Assembly: GCF_000738915.1 (NCBI RefSeq)
Contig: NW_026515638.1
Location: forward strand, 22,882 to 86,881
Source of the DNA: Nematocida ausubeli
Lineage: Eukaryota
DNA: 64,000 nt
Reading direction: 5' to 3'
Below are positions 1-64,000 of the stretch, in pieces. Made by a program: the position numbers and the translations under genes. The first letter of the stretch is position 1; each line of letters begins with the position of its first letter. The notes under the pieces were generated by a model, which saw only the letters and a program-made list of their open reading frames with translations, ran no database searches and was not told the DNA's origin.

Positions 1-273
1 TGGTTCTCTGGAAAGTGCTACTTTTCTGATTTTCCTGTGCTTTGCTATTTTTTTCCAAGTAATAACCCGTTCTTTCTTTTATACAGTGTAGAAGAGATAT
101 TTTTTGCAAATATAGAAGAAGTTAAAAAAAGTAGAGAAAAGAAACTCTAAAAGAAACAGACAGAAATTAAGCGTGTAAGCAGGGCATAAAAATAATAGAG
201 AATACTGCTATACTGAGCGCACTGAAGTATAAATAATCATGATTTTGTGCTCGAATACAATTTAAACTTTAAT

Positions 274-559
274 TGATGTGCCCAAAAGGGGACGACGAGC
301 TAGTCTGGAGATACTAGTCTAGAATAGAGAGTGTAGTTGTCAAGGAAGTTTTATTATCGTAATCCTGCGGATGTCTTTGGTGACTTTGACCTTTTGTGTA
401 CTTGTTGGATGTATTTCTTCTTTCTGTCATTTGCCTCCCTTTTGAATTGTTCTTACTATTTTATAGTCAGTTTCTGATATACGAGGAATCGTCCGGAAGT
501 TGCATTTATCATTGATGCACTTTGGTCACTGAATTAATAAAAGTGGGAATTTTACCACT
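274..559 (-). mobile_element. ~285-bp LTR-like dispersed element, copy 1 (solo-LTR-like)
   Basis: Aligns by eye with 26161-26441, 27151-27401 and 29592-29876. + strand starts TGATGTGCCC and ends TTTTACCACT (CA>CT). Flanked by the direct 5-mer TTAAT (269-273, 560-564). Confidence 0.8.
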
Positions 560-840
560 TTAATTATTTTTCTTGTAGAATTACTAAATAATTTATTGCA
601 AGAACAAAATGATCTGGCAACCCTCATTACTGCCCTGCAGTTTGCAATTAATTAAACCAAATCTTTAAAATATGCAGGTTTGTTAGGGTATAAATTCCAA
701 AAACCCGATATAGCCCGAATAAATTTACATAAAACGTAAAAAGCTTTCAATTAGAGTGGGTTCAGTAAAATAAAAGCAAATTATTAACAATTATACAAAA
801 TATTTAACAAAAAAATATTTGAAGATTATAATACTAAGAT

Positions 841-3546
841 ATGAGAACTCGAATAAGAAATGGAACATGTAGATATGTATATGTGAACAACAGAAAAGAG
901 AAAACCAGTACAATGCCATGTACTAGACGTGCTTCTATTGGATCAGTAACAAAGATGGTTCTTATAGCTGCACTTCTAGCTATGCAAAATGTCTTTGGGT
1001 TTATAGAAATAGAAGATGCTTCAGAGGTGCAAAAAGCAGTAGTATGCAAAATTGAAGGGGTGGACTATATACCTCGACCAGATGGGTCTCTTAGCCCAAT
1101 CATGCTATATTTAGGCAAAAAATCTAATGACATTTGTTGCTACCGGGCTCTTTCTTCAAATATAAATTCGCATATTATTGTATCAGACAAAGAAAACGAA
1201 GACAAACATAAAAGAGATACAGCCAAAGACACAGTGTATGCAGAAAGTGCATCTGGGGGCAAATTGGAAGAAAGCACTGCAAGCCACTTTAGTGCAATGA
1301 CTAATATGATTCCCTTCCGCTCGAAAACGTCAGAAATTACTCTTCAAGAAGATGATAAAGACCTATTTACTCTATTTCTGAATAGCGATTTGGTAAAGAG
1401 CTATGCTCATAGAATTGTCATTGCGCTACTGCTGAAGGTAGAGGGAGTAAATGTCCCGCTGTTTCTTGAGAAAGACAAAGACACAACCACAAAGCTCGTG
1501 TGGAGGTGGAGAGATCAGAAAAAAGAGTTCTTTTCTATTAACATATTAGACGCTGCGAAAGAGATACTAAAAAGACGTGGCCAAGGAGAAGAAGAAAGCT
1601 CTGTCTACAAAAAAAACATAGTAAAAACTATTCAGTATTTTATTAGCGTAGATGAAAATAAAATAGCCAAAAAGAATCCAGTGGAAAGAGAGAACTTGCA
1701 TGATAAAACAAAATACTGGAAAGATGAGTATATGAACAGTAGAAACTGGCTTATACAAGTATATATATATTGCTACATCCGCACTAAAGAGGATGCAATT
1801 AAATTTAACAAAGAGGTATACGCGGTACTGAGCGAGTGTATGCAACAGAATCAGAAAAGTTTCTCAATTGTGGAAAGCCAGGAGCAGAAGTTCTTTAAAA
1901 AATGCTTTATGCCTAAGAATACAGAGTCAAAGGCACTTAGCTATTGGGAAAAGTTAAAGAGTCTGAATGATATTGATATAAACCCTGAGCCAGTTCAACT
2001 GCTTCCCTTTACAAACTCTAGACATCTTCCTACTAGAAAAATGGTAGAGATATCTATTCAAGGGAATTTACATTTAAAGACAGAGGTGTTCGCATCTGAT
2101 ATAGAGTCTGCGCTGCTTGGCCTATTCTGCTGCTTTGTATATGATTCAAAGGAGAATAAATACAATCTTGACCATATGCCTTTGCTGATGAAAGAGATAA
2201 AAGATCTTTTTCCTATGCCATTCAACAGTAATAAGAGTTTTTCGGATAAAGAATGCGAACTGGCAATAGATTCAGAATGCATGCATCCGGGAAATAAAAT
2301 ACCAAAAAAGATCTGTGAAGAATGGGCGAAAATAATTAGAATAATAGTAGAGAATGAAGACACGATAAGTTGCAAAACCAATACAGATGGCACTAGGGCG
2401 ATCAAGTCTGATATTTGTAATTTTTTCATTATATTTCTAAAACTTATAAATAGTTATGATTGTAGCAATAAAAAAGTAATAGAAGATATTAGAAAAGATA
2501 TAATGGGTATAGGCAAGGAAAAAGACTTGAAAAAACAAAAGATTTTATATAGCAATTTTAAAGACAAAATCCAAAGCTATATATCAGAATTGTTTTCATT
2601 TTTTTCAAGAAACCACACAGCAAGTAAAGACATATACGAGTGGTATGAAAAAACTCCTTCCAATATGAAAAAAGAAAAATTATTTGTAAATTTCATCCCA
2701 ACTATTATTCAAGAAAACCACGCCGAGTATTATTTAATTGGGACTTTGGAGATATACTATGCATACGAGAGACAGGCACAGCCCATAATCCTTCAGTTAA
2801 CAACCTTAAAAAAAGCTTTTCTGGCGCTTGGCGAACCAATTATAAAACTCGATAAATCTATAAAGAAGGAAATAGACAACTTAAAGTTAACAATAGGCGA
2901 GATAGAGCATGACACCTATCCAGAATATATTATTTCGATCTATATCCAGAGTATATGGGTGCATAGCTCAGATTATATAATTATAGACTCTCATATAAAC
3001 AGAGACAATGAACATATATCGACAAAACCCGCATCCTTTCAGCCATGGTATCATAACAGTATATGTATAGATGAGCTGCTAAATGGCATGGAGAAACAAA
3101 TATCAAGCCATACGCAAACCAAGAAATACAATATTTTCAATGCACGGGTTGGGTATAACCTGATTGGAAATATGCAATTACACACTAGAAGGCTTTTACT
3201 ATTCCTGATTGTCTACATAGGATTAAAACACACTCCATCCGATATAGCGTTGATTAATTCATTTTATACTATTGCTAATAACAATATTAAAAAGCGCATG
3301 GCTGCTGTAGGGCTAGATTATATGGAAAAGGTACTTGAAAATCTTCTAATAATCAATGCGGATCTAGATATTGCAAATGTAATCGCAGCGTATGCTCAGA
3401 TATATGGGGATTGTAACCCAGAGTGCCTATGCGTTCTATTTAAAAGGTTGCTCTCGAAAGGCATAGATACAGATAAGATACTTAAATACGTTAATAAGTA
3501 TAGCACTATTGTTGAAAAAGAGCCCTCCTTAAAAAAGAGTCTATAG
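841..3546 (+). CDS. Nematocida-type large gene family protein (NemLGF-like), divergent member, probably secreted
   Basis: 901-aa ORF. Motifs RPDGSLSP, LLLKVEGVNVPL, WLIQVYIY and ESALLGLFCCFVYD match the paralogues at 30011 and 44617. Hydrophobic leader from Met at 955 may be the true start. Confidence 0.85.
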   Translation: MRTRIRNGTCRYVYVNNRKEKTSTMPCTRRASIGSVTKMVLIAALLAMQNVFGFIEIEDASEVQKAVVCKIEGVDYIPRPDGSLSPIMLYLGKKSNDICCYRALSSNINSHIIVSDKENEDKHKRDTAKDTVYAESASGGKLEESTASHFSAMTNMIPFRSKTSEITLQEDDKDLFTLFLNSDLVKSYAHRIVIALLLKVEGVNVPLFLEKDKDTTTKLVWRWRDQKKEFFSINILDAAKEILKRRGQGEEESSVYKKNIVKTIQYFISVDENKIAKKNPVERENLHDKTKYWKDEYMNSRNWLIQVYIYCYIRTKEDAIKFNKEVYAVLSECMQQNQKSFSIVESQEQKFFKKCFMPKNTESKALSYWEKLKSLNDIDINPEPVQLLPFTNSRHLPTRKMVEISIQGNLHLKTEVFASDIESALLGLFCCFVYDSKENKYNLDHMPLLMKEIKDLFPMPFNSNKSFSDKECELAIDSECMHPGNKIPKKICEEWAKIIRIIVENEDTISCKTNTDGTRAIKSDICNFFIIFLKLINSYDCSNKKVIEDIRKDIMGIGKEKDLKKQKILYSNFKDKIQSYISELFSFFSRNHTASKDIYEWYEKTPSNMKKEKLFVNFIPTIIQENHAEYYLIGTLEIYYAYERQAQPIILQLTTLKKAFLALGEPIIKLDKSIKKEIDNLKLTIGEIEHDTYPEYIISIYIQSIWVHSSDYIIIDSHINRDNEHISTKPASFQPWYHNSICIDELLNGMEKQISSHTQTKKYNIFNARVGYNLIGNMQLHTRRLLLFLIVYIGLKHTPSDIALINSFYTIANNNIKKRMAAVGLDYMEKVLENLLIINADLDIANVIAAYAQIYGDCNPECLCVLFKRLLSKGIDTDKILKYVNKYSTIVEKEPSLKKSL

Positions 3547-4032
3547 AGGCTTGCTAAGCTATATTTTAAATTATTTTAATAAACCTAAGCTAATGAATAA
3601 GCTTTTTACACTTCTATATCTACTCAGCAGTAAATAATTAACAACGCAGCAGTGTATAAAGCTAGCCAAATGTTCTGCAACATAATTCTAGCCACTCCTA
3701 GTTAGTACACCCTTAAGTACTATATTTTTAAACAGCGTATTTATACAGGTACATACAAGAAGTATTAATGCATATTTTTAAACTACTTTATTTATTAAAG
3801 CTTTCTTATGCATACTGAGGTTGACTAGGCAAGTTTAGAATTTATGCGAACTTATTAGCACTCAACTTTACTGTCTTCAACACACAATATGGATTTTATC
3901 TCTTCAAACAGTTCTGATAGATCTATATCTATACCCCATTTAGAAGAACAGTTCAGAATATTATTTTTTTCTGTCTCTGCTATGTCAATTAAGTCACAGC
4001 AAGATTCTACTACAGTAGGAAACTTCTTAGGA

Positions 4033-6906
4033 TTATTTTTTTTCTATGCAGCAAATAAACCATAGCAAGAACAGGTTACTATGCTTCTCATAATCGGCAA
4101 TTAGGTGCTCTTTCTCTGTTTTCTGCATATCCATAACAAATTTAGTAATATAGTCTGTATTATTTTCATTCAGTGTTAAGATCTTTATAAGTAAAAATCT
4201 TTTTTCCTCACAGAGCTTTTTAACAAATGACTCCAAACTCGAATAGTAGCTATCCTCCAGGCACGTTTCTCGGAATTTAATCATTAAGTCCGTGATTATA
4301 TTAGCATATCTTCTATGAGATATATATTTTGCATCATTTGCTAATTCTAATACATGTTTTAATACAGTTATAAAACGTGTAGGGATTTCTTTATATTCAT
4401 CCATGTTTATGGATGTATTTGGATAGCACTTGTCTGCTATCCCCAAGCTATGCATTATAAGCACATCAGTTTTAAAAGTACTAAAAGAATAGCAAGAATT
4501 TTTCATAATATTATCTGCTAAACATCCAAGAGGATGGGTTTTTTCAAAACCTTGGTCTTTTGCGAATAGAAGTAATGCAAATAGAATCATTCTTTTATCC
4601 ACACTGATATAAATTTGTGGTTCAAGCAGAAGCGTGTTAATACTCTCGCACCAGCCGGCATAGCTAAGCTTGAGCTGCTTCTGTTCATCCAAATTAGAAT
4701 TTTTCTTACATTTTTCTTTGTTTGTTCGTTGTAACTGCATTTCTTTATCTATATATAATCCAACTTTCTCTATAATAGACAATTCCTTCTTCTCTTGATC
4801 TCCCTTCTTTTCCTTCGATTTTAAATTGTTTGGCATTTTTCTGAATCTAGAAATGTCAAAACTAGTTTTCCATTTCAGTTCTTTATTATTATTAGAATAA
4901 TAAGGACAGATATTAAATTCATAGTGATAGAAACGGACTTGTTTGAGGTACTTGCCATATTTATCAATGGGAGTATAAGATATTCCTAGGCGTCCAAATA
5001 CATCACTACAACCATCTTTAAAAGACATTTTAGAGTTGATGGATGTCTGAACACTAACATCATGACTTAATGCAATTTTCTTAATTAACTCAGCCATATA
5101 TGCGCTTATCATATTCTCAAGTCCTTCCTTCTTTTCTTTCTCTATTTTATTAGAGTCATCTACGGAACCATTAATGTTCATATCATCCACCCTTCTTCTA
5201 ATCTCATCTATCTTACTTAAGTCACATATACCTGCTATCTTTGAAAATCCATATAGTATATTTATCAATCCTGGCATAAGTTTTTTTCCGTCTATCCACA
5301 TATATTGTGTTTCCTGGTTATTTTCTCCGAACATTATATCTTTCCAGTCTTGGTGCATTCTCTTTAACAATGCCTTGTCTATAGGGGTGCACATGTACTT
5401 TCTGAAAAAGCCTTTCAGCTCCTTAGAGACAGACTCTATGTGATCAACTGTGTATATATTATCAATCGCGCTATATGCAGCGGTGCAGAACAGGCCAAGT
5501 AGCGCAGTCTCACAATAGTTAGCCTCGCTCATATTACTACTCATACTCTCTTCGCCGAGAAGGTGATCTTCAATTGGTTTGAGACATAGATTATAAATCC
5601 TTCGGGATATATAATCATTGTATAGAGACCTTTTTTTTAAATGTGCTACATCTATTCTTCTTTTTTCAATTGAAATATATTTCTTTGGTATATTGCATTT
5701 GGCATTCACATTCTTTTCTTGCTCTGCAGTTTCGTTATCAGGCTGTTTATCTTCTGGTTTGACTCCTCTATCCTCCATATACAAACTTAGAAGATTATTC
5801 ACGGCCTCTTCTACACGATTTTCTCTTGAAACTTCCTCTTTCTCCTCTATAAACTCGTTTAGTAGATCATGCACCATTTGAATGAATAAAATCATCTCAT
5901 CTGTATTCTTTATGCAGTGGTGTATATACGCTTGTATAAGGAAGCTAGGGCTGTTTAAAAACTCGTTATCCACAAGCTTTCTACAGAAAAATAGCTGTAG
6001 AGTGGAACTCTCTTTTTTGGAAACTGTTTTTTCTCTGCTTTCTATAAAAAAGTTTATAACATCAATTGCCTTTTCTTGCAATACCTCTTTATGCACATCT
6101 GTGGATTTTTCCTTATATTTACTGATGTTAGCCATAAAAACCATATTGATTCTGAAGTGCTCTTCTTGGCCATTTTCCTTCTTAAGAACCAGATCAGTTC
6201 TTTTCTCATCTTTATTAACTTCCAGTGGCACATACACTCCCTCTGCAAGCAGTAGCAGCGAGGCAAGTATTTTGTGCTTATGCTCTTTTACAGAAGTGCT
6301 GTTAATAAATACATAGAAAGATTCAACATTTTCTGAATGTATTGACGCAAATCCATCAAGCGAGGGGAACAGCTCAAGAAGCGTGTTAAAGTATCCTTTC
6401 TTGTATCTGAGCAAGCTACCTTCATATGGAAGGCTATTGCGTAATCTATCCTGGCTGATGTTTCGTGTGTGTTTGTAGATAGAATCCTTTGGTTTGTGCT
6501 TATCTGAGTTTTCTTCATTGCCCGTCTCTATATTTTTAGAGTCTTTTTTGAGAACTTCTATAGAGTGCTCTAGATGTATCTCAGGCGACAAAAACCTCTT
6601 CCTAGTCATAAACCCAATATTTCTAGTTATTTCTACTACTGAGAATTTCTCTCCACCTTGACTGCCTTCTTCTGTTTCTTCAGAAATAGCAGCAGCTTTT
6701 ATTTGGACATTTCTTAGCCCATCTACTGTCAACACTCTGTCCCACACATGGCACAGTATAGCTACTCCAATGAGCATGTATATCTTTGCTCTGCAGATAG
6801 CTCTTTCCTTTTTCTCTTGTCTTATCTTGTGAGTTCTTAAGTCTTCTGTTGCTACTTCTTTACTCTCTAATAGCTGGTTCTTTCTCTTCGAAAGATTAGA
6901 CTTCAT
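4033..6906 (-). CDS. Large gene family protein; C-terminal ~60 aa continue in another frame to 3855
   Basis: Motifs RKRFLSPEI, LFPSLDG, ILASLLLLAEGV, FLNSPSFLIQAYI, CETALLGLFC. Start uncertain (6906 or 6777). Frame breaks at the T8 run 4036-4043. Confidence 0.85.
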   Translation of the reverse strand: MKSNLSKRKNQLLESKEVATEDLRTHKIRQEKKERAICRAKIYMLIGVAILCHVWDRVLTVDGLRNVQIKAAAISEETEEGSQGGEKFSVVEITRNIGFMTRKRFLSPEIHLEHSIEVLKKDSKNIETGNEENSDKHKPKDSIYKHTRNISQDRLRNSLPYEGSLLRYKKGYFNTLLELFPSLDGFASIHSENVESFYVFINSTSVKEHKHKILASLLLLAEGVYVPLEVNKDEKRTDLVLKKENGQEEHFRINMVFMANISKYKEKSTDVHKEVLQEKAIDVINFFIESREKTVSKKESSTLQLFFCRKLVDNEFLNSPSFLIQAYIHHCIKNTDEMILFIQMVHDLLNEFIEEKEEVSRENRVEEAVNNLLSLYMEDRGVKPEDKQPDNETAEQEKNVNAKCNIPKKYISIEKRRIDVAHLKKRSLYNDYISRRIYNLCLKPIEDHLLGEESMSSNMSEANYCETALLGLFCTAAYSAIDNIYTVDHIESVSKELKGFFRKYMCTPIDKALLKRMHQDWKDIMFGENNQETQYMWIDGKKLMPGLINILYGFSKIAGICDLSKIDEIRRRVDDMNINGSVDDSNKIEKEKKEGLENMISAYMAELIKKIALSHDVSVQTSINSKMSFKDGCSDVFGRLGISYTPIDKYGKYLKQVRFYHYEFNICPYYSNNNKELKWKTSFDISRFRKMPNNLKSKEKKGDQEKKELSIIEKVGLYIDKEMQLQRTNKEKCKKNSNLDEQKQLKLSYAGWCESINTLLLEPQIYISVDKRMILFALLLFAKDQGFEKTHPLGCLADNIMKNSCYSFSTFKTDVLIMHSLGIADKCYPNTSINMDEYKEIPTRFITVLKHVLELANDAKYISHRRYANIITDLMIKFRETCLEDSYYSSLESFVKKLCEEKRFLLIKILTLNENNTDYITKFVMDMQKTEKEHLIADYEKHSNLFLLWFICCIEKK

Positions 6907-8584
6907 TATACTAAATATTTTGTTTTTTACTTTTCGTTGTCTATTTATAGACCATAAAACTAGCAATTTATCAGTATTCTGTGCTTATAATTAAAATTAA
7001 TATACTTTTAATTAAAAGTATTCCCGAATTAACTCTAATTAATTTAATTTTAGCAGAAGAAAACAAAGCCTCTTATATTCTAGTAGTCTACAACGAAATC
7101 TTGGAAGGCAAAGACCAGCATACATCTGCATTTCTAACTCTGGGAAAGAACAGTTTACTATTGTGATAAAAGCCTTCTCTTTTGCTCTTTGATAGACCAA
7201 GTCTTGCTCTATGTCTAAGCTACGAAGCTCAGCTTTAAGCATCTTAGAACCAACTTCTTTATTCTGCATGCTTCTGCTGTAGCAAGGAAGTATGTATTAA
7301 AATGCACAAGCAGCAATAGTAGCTGTAGAACAACACAATACAAGAATGTGAATTACTGGCTGTTTAAATTAAAATTAATTAATTACTAACATACTCTCTC
7401 TTTTGTTTATATTTTGCTTGTTAATTAACTCATATTTCTATTTCTGTCTATATTTTGTTTTTTAATAATTGCTTATTACCAATAAATTAATTGCTAGTAG
7501 TCTATAAATAGAGAAAAAGAAATAAATTTTAACTAAGTTTAGCATGACCAAGTCTAATACTTCAAAGAGGAAGAATTGACACTTACAATTATTTTCACTG
7601 GTTCTAACTATTTCCCAACCCCCTTCGAGTACTCTACTTGTTCTGTCCTTACTAAACACTTCAGTAGTCAATTCGCACACATTCTTCTAAATATTCCTGA
7701 AATAGTCCCAGATATAATTCAAGAAATAAATTTAAGTATAAATACATAAAAGAAGCTGTCATTGCGGAAAGAAAAAAAAGAGCAATGAGAGAAAAATGCA
7801 ATGCAGCAAGAGCCTGCCATAAAGCAAAGAAACAAAATAGCATGGGTATGCTCTATGCAGTCAAATAAGTAATATAATCCTAACATGTTAAATAACAATG
7901 CATATATCCTCTTTTAAAAATTCCTCTGAATGATTTAATGTATAGTGCCTATTTTATTCTAGAGAATACTGCAGAAAATCTTGCAAGAAATGCAAATTCT
8001 GAAATGAAACTCTTTAGCTGCAGATGTCCAGAAAGATAAAATATTTAAAGAATGTATAGAGCTCACAATGCATGGGCTATTGCAGTTTATTCAGAAATTT
8101 GAATGCTTATGCATTATACAGCCACATTTTATACTAGTTTTCCAGTGGGTTAATAACTTCTTAGATGTTTCCATATCTTGCTTCGCAACGTGCGTCTTTG
8201 TTCTTGCTATTTTCAGTAGGCTATTCATATACATAATGGCTGTTTTTATTAGAAATATCGTAGAATTGCACCTCTGCATTTAGTTAGAGTATATTTCTTT
8301 GACATAGTACTCGCTATGCTTATCCCAATAGGCGAATACTTACTTAAAAGCATATTTACTATAGCTATATTTTTACATACCTTCTCTATACCCTCTAGTA
8401 CTATGCTGTATAGGCAATTGCAAGCATGTAGTCTTTCTTTCATTTTTGAAAGATAATTCTTCAATTCAGTGTACACCTTTGCATTGCATCTGTATGACTT
8501 TGCAGGAAGACAAAAATACTTCATTTTATTCCTTAGATACCTAGAAAAATGCTACTGGAGGATCATACTGTTTTCTGCTTTTAT

Positions 8585-9043
8585 TTAAATCTGGATGCTT
8601 TCTATTTTCTGTGAAAGCCTGTTAATTGCCAGCTGAATTGACTGCAGAACATTTGGCTTGCTTCTTTCAATTAAAAAACGCACTCTTTCCTCTAAGGTGG
8701 CTAGACTCTGCTCTGCAGCTCGCATTTCTGCCTTTATTATTCCAGAGATGTAGCCCTTCCTTTGGTCCTGCTCCTTCTGGGTGACTTCCCGTACATAGTC
8801 ACGAATGTCCTCTAGATGGGTTAGTTTCTCCTGCACTTTGCATCTGACTTCATCTGTCCGCATGCCAACCATTTCCAGCTCGTTTGAGATTCCCTTGTAC
8901 TCTATTTCATCAACAAGAGGAATCACCTGCTCCTTTGCCTTTCTCTTGTACTTTGTGCTGGCCGTATATATGTTTACTATTCGGGTTCTGAGCTCTTGGG
9001 GCACCTCTAAGTATTTGCTGCGGTATGTCACGGAGTCGCTCAT
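8585..9043 (-). CDS. hypothetical coiled-coil protein (152 aa)
   Basis: ATG-initiated ORF with coding-like composition and heptad-rich helices; head-to-head with the gene at 9073. Confidence 0.7.
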   Translation of the reverse strand: MSDSVTYRSKYLEVPQELRTRIVNIYTASTKYKRKAKEQVIPLVDEIEYKGISNELEMVGMRTDEVRCKVQEKLTHLEDIRDYVREVTQKEQDQRKGYISGIIKAEMRAAEQSLATLEERVRFLIERSKPNVLQSIQLAINRLSQKIESIQI

Positions 9044-9072
9044 TTTATGAATTCCTGCAAAATAATTTTTGT

Positions 9073-10326
9073 ATGTTGCGGTCTCTGCTTATTGTGGGAA
9101 GAAACTTTCGGCCAATTTCCCCGTTCCTGTCAGTCTTCCTGGTGGAGGAGAAGGGCTTTACAACAAAGGAAATCGCAGACAGAATTATTCCGTGGTGGCT
9201 TTATTCTATGCTTGTCTTTTCCTTGATACTTTCCTGGATTGCTAATAAACTCGGACTATTATGGACAATTATTAGTTCAGTCATTTCTGAAATTGCTGCA
9301 TACTTTATTCTAATAAGAATGAAAAACAAATCTATCATTAGCACAATCCTCATTGAGGTCTTTATGGCATATAGAAACAGCACACTTGTTGCGGATAAAA
9401 GATTCTACTCAGAAAACGACCAAGGCATGAGCGTGCAGTACAGCACAATTAGAAAGATAACTGGGATTCTTTCTAGCTTTATCTCGCAAAATATGTACTA
9501 CATCTCTGGAAATAGCTTATCTGCTGTCTATCTGACCATATTCTCGCAAATCCTTGTACTCTTCTGCATTCTGGGAATATATCAAGACGGGGTTTTGCCA
9601 ATTGACAGTGAGGATGTCCAAAAGGAGATAACCATCAGTGCAAGCCTTCTTTCAAAGATATTCTCATATACAGGAGCATTTACGCTTAGTGTGTGCTTTA
9701 GAATATACATTGATTTAATTCTAATTGAAAGATCAGGGGATACAGAGAGCCACTCCGGCATTATTGGAGTTATACTAGAAAGAATATCAGGTATATTCTA
9801 CTACATATCGTACGGACTGGTTAAGATACTCTCCCTGGTGACGTCTTCTGTAAAGATACAGGAGCACAAGAACAAGCATAAGCCAGTCCATGGTTACCTG
9901 GAGGGAATAGCGCGTGTTTTGGCAGTGTGCCTGGCAATTCCCTTGGTGATTTACACGGGAAACTCAAAGAGAAACACAGAAAGCCTGATGGTTGTCTCCT
10001 GGGCTCTGCAGATTCTGGGGGTGCATGCATTAAAAAAGACAAAGAACATGGTTGGGGGATATTTTGCATATCTTCTGTCAGTTATTGGCACAAATATTAC
10101 TCTCTACATCTCCTATAATGAAATAAACAAAGAAACGGACAGGGAGATACTTGGAATTATGTCGTACATTGGAGGCACCTCAGCTGCAGCCCATACAATA
10201 ATCGATGTAATATCACGGCGCAACAAGATGGCGCCCCAGGCCAGATTTAATATATATGCATACCTAGGGTGCACATTGTTCGCGTGTGCAGGAATGCTTT
10301 CAATCTTCTCGCTTTACAGGCAATAG
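9073..10326 (+). CDS. SLC19-like reduced folate/thiamine carrier
   Basis: N-terminal FRPISPFLSVFLVEEKGFTTKEIADRIIPWWLYS resembles the SLC19 signature (RPSEPFLTPYL...EIYPVWTYSY); many TM helices. Start placed at the second Met. Confidence 0.75.
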   Translation: MLRSLLIVGRNFRPISPFLSVFLVEEKGFTTKEIADRIIPWWLYSMLVFSLILSWIANKLGLLWTIISSVISEIAAYFILIRMKNKSIISTILIEVFMAYRNSTLVADKRFYSENDQGMSVQYSTIRKITGILSSFISQNMYYISGNSLSAVYLTIFSQILVLFCILGIYQDGVLPIDSEDVQKEITISASLLSKIFSYTGAFTLSVCFRIYIDLILIERSGDTESHSGIIGVILERISGIFYYISYGLVKILSLVTSSVKIQEHKNKHKPVHGYLEGIARVLAVCLAIPLVIYTGNSKRNTESLMVVSWALQILGVHALKKTKNMVGGYFAYLLSVIGTNITLYISYNEINKETDREILGIMSYIGGTSAAAHTIIDVISRRNKMAPQARFNIYAYLGCTLFACAGMLSIFSLYRQ

Positions 10327-11542
10327 ATGTATTTTGTATCATTTTAATATTTAGATCAATAAAAATAACGTATATAGTATGCTTGTTAAGTGGCGTGTAG
10401 GTTAGGCTTAAGATCTTTTAAGTAGCTGCCAAGTTATTTATATTCTCTTACGGATTTTCATCCAAATTCTCTCTTCATCTTGAAATATGCATATTCATTT
10501 TTTAAAATCCAGCACTATTATGAGTTCTGCCTTAAAGACATTTAATTTCATCCTACTATACCCCAAGATAACAGATAAATTGTTTCATACATCTAATCAT
10601 ATGGCGTGACTGCACTGCACATGAATATTCAAGCAAATTTAGACATGTCAGTGGGCATAGCCAGAATATAATTTGAAGCCACACAAAGACACCAGAGAAC
10701 ACGAAATGCCCAAATATGCCCCTTCTCAGGATTAAATTGCGTCTTGAAACTGCAGTCTTTAAATAATTTTCGCTATATAATTAGAAATTCAAATAGAATA
10801 ATGCAAAGCATGCGATCACTCGCACGCGATAGTCCAGATGCACTAACTGACCGGTGATATTTAAGGCGCATTTTACTTTGATTTTTATGCTCCTTGCATA
10901 CCTGCAGCGCAATAATATGCTAAGAATTGATCTTCTTTATAGACTGTCCCATAAAATCTAAGAACTTTTATTCATTTTCCTTCTGCCTTTATGCTTAGAG
11001 GCCTAGGTCTACAGAATGGACAGAAATATTTGGGTTTGCGGTCTGAATGTATGCAGAAAATACTAAAAGCATCCCCAAACTGGATTGGTGCAAAATGTAT
11101 ACAGAAATATTCAGAATATCCCAATCTATGCACAGTAATTGAATAATCACTCTTTTTATGGGTAAGATATAGTGAAGACAACTTAACCTACTGATTACAT
11201 TGCTAATTACACTTTTATTATCTGAGGCACCCTGCTACCGCACACTTCAGGGCAGTTTATGGAATGTTCTCAAAACAGAAGAAACTGCCTAATCAGACAC
11301 TTCCCACCGTATGAAAATGTTCTTAAAACACCTCTGTCTGTATATGCGCATAACTTCAAAAATAATCCACTCAAATGGGTTTTAAGCCTGGTGGAGTAGT
11401 CTATACAAGCACATCTATGCGAAAATGCAAAAACACTTTATGCAAAGCACCATATGCACGGTTTAAGATCCTTAAAACTGACTGAATTCTGTTTGCATGG
11501 CTGCGTAAGTCTCCAGTAGCCGCAGAAGGATATACAGTTGAA

Positions 11543-13132
11543 CTACTGTGGCTGCACATGGTTTAGCACCTCTTCAAAGAGAAGCACTTTCTGTAGGATA
11601 CTTCTTGGTGTAGCTGCAGTTATTTGGTGGACCTGCTTTGGTGCTCCTATCTGAAATTCTGTTATCTCCTCTGTCTGCACGTTTAGGATAAGAACCTCTC
11701 TATACCCTATGCACAGATAATATATGTATGGCTCCAGCCTAATAACACTCCCATGCTTTGTGAATATTGGGGCATACTCATGCGCTGTCCTCATGACCAC
11801 CTTAGGGGATAGGTTTGCCAAAGTAGCAGAGTCAACTGAGATTCCCATGGACTGGTATGCACTGTGATGCAGAGACCCCCTCTGTACAACTCTTCTATCA
11901 ATGAGGATTGGCCTTTCAGATGATGCAGCTTCCTGCAAAGCTTGGCTTGATTCGTATATGAGGACTTTCATCTCTTCAAGTTCTGCATCTGCAGCTACAA
12001 CTCTTTTTTTGCTCTTCAGACACTTTGCAGAGATCTCTCCCTTCTGCCAGAGAATGTAAAAGTCATCTATAATGTACACGTACACGGCATCTGTTAGCAT
12101 CTTAAAGAACTTCCCTTTGTCTGTCAAAATAATCACAACCGGAGTTCTTTTCTTGACAAGGCTCAGGATTGAGTAGCAGAACCCCACAAGCTTTAGGGTT
12201 TTTGTGTCAATCGAGGAAAATGGCGTATAAGTCTCCTGTCCTGTTTTTTTGTCTATCTGGTATATGCCCCCCATCTCAGCCCGCATGGAAAATATATTTG
12301 CAGCTCCCTCTGACATCGTGACCTTCTCTCCTGTGTACTCAATTTTCCCCAGTTTTGTTGCAATTTGAAAGCTCTTTATTCCCTCCATTGAGACTAGCTT
12401 TGGAAAGAAAGACGTGAATATGGGCATGGACAGGGCCTCCTCTGCGGATATCCTTCGATTTGGGTCTTTTTCCAGCATTCTCTCCAAGACTCGGACAATT
12501 CCCCCATACTGCTCTGACTTCTTCCCTGTCTCTAGCTTTGCCTTATTATAGTCGCACCGAAATATCAGAAAGTATATAAGCATTCCTGCACTATATATGT
12601 CTGTTTTTTTCGTGTACGGCATGCGGTCCATCATCTCCGGGCTTATAAAATCAGGTGTGCCGCAGAATGTCTTTGGTGCGCTGAAAAGAGTGTCTTTCGA
12701 GAGACCAAAGTCAATGATCTTCAGATCATTAGTGTCGCTTATCATCACATTCCCAAGTTTTATGTCCCTGTGGATAATTCCAATCCCATGGAGGTATCGC
12801 ATTCCTACAAGAATATCCCGGAAAATGCGCAGAATCGTCTTATACGGCAGGTTTCCTGTCTTGGCAACAGAGGAAAGAGAGAACTTGCACTTCTCCAGAA
12901 CAATCAGTGTCTGCGTCTCTGTCTCAACTGTCTCTACTATTTTTATAATATTTGGATGCGAGACTCTCTGCAGGACACGGATCTCATTTGCAGCCAAGTG
13001 CAGATTTCTTGTGTTCTGGGAGTCAATCACCTTTATTGCCACTTTTTCCTGCGTCTTTCTGTTTATACCCTCGTATACAACAGAAGTGGCGCCTCGTCCT
13101 ATTTGCTCTGTAATTGTATACTTGCCAGCCAT
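11543..13132 (-). CDS. Polo-family Ser/Thr kinase, PLK4/SAK-like
   Basis: GRGATSVV, VAIKVI, HRDIKLGN (polo-type), DFG, TFCGTPDFISPE. C-terminal SLVKKRTPVVIILTDKGKFFKM resembles the PLK4 cryptic polo box. Confidence 0.8.
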   Translation of the reverse strand: MAGKYTITEQIGRGATSVVYEGINRKTQEKVAIKVIDSQNTRNLHLAANEIRVLQRVSHPNIIKIVETVETETQTLIVLEKCKFSLSSVAKTGNLPYKTILRIFRDILVGMRYLHGIGIIHRDIKLGNVMISDTNDLKIIDFGLSKDTLFSAPKTFCGTPDFISPEMMDRMPYTKKTDIYSAGMLIYFLIFRCDYNKAKLETGKKSEQYGGIVRVLERMLEKDPNRRISAEEALSMPIFTSFFPKLVSMEGIKSFQIATKLGKIEYTGEKVTMSEGAANIFSMRAEMGGIYQIDKKTGQETYTPFSSIDTKTLKLVGFCYSILSLVKKRTPVVIILTDKGKFFKMLTDAVYVYIIDDFYILWQKGEISAKCLKSKKRVVAADAELEEMKVLIYESSQALQEAASSERPILIDRRVVQRGSLHHSAYQSMGISVDSATLANLSPKVVMRTAHEYAPIFTKHGSVIRLEPYIYYLCIGYREVLILNVQTEEITEFQIGAPKQVHQITAATPRSILQKVLLFEEVLNHVQPQ

Positions 13133-13210
13133 GCAACTTTCTTCTTAAAAATTCAATACAGTAAATTCGAATATTTTTATTCAACACAAAAAACCCAGCG
13201 AGAAAGAAAT

Positions 13211-14230
13211 TCATCCTTTAACTGCCTCAGAGCAGATCCGTGCTCTTTCCACCAGCAGCTTCTGAGCCTTTTCCTTATTCTCATCATTATTTGCCCATAG
13301 CTTCAGGACACTATCTTGCAGTGCCCGGCCAAATGAGTACGAAATTGCCCAGGGCGCATTTCTTTCTCTTTTCACGCGGTTGGCTTCTTTTAGGTACTCC
13401 ACAGAGATGTCTTCTGGGTGGCCGCCACTTAAAAATACCACACCAGGCAGTGCAGGTGGAACAGAGGCCATAAATGCCTGGATGGTTCCATTTGCTACGT
13501 CCCCCAGAGACTGTCTCTGCCTTTCCTGCCCTGCGGTGACAAAGCCAACTTTAAGAATAATTCCCGGAATGTACGCGCCCTTTCTGTTCAGGTGGTAGAA
13601 CAGACAAGAAATGACAGCAGCAGTGACTATCTCGCACTGCACTGCAGAGTGCTCCCCATTGAATAATACTTCTGGCTCTACAACAGGCACCAGATTGTTT
13701 TTCTGGCAAATCATTGCGTACTCTGCCAGAATGTTGCAGTTCTTAAAGATGCACTCCTCTGTCGGAAGATCCTGGCAGATTGTAAAGACAGACCGCCACT
13801 TTGCAAAGGATGCCCCGCCTTTTCTGTATCTAAGGCACCTTTCATTTAGATCATCCAGGCCTGTGCTGAGCTTCTCTTGGCTTGTATTGTCATTGTTCAG
13901 TGGAAGAAGGCCTTTGTCTAGTTTCACTCCAATGCATATTTCTGCCTTTTTCATGTGGGTTGTGAATAGCTCTCCTGCGCTGTCCTTCTGGAAGAAAGTC
14001 TCTTCGTTTAGGATTACACCGCCCAGATATTTTTGTATTTCTACAGGCGCAGTTAGCAAGACTTCCCTGTATCTTCTTCTGTTTTCTTCTGTGTTTTCAA
14101 TCTGCACAGCAGCAAACTTCTTTTCCATTGATGCTGGACTCTCATCTATTGCAAGTATTCCTTTGTTATTCTCAACAAGTCTTAGAGCTGTATTTTTCAG
14201 TATTTTTCTATCCTCTTTTTCATTCTCCAT
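13211..14230 (-). CDS. fructose-bisphosphate aldolase, class I
   Basis: KGILAIDES, FAKWRSV, LVPVVEPEVL, GVVFLSGG and SYSFGRALQ are class I aldolase motifs. Start placed at MENEKED. Confidence 0.97.
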   Translation of the reverse strand: MENEKEDRKILKNTALRLVENNKGILAIDESPASMEKKFAAVQIENTEENRRRYREVLLTAPVEIQKYLGGVILNEETFFQKDSAGELFTTHMKKAEICIGVKLDKGLLPLNNDNTSQEKLSTGLDDLNERCLRYRKGGASFAKWRSVFTICQDLPTEECIFKNCNILAEYAMICQKNNLVPVVEPEVLFNGEHSAVQCEIVTAAVISCLFYHLNRKGAYIPGIILKVGFVTAGQERQRQSLGDVANGTIQAFMASVPPALPGVVFLSGGHPEDISVEYLKEANRVKRERNAPWAISYSFGRALQDSVLKLWANNDENKEKAQKLLVERARICSEAVKG

Positions 14231-15106
14231 CTTGTGTTTTTCTCGGTTCCCCTGAGACATAAATAAGATGCATGGAGAATAAACCAATAAATATGCAAGG
14301 AGACTTTACACTTCCTTGTGCGCCTGCCAAAATCCTGGCATGCGTTCTAGACCAATCTAATGGAAGATAGGGGCAATTAGTCAAGTGCCCTGTACGATGC
14401 TCTGAATGCCTAGGGTTATATTCCGTCTCTTTTCGCATGCACTTTAATTTGGACAATTATAGCATATCCCAGGGCGGATGCAAAGGATATATTTGAATAT
14501 TAATCTGATTATGAAATAATCATTAACTGCACGGTGATAAACCTTGCTTAATGAACTGTTTGATTAGATAGATTGAATCACTGTGATTAGTGAGATATAG
14601 CAAGAACTTGTTAGATTTACTTTTCTGAGTGCTTTTGTGCTGTCTTGAATATCTTTAAATAAGCTTTCTGCAATAACCCACACCATATTGCATAATGGTT
14701 TAATTAAGGATGTACTTGCAAGTGGTCGGGAAGGGCAGAATAAAATAATTAATAACCCAAAATAACCCGAAGCATCACGGGATAGCACAGTATGTTCAGA
14801 CCAGATATCATGATTTGATATATTTTCAGGTTATTCAGGGTTTGATTACACGCCTTAGTGCTGCATTGTATGCACATGCCTAGCAAGCTGCCTTATCTCC
14901 TAATGCATCTAGTGCGGATTGCATTTAAATTAATTCTTCTGATCTCTTGGGATATACGGTCTGGCTGCCTGCTATTTGCACTGATTTCTGGGCTGCACCA
15001 GATCTGCGCATCTTGTAAATATTATCTGCAGGCCTGCTCTATTTGTGCAAGATATATGCATATTTCTAAATCTATTTATTCTTTTATTTTGCTATTTTGT
15101 TATTTC

Positions 15107-16276
15107 ATGGAGAAAGTGCAGGAGACCATAGAGCAAATAAACAGAGCCACTTTGAAGACTACAAAAGATGCCCTTCGGCCATTGTACGATATTATCTCGT
15201 CTGTAAGCACAGAGGAATTGATTAGCGAATTAGATGCCCATTCCTCTGGCCCTTCAAGATATCTTTTGCTGCTGTTTGTGAGCATGTCATACATCTACAA
15301 AGAAGAGTATGAGCAAGCTCTGGATACTTCAATGAATAGCATAGCAGAAATCACAAAAGAAAGCAGCAGGATACTAGATAGCGTGCTAGCAGGCCTGTGG
15401 ACTGCAGCCAGAATATCCTCAACGCACCTAAGAAGAGACATTCTTTCAGAGTACTTGCTTGGACTGGCAGCTGCCCGGGAGTACCAGAATGTGGAGACAA
15501 TCACAGTAATTATAAATAATATTCTGATGGATTTGCAGAAGAAGCAGCTGTACGATGAGGCGCACACCTTCCTTACAGGAATAAGCCTGCCCGATGAGGC
15601 AGATGTAGGACAGTCTTCAGTGTTCTACTATCTGGCAAGCATAGTCTATCTGATGGCAGAAGACTACAGTGCCTCAGAGCAGGCAATCAACAAGGCAATT
15701 GTAAAGAGCACAGACTCTGTATTTACAGACGAGTGCCGAAAGGCCTATGTTGTGGCATGTCTGCACCAGGGAAAGCACCCAAGCAGAGACTTCTTTGTGG
15801 AAAACCCAAAGCTAAAGGCGTATCTGCAGATTCTTCTGGCAATAAAGTCGTGCTCTTTGGAGAAGTTCCACGAGGCTGTGGCAGAGGAGGAGCAGACTCT
15901 GAGGAGGGATGGCTTATACCACGCTGTGCTGCGCCTGGAGACGGCTGTCCAAAAGGAGCAGGTGCGCCGAATTGGCGTGGTCTACACGAAGATTCTTCTT
16001 AGCTCAGTTGGAGAGATGCTTGGTGTCTCTGAGGAGAGTGCTGCATTTCTGCTGCAAAACTCAATTGAAGAGGGCGCCATTGCAGGATATATTGATACAG
16101 ATATGAAGGAGTACGTGGGCATGGAGAGAAGAGATGAGAGAAATAACACGCTAAAGATTGAGGACATGCTGAGCGTAGCAAATAGTCTGGCAATGATAAA
16201 GAAGCATGAGCCAGTGAAGAAGAAAACATTGGAAGAGCTGCAGGCTGACATGACATATAATGAATATAGAATATAG
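15107..16276 (+). CDS. RPN3: 26S proteasome lid subunit Rpn3-like (PCI domain)
   Basis: TPR-like helices followed by PCI region (YHAVLRLETAVQKEQVRRIGVVYTKILL...IEEGAIAGYID). True start MEKVQ; the ORF-track upstream extension looks non-coding. Confidence 0.75.
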   Translation: MEKVQETIEQINRATLKTTKDALRPLYDIISSVSTEELISELDAHSSGPSRYLLLLFVSMSYIYKEEYEQALDTSMNSIAEITKESSRILDSVLAGLWTAARISSTHLRRDILSEYLLGLAAAREYQNVETITVIINNILMDLQKKQLYDEAHTFLTGISLPDEADVGQSSVFYYLASIVYLMAEDYSASEQAINKAIVKSTDSVFTDECRKAYVVACLHQGKHPSRDFFVENPKLKAYLQILLAIKSCSLEKFHEAVAEEEQTLRRDGLYHAVLRLETAVQKEQVRRIGVVYTKILLSSVGEMLGVSEESAAFLLQNSIEEGAIAGYIDTDMKEYVGMERRDERNNTLKIEDMLSVANSLAMIKKHEPVKKKTLEELQADMTYNEYRI

Positions 16277-16817
16277 TCCTATTCCTTAGGCAGACGCAAA
16301 TAAACTCAAGCTATGCCTTTAGAAATATTTTACATTTTACAGAAAGTCCTTTGATACGGGTAGGTCTAGTCAGATTCCTGTGGGTTGCAGGTCACCATGA
16401 AAATAGACTCTTGTTAAGATGAATTTAAAGCATCACGGGCTCTGAATATTTTGGGGTCAAATTATTTCTCTGCAAATGAAAGTCTTCAGGGGGCACATAA
16501 GAATAGTAGAATTTCAGTTTTCCATAAAATAACGCAGAAGAAAATGTAGATATGAAATGCAGTGAGGCCCTAAGATATAAAAAGGCAGATTAATTGACAC
16601 GCCCTAAATGAATGCAACGTAGACAGCAGAAAATAATTCACTACTATTTGTATAAATACTATCTTGTGAGATCTGGCTAGAAGGAGTTTAAAATGAATTG
16701 ATTCTGAGAGATATGCAGATGCCTTCTTGCCATGCTTAGTGGAGTGAGGCAAGGTGTCAGCATGCGGTCTATTTTCTTCTTGGCAGTTATTATGGAAGTG
16801 GCTGCTAAAATTTTTTA

Positions 16818-18983
16818 ATGAATAGACTTGCACTGAGCTCAGTATATGGCTCTTCAACTGCAACTGTTTCTGCGTACAACGAGAAAACGGGAGAGCTCTT
16901 CGTGGGCGTGGATCGAGTCATAAAAAAGACAAAGATAAGGAGTGGGTTAGCGACTGTGCTAAAGCTAGAGACAGAGAGACAGATTAAAAGCATCTCGATT
17001 GACAAAGACCTTCTTCTGGCGCTTGATGTAGAGGGAAGAGTATACTTATACAACCTAGCGTACAACGTAGAAATAGGAAGGATGCTTAATAAGGAGTGTC
17101 ACACTGCGTGCGTGCTAAACGGGAAGATTCACCTTGAGTTTATGGGATACTTGCAAGTGTGGGTGGTTGAGGAGAACGGCTTCTTCACATTTAGAAAAGA
17201 GAAGCACATAACAGGCCACCAAGACAATATAATTCTAATGGAAAGAACAGAGGAAGGCCTTTTGACAGGATCCAAGGACGGAGTACTGCGGCTGTTCTCC
17301 TCAGAAGACAGCTCTTCCGAGACAGTAGCAAGAAACAAATCGCACCCTCTGTGTGCACGCAAAGTGGGCCAGGAGATATCTGCAGTCTGGGCATCAGGAG
17401 AAATAACCAAACTTATCCAAGTGGAAGATGCATGGACACCAATCCAGAAGAAGTATACAATGCACAACCTGCTGGATGCAGCAATTTCAACATACGGGGA
17501 TATGGCAGTTCTTCTGGACACAAGCCACAATGTATTACTGTACAGCACAACAGGCGACACAAAAGAGCCTATCCAGAAGATCTTTGTGTCTGATGGGATA
17601 AAGCACGTGCAGTTTGTGGAGGAAGATGAGTGGATTATTCTGTCAGGAAATGGCTCAGTTATCTGGGAGTGGAAAACAAACACACTTTTGTTTAACGAGC
17701 AGGCATCTTCAGGACAAACAGTAGCCCGGGATATTGAAGGATCTGTTGTCTCTGGAACTGTATCCGGAGATGTTTTCATGTGGGACAAAGGGTCTTCTCT
17801 TTGCCTGAAAAAAATAGCAGCCCACAGCTCTGCAGTCTCTGCCATTATTCCAACTGAAAGAGGATTCATCTCTGTCTCTGCAAATGGAGAGTGCAAGGTC
17901 CATAAGGCAACTGGCACAGTTATTAAGCAGATATCAGCAGAGATTCCTTTGCTTGTGGCAGATGCGGATGAAGATATCTTGGCAGTGGCAGGACCTGGGA
18001 AAATGCACACATACGACATAAAAAGAAGCAAGCTCATACAGGAGTACGACATAGATATGCCGCTTGCAATTAAAATGATGCAAAACGGGGTTCTCCTGAT
18101 CTCCATGCAAGGAATCACAACGTACTCACCAGACTCTGTCTCTGGGAAGGACGGACCAGAGCAGTTTGTGAACGCATCTATCTCAGAGACAAAGGACGGG
18201 CTAAAGATATCCTGCCTGGGCGAGAGCGGCATGGTATACACGTACAACCATGAGATGGAAGAGCTTGTGGAGTACAGAGCCCTGCCAAAGTACACAAATG
18301 GCATGGGAAAGAACACTCCACTGGGCATGGTTCACACAGAAAATGCAGAGTTAATTATAACGTACAAGACAGCCAGGCCAGACAAAGTATCCACATTCCG
18401 TGAAACCATCTTTGCATCTATGTTCTATAATGGACAGGAAATAGACAAGTGGAAGGTGGCAGAGCACGCCCTTAGCTCTTCAGGCTATCTGTTCACGCAG
18501 GTTTCTGCATTCGGCGCACTAATTGGAATATGCACAGAGTCAGGGCTATATCTATTCTCATCCGCTGAGACAGGCATGAACTCTCTTGGTGCATGGCAGA
18601 AGGAAACCCCTCAAGAAGTCTCCCAGCAAATTGAAAAGGGCGATGTTCTTTCCGGGCTAATAGGGGCCATTGCCCTGCAGAGCCCATCCCTTGTGCACAT
18701 GGCTCTTTCATCTGGTGATCCAGTTGTGCTTGCAAAGTATCTTCCGTCTGAACTGGCTCTTCAGTCAGTTTCTGTTGTGCTCTCTGCCATGTCAAATGGT
18801 CTTGTTGAAAGGGCACTTATGTTCCTTGAAGAAATACTTAAGAAAATACCTGTGAGTAGCGTACTTAGAAGACAGATAATTCTGATCCTTTCTTCCGTAA
18901 TTAATACTTCCCATGAAACCACAGGATACGCAGATGCACTTGTGACCTTCCCACATCTTGCACTCAAAGAAATAGAAGAATAA
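16818..18983 (+). CDS. PWP2: WD40 protein, Pwp2/Utp1-like SSU processome subunit
   Basis: Multiple GH...WD repeats. LSSVYGS N-terminus and IWEWKTNTLLFNEQ resemble Pwp2 (WEWQSESYVLKQQGH). Confidence 0.7.
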   Translation: MNRLALSSVYGSSTATVSAYNEKTGELFVGVDRVIKKTKIRSGLATVLKLETERQIKSISIDKDLLLALDVEGRVYLYNLAYNVEIGRMLNKECHTACVLNGKIHLEFMGYLQVWVVEENGFFTFRKEKHITGHQDNIILMERTEEGLLTGSKDGVLRLFSSEDSSSETVARNKSHPLCARKVGQEISAVWASGEITKLIQVEDAWTPIQKKYTMHNLLDAAISTYGDMAVLLDTSHNVLLYSTTGDTKEPIQKIFVSDGIKHVQFVEEDEWIILSGNGSVIWEWKTNTLLFNEQASSGQTVARDIEGSVVSGTVSGDVFMWDKGSSLCLKKIAAHSSAVSAIIPTERGFISVSANGECKVHKATGTVIKQISAEIPLLVADADEDILAVAGPGKMHTYDIKRSKLIQEYDIDMPLAIKMMQNGVLLISMQGITTYSPDSVSGKDGPEQFVNASISETKDGLKISCLGESGMVYTYNHEMEELVEYRALPKYTNGMGKNTPLGMVHTENAELIITYKTARPDKVSTFRETIFASMFYNGQEIDKWKVAEHALSSSGYLFTQVSAFGALIGICTESGLYLFSSAETGMNSLGAWQKETPQEVSQQIEKGDVLSGLIGAIALQSPSLVHMALSSGDPVVLAKYLPSELALQSVSVVLSAMSNGLVERALMFLEEILKKIPVSSVLRRQIILILSSVINTSHETTGYADALVTFPHLALKEIEE

Positions 18984-19461
18984 ATATGCGCACATAAATA
19001 CTCCAAATTAGCAAGGATCCCTATACTTCTTATTATACTAGTAGATTTAATACCACAAAAAAGTACTTATAAGTGATACTCTTCACCATAAAAGAGTGAA
19101 ATTTGCATGGAAATTAATGCACTTTAACAGATGCATAATAATTGCATAGCCAAATAAACAGATAGGAAATATGTCAGGTGGCTCTTATTTGATAACTCTT
19201 TGGAAGACTCTTTATATAAAGTTTCTTAAAATTAGAATTTTATTTAATTCTTCTGCAAGTCTCTCTATAGTAATAATTTTAAATAAATTTCTGTCTTTTT
19301 TTTGCAGCAAAAAATTCTATTATTTCAAAAAAGTGCACTCTAAAGCCTTCTAGAAGAAATTCCATAAGAATGACTAGGCTTTCTAATATTTACTTCCAGT
19401 ATGCACAGAAACCATAAGGATAAAATATTCAAAATTAAGCTTTATTATTAGTATCTAATTT

Positions 19462-19842
19462 CTAAACACTCCAAAAATAAGTGCCATTTCGAATGATCAG
19501 TTTGATATTTTTTGTTGTTTCCCATATCTTTGTAAGACTCTTGGAAATTTCTGCATATAAAATTAGAATCATATTTTTAATAGTAGGAGAATAAACGTAT
19601 CCTAAAATAAGAAATATAACTGTTAAGATAATTGTAGCCAACAGTATCCCTAATAGTGTAAGACAGGACCTACTTATAAATCTACCAAAGCAAGAAAAGA
19701 ATCGTACAAAAAAGTTCTTTTTGCTTGGTTCTGTTTTATTCTTCTCTAGCATTGGATATTTCTCAGTAGACTCTTCATTTTGGGAACTTTCTTCATACAC
19801 CCAGTCATGGCCTCCTTCGGCTGTATCTAGATAACTATTCAT
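19462..19842 (-). CDS. small protein with one TM helix
   Basis: 126-aa ORF: hydrophilic N-terminus, then TM segment LLGILLATIILTVIFLILGYVY. Confidence 0.65.
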   Translation of the reverse strand: MNSYLDTAEGGHDWVYEESSQNEESTEKYPMLEKNKTEPSKKNFFVRFFSCFGRFISRSCLTLLGILLATIILTVIFLILGYVYSPTIKNMILILYAEISKSLTKIWETTKNIKLIIRNGTYFWSV

Positions 19843-20532
19843 TGTTTTTTGAATTCAAAACTTGTTTTATTTATATCTTCCATGTTTTTAAATTAATTTT
19901 CATCTAAACAACTCAAACTGATATTTTTCTTAAAACTATATAATATTTCGACTTTATATGTTTAAGTTTGATGCTTCTAATTAAAAACAAAACAAATTAG
20001 AAATTACCAATTTAGATTCAAAACTATTCGTAAACGCTGCGTTTTTCTCCTAAATAAAAGGCATAGTTTATAAATAGCTGGTGTTCTTTGAAATTTTAGA
20101 CTCACTGCATACAGAATGTGGTATTTTAAGGAATTGTGGTTTTTCTTTAAAGGCTTCTTGTTATTACAGAGGGTAAAATAGAATGGTAGCTATGAAGAAA
20201 TCTTCTTTTCTTCAGGATTAGACTCATAGTATAAAGACAAATACAATTTTACAAGGACTAAGACACGGCAGATGCATTGAGGCAGACCCAGTGCAAGTTC
20301 ACTTGTCAAAAATATTCTACTACAGCAATAAAAGCTCTTTACTTAGCAAGATTTTATTCTTATTGAATTGTCATTTCCAGGCTGTAATACATTCTCCTAT
20401 ATGAAATGCAAATATTATTTATCTCTTACCCTTTAGTCATAGGAATTCTTCTATTGCATTTATGAATAATAATTCATTCTTAGACTAAACAAACAAGAAT
20501 TTAAGTCGTCATGTGGTCTAGTATAAATAAAA

Positions 20533-20795
20533 AAGTTTCCAGTATAACTGGCTTGGGAAAAGAAGCCAACAGCAACAAAATACTTTCAAGATTAAGCTTT
20601 ATTTCTTCAAAAACCTGTGTATTCCTAGAACCCTTCAGTTTTATTCTTTTCTAGTTAAGTCTTGCAGAGGTTCTGAGAAATTATACTAATAGTTGACTGT
20701 CCATACTTAAATACCCATTTAAAGAATCTTCTGCATTAGGGATATTCAAACTAGAATTATTTTTACAGATGACAAAAACAAGAAAAACAAGAATA
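20533..20795. repeat. near-identical inverted duplicate of 23847-24108
   Basis: Reverse complement matches over ~260 bp (gene 3' end plus 3' flank) with few differences. Confidence 0.95.
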
Positions 20796-21439
20796 CAGCA
20801 AAACACTAGAGAGTAACCAATCATTTTATGCCTATTCCATAAGCGACCATCATCTGGTTGCACATAATAATTATCGTATGGAGTAGATTGGTCTCTAGTA
20901 TTCTCCTCTATTAGTGCTCTTTCTAGAATTTCTATAGAATGACTGTCTGGTTGCAAATAATAATTATCGTATGGAGTAGCTTGGTCTCTAGTATTTTCTT
21001 CTCTCTGGATTGTTTGTTTTATAGGATTTTTATATTCAGCAAATGCAGAGTATCCTATAAGTCTTGTATTTCCTGTAGATTCTGTGTATAAATTGTTTAG
21101 TTGCATAAAACCAGCTTCACATGGAGTAGATTGAGTTGGTTTGGCTGTTTCTTCTCTTAGAAATATTAGCTTTAGAGTATTTTTAATTGGCATAGGTTTT
21201 ATAATCTGAATATCTTCTACATTTACTACAGGTTTTTCAGCTTCTATATGTTTTATATGTATATTAGAATCAATAGACGGGTTGCCGTCCATATATACAC
21301 TATTTTCTTGAGCTTTAGTGTCTTTTTTAGAATTTTTGGGCTCTTTAGTCGCAGAGGCTTTAGTATTCGAAATGGAGTCTAAGTTGGATCTATGGTTGCC
21401 AGATTTTTCTTTCAGTTTGTATACAATTGTATCTTTCAT
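20681..21439 (-). CDS. C-terminal TM protein with internal EENTRDQxTPYDNYYxQPD duplication
   Basis: 252-aa ORF with a single C-terminal TM helix; paralogue at 23561-23961. Confidence 0.8.
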   Translation of the reverse strand: MKDTIVYKLKEKSGNHRSNLDSISNTKASATKEPKNSKKDTKAQENSVYMDGNPSIDSNIHIKHIEAEKPVVNVEDIQIIKPMPIKNTLKLIFLREETAKPTQSTPCEAGFMQLNNLYTESTGNTRLIGYSAFAEYKNPIKQTIQREENTRDQATPYDNYYLQPDSHSIEILERALIEENTRDQSTPYDNYYVQPDDGRLWNRHKMIGYSLVFCCILVFLVFVICKNNSSLNIPNAEDSLNGYLSMDSQLLV

Positions 21440-21961
21440 ATTTCTTAAGAAGCATCTCTATTTAACATTTAACCACTTAAAAGTGATAAATTGCTTTAGT
21501 TAAAAACACATTAATTAAAAAAACCAATTAAAATGGCTGTTGACTTTTCTTTTTTCAAGCACATGAATTCATTTTCTCCCCGGTTCAGCAGTATATATTA
21601 ATATTAGTCATTGCCTTTCGGGTTATCGGGTTTTCACTGTAGACTATCCTGCTATAAATGGCTCTATTTGTTTACGCGTCTTGAGTTTGGTGATCTGAGT
21701 TTGTTGACACCACATATCACTCTGGCATCATCTGTCATTTTATTCATATTAATTAGAATAGCACTGATCTGCAGCTGTCACCAGAAACTATATATATGGC
21801 AAGAAATAAACTACATCCAGCTCAGTACGACTAACTCTAATGGTTCAAGAGGAAAGGCTTAGCTCTGTCTAAATTAATAGGAAAGTTAATAAAAATATTA
21901 ACACCACAGCCTAATACGTAAACAAATAAAAACATTTAATTAAAAAGAAAATTTAAAAAAT

Positions 21962-22282
21962 ATGCATAATTCAAATAGAAGATACGAGTATACTTCAGTA
22001 TCCCTTAATAATTCACACTCTCCTGCTGTAAGTAGTAAGAAAACTAGTAAGTCTGGATGGAAGCTTGATTTAAAAAACAGACTATCCAATAACCGCTGGA
22101 TTATACTTATTCTTTTACCACTTATAGTCCCAATTTGTGTATTAATTGCATACATAGTTTTTTACAAAGACGAAATTATCCTTTACCATCTAAAACAGAC
22201 TATATCATTGGGACTTCGGCACATTTCTTCCATGTCAAAGAAATCGCTTGATGTTTTTATCCGGAGAAGAAAGTATAATTAG
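21962..22282 (+). CDS. small protein with one TM helix
   Basis: 106 aa with TM segment WIILILLPLIVPICVLIAYIVF; same layout as neighbouring small genes. Confidence 0.6.
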   Translation: MHNSNRRYEYTSVSLNNSHSPAVSSKKTSKSGWKLDLKNRLSNNRWIILILLPLIVPICVLIAYIVFYKDEIILYHLKQTISLGLRHISSMSKKSLDVFIRRRKYN

Positions 22283-22785
22283 AGTTTTCTATTGTCTTTT
22301 CGAACTTAAATAGACGATAATACACTATAAAGGACTCTGTTTGTTCATATGGCAGTGACCTGGTAGAATTAGCTGGTAAATACTTTTATCACAGCCAACA
22401 ATTCAAATAAAATACTCAACTGAGTTATTTCAAATAGAAGTTAATCTTTTCATGTTTCTTACAGCTAAAGTTCAGTTATTATACAGCAAGTTTAAACCAT
22501 AATTCTGAAAACCTCTCAGAAGCCTATCAGACTGTACGATTGGATATTCGAAATATTCTACAGAAAAGCTTCATAGTCCTAGATGTATATTTGTATTATA
22601 GTAGATATGCTTAGATATAAAAGTACGTTATTAATTTTAAATGAGTTTTATTTTTAGTTTTCTTAATTTACAACATGCAGTAGTATTTGAATTTTCAATT
22701 TATTTGTGGAATAAACAAACTCTCTTTAATGGTTGAATTAAAAGCTTATTTGAAAAGTAAGAATTGCTTAAGTAGAGATGAATAT

Positions 22786-23030
22786 TATGGCGAGATTACT
22801 GCTTATTAAGCCTAAGACCATGGGGTTTTTGATATAACCTGAATTTCTGGATAATCTGCGAATCAGAAGAAAACTATATAATTGCAAGAGAATATTTAAA
22901 AAAAGAAGCGAATGCAAATTACCAAAAACAACTAAAGTACAAATAGTAATAGTACATTGAGATATCTGTAAGAATATACGGATAAAACTCCCTTGTTAAT
23001 AATTCTATCTAGTATAAACTATTTCCTCCT
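22786..23030 (+). mobile_element. eroded copy of the LTR-like element
   Basis: Colinear blocks TATGGCGAGATT..ATTAA..GACCA, AAAAGAAGCGAATG and ATAAAACTCCCTTG match element blocks TGTGGTAAAATT..ATTAA..GACCA, AAAAGAGGAGAATG and ATAAAACTCCCTGG. Ends uncertain. Confidence 0.55.
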
Positions 23031-23560
23031 GGCTGAAACTCTCTTTCTTCTTGAGCATGTCACATATTCTTTGCATAATGAATAAGCTCTGAAATATTTT
23101 GGTTGTAATAAAATTGAGGATTTTAAAGCATAAAAAGAAGAATTACTGCATGAACTAGAGAAAAAGAAGTAATTACTGCTACAGTTTTGGAAATGGCTTA
23201 CGAAGCACTCAATAGTACTATACTATATTAAGCTAATTATAATTGAATTTTTATGTTGTCTGTATATTCAGGCTATATATTTGGATACTCTCATTTGGTA
23301 TATGCACTAGGCCTCTCTGGTTTTGCCATATTTCAAAATATGTCTCTTCAGGTTATAATATTCGCAATAGAAAAACAAAAGTATGTTATACTACTACTTT
23401 TAAAAGAGCTTAAACCTAGATTTGTTGTTAATTAATGTACTTTTAATTAGTGTGTTGTTAATTAATGTATTTTTAATTAGTTTTGTTGTTAATTAGTGTG
23501 TTGTTAACTAAAGCAATTTATCACTTTTAAGTGGTTAAATAGAGATGCTTCTTGAGAAAT

Positions 23561-23961
23561 ATGGAAGATACAAAAGGCGATAGACCCACTTCAGTCTCTT
23601 ATTCAAAATTGAATTTAGAATATATAGATGCTGCTTCTGTGAAAAATATAGATGAAGTAATCTCAATTAATGATCAAGTAGAAGAAATCTCCCTAAATAG
23701 TAACTATTCGAAGCAATCAAAAAATCTTCTATAGAAACTATAGTACTGGAAGAAGAAAATATTAGAGACCAAACTGAAAATAATGTTATTCAAGCAAGGG
23801 ATGCAGAAAAAAGTTTTAAATACTTTGTGTTTGGCTTAGTTTGTTCTATTCTTGTTTTTCTTGTTTTTGCCATCTATAAAAATAATTCTAGTTTGAATAT
23901 CCCTAATGCAGAAGATTCTTTAAATGGGTATTTAAGTATGGACAGTCAACTATTAGTATAA
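23561..23961 (+). pseudogene. frameshifted paralogue of 20681-21439
   Basis: MEDTKG...SKNLL* stops at 23734. The -1 frame from the A6 run (23719-23724) reads on to ...KNNSSLNIPNAEDSLNGYLSMDSQLLV*, identical to the paralogue C-terminus. Confidence 0.75.
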
Positions 23962-24560
23962 TTTCTCAGAACCTCTGCAAGACTTAACTAGAAAAGAATA
24001 AAACTGAAGGGTTCTAGGAATACACAGGTTTTGAAGAAATAAAGCTTAATCTTGAAAGTATTTTGTTGCTGTTGGATTCTTTTCCCAAGCCAGTTATACT
24101 GGAAACTTAGTTTTCCTCTTCAAAATATTAGACTTAGTCATACTAAACTTAAATGTAATTTATTTTTCATTTTCCATTCATAGGCGGCAAAGAGAAATTT
24201 ATCAAAGTGATGCCATGAAAGTATAATCTTATTAGATAACTTAAGGAAAATAACAATATATTACCTGTTTAATCATTTGATTGCAGAGACAATAAATAAG
24301 AAGAGGTTCTTATATAGTATTGTCCTACAGTAAAAACCCAGAAGGCAAAGACCAGCACCAACCTACATTTCTAGCCCAGAGAACACTTCATGCTCCCAAG
24401 GCAAGGAAAACCAACAGAGAGAATTACTTTCACTTTCTCACAGGAATTAGAACTGTTAGAGCAGGAGGAGTTTAATTTGTTAAATTCTATAAAACTAGCC
24501 TGTTGTTAGTGTAAGGCACTGTGAATGTTTCTATCCTTCTTGTCATGGTAATGGTAGATT

Positions 24561-25808
24561 TTAATACATGCAACTGTATCTCGATGGCGGCGTATCACAG
24601 CAACTATCTCGACTGTTATATCTTGATGGCGGCGTATCACAGCAACTATCTCGACTGTTATATCTCGATGATGGTATGTCACAGCAACTATCTNNNNNNN
24701 NNNNNNNNNNNNNNNNNNNNNNNNNNNNNNNNNNNNNNNNNNNNNNNNNNNNNNNNNNNNNNNNNNNNNNNNNNNNNNNNNNNNNNNNNNNNNTGTCACA
24801 GCAACTATCTCGACTGTTATATCTCGATGATGGTATGTCACAGCAACTATCTTGACTACTATATCTTGATGGCGGCGTATCACAGCAACTATCTCGACTG
24901 TTATATCTCGATCTCGATGATGGTGTGCAATTAGCATTGTTATATGGATCTTTATGAGAAGACTTGTTATCTCTACCTTCATCTCCTTTTATGTAGTTAT
25001 TTATAGCAGTATTATTATTCTTTCTGTTAACATCAGTATTATCTTTTTTTTTGTCAAAGATTGATAACGAATTTCCTTTGTCTGATGGATTTTTGTCATG
25101 TTTCTTATTCATATTTACACTAGAGTCCTTTTCATTCTCATGCCCATGATAGTTGTTTATACTCTTTTCATTGTTCTTTACACCCTTATTATCTAGATTT
25201 AAATTGTTATTTGCTCCTTTACTTGTTATATCAGATTTGCCATCTTTGTGGCTCTTTCTATCAAGTTCATCTCCATCTTCAGATGCAAACGGATCTTTTT
25301 TATGCTTTCCATCAAGTTCATTTCTGGACTCATAGGAGTCTTGGGGAGGGTGTCCATCAAGTTCATTTTTGGGCTCATAGGGATCTTTTTTATGCTTTCC
25401 ATCAAGTTCATCTTCATCTTCATCTTCGAGTCCAAGATAGTATTTGTCATGCAACATCTTAAGTTCAGGTTCATCTTCAATCTTATATGGTTTTTTTTTA
25501 TGATCTGGATTAGCTACATCTTCAATAAGATCTATATATTCAGGATTCCGCTGGTTCTTGGGAACATTTTGTCTTTCAAAATAATATATACTTTCACCGT
25601 ATTTATTAAAACCTATATAGTAATGATTCGATTTATAACTCGCTACTACCCAGCCATCTTTATCTACGAGAAGATATTTTAAAACTTCTTGTCTTCGATT
25701 TCGCCTTCTCGAAACCACAGCCTCAGCCGCAAACTTATCTGCAGCAACACTATATAAGAATGCGCATACAGCTAATATTTTGATTGTATTTCTTAAATGA
25801 ATATTCAT
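24561..25808 (-). CDS. secreted repetitive protein with acidic DELDGKHKKDP repeats and a C-terminal Cys-Cys tandem array
   Basis: Signal-peptide-like N-terminus (ILAVCAFLYSVAA) and 14-aa repeats SRYNSRDSCCDTPP. True length unknown because of an N gap. Confidence 0.8.
   Translation of the reverse strand: MNIHLRNTIKILAVCAFLYSVAADKFAAEAVVSRRRNRRQEVLKYLLVDKDGWVVASYKSNHYYIGFNKYGESIYYFERQNVPKNQRNPEYIDLIEDVANPDHKKKPYKIEDEPELKMLHDKYYLGLEDEDEDELDGKHKKDPYEPKNELDGHPPQDSYESRNELDGKHKKDPFASEDGDELDRKSHKDGKSDITSKGANNNLNLDNKGVKNNEKSINNYHGHENEKDSSVNMNKKHDKNPSDKGNSLSIFDKKKDNTDVNRKNNNTAINNYIKGDEGRDNKSSHKDPYNNANCTPSSRSRYNSRDSCCDTPPSRYSSQDSCCDIPSSRYNSRDSCCDXXXXXXXXXXXXXXXXXXXXXXXXXXXXXXXXXXDSCCDIPSSRYNSRDSCCDTPPSRYNSRDSCCDTPPSRYSCMY
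24575..24915 (-). repeat. 42-bp coding tandem repeat (SRYNSRDSCCD[TP/IP][P/S])
   Basis: Repeated CACAGCAACTATCTCGACTGTTATATCT units on both sides of the gap. Confidence 0.95.
24694..24793. other. assembly gap (100 N)
   Basis: Run of n inside the 42-bp array. Confidence 1.
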
Positions 25809-26160
25809 ATTCAGTAAATATTCAAGTCTATTTATATGTTAAAATAGAGAAAGTGATATACGTATAAACAAGGAGAAAGTTTTACTATTGGTTTGTTTGA
25901 TCAGTAGTAGAATTCATGCTCTGAATTCTTCTTTTCAACTATCCTGGTATATTCAGATTCAAAGTCATTCTGGGAAACCATTTATCTTCTGTTACGCACA
26001 GCCAGCATTCCTGCCTCCTGGTATATAGAGTTAATTTCAACTGCAGAGAGCTTGTCCGACCTGGAAACCAGTCCCTCCAAATTGACCTCGTTTGAAAGAT
26101 TCATTTTATTGGTTATTCTGGTAAAATTTGCTACCATTAACATGAGAACTAAATTATTCT

Positions 26161-26441
26161 TGACGTGCCCAAAAGGGGGTGACAAGCTAGTCTGGAGATA
26201 GTAGTCTAGAATGGAGAGTGTAGTTGTCAAGGAAGGTTTATTATCATATTTTTTCGGTTGGTGACTGTCATCTTTTGTATTTTTATTGGATGTATTTCTT
26301 ACTGTTGACATATTCCGCTTGTTTTAATATTTCCATGTAACTTAGTAGTAGGCTTCTGATATATGCAAAATCTTTTGGAAAGTGCATTTCTCATTGATGT
26401 ATTTTGGTCACAGAGTTAATGAAAGTGGGAATTTTACCACA
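26161..26441 (-). mobile_element. LTR-like element, copy 2 (solo-LTR-like)
   Basis: TGACGTGCCC...TTTTACCACA, flanked by a perfect 5-bp direct repeat ATTCT (26156-26160, 26442-26446). Confidence 0.85.
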
Positions 26442-27150
26442 ATTCTTTTAGGAAAATAATTCCTTCAGGAAATTATTTAAAGAATAAAATTTGTAGAAAA
26501 AAGCAGCAATGTAGACAATAAGGCATACATCCAGGAAAAATACAAAAATCACAGTGATCAAAGATATTCGGGTATGTGATAAAAATATAAATTACTTGAG
26601 AATTGCCCTTATTAGAGTCTAAAATAGTATCTTCTGACTGAAATATTACTATCATTAGGGCGTGTCAGTTATTATTATGAATATCATTCTTTTCTATCCT
26701 CTATCATGGTTAACTTTCTAGAGATACCATTTATAAAATTTGTTTTTATTTAAATCTTGATTTATTTAACAGTTAAAAAGAGAAAATATTTCCTTCTTCT
26801 TTAATTGGTCTAGACAATCAGAACCAATTGCTTGTATCTTGCATGACGATACAAATAAACCAATAATAGAAAATGCATCAGTCATTAGTCTGTGCATACA
26901 ACATACCATATATATAAAAGTACATTTCTTTATACATCTTGGATAAACTACCTGCATCTCAGTGCATAAATGGGTTTTAATTGATTTTATCACAGAGCTG
27001 TAGAGTATGTAAAGAATAATGTATTTAAAGAATGGAAAAATTCAATAGTACTTCTTCAAACACCATAGAATTTATTCTAAAGAATTATTGGTTAACTCAA
27101 GAATCACCCGAATATAACCCGAATTCGAATAATTTAAATATAAATATAAC

Positions 27151-27401
27151 TGTGGTAAAATTCCCACTTTCATTAACTCTGTGACATTCCTCGTATATCA
27201 AAAACTGACTATATAATAGTAAGAATAATTCATAAAAAAGGAAGATGTCCGAAAGAAAAAAAACAATTATCAAACATGCATCCGGTCAAAGGCACCGAAG
27301 ACATCCGCAGAATTACGATAATAAAACTCCCTGGACAACTACACTCTCCATTCTAGACTATTATCTCCGAACTAGCTCGTCGCCCCCTTTTAGGCACGTC
27401 A
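27151..27401 (+). mobile_element. LTR-like element, copy 3 (internal ~35-bp deletion)
   Basis: TGTGGTAAAATTCCCAC...TAGGCACGTCA; left flank ATAAC, right flank ATGCA. Confidence 0.85.
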
Positions 27402-28229
27402 ATGCACTATAACCCGATGTATATTTTCTATCCATTCAGCTCCATACGCACATGTTTTATACATTTATCCTATATTCCCCATCCCTAATTTACCTCTTCT
27501 GTACTATGTCTTCATTCTTCTGTCTATGTCTTCTTATTATCCTTTCTTCTACATCTTTGCAAAAATAAACTCTACAATATTCGCGCTACCACTACTGTTC
27601 AGAAGGGTTTGTTTCTTCTAAAAAAAAGATAAAGACACACGAAAATCAGAAAACTGCACTTTTTGAAGAACCACTCTCAGCAAACACTCAGCGCAATGTA
27701 GAAAGCTGAACAAACTCCGTATCACACGCCAGCCACATAAAGAACAAAAAGGCTCTGTCCAGACATGAAAACCTATGCGTACACCAGCACAGAACTATAC
27801 ACACATACCACACATGATATACATACACGTATGCACATACTATATACAGACTGCAAATATGCAATATGTATGCTGATAGAGACACATCAGAAGTAGACAA
27901 GAGTGCATTCCTCAAGCATGCCATGCAAGTGCCAAGACACCAGCTGTCTATCTCACCTACCCATCTGCACACACCTCCCTACATCAGCAGGTCTTTCTCC
28001 AGTGCCTGCTGCACATGCCTTGTACACACTCTCCCATTATATTAATTTTTCATCATATGGTCCTCTGAGGTGCACAATTTGCACATAGACCGGGCAACAG
28101 ATCGCAATTAAGTAAACAAACAGCAGAACGTGGTCTAGAGTGCACTTAGAAGGGCCCAATGCACATATTTCCCAGTTTGATCATTTTTTGGGGGTATTTA
28201 AGAGGCACGCACTCTGCATTTCAGAACAC

Positions 28230-28860
28230 CAGGAGAGCTGCATCTGTCTCACGGCGCAGTGCAGCAGGAGAGGGCTGGCTAGGAGGTGGCAGGAGCAAGC
28301 CGGCACTAACCCTGCCGGTGGGTCGTCCACTATTATCATTCCCTTCGGGGTAGCCTATAAGGCCATATGGAGTAGCTTGGATGCCAACTTTGTCATTAGG
28401 AAATTCCGCGCATGTTCTTTTTACCTTGATGCTTGTACATTTAATATTTAGAACCGCTGCGTTGTCTAAGCCGAAGTGGCACTGAACTATGCGTGCACTG
28501 GACTTCCCTGCTCCTGTCCTCAGCACCGACTGGCTCTCTCCTCTGCGCAGCGCGCACGATGGCCTGCTGTGCTGTCTGCAGCGCTCCGGCAAACAGCAGC
28601 ATGCGCGGGCCGCTGGGTTCTCAGGCCAGTCGCAAGACGCCGCTCTCCCTGCATATGCAGCAGCTAACCACTACATGTGTATGCAGCGAGCGAAGATGTG
28701 CTGTGTGCAGGCAGTACATGGCGCCCGTACATGGCCGGTACACACTATTATTAATAAACACCCGCTCCCGATCTGCCTGCTGTCTTGCTGTACTGTGTCC
28801 GTCCTTTGTGTGCTCAACTAATATTCCTTGTCCGCAAGCCTCGAATGGCTTTTTATCTTA
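28230..28860 (+). ncRNA. candidate large structured non-coding RNA (telomerase-RNA-like; identity unproven)
   Basis: GC-rich island without a credible ORF. Long-range helices with G-U pairs (28266-28278/28530-28542; 28288-28297/28509-28518), UUCG and GCAA tetraloop hairpins, CTAACCCT at 28306-28313. Boundaries approximate. Confidence 0.5.
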
Positions 28861-29591
28861 AACTCTTTTACTGTGCTGCTAATTTTCCTTGGAGTAGTAG
28901 TGGGAATAAAATGTTTCTTTTGGTAAGCAATGACCAAGCAAGCGCTGTTTGCGAATAGCTATGTGGTTACATAGGTGTATAGCACTTACATGTACTGTAC
29001 TAGTTGCTAATAAGTGTGCATTGGGCTGAGAAGAACTCTAGTAGTTGGATTAAAATAACTATAGGATAAAGAAATAATGGTTTAAGCAGAGACTTTTATT
29101 TACGAATAGAATATACAACAAAAAACATTTCGAATACTCTAGCATTCATCTTATACCTACCCATTATAAGACAATACCATACATACTCTTAGTGCTGAGA
29201 TGTTTTCTACTGCATAACAAACATTAACAATTGAAACTGCCTCTTCACATAATATATTTATGTAGTAAATTGCAATTTCTCCAGAACTTTCTTACCATTG
29301 CAAGAGGCTCCACAGTAAAAGTATTTTGTGAGAGAGATTATCTCAGCCTTATAAAAGGACTCAAGAATAAACACAGATTCTCTTTTACAGAAGAAGAACA
29401 ATAAGACTGAACGAAGAAATACGCTGAACCACAACCAGAACTTTAAGACTGCCTCAGAGCTTGTGCAGTAACTAAGCCTACCTGCATGCAGTAAAAAGAC
29501 TCTTCAACTCAGATGCTATCCGTATTGGGCTACTATTTCCAGGCCTGGGAAATTTCACGAGTGTGGCATGCCAATTTACTATGCAGATAAT

Positions 29592-29876
29592 TGTGGTAAA
29601 AATACCACTTTCATTAATTCCGTGACCAAAGCGCATCAACGATAAATGAAACTTCCGAAAGATTCCTCGTATATCAGAGACTGAATATAAAATCGAAGAA
29701 CAATACTGAAAAGAGGAGAATGTCTGAAAGAAGAAATACACTTATCAAATATGCAACAGGTCAATGTCACCGAAGACATCCACCGGATTACAATAATAAA
29801 ACTCCCTGGACAACTACACTCTCCATTCTAGACTACTATCTCCAGAATATCTCGTGGCCCCCTTTTGGGCACGTCA
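29592..29876 (+). mobile_element. LTR-like element, copy 4
   Basis: TGTGGTAAAAATACCAC...GGGCACGTCA; flanks ATAAT / ATAAC; 134 bp upstream of the family gene ATG at 30011. Confidence 0.85.
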
Positions 29877-30010
29877 ATAACCGTTATATTAGGATGTTTT
29901 TAAAGAAAACGCATTGTCATTCACCTAAGTGTTTAATAAGAAGACAATTTATAAATATTCCTAATATATCTATTAATATATATTTAAAAAATAATTTATT
30001 TTATTGGAAA

Positions 30011-32686
30011 ATGAAGTATTTTTCTATTTGGACGAAAACAATTATTTTAATCAATATTCTACTGATGAATATAAGCAGAGCAGATATAAAACTAAGCGAA
30101 ATTGAATCAACTTTGAAATTTGAAATTAAAACTAGCCTAAACAGTGTGAAGATAAACCCAGAAGGACCTCTTAACCTTCTACGCGGATTAATTTATCAGA
30201 AGATGGAGTGCATGTATAACAAAAGATTCTTTGCCCCGGAGATTGACACAAAATACAATTTAGAGGAAGATGAAAGTGACTGTAAGAGACAAAATTACTA
30301 CACGTATACACGAGATGAACAGAAGGATAAAGCATACAAAGCACTATCAGAGAATGAAATGGATTTATATACTGAAAATTATCACACTCACCTGATTGAT
30401 CTATTTCCATCTCCTACTGGCGATGTAACCATAGAGACACGAGGGAACCAGTCATTCATTCAGTTCCTTCGGGCAGAAAAAGTAGAGAAATATGCACTGC
30501 ATATTCTGGCTATGCTGCTTCTTTTCTCAGAGGGAGTGAATATTCCCATTGAAGTCACTAACAGCGTACTAAAGGTCTATGAAAAAGACAAAAAAGACGA
30601 GATATACTTTAAAGTACCCATGGCAATCCCATGGATAAGCACAGTAACCAATGAGTTAGAGACAATATGCCAAAAGAAAGCTAAAAGATTAATCATTTTC
30701 TTTAAGGAAAATTCGAATAGTAGCGAAGTGTTGAGCATGCTGAATGATAGATGTACAAAAGCAAGTGTTATCTCTGGGAAGTTCTTAAATAGTCCAAAGT
30801 TCCTGATTCAGTCGTACATATTCGGGTTCATTGACACGGCAAACCAAGCAAAAGAGTTTATTCAAGTTGTTCACTCAATGACAGAGAAATATGTACCAAA
30901 GACGAAAATACTCAGTAGAAGTGGATATTTGTATGACAGGCTGTTTAAGCCTACTGGTGCAGAAGAAGGCACGGACTGCATGGCTTTAATGAAAGACATA
31001 GAGCAGATTAAGAGTATGTATAAGGTCTTTCCATTTCTAGACAGCACAGAAATTCCTGCTTACAGATCTATTCCTTTGTACAACCGAAAAACAAAGTTAT
31101 TTTCTGATAACCGTTTGGAAGACTACAGCAACTGTGTGGAGTGTGTGATTCTTTCTCTTTTCTGCTGCCTGGCATATGACCCAGCAGAGAGAATTTATCG
31201 GACAGACCACATGGGAGATGTCTCTGAAGAACTTAAAGAATTCTTCTCTTTGGAGAACCAGCCAGTTGACACAACAAAGGCAGAATTTCAGAAGGAGTGG
31301 TGCAAAGTTGTTGCAGACTTAAAAAATCCTAGAATTGCATACTGCACGGGAAGAAACGAGTTAGACTGTGGTCTTATAAATATGCTCATGGTTATTGCTG
31401 AAGTGGTAAATGCTCCAGAAGAAGAAAAAGACAAAATACTTGGCTTTTCACAGTATTTAAATGATAAACATGGAGAATTTGATGATAAATTATACGATGC
31501 AGTTGAGAAGTACACAGAATCATTACTTAAACATCTATCCAAGACAAAAAATATAGAAATAGAGTTATCTGAGGTTGAAAGTACTATATATAATAATGGA
31601 AGATATGATATATCAGGTGATATTATTATAAGATTTCAGCACAATGGCATTTATAACACTATAGTTTTGGAAATATCCGACCAGCATAGCAGCATTGAAA
31701 TGAAATCCCCTACCATGAAATTCACAGATCTCCGAGTGAATAAAATGAATAAGATGATAAAAAGCTGCAAAAATAGAAAAACCTTCATTGAAAATCTATT
31801 TTTAATATACGCTGGGTACGAAATGAGAAAAATCAGAGATAATGAGGAAAACAAAAAATATATAAAAAATGAGATACAGAATGTCGTTGAGAACAACTTC
31901 ATAGATATAAATAGACTGTTGTTAATTAAGAAAATCAGTGACTTAGACTACAAAATAGAGCTGCTTACAGGTTCTATTGTATACAGCATGGATAAAAAGC
32001 TATTTCCATGCCATCCTATTGTTCGCTTCACCTCTAACATACTAGGAAGCACAGAACTAGACAACCAAAATACTCAAAATAGAATACTTCCTTCAATTGT
32101 TGCTGCAAATCTGCATAGTACAAGAGAAGGTAATCTAAACTATCCAAAAATACAGTTGCAAGAAAAAACGTATAATTATATATTAACAAACCTAAGTCTT
32201 CAGGAGTTTGTTAAGTACACATTAGATTATGATATAAGTATTTTCATAATGTGGATTAAATACTGTATAGATAAGATAGATCCAGACAAAAATCCATTCT
32301 TAAACTTACTATTAAGCAGTTTGGTAAATGAAATTGTTTGTGACCATCTATTTAAAGATGACAGTATGAAGTACTCTAAGATAATTGATGAGCTTATTAT
32401 AAAAAACTATCCAAGCAGAAAAGATAAACTAATAAGTGAAATTCACTTCATATGGATTGTATATATTTGTGCAAGAGAGAATCCAAATATAGAACTTATT
32501 AAGGAAAATATAAATGCAATACACAGTGCAAAGTACATTACACTAGAATCTCGTTCTTATACTGAAGAGTGTTTTGGATTTGATAAGGTTGTAGAAACTC
32601 TTAAAAAACTGAAAGATTCTTTATGTGACAACGAGGATTCTATCCGTAAGATTAACAAGATTATATTTATATTAGAATTGGAATAA
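30011..32686 (+). CDS. Large gene family protein (NemLGF-like), signal peptide
   Basis: MKYFSIWTKTIILINILLMNISRA leader; INPEGPLNLLRG, NKRFFAPEI, YSNCVECVILSLFCCLAYDP, RFTSNILGS. The ORF-track start at 29720 lies inside the repeat element. Confidence 0.9.
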   Translation: MKYFSIWTKTIILINILLMNISRADIKLSEIESTLKFEIKTSLNSVKINPEGPLNLLRGLIYQKMECMYNKRFFAPEIDTKYNLEEDESDCKRQNYYTYTRDEQKDKAYKALSENEMDLYTENYHTHLIDLFPSPTGDVTIETRGNQSFIQFLRAEKVEKYALHILAMLLLFSEGVNIPIEVTNSVLKVYEKDKKDEIYFKVPMAIPWISTVTNELETICQKKAKRLIIFFKENSNSSEVLSMLNDRCTKASVISGKFLNSPKFLIQSYIFGFIDTANQAKEFIQVVHSMTEKYVPKTKILSRSGYLYDRLFKPTGAEEGTDCMALMKDIEQIKSMYKVFPFLDSTEIPAYRSIPLYNRKTKLFSDNRLEDYSNCVECVILSLFCCLAYDPAERIYRTDHMGDVSEELKEFFSLENQPVDTTKAEFQKEWCKVVADLKNPRIAYCTGRNELDCGLINMLMVIAEVVNAPEEEKDKILGFSQYLNDKHGEFDDKLYDAVEKYTESLLKHLSKTKNIEIELSEVESTIYNNGRYDISGDIIIRFQHNGIYNTIVLEISDQHSSIEMKSPTMKFTDLRVNKMNKMIKSCKNRKTFIENLFLIYAGYEMRKIRDNEENKKYIKNEIQNVVENNFIDINRLLLIKKISDLDYKIELLTGSIVYSMDKKLFPCHPIVRFTSNILGSTELDNQNTQNRILPSIVAANLHSTREGNLNYPKIQLQEKTYNYILTNLSLQEFVKYTLDYDISIFIMWIKYCIDKIDPDKNPFLNLLLSSLVNEIVCDHLFKDDSMKYSKIIDELIIKNYPSRKDKLISEIHFIWIVYICARENPNIELIKENINAIHSAKYITLESRSYTEECFGFDKVVETLKKLKDSLCDNEDSIRKINKIIFILELE

Positions 32687-34299
32687 CCCAAAATGTTTTA
32701 AGATTAGTGGTTTACAATAAAATAGTGCCTCTTTGTTTGAAGAATCAAAGTAATAGTAATTTTACTAGATCTTTTTTAAAAAATAAGATAAGTTAACCCT
32801 TCAGTTTTATTTCTGGTAGAGATAAAGAATCTGAAGCCTTTATAAAAAAGATAAAAATAGTTGCTTTTTTGTAAATCTAATGCATAAATAGTTTAAAATA
32901 GATTTATAGAAGACATAAAAATACTATTATACTTTGTCTATAAAATAATTCGAGCTATAACTGGTTATATTCGAGTTAAATGGAGAAGCTGTTGTAGTGA
33001 AATATTCTTGACAATGCTTTTTCTTGATGCTTTTTCTATTTCTCTTACATTGATGGTTTGCATCCTTTCAGACACAAATTTATTTAAACCATCCTGGAAA
33101 CACTACAGTAGAAAGAAAGTCCCTTACAAAGTGGAAATTCTTCAGAAATATTAAATAGAATGCACTCCTTTCACCAGATTAGTCTACTCTTACAATCTGG
33201 AATACTTGTTACAGAATACAGTCAAAATATTCTCTAGACTTATTTACACTTAAATTACTATTTTACTCATCCCTTATAAAGAAATAATTTAATGAAGAAT
33301 TGTAAAACAAGAGAACACTTTGAAAGAAACTCAGATGAAAGAAAAGTGAAGTATCTCAAAGAATCTTCTAGAAATTAGTTAATTTATTCAATCACATTCT
33401 ATTGTATTCAATGGATCGACGTTCTATTGTATTCTGCCATCCCCAGCAGATGCATTTAAACTTATTCTTGTGTGGCAGTAGACTAGTATTACCCACAATA
33501 AAATGGCAATAGATCACTCATATGGGTCAATGTATGATATAACCCGAAATAACCCGAATATATTTATTCAATACGGCTTGTACTACTATTGGTTAAATTT
33601 AAGTTTTCTTTGAAATTTCAGAGAAACCAGAGTGACAGAAAGCCAAGGGAAAAAAGCCAAGGGAAAGAGTCCGTTGTAATTAGTCACAGAGTTTATAAAG
33701 TTTATCTCAGATGAAATGAAATTACTATTTAACTTATGGAGTTATAAATATGTCTACTCATAGACCTATTGCAAGTAATATTTTGAGATACTTTCTAGTC
33801 TATATGTCTATATGTAAAGAAATAAGTTAGCTTTAATAGAAGAATTCATTCATGGATTCAAATAGATTTACATAGAAATGGCTATTTTACTGATGCTTTT
33901 CCATCGATCTTGAATAATTTCTGACTTAATATGATATTACCAAGAGATAGATTAGTTGCAGTATGTGCTTGGTTACTATATCCCAAGTTATTCTGGAATA
34001 CCCCAGTAAGAAGAATCTAACTGGTTTAAATTCTGTGCTGGAATATTCCCAAATAAACTCGTTCAAAGGAGGTTATTCGGGTTATACTCTATGCATATAA
34101 ACACGTAATATTCACTTTTTAGATGAAAGTTCACTCTAATGCAATTTCAGTCTCCCATGAATATAGAGTCTTTCTAATACTTTGGATTAAAATAACCAAT
34201 TATTCTATAATTAAGATAATTTGTGGTTTAAAATACTTCTGTATTATTGGTCAATCCATTCGAAATATCTCCTTTTTTCTATCTATAAATTTCCTCCAT

Positions 34300-34313
34300 T
34301 CTACCCCTGCAAT
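34300..34313 (+). promoter_or_regulatory. microsporidian CCC-type start-proximal motif
   Basis: CTACCCCTGCAAT-ATG here; ATCCCCCTGC-ATG before 41041(-); CTACCCC-ATG before 38998(-); GGGG before 42815. CCC/GGG motifs near start codons are known in microsporidia. Confidence 0.6.
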
Positions 34314-35990
34314 ATGGATAGTTCAAAGCTAGCAGAGGATTACAAAAATAAGTCACTGCCAACAGAAGAAGAACACGAGAAAAAAGCAGCAGAAGAGTGC
34401 TCAACATTCTTTCGGGTTTTGAAGGTGGAATATCCAAAGTTTTTCTGTCTGGGAGTACTTGGGTTCATTACATCTTTTATTTATTCTACATTAAGAGATG
34501 CAAAGGATACACTTATTATTGGGAAAATGCTTCCTACATCAATCCAGTATCTTAAGTCATCAGCAGTCCTCTTATTTACAATTATGTTTGGGTTTATGTT
34601 TCAATATCTTATGTCAAAGGGTGTCAAGATGAGAACAATCATGCTTGGGGCACACATTGGATTTGGAATTTATTTCGTTGTATATTCCGTTGTGATCTTT
34701 TCAATTGCAGAGAAAATAGAGCCATACAAGTTTTTAGTTGCTGATATGTTCAGGGATGCAAAGATGCACACTAGAGGACTTCAGTTCCTTGAAGGACTTT
34801 TCTACATGATTAACTTCTGGACCTGTTCATTATTTTACGTTTCAGCTGAAATGTGGGGAAGTTTCGTTCTATCACTACTTTTCTTTGGATGTGTTAATGA
34901 ATTATGTCTTCTTAAGCAAGCCCTTAGGTTCTACCCTCTTTTCTTAATCTTTGCAAATGTGGCACTGACACTCTCTGGTGTCATGGGCCTTTGTGTCTCC
35001 TTATTGAACAAGACAAGCAAGGAGAATATCATTATATTCTACAGATATTTCCTGATATTACTGGGTATTTTATGTGGAGTGAGTTTCTTCATTTATAAAT
35101 ACCTTATGGATAAGATTATTCCCTACCCTATTTATATCGCATCTAATCCAACCTACACCAAAAAGACAAAGACAAAAGTAGGCATGGTAGCAGGAATTGT
35201 TGCTGCCTTCTCAAATCCAATTATTCTGGCACTGTCTTTGTCTGTGCTAAGCTATGGTGTAGTGACTAACTTAACAGAAGGTGCTGGTAATATGGCAATT
35301 GCAGATTATGCAGAAATTCAAGAAATGCCAAAGGAGTCAATGACAATGATAACAAAGGCAATTCAGCAAGTGGTAGTTGGAATAGTCACAGGAATTGTTC
35401 TTATGTCCCCAATGAAGTCATTTATCCAGAAGAAAGGATGGTTATCATTGGGACTAGTTTCACCAATTCTCTCACTCATTGGTTCTACTATTTTCTTCGG
35501 GTGCATTTGGATCAACAGTAAAATGGTTTCAACTGACAAAAATCTACTGACTAGATTTGCAAAGTCAATTGGATCAATCATGCCATGGACCCTAAAGGGT
35601 GCTAAACTAGTTGAATTAGTCATCAGTATGATCGTTGTAATGACAATTAAAATCATGAAATATGCTGCATTTGATATCTGCAAGGAAGCCGTTGGAGTGA
35701 AAATCCCAAAAGAGCACAGATCCAGGTTCAAAGGAATTTATGATGGAGTATTTGGTAAGCTAGGGAAGTCATTTGCTTCAATAACTCAGATTGTTCTTCT
35801 TTCAATCTTTAACACAAGTGATATAAGAAAGTCAGTTGCAGTCACATTCACAACAACCGTATTAGTAAGCAGTATATGGTTATATGCTACTGTATACTTA
35901 GGAACAAATTATTCCAAGGCAGTTAGAGAAGGGAAAGACCTGCCAGTTTTAGTCTCTGAGTCAAAAGAAAAAGAGAAAGCCACAGCATAG
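34314..35990 (+). CDS. NTT: NTT/TLC-family ADP/ATP (nucleotide) translocase
   Basis: IYSTLRDAKDTL, FYVSAEMWGS, ALRFYPLF, KYAAFDICKE and KGIYDGVFGKLGKS are TLC-family motifs; ~12 TM helices. Confidence 0.95.
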   Translation: MDSSKLAEDYKNKSLPTEEEHEKKAAEECSTFFRVLKVEYPKFFCLGVLGFITSFIYSTLRDAKDTLIIGKMLPTSIQYLKSSAVLLFTIMFGFMFQYLMSKGVKMRTIMLGAHIGFGIYFVVYSVVIFSIAEKIEPYKFLVADMFRDAKMHTRGLQFLEGLFYMINFWTCSLFYVSAEMWGSFVLSLLFFGCVNELCLLKQALRFYPLFLIFANVALTLSGVMGLCVSLLNKTSKENIIIFYRYFLILLGILCGVSFFIYKYLMDKIIPYPIYIASNPTYTKKTKTKVGMVAGIVAAFSNPIILALSLSVLSYGVVTNLTEGAGNMAIADYAEIQEMPKESMTMITKAIQQVVVGIVTGIVLMSPMKSFIQKKGWLSLGLVSPILSLIGSTIFFGCIWINSKMVSTDKNLLTRFAKSIGSIMPWTLKGAKLVELVISMIVVMTIKIMKYAAFDICKEAVGVKIPKEHRSRFKGIYDGVFGKLGKSFASITQIVLLSIFNTSDIRKSVAVTFTTTVLVSSIWLYATVYLGTNYSKAVREGKDLPVLVSESKEKEKATA

Positions 35991-36111
35991 AAGGCTATCT
36001 AAAGGTATGATACAATAAATCACTTTATTCCTTCTGATCTACTTGAACCACAAGGTCTTCATATTTTAATATTTTCAATTAAGCATAAATATTTAGAAGA
36101 AATTTTTATTT

Positions 36112-36501
36112 ATGGAGCTACTGGGACCGAATGCAATTAGAGAGAGTCTGTCTAAGCTGGCAAATGAAATAGAAAATCTATCAAAGAATGGGTCTGCATT
36201 GGAGCAGTCAATTGCCATGAACAGAAGAAAGAATGGTTTATTATCAAAGGACGTGCAAGAACTAAAAAGAAGGACAGATGACCAAACAAACCTCCTGAAC
36301 AGAGAAGAAAATAAAATATTCAAGAATGCCAGGGAACTAGCAGAAATAGAAGATGAAATAAATCAGATAGAAGTAGAATTAGTAGAAATGACAGCAGAAA
36401 AGACTAACTTACAGAATGAATTAAACAGCAGAATTGAAACAATCAAAGAAGGAGAGCTTCTTCTGGGTTTATATGAAGGATGCGTGGGTATTTTTAAATA
36501 A
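36112..36501 (+). CDS. hypothetical coiled-coil protein (129 aa)
   Basis: Continuous heptad pattern, ATG start. Confidence 0.7.
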   Translation: MELLGPNAIRESLSKLANEIENLSKNGSALEQSIAMNRRKNGLLSKDVQELKRRTDDQTNLLNREENKIFKNARELAEIEDEINQIEVELVEMTAEKTNLQNELNSRIETIKEGELLLGLYEGCVGIFK

Positions 36502-36700
36502 GAAGGTACCAAGGACTTGAGTAAATGTAATATGCAGTTTTGTTCATTTTAATTTATATCGGGTTATATCGGGTTATAATATGTTATAATTTATTCTAAT
36601 TTCCGTTATAATATGTTATTAATAGGTTATAATACGTTATAATTTATTCCAATTTATTTTAATTTCTGTTACAATACGCTATTTTCCGTTATAATTTTCA

Positions 36701-37183
36701 TTATATAAGGTACCTTTCAATGTACAAAAGAATGACAATTCCAATATTCAAGCCAATCCAGGTTGTAAAGAACTCAAATGGCATGGAAATTGATTCCTTC
36801 CTGGAAATGAGAATTTGTCTGGCTAGTAGAAGAAGGTCTCTGAAGTCACTCCCAAAGGCAGAATTCCTGGGCATAATGTATCCAATTTGTGCTGAATCTA
36901 AGTTGCACTTTCCACTTCTGTAGGCTATGACATCTTTTGCTGCAATATATCTGACTTGTTTAAATTTCTGGATTGGACAGTTGCACTTGTGGTTGTACGC
37001 ACTTGGGTTCTTCTTCATGACTTCTTTTATGCATGATTTATAAAATGGTTTATCTTTGGCATCTAATCCTGTCATAGCAAATATGTCAAATTCATTTGCC
37101 AAAACAAGCTCTAATTTCTCCTTCTTTTCCAGTTCAGAAAGTGTATATATCTTCACTCTATTAATATCTCCCATTATAAGCAT
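36701..37183 (-). CDS. hypothetical protein with C-terminal TM
   Basis: 160-aa ORF with a hydrophobic C-terminus. Confidence 0.65.
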   Translation of the reverse strand: MLIMGDINRVKIYTLSELEKKEKLELVLANEFDIFAMTGLDAKDKPFYKSCIKEVMKKNPSAYNHKCNCPIQKFKQVRYIAAKDVIAYRSGKCNLDSAQIGYIMPRNSAFGSDFRDLLLLARQILISRKESISMPFEFFTTWIGLNIGIVILLYIERYLI

Positions 37184-37227
37184 GCTTAGACAAAATAATT
37201 CTGAAAAAAATAATCAGAATAATATAG

Positions 37228-37366
37228 ACTAAATACACTGGGATATAGACTAAATATAACAGGATACTACTAAGAATAGTCATAAATACAACAGGATAGT
37301 ACTAAATACACTGGGATAGTACTAAATACAACAGAGTATGACTAAATATAACAGGATGCTACTAAA
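37228..37366. repeat. ~20-bp degenerate tandem repeat (ACTAAATACAACAGGATAGT)
   Basis: About 7 units visible; shares the TACAACAGGAT core with 44025-44375. Confidence 0.85.
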
Positions 37367-37423
37367 GTAACCCTGAATAACCCGAATACAATATATACGA
37401 AATAACCTCAAAATAGTTTATTT

Positions 37424-38998
37424 TTATAACCCGAATAGCTCAGATTCTTGTGTCTCCCTTGATGTAACGGATAACTCCCTTGGTGTAACTGATAACTCGG
37501 ATAATTCCAGGACTGACCCTCCAATGGATGGCTCCCTCCAGAAGGAATTTAAGAATCCTGAGTCATTTTCTGTTTTTTCTTGTTCTATAACTGTCTTTAT
37601 CACAGGAATTACAAGAACACATGAGAAAAGAGAAAATATCAAAACAATAACCCGAATTAATTTGCTTTCCATTATATAATATGTGAATGACTCCATGAAT
37701 GCATCCATTCCATGCAAAACCATCAGAAATATCCCAATTGTAAATGGTGATGAGACTGTGTGCCCTAAAAGTAACGGAATAACTGGCAAAATTAATGAAA
37801 TACTTAAGTGAAATGTAATAAAGTCTACAGCCACAATTATATCTCGTATATAACTCGTGTTAATATAACCTAATAAAAATACGCCTAATAAACAAAATAA
37901 ATGTATAATGTATAAAAAATAAACCTGTACACCAATATATCCTGAATTAAATCTAGATATGAAGAAATAAATTCCAGCAGAAATCAATGGAAATAATAAA
38001 AACATATAAGGATGCATTAATGCAATGTGCTCAATAAATGAGATTATATCCGTTGTAAAATAACCATTCCTTAAGATAATCGCTGAGATACACCAAATAA
38101 TTAACAAAATATGTTCAGGATTCTTCCATTTTAGTTTTACTGGATTATCAAAGATAGATGTAGATTTGCCTGGGACTAAGGTTGTATCTGGGTTATATAC
38201 GCTTATACTTGGGGTAATCAATGGATTTCTGTTATTTGGAGGATTTCCTGGTTCTGTGAAATATTTCCGTAGTAATTGCTTGCCTGCAGGTATATATAAG
38301 AAGTACGTAATTACAGTGCATAATAAAAATAATCCAAATGAAACAATTGCAAGACCGTTATTTGATGCATTATTAAAAATAAAATACAAAAATAACTTGC
38401 AAATTGTAGTGGACACCAAGAGTAATGCACTGCAATTGATTAATTTCCGGGTTCTGTTAGGTTCTGCACTGAATCTTTCGTTAATTAAGACCAAAAACAA
38501 GAAGTTTATAAGGCCAGAACACATTCCAATTATTAAATTCATTGCCCAAAAGTGATATGCCATTGGGCTGACATCAAAATAATTAAGAAGAACGCACATG
38601 AGCACAAATCCACTCATTGCCCCAGGGAGCATTTGAATGGCAGTTGTAAAAAAATTCATTAATTTTTTTTTGTTCTTTAAGGACAGTGTGACAATTAAGG
38701 AAAAGCATGCTCCTATAGCCATTCCAATATTTTTCATCTTATGGCCTATATCTAGGTGATCAATTATCGTATCAAAATCGACTACTTCCGGGTCATTTTC
38801 GAATACTTCGCTTGTTACGTTCAAAAAATCATTTAGTTTTTCCATGTGCTTGTATCTTATGATATTTAATTGTTCAGTTGCCAGAAGCACCAGGACATTC
38901 ATTGCAACCATGGTAATTACTACTGCATGGCGGTTTAAGAATCCTTTTATATTTGGTTTTCTTATGGCTTCATTTGAATTTTCATGATTTTCGTGCAT
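37424..38998 (-). CDS. multi-pass membrane protein, MFS-like
   Basis: 524 aa, two hydrophobic bundles separated by a hydrophilic loop. Confidence 0.75.
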   Translation of the reverse strand: MHENHENSNEAIRKPNIKGFLNRHAVVITMVAMNVLVLLATEQLNIIRYKHMEKLNDFLNVTSEVFENDPEVVDFDTIIDHLDIGHKMKNIGMAIGACFSLIVTLSLKNKKKLMNFFTTAIQMLPGAMSGFVLMCVLLNYFDVSPMAYHFWAMNLIIGMCSGLINFLFLVLINERFSAEPNRTRKLINCSALLLVSTTICKLFLYFIFNNASNNGLAIVSFGLFLLCTVITYFLYIPAGKQLLRKYFTEPGNPPNNRNPLITPSISVYNPDTTLVPGKSTSIFDNPVKLKWKNPEHILLIIWCISAIILRNGYFTTDIISFIEHIALMHPYMFLLFPLISAGIYFFISRFNSGYIGVQVYFLYIIHLFCLLGVFLLGYINTSYIRDIIVAVDFITFHLSISLILPVIPLLLGHTVSSPFTIGIFLMVLHGMDAFMESFTYYIMESKLIRVIVLIFSLFSCVLVIPVIKTVIEQEKTENDSGFLNSFWREPSIGGSVLELSELSVTPRELSVTSRETQESELFGL

Positions 38999-39299
38999 GG
39001 GGTAGATGAATTTAAAAAATAAATAAAAACAATTATGGTTCTATGGGGGGTTATTAGGGTTATTTGTGATTTATTCGGGAATTATTTGGTTTTGGTTATA
39101 GTTATGGTATTTCTTGTGTATTTAAGCGGTTAATTTGAGTTAATTTGAGTTAATTTAGGGCATTTTATCTATTTTCAGTTTATATACAGTTCGTTTTGGG
39201 TAATTTGGGCTAATTCTTGTTATTTTTTTGTAATTATTTCCTTATTTGGGTTGTTTCAGATTTATTATTATTTATATTCCAAAATAAGGAAAAAATAAT

Positions 39300-39670
39300 G
39301 ACAGAACTTTTTACACTTTTCCCAAAACTGCCAGGACTTAATCCACTTTTCCCGAAATAGACAAGATTTTTTACACTTCTCCTAAAATAGACAGAACTTA
39401 ATCCACTATATCCTGAATTTGACAAGACTTATTCCACTCTTATAAAATATATCAAGACTTATGGCACATATATTTATGTATTACAACTTTGTGCAGGACT
39501 TTTTACACTTCTCCCAAAATAGACAAGACTTAATCCACTCACACCATAAATAGACAGAACTTAATCCACTATATCCTGAATTTGACAGAACTTAATCCAT
39601 TTTGTCACAATTTATTCCACTTCTCCAAGACTTAATCCACTATATCCCAAAACTGACAAGACTTAATCCA
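39300..39670 (+). repeat. array of the 17-bp motif GACAAGACTTAATCCAC at ~30-bp period (left arm)
   Basis: Units start at about 39300, 39330, 39360, 39390, 39421, 39451, 39492, 39522, 39553, 39583 and onward; variable 13-14-nt spacers. Confidence 0.95.
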
Positions 39671-39727
39671 CACATAAATAAATATAACATAACTGAAATA
39701 ATATAATTTTATTAGACTAAGAACCAA

Positions 39728-41041
39728 TTAAACCGCAGTTTCTGCAGCAATCATGCTCTTTGCAGCAGGTGTTACACCTTTCTGCTTCATTTTATCTGAA
39801 TATTTTATGAAAAAGTATCCAGGAATACCAACCATCGGACAAAATATCGAAAAAATCAAAAATACGTTATTTTTTAAGATAGGATAGACTAAGTCAAAGC
39901 CAATTAAAGCCAAACTAGAGAATGCTGCATTCGCCAAAGACCCTAATCCTGCTGCAATTGATATATTTCTCTCTTCTTGCAAGATCATTGATGGCAAAAT
40001 CCACGGTAAACTAGCTAAACCCATTGAGAAAAAGACTAAAAATACCCCACCATACCATGCTACAGCAATTGGAGACGACACTGTCGCCATTAAAATTAGC
40101 GCTAAAAATGATCCCGCACCTGAAATTGGCATGAGATACCTGAAAACGTGTATCTTTAAGAATATTATTATGCAGAATATTGCTGTCCCTATCATTCCTG
40201 CAAAATTAAAAAAGTCTTCAGCCCAAGAATTTAAAATATTTTGATCGCTGAAGAACTTGCTTCTGTTTGATAAAATAGGATTAATTCCTGTCATTTGCTG
40301 TGCAATCTGCATAAATAAGCAGGAGAGAATGAAAAATATCTTGTGCTTATCTTTGGAGTAGTGCGATGGGAAACCACTTCGGGTTGCACGAATAATTTCA
40401 ATCTCATTAGAATTTCTCTTTAAATTTTTTGTGAATAAAAAGTTTGTTATAACGGAAATACCTGATATTGCCCCAATTATATAAAAGATCACAATCTTAT
40501 TACTTGGATCCAGGTTCTTTGATATTGTTCCCTCCAAAAATATTCCTAAATTAACAAACAATCCCTGAAGAGTTGCAATTTTTGCCCCAGCGGTTATTCC
40601 TAATAAGGAAATATAATAAACTGGCCCTAATGCACATGCAATTCCTGTTCCAACCCCTAAAAATAAACGAACAACAAAAAGTAAAATATTTGACTTCAAA
40701 AATCCACAAAATACGTTAGAAATACTAATTAAAAATGCAGAAATTGTAAAAATATACTTAAAATACGGATTTGGAATAATTTTGAATATTCCCAATAAGG
40801 AAATACTTAATGAAAACAAAAATGTTCCAATAAACATGCTACTTGCAACAAGGCGCCAATAGGGCATGGCATCAAGCCTAGTTAGCACAGGATCAATTCG
40901 GGTTATATCGGGTTTAATCGGGTTATAAAGGGTTATCTCTGAGAGTGTATTTAAAGATGTCAGTGACATCCCAAAAAGAATTGGGAGTGAGACTGGGCCT
41001 AAAACACTTAGTGCCGTGTGAATTAGTCTATTTTTGCTCAT
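39728..41041 (-). CDS. MFS sugar porter (hexose transporter-like)
   Basis: VRLFLGVGTG, QIAQQMTGINPI (QQxxGIN signature), GLASLPW; ~12 TM helices. Confidence 0.9.
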   Translation of the reverse strand: MSKNRLIHTALSVLGPVSLPILFGMSLTSLNTLSEITLYNPIKPDITRIDPVLTRLDAMPYWRLVASSMFIGTFLFSLSISLLGIFKIIPNPYFKYIFTISAFLISISNVFCGFLKSNILLFVVRLFLGVGTGIACALGPVYYISLLGITAGAKIATLQGLFVNLGIFLEGTISKNLDPSNKIVIFYIIGAISGISVITNFLFTKNLKRNSNEIEIIRATRSGFPSHYSKDKHKIFFILSCLFMQIAQQMTGINPILSNRSKFFSDQNILNSWAEDFFNFAGMIGTAIFCIIIFLKIHVFRYLMPISGAGSFLALILMATVSSPIAVAWYGGVFLVFFSMGLASLPWILPSMILQEERNISIAAGLGSLANAAFSSLALIGFDLVYPILKNNVFLIFSIFCPMVGIPGYFFIKYSDKMKQKGVTPAAKSMIAAETAV

Positions 41042-41074
41042 GCAGGGGGATAAAATATTTTAATATTTATATAT

Positions 41075-42560
41075 GGAAAAAGTCTTGCATGATTGGACAA
41101 GACTTATGGTGGTAGGGGAAAAAGTCTTGGTAGAAATGACAGGACTTATGGTGTATAGGGATTAAGTCTTGTCTGAATTTTTGTTGTAGTTAGTCTTATT
41201 TTGTGTACATTATTTATTGTGTATGTGGATTAAGTCTTGTCATTTGTTACATTATTTATGATGTGTGTGGATTAAGTGTTGGTGAAAAGTGTGTTGTAAT
41301 TGGTCGTATTTATGAACATTATTTATGGCAGTAGAGGAATATATTATGAATAAATTTACAGGACTTAATATACTATGTGTAAAAAGTCTTGTCTGTTTTG
41401 GATGTGTAGGGGATTAAGTCTTGGTGAGTTTATAAAAAGAGAAAAAAGTCCTGTCAAATTTATAAAAAGAGGATTAAGTCTTGTCATTTATGGGAGAAGT
41501 GGAATAAGTCCTGCACAAAGTTGTAATACATAAATATATGTGCCATAAATCTTGACATATTTTATAAGAGTGGAATAAGTCTTGTCATTTATGGGGAGAT
41601 GTGGAATAAGTCCTGCACAAAGTGTAATAAATTGTGACAAAGTTCCATAAGTCCTGCACAAAGTGTAATAAATTCTGTCTTATTTCTATTATATTTTATT
41701 ATAAATTAACCAAAACTTTATACACTATGCGTAATAAGTCTTATTAAAATGGTCATTACTTTATACACTATGTGTAATAAGTCTTGCTATTTTCTGTTTA
41801 TGCAACAGATATCACTATAAACCCAGATAATAACAGGAATATAACCCTAAATACTTTATCTCTTGTTGTTTCTCTATTTCTATTGCCATTTATATTCATG
41901 CAGCCAGAAATAACCCGAAGAATAAATAAGAAATACTTCTCCTTATTACCCCCTGGGGTAGCCCCTTGAAAAAATAAAATGACAAGACTTATGGACTGTG
42001 GAATAAGTCTTGTTATTTTTGGGGAAGGGTGGAAAAAGTAATGGTAAAGAGGAATAAGTCTTGATGAATTTATAAAAAGAGGAAAAAATAATGACAAAGT
42101 GGAATAAATTGTGGTGAAGTGGATTAAATTTTGTCTATTTATGGTGTGGGTGGAGTAATTCTTGTCTGTTTTGGGATAGGGTGGAATAAGTCTTGGTGAG
42201 TTTATAAAAAGTAAATTAAATTCTGTCTATTTTCGGGAGAAGTGTAAAAAGTCTTGTCATTTTGGGGGAGGGATGGAGTAAATTATGAACTTCCCGCCAT
42301 AAGTCTTGACAGCCCGCCATAAATTATGAATTTCCCGCCATAAATCTTGTTTTGCCCGCCATAAGTTATGTTCCCGCGTAATAATTCCTGTCATCCCGCC
42401 ATAAGTTCTGACTAAGTGGAATAAGTCTTGCAAGCCCGCCATAAATTCTGACAGCCCGCCATAAGTTATGTTCCCGCGTAATAAGTCCTGAAAGCCCGCC
42501 ATAAGTCCTGGCATATTTTATAAAAATGGATTAAGTCTTGACTAAGTGGAATAAGTCCTG
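41075..42560 (-). repeat. array of the same 17-bp motif, mostly in opposite orientation (right arm), ending in a CCCGCCATAA variant array
   Basis: Many GTGGA[A/T]TAAGTCTTGTC variants. 41471-41586 is a near-exact inverted copy of 39421-39536. Confidence 0.9.
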
Positions 42561-42814
42561 CTACCTCCTCATATTTTCTCCTCCTCACCCCTCCAAGGGT
42601 CCCCCCTTGCACTCAATTCTCTCCAATGGTCCCCCCTTACAGCCCCTTTTCCCCAAAATATTCCCCATATACCATGTGACCAATCTTTGATATATTTCCC
42701 AATCGGGTAATTCATTTGACAGAAATTTTCTGCTTAATTAAATCTAATATAGTAATTAATATTTCCTTATACGGTAATATTAAACATATAAATATTTACA
42801 TCAGGGGAAAAATA

Positions 42815-43336
42815 ATGCGAGGAATAAAGGACATAGACAACACAATTAAGGAGATGGATAAACAATACGACGCAAACTTTGGTGACTGGGTAAGGAGTGA
42901 AGAGAATTTAGACGTATTATCCGTTAACTTAAAGAAATACGTATATAAATATGACCAAGAATTATTTACTGCAGTAATTAGTTGGATAACCAATGATTGG
43001 GCATTTAATTCAAAAGTAAAATTGATTTATAAAGTCTTCAGGGATGGATTATTTCATACAAATTCACCGGAAGACATTCAGAATTCGAAAGATTCCATTT
43101 TTATTATAAAGAAAATAATTAAAAATTGGAGTGTATTACAGGTCTCTGAACTAATTATTGAATTTATAACAGAAATGGAGAAGGAAGAGAAGAAATTATT
43201 CTTGTTATGGGTTTTGGATGAAGTACCACATGATAGGCTGACTGAAATATTCATTAGAATTGATAATTCTGTTGATTGGGCCTTGAAAATAACGATAATT
43301 AAGCATAATAAGATGGGGAATATGCAGAATAAGTGA
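42815..43336 (+). CDS. hypothetical helical protein (173 aa)
   Basis: Coding-like ORF from MRGIKD, preceded by a GGGG motif; ORF-track extension from TTG rejected. Confidence 0.75.
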   Translation: MRGIKDIDNTIKEMDKQYDANFGDWVRSEENLDVLSVNLKKYVYKYDQELFTAVISWITNDWAFNSKVKLIYKVFRDGLFHTNSPEDIQNSKDSIFIIKKIIKNWSVLQVSELIIEFITEMEKEEKKLFLLWVLDEVPHDRLTEIFIRIDNSVDWALKITIIKHNKMGNMQNK

Positions 43337-43455
43337 GAAGAAATTCGGAAAATGTGAAATAAAGTTGTTCATTTTAGTAAAAGTTTATAGATTTTTGAGT
43401 GAAGGGGTTTAAAACTCGGTTTATTATCATGATTATTTGGCAGTTTAGTGATATA

Positions 43456-43575
43456 GTGGCATAAATTGTGACAAAGTGGATTAAGTCTTGTCACTATGGA
43501 AAAAGTTCTGTCATTATGGATTAAGTTCTGTCATTATGGATTAAGTTCTGACAAAGTGGAAAAAGTCTTGTCATT
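43456..43575 (-). repeat. six 20-bp units of the same motif family
   Basis: GTGGCATAAATTGTGACAAA / GTGGATTAAGTCTTGTCACT / ATGGAAAAAGTTCTGTCATT / ATGGATTAAGTTCTGTCATT and so on. Confidence 0.95.
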
Positions 43576-43601
43576 TTCGCAATAAGAGGAAAAAAGACTT
43601 C

Positions 43602-43973
43602 TTAAAATGAGAATCCAGACAGTGACATATACACAGAAAGAACTGCCCCAAGTACTCCCCCAGATAGAATAGAAAGTAAAAAGGAGTTCACCCTTCTGGT
43701 ATGATGCATTTCTGCATTATTATAAGACAAAGACAAAAGTAACTTATATTCTTCCCCTCGGATATGTCTAAAGCCAAATTGATCAAGTGCATGGACATAA
43801 GATACTAATAAAGAAAGAATAATGTACTTCTCAGATAAAGACAACAAAGAACAAAATGGTTCTATAATCCGTAATATATCCATATGATCATTTGAATTAT
43901 TTTCACCCGTTAATATAGGACTATTCAGGTCATTTCTATTCAGGTTATTCTGAGTGTCTTTGTTCATATTCAT
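43602..43973 (-). CDS. small membrane protein (123 aa)
   Basis: ATG ORF with two hydrophobic segments. Confidence 0.6.
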   Translation of the reverse strand: MNMNKDTQNNLNRNDLNSPILTGENNSNDHMDILRIIEPFCSLLSLSEKYIILSLLVSYVHALDQFGFRHIRGEEYKLLLSLSYNNAEMHHTRRVNSFLLSILSGGVLGAVLSVYMSLSGFSF

Positions 43974-44024
43974 AATAAAATAATTACAATTATATTAGTA
44001 GTTATATTAGTGTATATTAGTATA

Positions 44025-44375
44025 TATTAGTCTATGCTACAACAGGATATTGTCTTGCTAATAGAATACTTTAGTGTATTTTACTAGTAGGTTAGTCTAT
44101 GTTACAACGGGGTATTGCTCTACTAGTATATTTTACTAAAAAATTATTCTATTTCACTAGTAGGTTAGTCTATGCTACAACAGAGTATTGTAGTACTAGT
44201 AAAATTTATTTTATTTTAGTATATTTTAGTCACAAATACAACAGGATATTGCTCTACTAGTATATTTTACTAAAAAAATACTAGTAGCTTACTACTAGCT
44301 TAGTCTATACTACTATAAATTACTAGAAATTAATAAAAATTAGTCACAAATACAACAGGACATTGCTCTACTAGT
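44025..44375. repeat. degenerate repeat TACAACAGGATATTGCTCTACTAG
   Basis: About 5 copies interspersed with ACTAGT-rich sequence. Confidence 0.8.
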
Positions 44376-44616
44376 AAAGCTCGCTATAAATTACTATAAA
44401 TTACTACTAAAACACACTAGAAGCTAATAAATATACAATACACTTGGGATAATATACTCATTCTATTCATGCACTCTGACTAATATACTGATGTAATATG
44501 TGTATTTGATTGATATATGTGATTATTTGGGATTATTTTATTGATATATGGATAATTGTTCCGTTATTATTTTAATTAATTGTCGGTTAAAAAAGAAATC
44601 TTTTTTCAGTTTTTAT

Positions 44617-47364
44617 ATGATCAGCAGAATACTTCTGAAAATAATGATGGTGCAAAGTGTGCTCACTAAAATATCAGTAGATGATATAAAGGAGGTTCAT
44701 GGGACATTTATTGGTGAGAAACAAGATATGATTATTAACCCAGAAGGACCTCTTAATTTGCTCTGTGGATATATTGGTCATAGAAATGGATATATGCATA
44801 ATAAACGGTTTTACTCCCCGGAAATAGAGACAAACTATGCACTCTCCAAGAAAAGACTATCAAGCAGAAATAAGCAAGAGTACAACTTTACAAGAACACC
44901 CGTGAATGACAAAGTATATGAAGACTTAGACACAAAGACCCCAGAAGACAAGTATCTTAGTACTTACCACATGCAGTTAATAAAGATGTTTCCTTCTGTG
45001 AATGGAGACCTTTCCATTGAGGCAGGCAGAGCAGATACACTTACGAACTTCTTAAGGGCAGAACACGTTAAGAATCACACAAAATACATTCTTGCTTCAC
45101 TTCTTCTTCTCTCAGAAGGCGTTGACATTAAAATAAATATAGACAATACAGGAGAGAAAAAGAAGCTAGTGATAAAAAGTAAAACAGACAAGGAGAAAGT
45201 GTTTGTGGATGTAGAGATGTATGCTGCAGGTATAGATCCATTTACTAATCAGCACAGTGATAAAATAACCCAAAAAGAAGCATCTGAAATTGTCAACTTC
45301 TACATACGCTGCAGAGACAAACAATTTCTAAAGAAAGAAGGCAAATTTGCAATGCCAGCCACAAGAGAAGACTTTGAGAGTGGATCATTTCTTAATAATG
45401 CAGCCTTCCTTATACAGACGTATATATACGAGTTCATTGACACAGCACAAGGATACAAAGAATTTGTAGAAGCAGTGTATGAATTACTGGTTGATCAGAT
45501 GACTAAAGAAAACAGTTTGAGTGGAAAGAAGAAAGATAAAAAGAACAGAATATTCAGTAAATTATTCTTAAGCAAGGACACACTTAGTGAGAATATAAAG
45601 TACATTAGATCTCTCTGTAATCTTGTCCAAGCCAAAAATGAAAATGCTAAATTTCCATTTTATAATTCTAGTCAACTGCCGCAGTACACTAGAGTGCCAC
45701 AATTCAAAATTGACAGAACTGGATTTGAATCTAGCAAAACCATGTACTACAGTAATTGTGTAGAGACAGCCCTTCTTGGTCTATTTTGCTGCCTGGCATA
45801 CAACCCAAAGACAAAAAAGTACGAAACTAGTCACATGGGTGCAGGAATAAGTGATGAGCTGAAAGAGTTCTTTAAAGAATATTCTAGACCCACAGAGACC
45901 ACAGACTTTGAAATGCACAAGAAATGGAGCAAGGTTGTTGCTTGCTTAAAGAATGACAAGATTAACTACAAGCAGACTAAAAATGAACTTATATCTGGGG
46001 TTGCAAATATATTCTTGGCAGTTGCAGAGATAACAGGAGAGAAGAAAGAAATACTAAAATTAGTCAAATACATTGAAGAAGTCTGCAAGAAAGAAGACTT
46101 AAATGAGACTCAGACAGAAAGAATCACAAATATGATGGAATCTATCATTAAAACACTCTCTTATAATAAAGACGTGGAAGTAGAGTGTGCTAGCATGGAA
46201 ATTGGTGAAAGATCAAATGGTAACGTGGATATTTTCACTGAAATCAGTATTAAATATACATTTGATGGGGTAGAGAATGGAATTAGTTTGGATGTGGAAG
46301 AAGGTCATACAGGCCTAACACTCCTTGCTTTGTCACCATGTGAATCTGTGCAAATCCAAGAGAATTACCAAGAAATAAGAAATATTTATAAATCCATGGA
46401 CAGTTACACAGGATATATTGTCACACAGTACGTGACTGCAGAATTGAACAATTTTAAAAAAAACTGCTTCACTCACTTAAATGATTTTAAAGAGAAGATA
46501 GACACAATTTTAAATGAAAAAACAAAAAATATCTGTAAAATGTTCTTAATTGGGAAACTCATCGATACAGATAGAAAGATGGCTATTATTGATGCATTTA
46601 TGATCTACACAATAGAAGAGTATTTGGCACCAAATGATCCTCTTACTCGCTTCACTTCAAATATCCTGGGAAGTCTTACATTAAATGATTCTATTACATG
46701 GTGCCAGGTGATAAAGATGCTGCCCTTCCATGGAAACTGGCAGAAATACTTCCCTAAGCTTGGATTTAAGCCAGGTGAGCATCTTTCTGAAGTTGAAATA
46801 TTCCAGCTTGATTTATCTTATGTCTACCAGAGTATAGTAATACATTATCCAGTGTCTTTTTCAGTTAAAACCTTGTGCAACTATCTAAAAATAGATATGG
46901 TTAATAGAAATCTGCACTATTCCTTGTTGTACTCATCAGCAAACAGAGAACTCTTTAATACTATACAGAATGAAGGAAGTATCAGGGACTTATTGGAAAT
47001 TAGGTCTGTAATTGAAGAAACCAAGAAGACAGATGACTTAGGATGGACTAACTTCGTGTATATCTCTTGGTTTATCCATGCATGCACTAATTTGCGCCCT
47101 ACGTCTTCAGAATTCCTTAAGTTAACGTACAACTTTATATGCAAGGATGACTTACAAAGCACAGACCGGTTCAAGGACGGTTTATTCGATTCGCACATAA
47201 AAAAGACCTTTTATACTTTGAAAGAGAAGAAATCTCTTTTATGCTCTGAGGATGACATTATAAGTGTAATTGCCTATAGTAGGCTACTAAATTACTTTGA
47301 ATCATCTATTTCACCAGAATATTTAAATAATCCCATTCAAGTCAGATGGAGATACATAATATAA
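44617..47364 (+). CDS. Large gene family protein (NemLGF-like)
   Basis: MISRILLKIMMVQSVLT leader; INPEGPLNLLCG, NKRFYSPEI, YSNCVETALLGLFCCLAYNP, RFTSNILGS. Confidence 0.9.
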   Translation: MISRILLKIMMVQSVLTKISVDDIKEVHGTFIGEKQDMIINPEGPLNLLCGYIGHRNGYMHNKRFYSPEIETNYALSKKRLSSRNKQEYNFTRTPVNDKVYEDLDTKTPEDKYLSTYHMQLIKMFPSVNGDLSIEAGRADTLTNFLRAEHVKNHTKYILASLLLLSEGVDIKINIDNTGEKKKLVIKSKTDKEKVFVDVEMYAAGIDPFTNQHSDKITQKEASEIVNFYIRCRDKQFLKKEGKFAMPATREDFESGSFLNNAAFLIQTYIYEFIDTAQGYKEFVEAVYELLVDQMTKENSLSGKKKDKKNRIFSKLFLSKDTLSENIKYIRSLCNLVQAKNENAKFPFYNSSQLPQYTRVPQFKIDRTGFESSKTMYYSNCVETALLGLFCCLAYNPKTKKYETSHMGAGISDELKEFFKEYSRPTETTDFEMHKKWSKVVACLKNDKINYKQTKNELISGVANIFLAVAEITGEKKEILKLVKYIEEVCKKEDLNETQTERITNMMESIIKTLSYNKDVEVECASMEIGERSNGNVDIFTEISIKYTFDGVENGISLDVEEGHTGLTLLALSPCESVQIQENYQEIRNIYKSMDSYTGYIVTQYVTAELNNFKKNCFTHLNDFKEKIDTILNEKTKNICKMFLIGKLIDTDRKMAIIDAFMIYTIEEYLAPNDPLTRFTSNILGSLTLNDSITWCQVIKMLPFHGNWQKYFPKLGFKPGEHLSEVEIFQLDLSYVYQSIVIHYPVSFSVKTLCNYLKIDMVNRNLHYSLLYSSANRELFNTIQNEGSIRDLLEIRSVIEETKKTDDLGWTNFVYISWFIHACTNLRPTSSEFLKLTYNFICKDDLQSTDRFKDGLFDSHIKKTFYTLKEKKSLLCSEDDIISVIAYSRLLNYFESSISPEYLNNPIQVRWRYII

Positions 47365-48069
47365 CCGAAATTTAGAATAAATTAGTCAGTGACAGAATAA
47401 TCTCATGCTTTCTATTAATGAATATAACCCGAATAGAACCCGAATAGAACCCGAATATAAGACAGTACTAACCCAGATATAACCCGAATATGAGACAATA
47501 TTCAGACAATATTGAGCACACGTGAGAAATAAAGAGTTTTAGTCTTTCTGCAGGATGGGAATTTTCATTCAATTTAAACCCAGATATATGTACTTTTATA
47601 ACAGAAATAACACAAAAACCCTTCTAGTGAGTGCTTTAGTGAAAGTGTTAAATTCAATTATTTCTGGCTACTGCATAAATATATTTAAGCAGAGTGAAAA
47701 CCTCTATGGTAAATTTATTTCAAGTAAAGAACTAAAATACAACTATAATTTATAGAAGATAATTTAGTCTATATCTTATGGAATATATCTCTTTTATTTT
47801 GTAAGCATAAATGCCTTCTTTATTCATAGATTAATCACCTGCTTATTCATGTCTCTTGAAGAATTATTTCTTTGGAATTTTATAAGATAGGAAATATCTT
47901 GCAACAGAATAAACTGCACTACACACAAGCCTAATATAACCTGAGTTAGGAAATAGTATACTCCCAGGCTGTATTATTTAATTATTCTGTATCTTAAGTT
48001 TCTTAAGTCTCTGTGAATTTACTTCACACGAATTTGTTGTAAATATCCTGTGCATACTCTATTCCTATG

Positions 48070-48654
48070 CTATTCCTGCATGCTCTTTATTTTGTGGCAT
48101 ATTGCAAAGGCTTCTTTACTTTTTATTCTGCTACTTTTTGGTTTTACAATTATCACGTCCATAAAGTATTCTTTAAGGTCTTCCATCAGAATATTCGGAG
48201 AGTCACCAGTGAAGACTTTTGTGATGAAACACCCAGCAGGAGAAAGAAGCTGGCTTGACAGACGGCAGGATGCCTGTATCAAGGAGGAATGGAAGTACTC
48301 ATCTAAGTCATGCAGGCCTGTGACTTCTGGGGCACCGTCGCATAAGATTAAGTCTACCTTCTGCTTAAAAGCATCTTTTATCTGGGAAATAGTAGAATCT
48401 GCTGTTATGTCGCCCTTCAGGATAATTGCATCTGAGATGGGCTCAATATCCTGCAAGTCCACAGAGAGCAATTTCGCGTCTGGCAGTCTTTCCTTGATGA
48501 CTTGGCTCCAGCTCCCAGGCGCAGCACATAAGTCAATTACTGTGGAGACACCCACTAAGACATTATATTCCTCAATTATTTCCAGTAATTTATATGCACT
48601 TCTTGCCCTGTACCCTTCACTCTTTGCTTTTCTGTAATGAATATCCCTCTGCAT
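48070..48654 (-). CDS. TRM7: FtsJ/Trm7-like tRNA 2'-O-methyltransferase
   Basis: RDIHYRKAKSEGYRARSAYKL, DLCAAPGSWSQV, CDGAPEVTGLHDLDEY, KPKSSRxxSxEAF. Confidence 0.85.
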   Translation of the reverse strand: MQRDIHYRKAKSEGYRARSAYKLLEIIEEYNVLVGVSTVIDLCAAPGSWSQVIKERLPDAKLLSVDLQDIEPISDAIILKGDITADSTISQIKDAFKQKVDLILCDGAPEVTGLHDLDEYFHSSLIQASCRLSSQLLSPAGCFITKVFTGDSPNILMEDLKEYFMDVIIVKPKSSRIKSKEAFAICHKIKSMQE

Positions 48655-48681
48655 AAAATTAATTAGCAAAACAGCAGAAAA

Positions 48682-48747
48682 ATTGAAGGAAAATAACGGA
48701 CACATTGAAGGAAAATAACGGACACATTGAAGGAAAATAACGGACAC
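48682..48747. repeat. perfect 22-bp x3 tandem repeat (ATTGAAGGAAAATAACGGACAC)
   Basis: Read directly from the sequence; 28 bp upstream of the TRM7 ATG. Confidence 0.95.
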
Positions 48748-49022
48748 CAGGAGATGTCATAGATGCAGAGTATGCAGCAGACATGAAAATACTCCATGAT
48801 AAATATCTCCTAATAAAACCTCAATTTACACGGACCAAGACTAAGTGCAAATATATTCACAGTCTGTCTGTCTCTGTGACTCCAAAGAAGAAGGGTGCAT
48901 TTGGGAATAATTTAAGCCAGAGGTGGCCAGTGCAGTCTATGGAACTATTATCATATGGTTTTTATTCTTTTGATATTCTTATGAATACCTCCATCTAAAT
49001 ACGATTAGTTTAAATATTCGGA

Positions 49023-49487
49023 TTACTCAGTCTTTTCTTCCTTCTCTTCCTTCTCCTTGTCCTCCTCAATGGCAGCTGCCTTGACCAAATCAAGAATCTC
49101 CTCAAGGGCCTTCTTGTCTCCTTCCTTTACCTTCTCAACTAGTCCTTCTATGTTCACCCCCTTTGTAGCAAGGTACTTTATGATTGAGTCTAGGTCAAAG
49201 TTCTTGTTGTTTTCCCCAAGTAATTCACCCTTTCCTTTGACAATGTACCCAATTATTACGTTGTCCTTGGTGACTGCCTTTACTTCTGGCTCTTGGTAGC
49301 TTATAACGGAATCTGTGTCTGCCATGAAACTGCAGCAGTTTACATCCTTGACTTCACTGCATTTATATCCATTTGCAGAGAGGGCTGTTAAAAATCCTTT
49401 ATCATTATCTGCATCTACCTGCTTCTTGGTTGGTGCCCTTCTTGGTGCCTTCTTTCCACCTACTCTCACTGCTCGGTTCATCATCAT
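49023..49487 (-). CDS. EGD1: nascent polypeptide-associated complex beta (BTF3/Egd1)-like
   Basis: VRVGGKKAPRR...DNDKGFLTAL resembles BTF3 VRIGGKGTARRK...DDKKLQ; NAC-like beta region follows. Confidence 0.65.
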   Translation of the reverse strand: MMMNRAVRVGGKKAPRRAPTKKQVDADNDKGFLTALSANGYKCSEVKDVNCCSFMADTDSVISYQEPEVKAVTKDNVIIGYIVKGKGELLGENNKNFDLDSIIKYLATKGVNIEGLVEKVKEGDKKALEEILDLVKAAAIEEDKEKEEKEEKTE

Positions 49488-49561
49488 GGCCTAAAAAAAA
49501 GTAAATGCTTTATTTTTTCGCAGGGGACGCGGGGAAGGACTGAAACCCCCTGAATTTTAGT

Positions 49562-49633
49562 GGTGGCTTGGTCTAGTGGTATGATTTGTGCTTCGGGTGC
49601 ACGAGGTGCCGGGTTCGATTCCCGGAGCCACCC
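49562..49633 (+). tRNA. tRNA-Pro (anticodon CGG)
   Basis: Acceptor stem GGTGGCT/AGCCACC, D arm GTCTAGTGGTATGA, anticodon arm TGTGC-TTCGGGT-GCACG, T arm CCGGG-TTCGATT-CCCGG. Confidence 0.95.
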
Positions 49634-49836
49634 TTCTTTATGCTCCTTCTAGACCCTTCTTATACTCTATTATAATTCTCTTTACTTCTTCTTTAATTTC
49701 CTTCTTTTCTGGCTCTTCTTATTCCTTAGTGGCTGCTTAGTTTATGGAAATCCTTCACTCTCCATGCAGTGAAATAATGAAAATAATGAGAAAAATATTC
49801 TATCCTGCAGGGTACGACTAAAGTGCATAGGAAGTG

Positions 49837-50019
49837 ATATTTCAGGCAGAAGATAGTAGTTTATAGCCAGATAGTAAATAAGAGTGCTTATCAAAAGGAG
49901 TTTATTATTATATTTTTGAAGATATCTTAGTCTTCTAGTATACGAAGAATATTCGGATTATATCACTGATGGACTCTTGTGGTCTCAGAATAACCATGAG
50001 AGATTCTACTGCCGCCATA
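49837..50019 (-). mobile_element. eroded, internally deleted copy of the LTR-like element
   Basis: AGATAGTAGT, GGAGTTTATTATT, TATACGAAGAAT..TTCGGA and TATCACTGATGGACT..TGGTCTCAGAAT are colinear with copy 1 (TATACGAGGAAT..TCCGGA, TATCATTGATGCACTTTGGTCACTGAAT). Confidence 0.5.
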
Positions 50020-51466
50020 ATATGATGGATATTCTAGTGATTATATTCTGTATTCTGGATGTATTCTGGATATATTCTGGATATTCTGCTAGACTAAACT
50101 CTTTGGGAATAAGCATATATATACTTCTGCTTTTTGTGAAATATACTTATTAGTCTGTTAGCTTGCTTATTATGTGCTTATTTTTATTCGTGTTATATTC
50201 GGGTTCTAGTACAGTAGATAGTCTAAATTTTGGGTTATTCAAATTATTTATTAGAGAATTAGTCTGCTTCTGTGGGATGGGCTGGATTTAAGTATACAGT
50301 CACTTTTAATTCTCTCTAGGAAGGATGTGCTTAGATATTAACAGATATTCCTTTGTGCTTTCTAGTAATTTTCTTTAAATTCTGGAAGACCTGTGTGAAT
50401 ATTCAGTCATTTAATAGAAGAGAAATAGGCATATTCTTAAGTTAGCAGCTGAATATATCCTAATATAACCCGAATATGCTAGATATAATTTGTACTTTTT
50501 TCTTCTTATTTTGATTTTCTATTTGTATTACAGTATATAGATTTGTTTTTGTTTGTTCCTTTGCCTGATGAACTAGTTTAATTTTTGAACAGATTTAAGC
50601 ACTTTGTAAATAAACAGCAGAATAATCACGTGTTTATTTATGGGTTTGCAAGTGTATTCTACTATACAAATAAAGCATAATAATTAGTGCGCATAAACAG
50701 GGAAATATTCCAGATATTTAGTAGTGTAGAATAAAGAGTGTGCTTTTAAGGATTCTGGTTATATTTTGGATATGCATGGGTGCACTGTGAATTGTATCCT
50801 TTTTTCTTAAGCTTTTATTTTCTTCTTTAATACTTTCTCTTGAAATTATAAAGGCCTTTTAAATTATATATTCCAAAGTGCTTCCTTATATGGGTGATCC
50901 TGTAGATTTAGGTTTAAGAAGTAAGAATATTACCAGACTCTATAATATTCCTGTCTTTCCTGTCTTTCTTGTGTCTATATTCTCATGCCAAATAATTTTA
51001 TGAGAATTCGGGTTATAAGCAAACCACACTCCCAAATAGCAGCACTTAAAGCACATGAAATATAACCAAAAATAACCAAACTGTGTTAAAATATGTTAAT
51101 GCCTTTGTGACTGTTGTAAATCTGCTTATTATACCATTCTGTAGTGCGTAATATGCAGGTGCATTAATGAATAAGTGAATGCTTTGATGTTCTGGCTAGC
51201 ACACAGAAATATACGGACTTTCACAGAATAATTCACACAGTATACTTGCAGTGTGGACTAAAATACTCTCTTTAAGCAGACTTATTTGTTTATTTTTCAC
51301 ACTCTTCTACAGAATTCCCTAGCAGACAGTCTTTCTAGTGCTGATGGAATGTGGAAATATAAACAAGAAATATATCAATATATACAAATAAATAAAGAGT
51401 ATTTTATTGCTTATCTGTTATTTCGGTCTATTTAAAGAGAAATTAGTTTAATATTAGGTACTACAA

Positions 51467-54400
51467 ATGAGACTATTCAAGAAAAGATTTACACACCATA
51501 TACTACTCACACTACAGACTATTTGTCTGTTTAAGCCAATTACACCAAGATGTCTGTCAGTCCCAGATATAGGCGCAGTTCTTACAACGAAGGTTGCTGT
51601 AGACAAAGACCACCGTAAGATAGTAATAAACCCGGATGGGCCACTGAACCCTTTGCGAGGATATATAAGCAAGGAAAGTGGATACACATACAACAAAAGA
51701 CTATTCTCCCCTGAGATAAGTACAGACTACAAAATACAAGAAGTGAAGCAAGATGAAGGGCCGCTCTTATACCATAATGAAAGAAATCCTTTAGGAGACA
51801 GAGCATATCTAGAAACTCTAAAAGGGAATGAGTTATTTATATACCTTGAACGGTATCACAATGTATTAATTAGTCTGTTTTATCCGTATAAGGACTCAGT
51901 CACAGCATACCATAATGAAGTCCCAAGGAATTGCTTTTACAACTTTCTTAAGAGTAACAGCAGAAGTTCTTTAGACCTTCATATTTTGGCGAATTTACTG
52001 CTTATCTCTGAGGGAATGGATTCTTTTATGGAGATAAGAACTAATAATGATTATGAAAAGGAAATTGTAATAGAAATAGAAGATGGAAACTTTCAACACG
52101 TTGACTTGAATCTCAACAAATCTGTTCCCAAAAAAAAGCTATTCAGAAGGGCAAAACCAGTTAAAAAGATTGATAGATATGAAAGCTCCATTAAAATCAT
52201 CGAGTTTTTTATAAATAACAGGGCAAATCCAATCTTTTTATCAGGAGGGAAATATTCTGATCCTAAGACTTTTGAAAGATTCCAACAAGGAAGGTTTCTT
52301 AACACTCCAAAGTGGCTTATTCAAGCATATATATATGAATACATTGATAGCATACAAGCAATGAACAGCTTTATCAAAATTATATACAACAATCTGCAAA
52401 GATATATGAGCATGGAAGATATACCTGATCAAGTAGATACTCCCAATGATTTAACCGTGAATATTCCAGAAATAATCAAACAACAAGCATCTGAGTTCAA
52501 GGTTAAAACTTTCAAGACAGTTTTCAAAAAAGTCCCTAAGGATCTAATGCACTTCTTTAAATATAAAGCTATACCGGTCCAGGTTAAAGTAGAAGAAAAA
52601 AATGTCAAAAAAATAGAGAGGAGAAAATTAAACTCAATTATCCCCCCACAAGACATCTATAACAATTTCTTCTGCATTGATGTAAGTGTTACGAGTATTT
52701 ATAACGAACAAATAGATTTTCTCATGCAAATAGATGATATTCTTACGCAACCAAAACAACTGTGCATTCGAACACTTGGAAAAGCACTAACAGCCACAGA
52801 TACAAAATTAGTAAGATTATTTAGGATAGATTCAGAAGAGACTATTTTAAGCTATATAGACGAAATATTAGTTGACACTCCTAATATTTCACTGGTGACT
52901 CTTTTCAAATTCTGGTTCCATAGTAATGATGCAAAATATCAAACTGACAGATACGCATTAAAAGTAGCTAATCCAGATGTAGGCAACTTTTTTTCTACAT
53001 GTCTGACCTCAGATACACTTCTAGATGGACGCATAGTATCTCGTTGGAATTATATAATCAAAAAGATTACCAATAAGACAAATGTTGAACTATCTGGAGA
53101 ATTTATTGACAATGGCTTCCTGAATATATTTAGGTTTATGGTATATACTATCCACAAAAATTATCAAAAAGAGTTTCTGAATATACTGGATGATCTCGAG
53201 AAAATACTAAATGTGAAATCCACTGATAGTATTAATGAACATGATCGAGAGAAATATATAGATGCCAAAGAATGTTTGAAGTACTTTATTGAATTCTTCT
53301 TTGGATTAATGTTTAATATTAAGAAGGATGAAAAAATGGACGTGTTTGGCCAGCTCAAGAAAAATATAGAGGTGTCTTTCCATCAGCTAAAAATAGAAAG
53401 CTACAATGATAGGATAGAAATATTTGGAGACATAAATGTGTGCTACACATATAACCGCGAGAAAGTTTTATTTAAATTTAAAACAGACCAGAATGCCACA
53501 AGTATGTCCATTCCAACAGCATGCATGGTGATGGCTGAAGAAGAGAAAGATGAGCTAACAAAAATAGAAGATACAGTACTTAAGAGCACTCCCAAAACAT
53601 TCATAGCTTATATGTATCATACACATATCCTTAATATGATCCACAATAGTAAACTACTAATACAGGATAAGATTATATCAGACCACACAATCAGACAACT
53701 GAAAGAAAAAGAGCTAGAACATTTCAACACAATGCATCTTTATGGAAAAATTAATACACTTCGCCATAAAATTAATGCAATAACATGCTTTCTTTCTATT
53801 GCAACAGATATTTCACTTAAAGAACCAAACAAGTTCATTAGAGTATTACGGTATATTAACAATTTAATAGGAAGCATATCGTTTAACAAAAAATCTGTAG
53901 AGGTAAAAAACCTGCTTTTGCCTATCCTGTCACATGTAGGCATTGACCAAAATTACTTTCCTAACTTACCAGAAAGTATGCTTTCAGGCATATATCCTAA
54001 GTGCGAAACTGATATCAACATTGCTTCCCTACTTCTAAAGTATGCTCTAGCTTTAAAAGACCCAAATCGTATTTTCTGCTGGATAAGAATACACTTAGAC
54101 CTAGAAGATTTGCCCAACAAGAATACTATATCTATGATTTTGTCGCAGCTAAACTATTACGAAACTATCGACTTTGTCATGCTGTTAACTAATAATTTTA
54201 CTTCAACTTTCTACCTTGAAGAACTATGCAAGCATATGTGTAAGAACAGACGCAAGGTGCTTAAAAAACCATTTTTCGAATTCCCACGCGAAGTAGAATC
54301 AATTTATTACATGTGTCTTTACATAGCTTGCCAGGAATCTAAACTGACCAATCAGAACATGAAATTCATACATGAAACGATCTGCTTCCTTCACAAATTG

Positions 54401-54679
54401 CCTTTATACTATGCGGTGCTTCCTACCTATATTGTCAAAATGACCCCTTTCGGTATTGAAAATTTCGTGAAGATAATTAATATGCATCTAAATGATGCAT
54501 GCAGACGGCGTGATTCACTTAAGTTCAATCGTATATATTCTATTCTAAGCAAGTTAAACTGTTTTAATACACATAATAAGTTGAAATGCCCTACTTTAGA
54601 ATCACTTATACTTAATAGGGCAAAATTTAGAAAAGCATTTTCAGATCCTGAATGGAAGCCGCCCAGACTAGGCGTCTAG
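51467..54679 (+). CDS. Large gene family protein, divergent member (1070 aa)
   Basis: INPDGPLNPLRG, YNKRLFSPEI, ILANLLLISEG, FLNTPKWLIQAYIYEYID. Confidence 0.9.
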   Translation: MRLFKKRFTHHILLTLQTICLFKPITPRCLSVPDIGAVLTTKVAVDKDHRKIVINPDGPLNPLRGYISKESGYTYNKRLFSPEISTDYKIQEVKQDEGPLLYHNERNPLGDRAYLETLKGNELFIYLERYHNVLISLFYPYKDSVTAYHNEVPRNCFYNFLKSNSRSSLDLHILANLLLISEGMDSFMEIRTNNDYEKEIVIEIEDGNFQHVDLNLNKSVPKKKLFRRAKPVKKIDRYESSIKIIEFFINNRANPIFLSGGKYSDPKTFERFQQGRFLNTPKWLIQAYIYEYIDSIQAMNSFIKIIYNNLQRYMSMEDIPDQVDTPNDLTVNIPEIIKQQASEFKVKTFKTVFKKVPKDLMHFFKYKAIPVQVKVEEKNVKKIERRKLNSIIPPQDIYNNFFCIDVSVTSIYNEQIDFLMQIDDILTQPKQLCIRTLGKALTATDTKLVRLFRIDSEETILSYIDEILVDTPNISLVTLFKFWFHSNDAKYQTDRYALKVANPDVGNFFSTCLTSDTLLDGRIVSRWNYIIKKITNKTNVELSGEFIDNGFLNIFRFMVYTIHKNYQKEFLNILDDLEKILNVKSTDSINEHDREKYIDAKECLKYFIEFFFGLMFNIKKDEKMDVFGQLKKNIEVSFHQLKIESYNDRIEIFGDINVCYTYNREKVLFKFKTDQNATSMSIPTACMVMAEEEKDELTKIEDTVLKSTPKTFIAYMYHTHILNMIHNSKLLIQDKIISDHTIRQLKEKELEHFNTMHLYGKINTLRHKINAITCFLSIATDISLKEPNKFIRVLRYINNLIGSISFNKKSVEVKNLLLPILSHVGIDQNYFPNLPESMLSGIYPKCETDINIASLLLKYALALKDPNRIFCWIRIHLDLEDLPNKNTISMILSQLNYYETIDFVMLLTNNFTSTFYLEELCKHMCKNRRKVLKKPFFEFPREVESIYYMCLYIACQESKLTNQNMKFIHETICFLHKLPLYYAVLPTYIVKMTPFGIENFVKIINMHLNDACRRRDSLKFNRIYSILSKLNCFNTHNKLKCPTLESLILNRAKFRKAFSDPEWKPPRLGV

Positions 54680-56443
54680 AAAGACATAATTTCTGAGGCT
54701 GCCTATACAACCGGTACATCCAAATGTTACATATAGTTGCACACGGTATGCCTATATAATACAAAGTTACTACCCATAATCCTTCATATATATAGTAATA
54801 TATCTATGACCCTTGAATAAATAGCTTTTGCTATACATTTCTTGTTTCTTCTGCCTTTCTCTGCCTCTTGCAGTGTTTAAAATATCTATTCTATTTCTTT
54901 CTATATAACATATGCTTTCTTTTTAATAGACTATTCATGGGGTTTAGTTCAGTTTTCTTTAGCAAAGCACTGAAAACCTTTCTTAAATCTTTACATAAGC
55001 GCAGCCTTTTCTGAATATAACTTCATAAAAAAGAATAAAATGCGAAAAGCTTTTGGCTGGCCTATTAGCTATTCTTTAACATAGATTGAATCTCTAAATA
55101 TGTATTGCTATTTGTTCTCTACAATATAAATTGCATAGTAAATAGCATGTCTACTGGTATAAGATTTAAATGGACTGCCTTTTTTGAGTACAAACTCAAA
55201 CACCAGAAGTTTCATAGGTATCTACATTATGCTTATACTTTGCATCTACTATTTTTGACTATACACCAACCTAGTACACCTTAAATAAACGAGTATACAA
55301 GGTTGCCCAAATACTTAGTCTAATTCACTATTCCGTTCGCTGTATTGCTACTTATATAAATGCGACACACCAGTTCATTTATCCAGTCTGATGGGCTCTC
55401 TTTGCATGGTCCTTCGATTGTGCATGTATTTTGATTTTCGTGTGCTTTTGATAGAAAATAGAAATATCAAAGCCCTTCAGTGCAAAGACATAAAAGTATA
55501 CAGATTATATTTTTAGATTCTTTAGTAGAGAAAAAAATAAAATAATTCATATGTACACTAGAAAAATAATTGAAAAATGACAGACAAGGCCAAAATTCAC
55601 CCAAGTTTACCCCATGACATAGTATGAAGTTTAAATACCTAAATCTAAATCTAAAAGGCCTTCTTTAAATTATAGATACTCTGTGCTATTGTTTGGTAAG
55701 AAGAAACATCCTTTATGCTCAGATTCCTGAATTTCAACCTGAATGTCTCTCAAATATTCTCTGGAATGGCTTCTTACCACAGAACAAAGACAGTATTTGA
55801 AACAGCACTGACAAGAAATTCCCTTCTACTTTTGGTCACAGCCAGAAGAAGAAGTAATTTATGCAGTACATTATGACCATTACGTATAGATTAGGCACTA
55901 GACCCAAGGCATATCTCTGTGACTTTTTAGAGACAGTTGAGACAAATAAACTAGAGCAGAGCCAATATGGCTTTATTTTTAAAGCTCATTGAAATATTTG
56001 CAGAATCACTCCAGCAGTCTCTTCTTTGCAATATTCCAAGCTCACAGAGAGACAGACAAAATATAATATAAAGTGAATCTTAAGCCTACGAAGAGCAATT
56101 AAGCATTTAAAGGACCTTTAGCTATATTAGAATACTTTTTGCTCAATGATGCCTAAGAAGTAGTCTATAATGAATTTATAAGAGATCTGTGGTTACTTTA
56201 ATTACGTATTTATTTGGCTACGAAGGAATTCAGTAGCATACAAAGAGATTTCTGTTTTTGGATGAATTTTAGCTGAATCCATGCGCTTAATACTGCATGA
56301 ATTGGGATTCCTTTTGTTGTTTTTGCATGCTCCATGGAGTATCCAATTCTGTGAACGAAGGATTCTTTCTTTGAGCTATGCAACTACAAGCATTCAGCAG
56401 GAAAAAAGGCCCATTGCTACAAAACTCTAATCCACACTTTATT

Positions 56444-57265
56444 CTATACTCCAATGCTCTCTAATCCCTCTGCATCTACATAAATAGCAGTGGCTAGTGT
56501 CTCATCCATGCTAAAGGAGCAGACAATGCCCTCGCTGGATATAGTGTAGACCGTGTTGTCTTTGTACTCTATTTGTGTAATGTTGCTGATGTGCTCTGTC
56601 TCCACTATTCTGTCTTCCTCATCGAAGGCACTCACAACCCGAACTGCATTCCCTTCGGATATAAGGCACATTGGCTTGTCTTTCCATGTGACTATCTTTA
56701 TATTCTTTGCCTGCTTTGAGACACTAATGTCCTTGGCTACCTCCTTTCCGTATATAAGCAGAACCCGTCTCTCTGTGGAGCTGAGCACCCCTACTAATCC
56801 TTTGCCATTATGCTCTATAATGCTTATTTTCTCGCAGTACTTCATGCTTACCTTGATCTCGTCGAGTTTCTTCAAGTATTTGCTGTAAAGTGTTATCTTG
56901 CTATTCTGCAAAGCTATAATTATGTTGTTGTATATGCAAGTGTCGTTGATGTTTCGTGATGTTTCCACTTCGCTTTGTATCTGGGTGTCTTCCAAATACT
57001 CTATGTACCGGTCTCCTATTAAGTATATACGCACGGAATTCTTTGTCTGTGCGCCCGGGTTTGGGAGAATGTGCACATTGTTTACCTTTCGGAATAGACT
57101 AAGATAAAGCTTCTTTCCAGAAAGTACTTCCAGATAATTTGGCGTGGCCAGTACAGTGTACTCGTCTGTCTTTTTGTACATTGTAATGTTATTCCTGACA
57201 ACAGAGACTTTTCCTGTTGTGCTGTTAATTCGCAGCAAGTTATTCTTTCTTGTAAGCACTTCCAT
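56444..57265 (-). CDS. hypothetical beta-propeller-like protein
   Basis: 273 aa, beta-strand rich; WD-like end HISNITQIEY...TISSEGIVCSF. Confidence 0.7.
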   Translation of the reverse strand: MEVLTRKNNLLRINSTTGKVSVVRNNITMYKKTDEYTVLATPNYLEVLSGKKLYLSLFRKVNNVHILPNPGAQTKNSVRIYLIGDRYIEYLEDTQIQSEVETSRNINDTCIYNNIIIALQNSKITLYSKYLKKLDEIKVSMKYCEKISIIEHNGKGLVGVLSSTERRVLLIYGKEVAKDISVSKQAKNIKIVTWKDKPMCLISEGNAVRVVSAFDEEDRIVETEHISNITQIEYKDNTVYTISSEGIVCSFSMDETLATAIYVDAEGLESIGV

Positions 57266-57969
57266 TAAAAATTTTCATTTTCGGTTACCGTATAATTGGA
57301 CTTATCCATCTGCTTATAACGGTCTGCTGATCCCCTAAGCAACCCAACACAAGCATAACTAGAATACTTGCTACACCTCAGTGCATATCTTCTTATGTTA
57401 ACTTCCCAAAAAAACCCGAAATCATCTGTACTTTTTCCATATATACAATCCACTTCCTTGCCGGAGAATAGAAAAATACCTCTCTAGCTATAAGCATGCA
57501 CATACTAAAGATCCAGAATATCAAGATATATCTTTAACAAAACATTTTTATTAAGTCACAGAAAGAAATTCTTAACAATACAATCCCATACATATATCTC
57601 AAGGCAAGGGAAACCAACAACAACAAAGCAAATAATAGGCTTAATATATACACATAACCCACTAATACGCCTTGCTGTCTCCAGAATATTCAGTGCTTAT
57701 GAAGAAAATATACTCCAACCTGAAACTCTAATTACTTAATTAAAGAAAAGCAGAAACCTTCATAGGAAGAGAGATGCTTTCTCCATGCGTGAATTTCGCT
57801 CTTTTTGGAGTTTCATGAAAGTACTTCTTATCTTACCATGCACTCATTCATTTCGCTAATAAATTCATTTTCTTAGTCTGAAACAATACGTAATTGTAAT
57901 ATGGCATTGCCCGTAATCTTACTGTATTTGGTAAGATTCTTTAATAAATATGCGGGGTATTTTTTTTCT

Positions 57970-58611
57970 ATGAAAATTTCGATTTTCTTTGTGTTTCTTG
58001 CGCTTATCCAAAATTCAAAAGAAACATTCTCTGAAATTCAGAATTACACAGTGAATGACTTTAGCAGCAACACGCCCATGCTTATATTTATATACTACAA
58101 CAGCAAGAACAGCACATGTCTTGCCTGCGAGTCATACAAAAAATGGCTTTCATCTTTTCCTGATTACACAGTGGGAGCCTTTACAATCAAAAAGCTGAAC
58201 TTCAACACAGATCCAGTGCTTTCCCTGCGGTTCAAGGCAACAAGCTTCCCAACATTCTTTTTACAGCATAAAAAAAGGTTTAAAGACATCACGGCTGTTG
58301 ACATCCTTGACCACAACCTCTCATACGACAAGAAGTACGAAAATGACATAGACGCGATTCTTAAAAACCCAAGAATCCTGGACTATGTGGAGACCCTGGA
58401 AGGTCTCAGAGCACCTTCATCTATAGCAATGCTAATATATGCGCATGTGTTCACAGTCTTCATGCTATCCTTTAATGTGCTGGACAGAATCGCAGAATAC
58501 GTCTCATTCCGTCTTGTAATGACAAGCTTGGCAATTATTTTTGCATCATCCGTTATTATTCGAATACTAAGAAGTAATCAGAAAAAGATAAAGACAAAAG
58601 AAGCAGAATAA
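57970..58611 (+). CDS. thioredoxin-like transmembrane protein (TMX-like)
   Basis: Signal peptide, CLAC (CxxC), LSLRFKATSFPTFF (cis-Pro loop), C-terminal TMs with a basic tail. Confidence 0.75.
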   Translation: MKISIFFVFLALIQNSKETFSEIQNYTVNDFSSNTPMLIFIYYNSKNSTCLACESYKKWLSSFPDYTVGAFTIKKLNFNTDPVLSLRFKATSFPTFFLQHKKRFKDITAVDILDHNLSYDKKYENDIDAILKNPRILDYVETLEGLRAPSSIAMLIYAHVFTVFMLSFNVLDRIAEYVSFRLVMTSLAIIFASSVIIRILRSNQKKIKTKEAE

Positions 58612-58977
58612 TGCCCTCTGCAAGTTCAGACTAATAATATAGTCAAGTCATTTGCCACAAAATGATACTTTATAAGTCTTCATTAAGACAAAAAAGTGCT
58701 TGCCCAGGAATACACTCTAAATACACTAAGAAATCACCAAAAATCACTATATCCAGCATCTAATCAAGAGATTATTAATTTTAAGAATTAATTCCATCTC
58801 TGTCTTTCTTGGGCCCACTGTGAATATACAAAGTCCCAATGAAAGAAAAGAATAAAACACCCAGCCATGCATCTCTCCTTCTATTTTTATTCTCCTGGAA
58901 TTTTAGAGAAATCTGCAGTCATACTAGAAGATTTCTGTTAAAAGTATAAATAGTAGTTTTTTTTTCTTTTTTCATTC

Positions 58978-59670
58978 ATGCAAGGCAGCAGCAATCAAAG
59001 TGAAGCCAATGGAAACAGCGGACAGACCGGGGAAATCATTCTGGATGGACCAGTAAAGAAGCTAGTTCTAGTAGGGGATGGAGGTACAGGAAAGACCACA
59101 TTCGTAAAGAGACATTTAACAGGAGAATTCACCAAGAGATACATTGCCACAGTAGGAGCAGAAACATACGTGTTGCCATTCTACACAAATTACGGACAGG
59201 TAAACTACACTGTGTTCGACACAGCAGGACAGGAGAAGTTTGGGGGTCTAAGAGATGCCTACTACTACGGTGCAGACTGCGGTATTATTATGTTCGACAC
59301 AACATCCAGAATTACCTACAAGAATGTGCCAAACTGGTACAGAGACTTACGCCTTATTTGCCCAGACATTCCACTGTGCCTGTGCGGTAACAAGGTAGAT
59401 ATAATAGATAGAAAAGTAAAGCCTGCACATATGAAGGACAGGAAGATAATGCAGAATATAGTGTACTTTGATATAAGTGCAAAGAGCAACTACAACTATG
59501 ACAAACCCTTCCTTTATTTCACAAGAACACTCTACCAGAAGCCAGACTTGTTCTTTGTTGCAAACTCTGCACTGCTTCCCCCTGAGGCAGAAGTAAATGT
59601 TGAATTAATTGAGCAGTTTGCAAAGATGTCAACAGAAGCTACAGACCAGCCCCTTCCAGACTTTGAATAA
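58978..59670 (+). CDS. RAN: Ran GTPase
   Basis: [51 protein letters not shown], acidic PLPD tail. Confidence 0.97.
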
Positions 59671-59883
59671 ATCATCGATAATACATATATCCTGCTTAAA
59701 ATACAATTCAATATGCGCTCACCCCAATGAACTCTGTATTTCCCCACATGAAATCTCACAGTATCCAGAGAAAGACAGAAGGAATATCCCTGGGATACCT
59801 GCCTCTTAGTGGATGGTTACTAGGGGCCTGCCTCCTGTCCTGTTTGCGCATATGCCCTGGTGCCATTTGAAAGGGTATGTGGA

Positions 59884-60870
59884 TTACTGTGGCTTATTTA
59901 TTTTATTTAGGTCTTCATAGAGGGACCCTCCAGAATATATTATGTAGCTCACTGAAAGAACCCTTTGGATCTCCATTGTGCTCCATTCGATCTCATTTAT
60001 TCGCTGCAGCGTGTACAGAATTCCCTCAAAATCACTGCTCATAAGAGTCTCCTGCAAATATATTACGAGGGCAGTGGCAAATGAAACATTAAACCGAATG
60101 AACTCAGCTGGGCCCAGGGAGAAGTGCGCATCAAATACTTCTTTGTGATGCAGAAACTCTCTTATTAGAAAGGTGGACATCCAGTTGTATGCAAAGTACT
60201 TCACCTCCACAGAACTTTTTTGCAGATGCAGGAATAGCTTTGGCCTGTTCTTCTGAAGAAGCTCCTCTATTTCCTCAATGGATCTTTCAATTCCAACCTG
60301 CCTTGAAGAGAAATAGTCCAAGTACTTACTGACAATCTTTTCAAAGCAGAAATACGAAAGGGCTTCAGCCACATGCGTATCATGCGAGATGGAATGCACA
60401 TCCATGAACAACTTGAAAATATCGCACATCCCTTGGACATAGCTTATCACAGGATATCTCTTAGAGAATATTGCCATTGCCCGGATGTAGCTCTTAGACG
60501 TATCTACTCCCTTTACCTCACACTCTATTCTAAGCACATCCTTGCTTATTTGTTTATGCACTTTATCGTGCGTAAGCGGGGAAAGAAGTATTTCTGGGCT
60601 GTTTATGTGGGTTCCTTGTTTGTTGAGTGACTCGTATGCCCTGCACTTATTCTCTATGCCAACCCCTAAGGCACTCATTGATGGACTAATTATATCAAGC
60701 AAAATTAGCCAGCCAGTGCTTCTTTTTTGCTTCTCCAGCCCAAACCAAGCTGCATCCCTTAGTTCTTGCACGTTCTCCATAGGGGTTTGTTTCATTATGT
60801 TATTCATTTTATTTTTGCAAATAGAATGAATGTAAATATCCATGGTGTTCTTGTCATAATGTGAATGCAT
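59884..60870 (-). CDS. TBC-domain Rab GTPase-activating protein (Gyp1-like)
   Basis: QISKDVLR (IxxDxxR), YVQGMCD (YxQ), FAYNWMSTFLIREF. Confidence 0.9.
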   Translation of the reverse strand: MHSHYDKNTMDIYIHSICKNKMNNIMKQTPMENVQELRDAAWFGLEKQKRSTGWLILLDIISPSMSALGVGIENKCRAYESLNKQGTHINSPEILLSPLTHDKVHKQISKDVLRIECEVKGVDTSKSYIRAMAIFSKRYPVISYVQGMCDIFKLFMDVHSISHDTHVAEALSYFCFEKIVSKYLDYFSSRQVGIERSIEEIEELLQKNRPKLFLHLQKSSVEVKYFAYNWMSTFLIREFLHHKEVFDAHFSLGPAEFIRFNVSFATALVIYLQETLMSSDFEGILYTLQRINEIEWSTMEIQRVLSVSYIIYSGGSLYEDLNKINKPQ

Positions 60871-62174
60871 CTCCTTTCTGCTTAATATTCATGAAAATCC
60901 TTCTATTTTCACTTTTATCAGATATGTGACTGCATAACCCATATTTTAATATAATTTCATTGAGCTGGTTTATATTGCGCATAGGAAAGACTTTGCTTCT
61001 TTATTTATCTCTTAAAAAGAAACTCTTCATTCTTGGGAAGATTTCGCATAAAAAAACGTATAATGAAGAGTTTTATTTTAAGAGATAAATAAAGAAGCAT
61101 CTTATCATAGATCAAAGAGAAAGCACTATAGCACTTAAATACTGTATGTGCATGTGTTACAGCTTTGTAAGTGTCTTTTTAAGTAGATTGTAATCGATCT
61201 GAATATGCAAAAATCAGAATATCCTGTGTATAGATGCATGCAAATAGAAAGAAACCAAAATATCCTGTTATTCCTGCATACTAAACTTAAATAACCAGTA
61301 AATCCAGAATATTTCACTGAATACTTAATTACTCACGTGCTCAAGTATTCCCATAATATAAATCTCACTCAGAATAGTCAAATACAGCAAGAATTAATTA
61401 GTACAGTCTACTAGACAGAACATAAAATAGTTATAAAAGCACAAGAATAACCCAAATTAATAGATATTATGCAGACTAAGACAAGCACAGGGCGTAAGAT
61501 GAATAATACTATTTCATATTCCTTTGCAATTCTGTCCCTTATAGGCTTCTATCTCTTATAGACTTCTGGGCCATTCAGAATACAGAAATATAATTTAAAT
61601 CACTCAATGCAGTATCACACACATTATTATGTTAATATAACCAGATTATAACCCGAATATGCAGGAATAGAGACATCTTCTTCTAGTGACTGGCTGTATT
61701 CTGCTAACACAGCTAATTTGAACCATTTGCACTTCGCTTGGAATCTTGAAGTATATGTGATTTCTTTCATTCTGTGTACTCAGAATATTCAGGCAGGTTA
61801 TAATTCGGGTTATTCTGCCCACTGTGCTGCTATTACTTAGTCATAAATACCAAAAGAATTTCACATTATAACCCATAACTTGAACCCAAGAATATTCAGT
61901 AAAGAATATTTTCTAATTAGTAAAGGATGCAGACCGAAAAATAAAACTGCAATGAATTTCCAATGAAATATTCAATACAAAGACAAATACACCACATACA
62001 ACACTCATACAACAATCATATAAATACGCAATATAACCAGATATAACCATAATCTGCAATGAATTTAAATATCTCAATGAAAATGCACTCTTTAGTCTCT
62101 CTGCCAGAATATTCTTAAATTAGCACCTTCTGCAGTGTAAGAGTAAGTCTATTGCGTACCTATAAGCATATTTA

Positions 62175-63119
62175 TTATAATAGACGGAGTGGTCCGTGCA
62201 GGTGTTTGACTATATTCTCTTCTATGTCACTCTTTCGTCTTAGAACATTTGATGTAATTAATTGTATGACACTCTCTATTCTGTATTTGTACTTGAGTGC
62301 TTGCTCCCGGATCTTCTTGAATCTTTTGTCTTCATTCTGTAATTTCCCATGTGTTACAATCTTGAGAATTCCAACTTTCACGTCTTCCAGCTTATCTGTC
62401 TTTACATCCCCACACATATCCACAATTAAACTGTACTTCTCTAAGAGTGACTTTTTAATCTCCTTCTGCGTGTTGAATATGGCAAGAACTCCTTCTTTTT
62501 TTGTCTCCGGGGACAGTTCTATTTTTATCCCGAATGACTGCAAGAAGACTTCAACTCTTCTCTCTTCCTTCGGGTGACTGACTACTATGCAGACATTCTT
62601 GATGGGTCTGGACTTAGTCAGTGCAAATATCATGGCCATCCTCTCAAGAATTGTCTTTCCACTGACAAAGAATTCCATGCGCACTAACTTCTTTGCAAGC
62701 AGCTGGTACTCCTTCAGTGCCTCAATGTCATCTGAATCTCCCTCCAAGGCGACAATTATTCTTTTCTCCCCAATTGCCTCCATTAAGTCACTCATTAGCC
62801 CCATTTCCTCAATAATTTTGTACTTATTAATTATTACAGTGCACACATCCAAGGTCCTCAGAAGATTTATGCTTTCCAAGACCCTTTTCACACTCACTGT
62901 GTTCTCTTCACTTTCCACAAGACTGTTCTCCAAGGCATGAACATCCTTCGTAAGAGGCGTAACCACAAGGACTTTCTTGCCACTTAGCATGCCTATAATA
63001 GAGACACTATCCATATATATTTTAATCCTAGTTTCATTAGGGTCATTCAGTCTTTCTTCTATGGTGGAGTCTTTTTCCTCCCTCTCTCCGTGCAATTGTT
63101 CGTTATTTTTGCTGTCCAT
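62175..63119 (-). CDS. degenerate Dbp9/DDX56-like helicase-fold protein
   Basis: VLVVTPLTKD (motif Ia-like), RRVEVFLQSFGIK and KYRIESVIQLIT resemble Dbp9 segments; no Walker A or DEAD motif visible. Confidence 0.5.
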   Translation of the reverse strand: MDSKNNEQLHGEREEKDSTIEERLNDPNETRIKIYMDSVSIIGMLSGKKVLVVTPLTKDVHALENSLVESEENTVSVKRVLESINLLRTLDVCTVIINKYKIIEEMGLMSDLMEAIGEKRIIVALEGDSDDIEALKEYQLLAKKLVRMEFFVSGKTILERMAMIFALTKSRPIKNVCIVVSHPKEERRVEVFLQSFGIKIELSPETKKEGVLAIFNTQKEIKKSLLEKYSLIVDMCGDVKTDKLEDVKVGILKIVTHGKLQNEDKRFKKIREQALKYKYRIESVIQLITSNVLRRKSDIEENIVKHLHGPLRLL

Positions 63120-63204
63120 TAAATTTCTGAAAAATATTTAATTAAATATTTCGTGGAATATTCATTACATTTGAATTACTCTTTTTATTTAGCAATTACG
63201 CCAG

Positions 63205-64000
63205 ATGCATGAAGGAAGGTTCAATTATGAAGATAAAGAGAGTCAAAAGACAGATCCGCATATTAGTACAACTGTTCTGAATGCATTAATATACGAATAT
63301 TTAATAAAGAGAAATTATGCAGGATCAGCAAAAGTGTTTAAAGTAGAAGGAGATATCAGCAATATAAATATAACACAAGGATCAAGTGCACTACTAGATT
63401 GGTTTGTAGCATTCAATGACCTGTACAATGTAAGAAGTGGCAGAAGTAAGCCAGCCGGGATAACAGGCAAGATTGACACAATCCTGGGGAAGCCACAAAA
63501 AGAAGAAACAAGAAAGGAGTACAAGCCAAGGACAGTGGCAAGTCACCCGAACCCAATGCACATCCCAAGTCACACTCCAAACCCAAATGGAATCAACAAC
63601 ACAGCAGGAAATAATCATGCTTGGTACAGGAAGGAAGGAGACATTCTGAATAGTATCCTGGAGATTGACGACCCACAGGAATATAGAAATAATGATGGGA
63701 GACCAATAGACAGAAGTACAAATGAAAAAGCAAGAAATAGAAGTCACACCACAGGACCAATGATGAAGGAAATAACAAACCTAAGGCTTCATACTCAAAA
63801 AATCAACAGTATGACAATATGTCATAGGCATAAGATACTGATAACAGGAGGAATGGATGCATCAATATGCGTAGTAGACTTAGTTAATATGAGTGATGTA
63901 ATTAAGTTTGAGTCTCATACGATGCAAATCTCCCAAGTGAAAATTAAAGAAAACACAAATTCAGTTGAACCTGTATTATACTTCGGGAGTGCATCGTTGG
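63205..64000 (+). CDS. LisH/LUFS + WD40 protein (LEUNIG-like architecture), 3' partial
   Basis: Open frame from ATG 63205 to the window end (absent from the ORF track): LNALIYEYLIKRNYAGSAKVFKVEG (LisH), LLDWFVAFNDLY (LUFS), LHTQKINS...ITGGMDASICVVD and SHTMQISQV (WD40). Confidence 0.85.
   Translation, partial: MHEGRFNYEDKESQKTDPHISTTVLNALIYEYLIKRNYAGSAKVFKVEGDISNINITQGSSALLDWFVAFNDLYNVRSGRSKPAGITGKIDTILGKPQKEETRKEYKPRTVASHPNPMHIPSHTPNPNGINNTAGNNHAWYRKEGDILNSILEIDDPQEYRNNDGRPIDRSTNEKARNRSHTTGPMMKEITNLRLHTQKINSMTICHRHKILITGGMDASICVVDLVNMSDVIKFESHTMQISQVKIKENTNSVEPVLYFGSASL

Follow-up and report, generated by a model that had tools for sequence, protein, structure and literature searches.

Nematocida ausubeli is a microsporidian parasite of Caenorhabditis. 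The stretch of its DNA analysed here (64,000 nucleotides, referred to as the window), whose proteins belong to clusters with named members from this species, contains a 2.7-kb segment in which two TG...CA repeats enclose an interior that an earlier, sequence-only reading regarded as the structured-RNA cargo of a mobile element. The question raised by this locus is whether the segment is copied as one block and what kind of RNA it carries. On balance, we lean towards a repeated 2.7-kb cassette, in which two old repeats surround a multicopy gene for an RNA of about 545 nt, likely non-coding, the copying having probably taken place at the DNA level. The main competing explanation, which is somewhat unlikely, is that the RNA genes are a multicopy host family whose spread never involved the repeats, the two repeats being separate solo insertions into AT-rich DNA and their common outer flank a coincidence under the target bias of the repeat.

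The repeat family and the borders of the cassette

Six copies of the repeat are present in the window (A, B, C3, C4, E and F) rather than the four counted previously, C3 and C4 being the left and right repeats of the cassette.

274-559, minus strand: repeat copy A, flanked by ATTAA/ATTAA
22786-23062, plus strand: old repeat copy F, flanked by AATAT/CATAT (E 1.8e-10)
26117-26667 (26117-26160 and 26447-26667), plus strand: old repeat copy E, split by copy B, flanked by GTTAT/GTTAT
26161-26441, minus strand: solo repeat copy B, nested in copy E, flanked by AGAAT/AGAAT
27146-27150, plus strand: ATAAC, left outer flank and candidate target-site duplication, also part of a local clustering of TATAACCCG, a motif recurrent in intergenic DNA
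27151-27401, plus strand: left TG...CA repeat (C3), 251 bp, with a 35-bp internal deletion and without terminal inverted repeat
29592-29876, plus strand: right TG...CA repeat (C4), 285 bp, flanked by ATAAT/ATAAC
29877-29881, plus strand: ATAAC, right outer flank

Both repeats of the cassette and both ATAAC words lie where the sequence-only reading had placed them. C3 and C4 are on the same strand and agree in 214 of the 250 aligned letters (86%). Terminal inverted repeats are absent from the repeat (3-6 of 20 letters match). In the old copy E, the 3′ part is significant (score 113 against 47 ± 6 for shuffled sequences), while the 5′ part falls short of significance when taken separately, 68 of 300 shuffles scoring as well. 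C3 and C4 are sister copies (8 versus 2 versus 0 informative sites, UFBoot 96, branches of about 0.08 each), which fits a pair but may equally fit a shared subfamily.

The 5-bp duplications around lone copies indicate that the repeat is self-standing, like solo LTRs. All four copies other than C3 and C4 have flanks of their own that match in 4/5 or 5/5 letters, and the flanks of C4 match in 4/5, as would be expected from separate insertions. However, the flanks of C3 match in 2/5 letters only, so C3 is without a duplication of its own, which argues against its separate insertion. Copies A and C4, with their own duplication-like flanks, are points against a simple cassette.

The target sites of the repeat show a palindromic bias, RTWAY, in a PWM made from five independent sites, which is a small sample; the target site of copy E reads ATAAC on the other strand. 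Under this PWM, two independent insertions would share an identical 5-mer with a chance of about 4% (about 1 in 25), and a fortuitous match of the outer flanks (P about 0.04) is compatible with separate insertions. Because the repeat is self-standing and has the RTWAY target bias, the outer ATAAC pair is weaker evidence for a mobile unit than had been assumed. The inner flanks are ATGCA on the side of C3 and ATAAT on the side of C4. No empty site was found among the joints listed (15 of 28, from four DNA runs). The motif TATAACCCG is found on either side of C3 (27113 and 27408), which would be the picture had C3 alone inserted among clustered copies of this motif.

Copy number of the interior and a discrete transcript

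The interior, its high-copy core and the signals around the transcript are located as follows.

1-273, minus strand: sequence adjoining copy A that is a diverged homolog of the start of the interior and runs off the window edge
27402-29591, plus strand: non-coding interior, its edges at about 3-8 times the flank-contig depth
27531-28880, plus strand: high-copy core (upstream region, RNA gene and downstream element), at about 8-23 times the flank-contig depth
28195-28201, plus strand: TATTTAA, a TATA-like box with a G-rich run after it, 27 nt upstream of the widest RNA contig
28228-28771, plus strand as judged from the TATA/AATAAA geometry: discrete transcript of about 545 nt with 56% GC, seen in contigs of runs X13, X16 and X20
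28753-28758, plus strand: AATAAA, the widest RNA contig ending 13 nt further on

Logan contigs of public runs served to assess copy number and expression; 7 of 21 runs were compared with the window, those left aside (X15, X17-X19, X21 and the remaining DNA runs) having small word shares. The depth of the core contigs is 263-319 against 33-34 for the flank in X1, 58-67 against 3.4-5.7 in X6, 157-164 against 7-18.5 in X8 and 13917 against 917-1413 in X2, contig depth being equal neither to copy number nor to expression level. A single-copy interior would have spoken against the mobile unit proposed earlier, whereas the core stands at 8-23 times the flank depth in all four of these DNA runs. The interior edges are at 2.5-7.7 times the flank depth in X1, X6 and X8, about one third of the core. 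As the core is about three times commoner than the edges, most copies of the RNA gene must lie outside a near-identical full cassette, which is a point in favour of separate insertions. Since Nematocida ausubeli is reported to be diploid (PMC10845963), the depth ratios place the core at roughly 4-10 loci and the full interior at fewer.

Depth rises across the left repeat and falls across the right one, and these steps, coinciding with both repeats, are not what separate insertions would be expected to produce. A contig of X6 with a depth of 10.7 joins the interior to the right repeat (29433-29704) and differs from the window in 6 letters and 2 gaps, while the flank contigs of the same run match the window exactly; such a variant joint again argues against separate insertions. 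Sibling interior contigs are 97-99.5% alike to the window (0.5-3% differences), compared to 14% between C3 and C4.

Further evidence comes from copy A, located 27 kb away, where the repeat and a diverged interior start recur together. The 273-nt flank of copy A scores 133 against the interior start (48 ± 7 for shuffles, 0 of 300 as good), but upstream of the repeat, A and C3 have unrelated flanks (68.5 against 62 ± 8), and seven further flank pairs are at noise level. This recurrence next to unrelated upstream sequence disfavours separate insertions and supports the earlier reading.

The interior is free of gag and pol, as previously noted, none of its 34 frames of at least 40 codons reaching the Pfam cut-off (best E 0.023). 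It contains an island in which GC exceeds 50% over 500-nt stretches (0.57 and 0.52), something found nowhere else in the window, whose mean is 0.35. Pattern scans gave no match for the RNA core and the repeat in metagenome contigs, or for a degenerate core pattern in viral contigs.

The island yields an RNA of no known family, discretely transcribed from a multicopy gene. It is represented by one contig in each of three runs out of three, spanning 28239-28743 in X13, 28228-28771 in X16 and 28361-28715 in X20, contigs that give neither strand nor expression rank. X13 and X16 are one sample, whose RNA status is a guess ('?' and 'RNA?'), and X20, from another study, is on record as rRNA-depleted RNA and is the sole run recorded as RNA. 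The RNA contigs of all three runs leave 28050-28227 and 28772-28950 uncovered, and the DNA run X6 covers both; uncovered parts in contigs are not a proof of silence, and a rare long RNA is possible. The shares of interior words predicted from the contig spans are close to those observed in X16 (0.188 versus 0.19) and X20 (0.106 versus 0.12), hence almost no other interior sequence is present in these runs. The absence of equally multicopy neighbours from X16 and X20 argues against DNA carry-over. In X13 the observed share is 0.26 against a predicted 0.176, so that a share of about 0.08 comes from parts of the interior beyond the island.

The widest RNA contig ends with 7 unmatched letters that may correspond to poly(A). 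A TATA-driven start near 28228 and a poly(A) site near 28771 may delimit the RNA; transcription by polymerase II and polyadenylation are both likely, and the geometry of the two signals suggests the plus strand. TATA-like and GGG/CCC signals before the start are described for microsporidian ncRNAs (PMC5499648).

How the cassette may have been copied

The idea of a mobile unit carrying an RNA gains from the multicopy interior, the depth steps, the sister repeats and the discrete transcript, but loses part of its original support with the ATAAC pair. Movement of the 2.7-kb block as a unit is probable. A Ty3/gypsy-type integrase would place the 285-bp repeat according to the RTWAY target bias, and two such repeats would have come to flank the RNA gene, with inner flanks that resemble old target sites and not PBS or PPT. 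Repeat, interior and repeat could then have been copied together. Integrase may have used the outer ends, in which case ATAAC would be the duplication of the composite element, or the block may have recombined with a solo repeat. The two options would each keep a perfect outer 5-mer together with old, target-like inner flanks. The two repeats are 14% apart against 0.5-3% for the siblings, and since a fresh retrotransposition would reset the repeats to identity, this points to either an old master or copying as DNA; DNA copying is favoured over retrotransposition. If the cassette does move as a block, short TG...CA repeats have a way of taking up an RNA gene and multiplying it that needs no reverse transcription.

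A true non-autonomous LTR retrotransposon (TRIM/LARD-like) with a Ty3/gypsy helper, this locus being an old master copy with a decayed or unusual PBS and PPT, is an improbable alternative. Such an element would fit the TG...CA direct repeats, 5-bp duplications and many solo copies, the sisterhood of C3 and C4 and the few interior words of X13 outside the island, and six LTR families have been reported for Nematocida sp. 1 (PMC4202319 Table 1). However, as the earlier reading had observed, neither priming site is evident. At the inner junctions there is no TGG within 18 nt (none before position 19) in either orientation, a test that covers priming of the 3′-end type; the longest purine run within the last 30 nt is 3 on the plus and 6 on the minus strand. 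Also against this alternative are repeats only 86% alike next to sibling interiors of 97-99.5%, and a main RNA that is internal rather than running from LTR to LTR. Self-priming was rejected as a source of PBS, as the 7-nt matches found are present on both strands and are therefore at chance level. For a gag/pol partner, five motifs gave no match in the available part of the supplement of PMC4202319, in which line-wrapped sequence could hide a motif.

Returning to the cassette copied as DNA, its working most resembles that of a composite element with an RNA gene as passenger. In composite transposons two short mobile units carry a passenger gene between them. The likeness lies in two self-standing repeats around a passenger, an outer duplication and inner flanks similar to old target sites. 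The cassette differs from composite transposons in lacking transposase and terminal inverted repeats and in having an RNA gene for its passenger.

Membership of the TRIM, LARD or retrozyme groups, which the earlier reading had brought up, was not sustained: PBS, PPT and hammerhead are all absent, and the RNA is internal with promoter-like and poly(A)-like signals of its own. LARDs are more than 4 kb long and have a structured non-coding interior. TRIMs are shorter than 1 kb and are described with PBS and PPT (PMC10886601). The cassette is similar to both in its TG...CA direct repeats, 5-bp duplications, solo copies and a non-coding multicopy interior joined to the repeats. In contrast, it is 2.7 kb long without PBS or PPT, its repeats are far more diverged than sibling interiors and its main RNA begins and ends within the interior.

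Cassandra, Helenus and Ajax (TRIMp3) likewise associate a terminal-repeat element with an RNA gene, and fungal members have a 5-bp duplication; however, Helenus and Ajax have PBS and PPT, and in the TRIMp3 elements a tRNA- or 5S-derived sequence, thought to be non-functional, lies in the LTR and gives a Pol III promoter (PMC10886601). The RNA gene of the cassette is internal, about 545 nt long, without Rfam family and with TATA/AATAAA signals, and no tRNA- or 5S-derived sequence was found in the repeats, the sole tRNA of the window being at 49562. Retrozymes are also non-autonomous terminal-repeat elements with a structured non-coding RNA (PMC4918200), but the repeats of the cassette have no hammerhead in the Rfam search or motif scan and the RNA contigs show no circular joint. 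The lack of PBS, PPT and hammerhead is the reason for which we keep the cassette apart from TRIM, Helenus and Ajax and from retrozymes.

Fold and identity of the RNA

The predicted structures within the transcript, its micro-ORF and the two stretches shared with a diverged homolog are given below.

28254-28553, plus strand: predicted 5′ domain with a long closing stem (28254-28297 with 28509-28553) and a multibranch core
28299-28319, plus strand: predicted 7-bp hairpin (pair probability 0.97), its loop with the telomere-template-like 8-mer CUAACCCU (28306-28313)
28381-28485, plus strand: 34-codon hydrophobic micro-ORF
28388-28467, plus strand: AU-rich core common to the diverged homolog (22/29 letters, an apparent 1-nt indel, then 47/51)
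28819-28853, plus strand: second stretch common to the diverged homolog, 3′ of the RNA end, with a T run and a pair of small hairpins (the end coordinate is derived from a joint whose short side has 35 letters)

The earlier description of the island as GC-rich holds, whereas heavy pairing is confined to parts of it. Folding is stronger than in shuffled sequences for the 5′ domain (z = -3.2, 0 of 100 shuffles; minus strand z = -2.5) and for a hairpin at 28645-28690 (z = -2.7, 2 of 100), and modestly so overall, with z = -1.8 for the whole island (2 of 100) and z = -1.4 for the transcript span (6 of 60). The remaining 6 of 8 sub-regions are not significant, and sliding 150-nt folding gave no local z below -2.3. 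Among the sibling contigs, six substitutions fall at predicted paired places, four of which keep the pair and two break it, which is near chance; sibling variants also remove one bulge of the predicted fold. No two-sided compensatory change is present among them, so covariation of the predicted fold is unsupported. The transcript is likely to function as a non-coding RNA in folded form.

A 620-nt contig in X6 (depth 63.6) matches 28417-28467 and then from 28819 onwards in the same order. The joint 28467 to 28819 has a depth of 171.7 in X2 and 0 in X1 and X8. This homolog is apparently colinear with the island and spans about the whole of it; its source is probably another species or else an old subfamily. 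As the contig ends close to the two borders of the island, it may be repeated as well. A diverged homolog suggests that the RNA gene is old, which would also suit a host gene family unconnected with repeat movement.

Under the preferred reading, the RNA may be a protein-binding scaffold, with selection and gene conversion as putative forces keeping the copies alike, and the parasite would keep a folded RNA at high dose. It is possible, and proposed here tentatively, that a composite element made of two short repeats, both integrase substrates, amplifies an RNA gene whose product would be a new class of ncRNA, abundant, polyadenylated and structured, that is kept across Nematocida lineages. If this is true, a new ncRNA class would exist in one of the most reduced groups of eukaryotic genomes. 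The RNA appears as one clean transcript in two samples and has a diverged homolog elsewhere, and the laboratory system of worm and parasite is suited for direct testing.

We found no credible family in Rfam (the window at the gathering score, interior and island at E<=10). Candidates were also compared with known motif patterns. RNase P/MRP RNA was rejected as the homolog does not keep the CR-I-like word at 28399 intact, CR-V is lacking and Rfam gives no match; SRP RNA, snRNA and box C/D RNA were rejected as no helix-8 motif, Sm site or box C is present on the transcript strand. Group II domain V and hammerhead patterns did not hold up in the island, and a U1-like UUACCU in the core loop and a branch-point-like CACUAAC in the hairpin, short words seen by eye, were dropped.

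Microsporidia are described as retaining a minimal set of RNAs, with 18 ncRNAs in Encephalitozoon (PMC5499648). The TATA-like box and GGG/CCC motif before the start are shared with this set, but the cassette RNA lies outside its classes by Rfam and motif, is longer and is multicopy. Against such a minimal set, several near-identical copies of an unannotated gene for an RNA of about 545 nt are unexpected. An earlier published description of the repeat or of the RNA was not found in a thin search of the literature; the available portion of PMC10393165 does not mention transposons, LTRs or telomeres, and that of PMC9762603 does not mention non-coding RNA.

It is doubtful that the RNA is instead a strongly folded mRNA encoding a hydrophobic peptide of 34 residues (28381-28485), a layout for which bacterial type I toxin mRNAs provide an analogue. 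The ORF overlaps the best-kept part of the diverged homolog, 2 of 7 differences in 29 visible letters are synonymous third positions when read by hand, and poly(A) is likely. However, an apparent 1-nt indel falls inside the ORF (22/30 letters agree with the shift and 11/30 without it), and U-rich sequence yields hydrophobic codons anyway. The first ATG, 139 nt into the transcript, is followed by a stop after two codons, which places a two-codon ORF upstream of the peptide. The 34-codon ORF is absent from the protein collection and has no Atlas or Pfam match. Protein searches found no homolog for the two long island frames, and five sequences, including a 988-aa extension of the downstream gene, are absent from the protein collection by exact look-up.

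The weakest proposal is a telomerase RNA of Nematocida with CUAACCCU as template for TTAGGG, an identity that is very unlikely and was considered because CUAACCCU lies 8 nt after the long, predicted core-closing stem, the linker to the template in vertebrate telomerase RNA being 8 nt. Finding such an 8-nt template-like word on the sense strand has a chance of 0.037 for any permutation and 0.009 for this one. Vertebrate and fungal telomerase RNAs are of similar length, and the vertebrate template is bounded by a core-enclosing helix and a linker of set length (PMC4712671); TTAGGG is implied as the older microsporidian repeat in PMC13174016. However, CUAACCCU is shut in the predicted 7-bp hairpin (0.97) rather than single-stranded and the gene has several copies. 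No pseudoknot helix of at least 7 bp was found from the U-rich loop 28419-28449 (nine 6-bp candidates), while PMC4712671 describes both the pseudoknot and a distal stem-loop as universal. The Nematocida telomere repeat was not found in the literature searched, including the available parts of PMC13174016 and PMC11592040, and PMC5499648 mentions neither Nematocida nor telomerase.

The gene that follows the cassette is located at:

30011-32686, plus strand: large-family gene of 891 aa, 135 nt after the cassette

It is a paralog of the 901-aa gene at 841-3546 (23% identity, E 4e-22), and we infer that it is a member of the NemLGF1 family. Since the repeat adjoins genes for large-family secreted proteins, it may reshape their promoters. 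The repeat lies at distances of 135 and 282 nt from the start codons of two such large-family genes.

Copies and fragments of the TG...CA repeat

Six copies of the TG...CA repeat family (about 285 bp in length) are present in a 30-kb part of the window. An older copy, E (26117-26667), is interrupted by copy B (26161-26441, minus strand), forming a nested insertion in which each of the two copies has its own 5-bp duplication. Profile search of the window also reveals weak matches to the repeat at 49846-49993 and 50702-50751 (E 0.005-0.4), which are possibly additional decayed fragments. Old copy F (22786-23062, plus strand) is located between the arms of a near-perfect inverted duplication (20533-20802 versus 23840-24108, 98-99%). 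Small hypothetical genes flanked by these arms are duplicated in the annotation of another strain.

At the loose end at 27140 in the contigs of public DNA run X1, a contig of 335 nt with a depth of 254 holds a full-length repeat, which differs by about 9% from the left repeat (C3, 27151-27401) and has a purine-rich 5' flank. This contig may mark a high-copy subfamily of the repeat with a different neighbour, although its depth could be a mean over merged copies.

Surroundings of the interior and of the right repeat

The start of the non-coding interior (27402-29591), which carries the RNA gene of about 545 nt, is present as a diverged copy (about 60%) at 1-273, behind repeat A (274-559, minus strand), and points outward past the edge of the window. 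Just left of the window there may be a paralogous RNA gene.

The frame opened by the right repeat (C4) at 29720-30010 would add 97 codons to the downstream gene of 891 aa. Exact look-up of the extended protein gave no match in the protein collection; a partial form of 929 aa is annotated in another strain.

Tandem arrays and a recurring motif

Dense intergenic minisatellite arrays with units of 10, 20 and 30 bp are located at 36550-37370, 39300-39680 and 41200-44390, and those around the transporter gene (39728-41041) are partly inverted in orientation. The window holds 14 copies of TATAACCCG, forward or reverse (27113, 27408, 33538 ... 61647), often in close pairs; this sequence may represent a motif of the promoter or minisatellite type. 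Another tandem repeat, of 42 bp, is coding and located at 24535-24912 inside an ORF of 415 aa, with a 100-N gap within.
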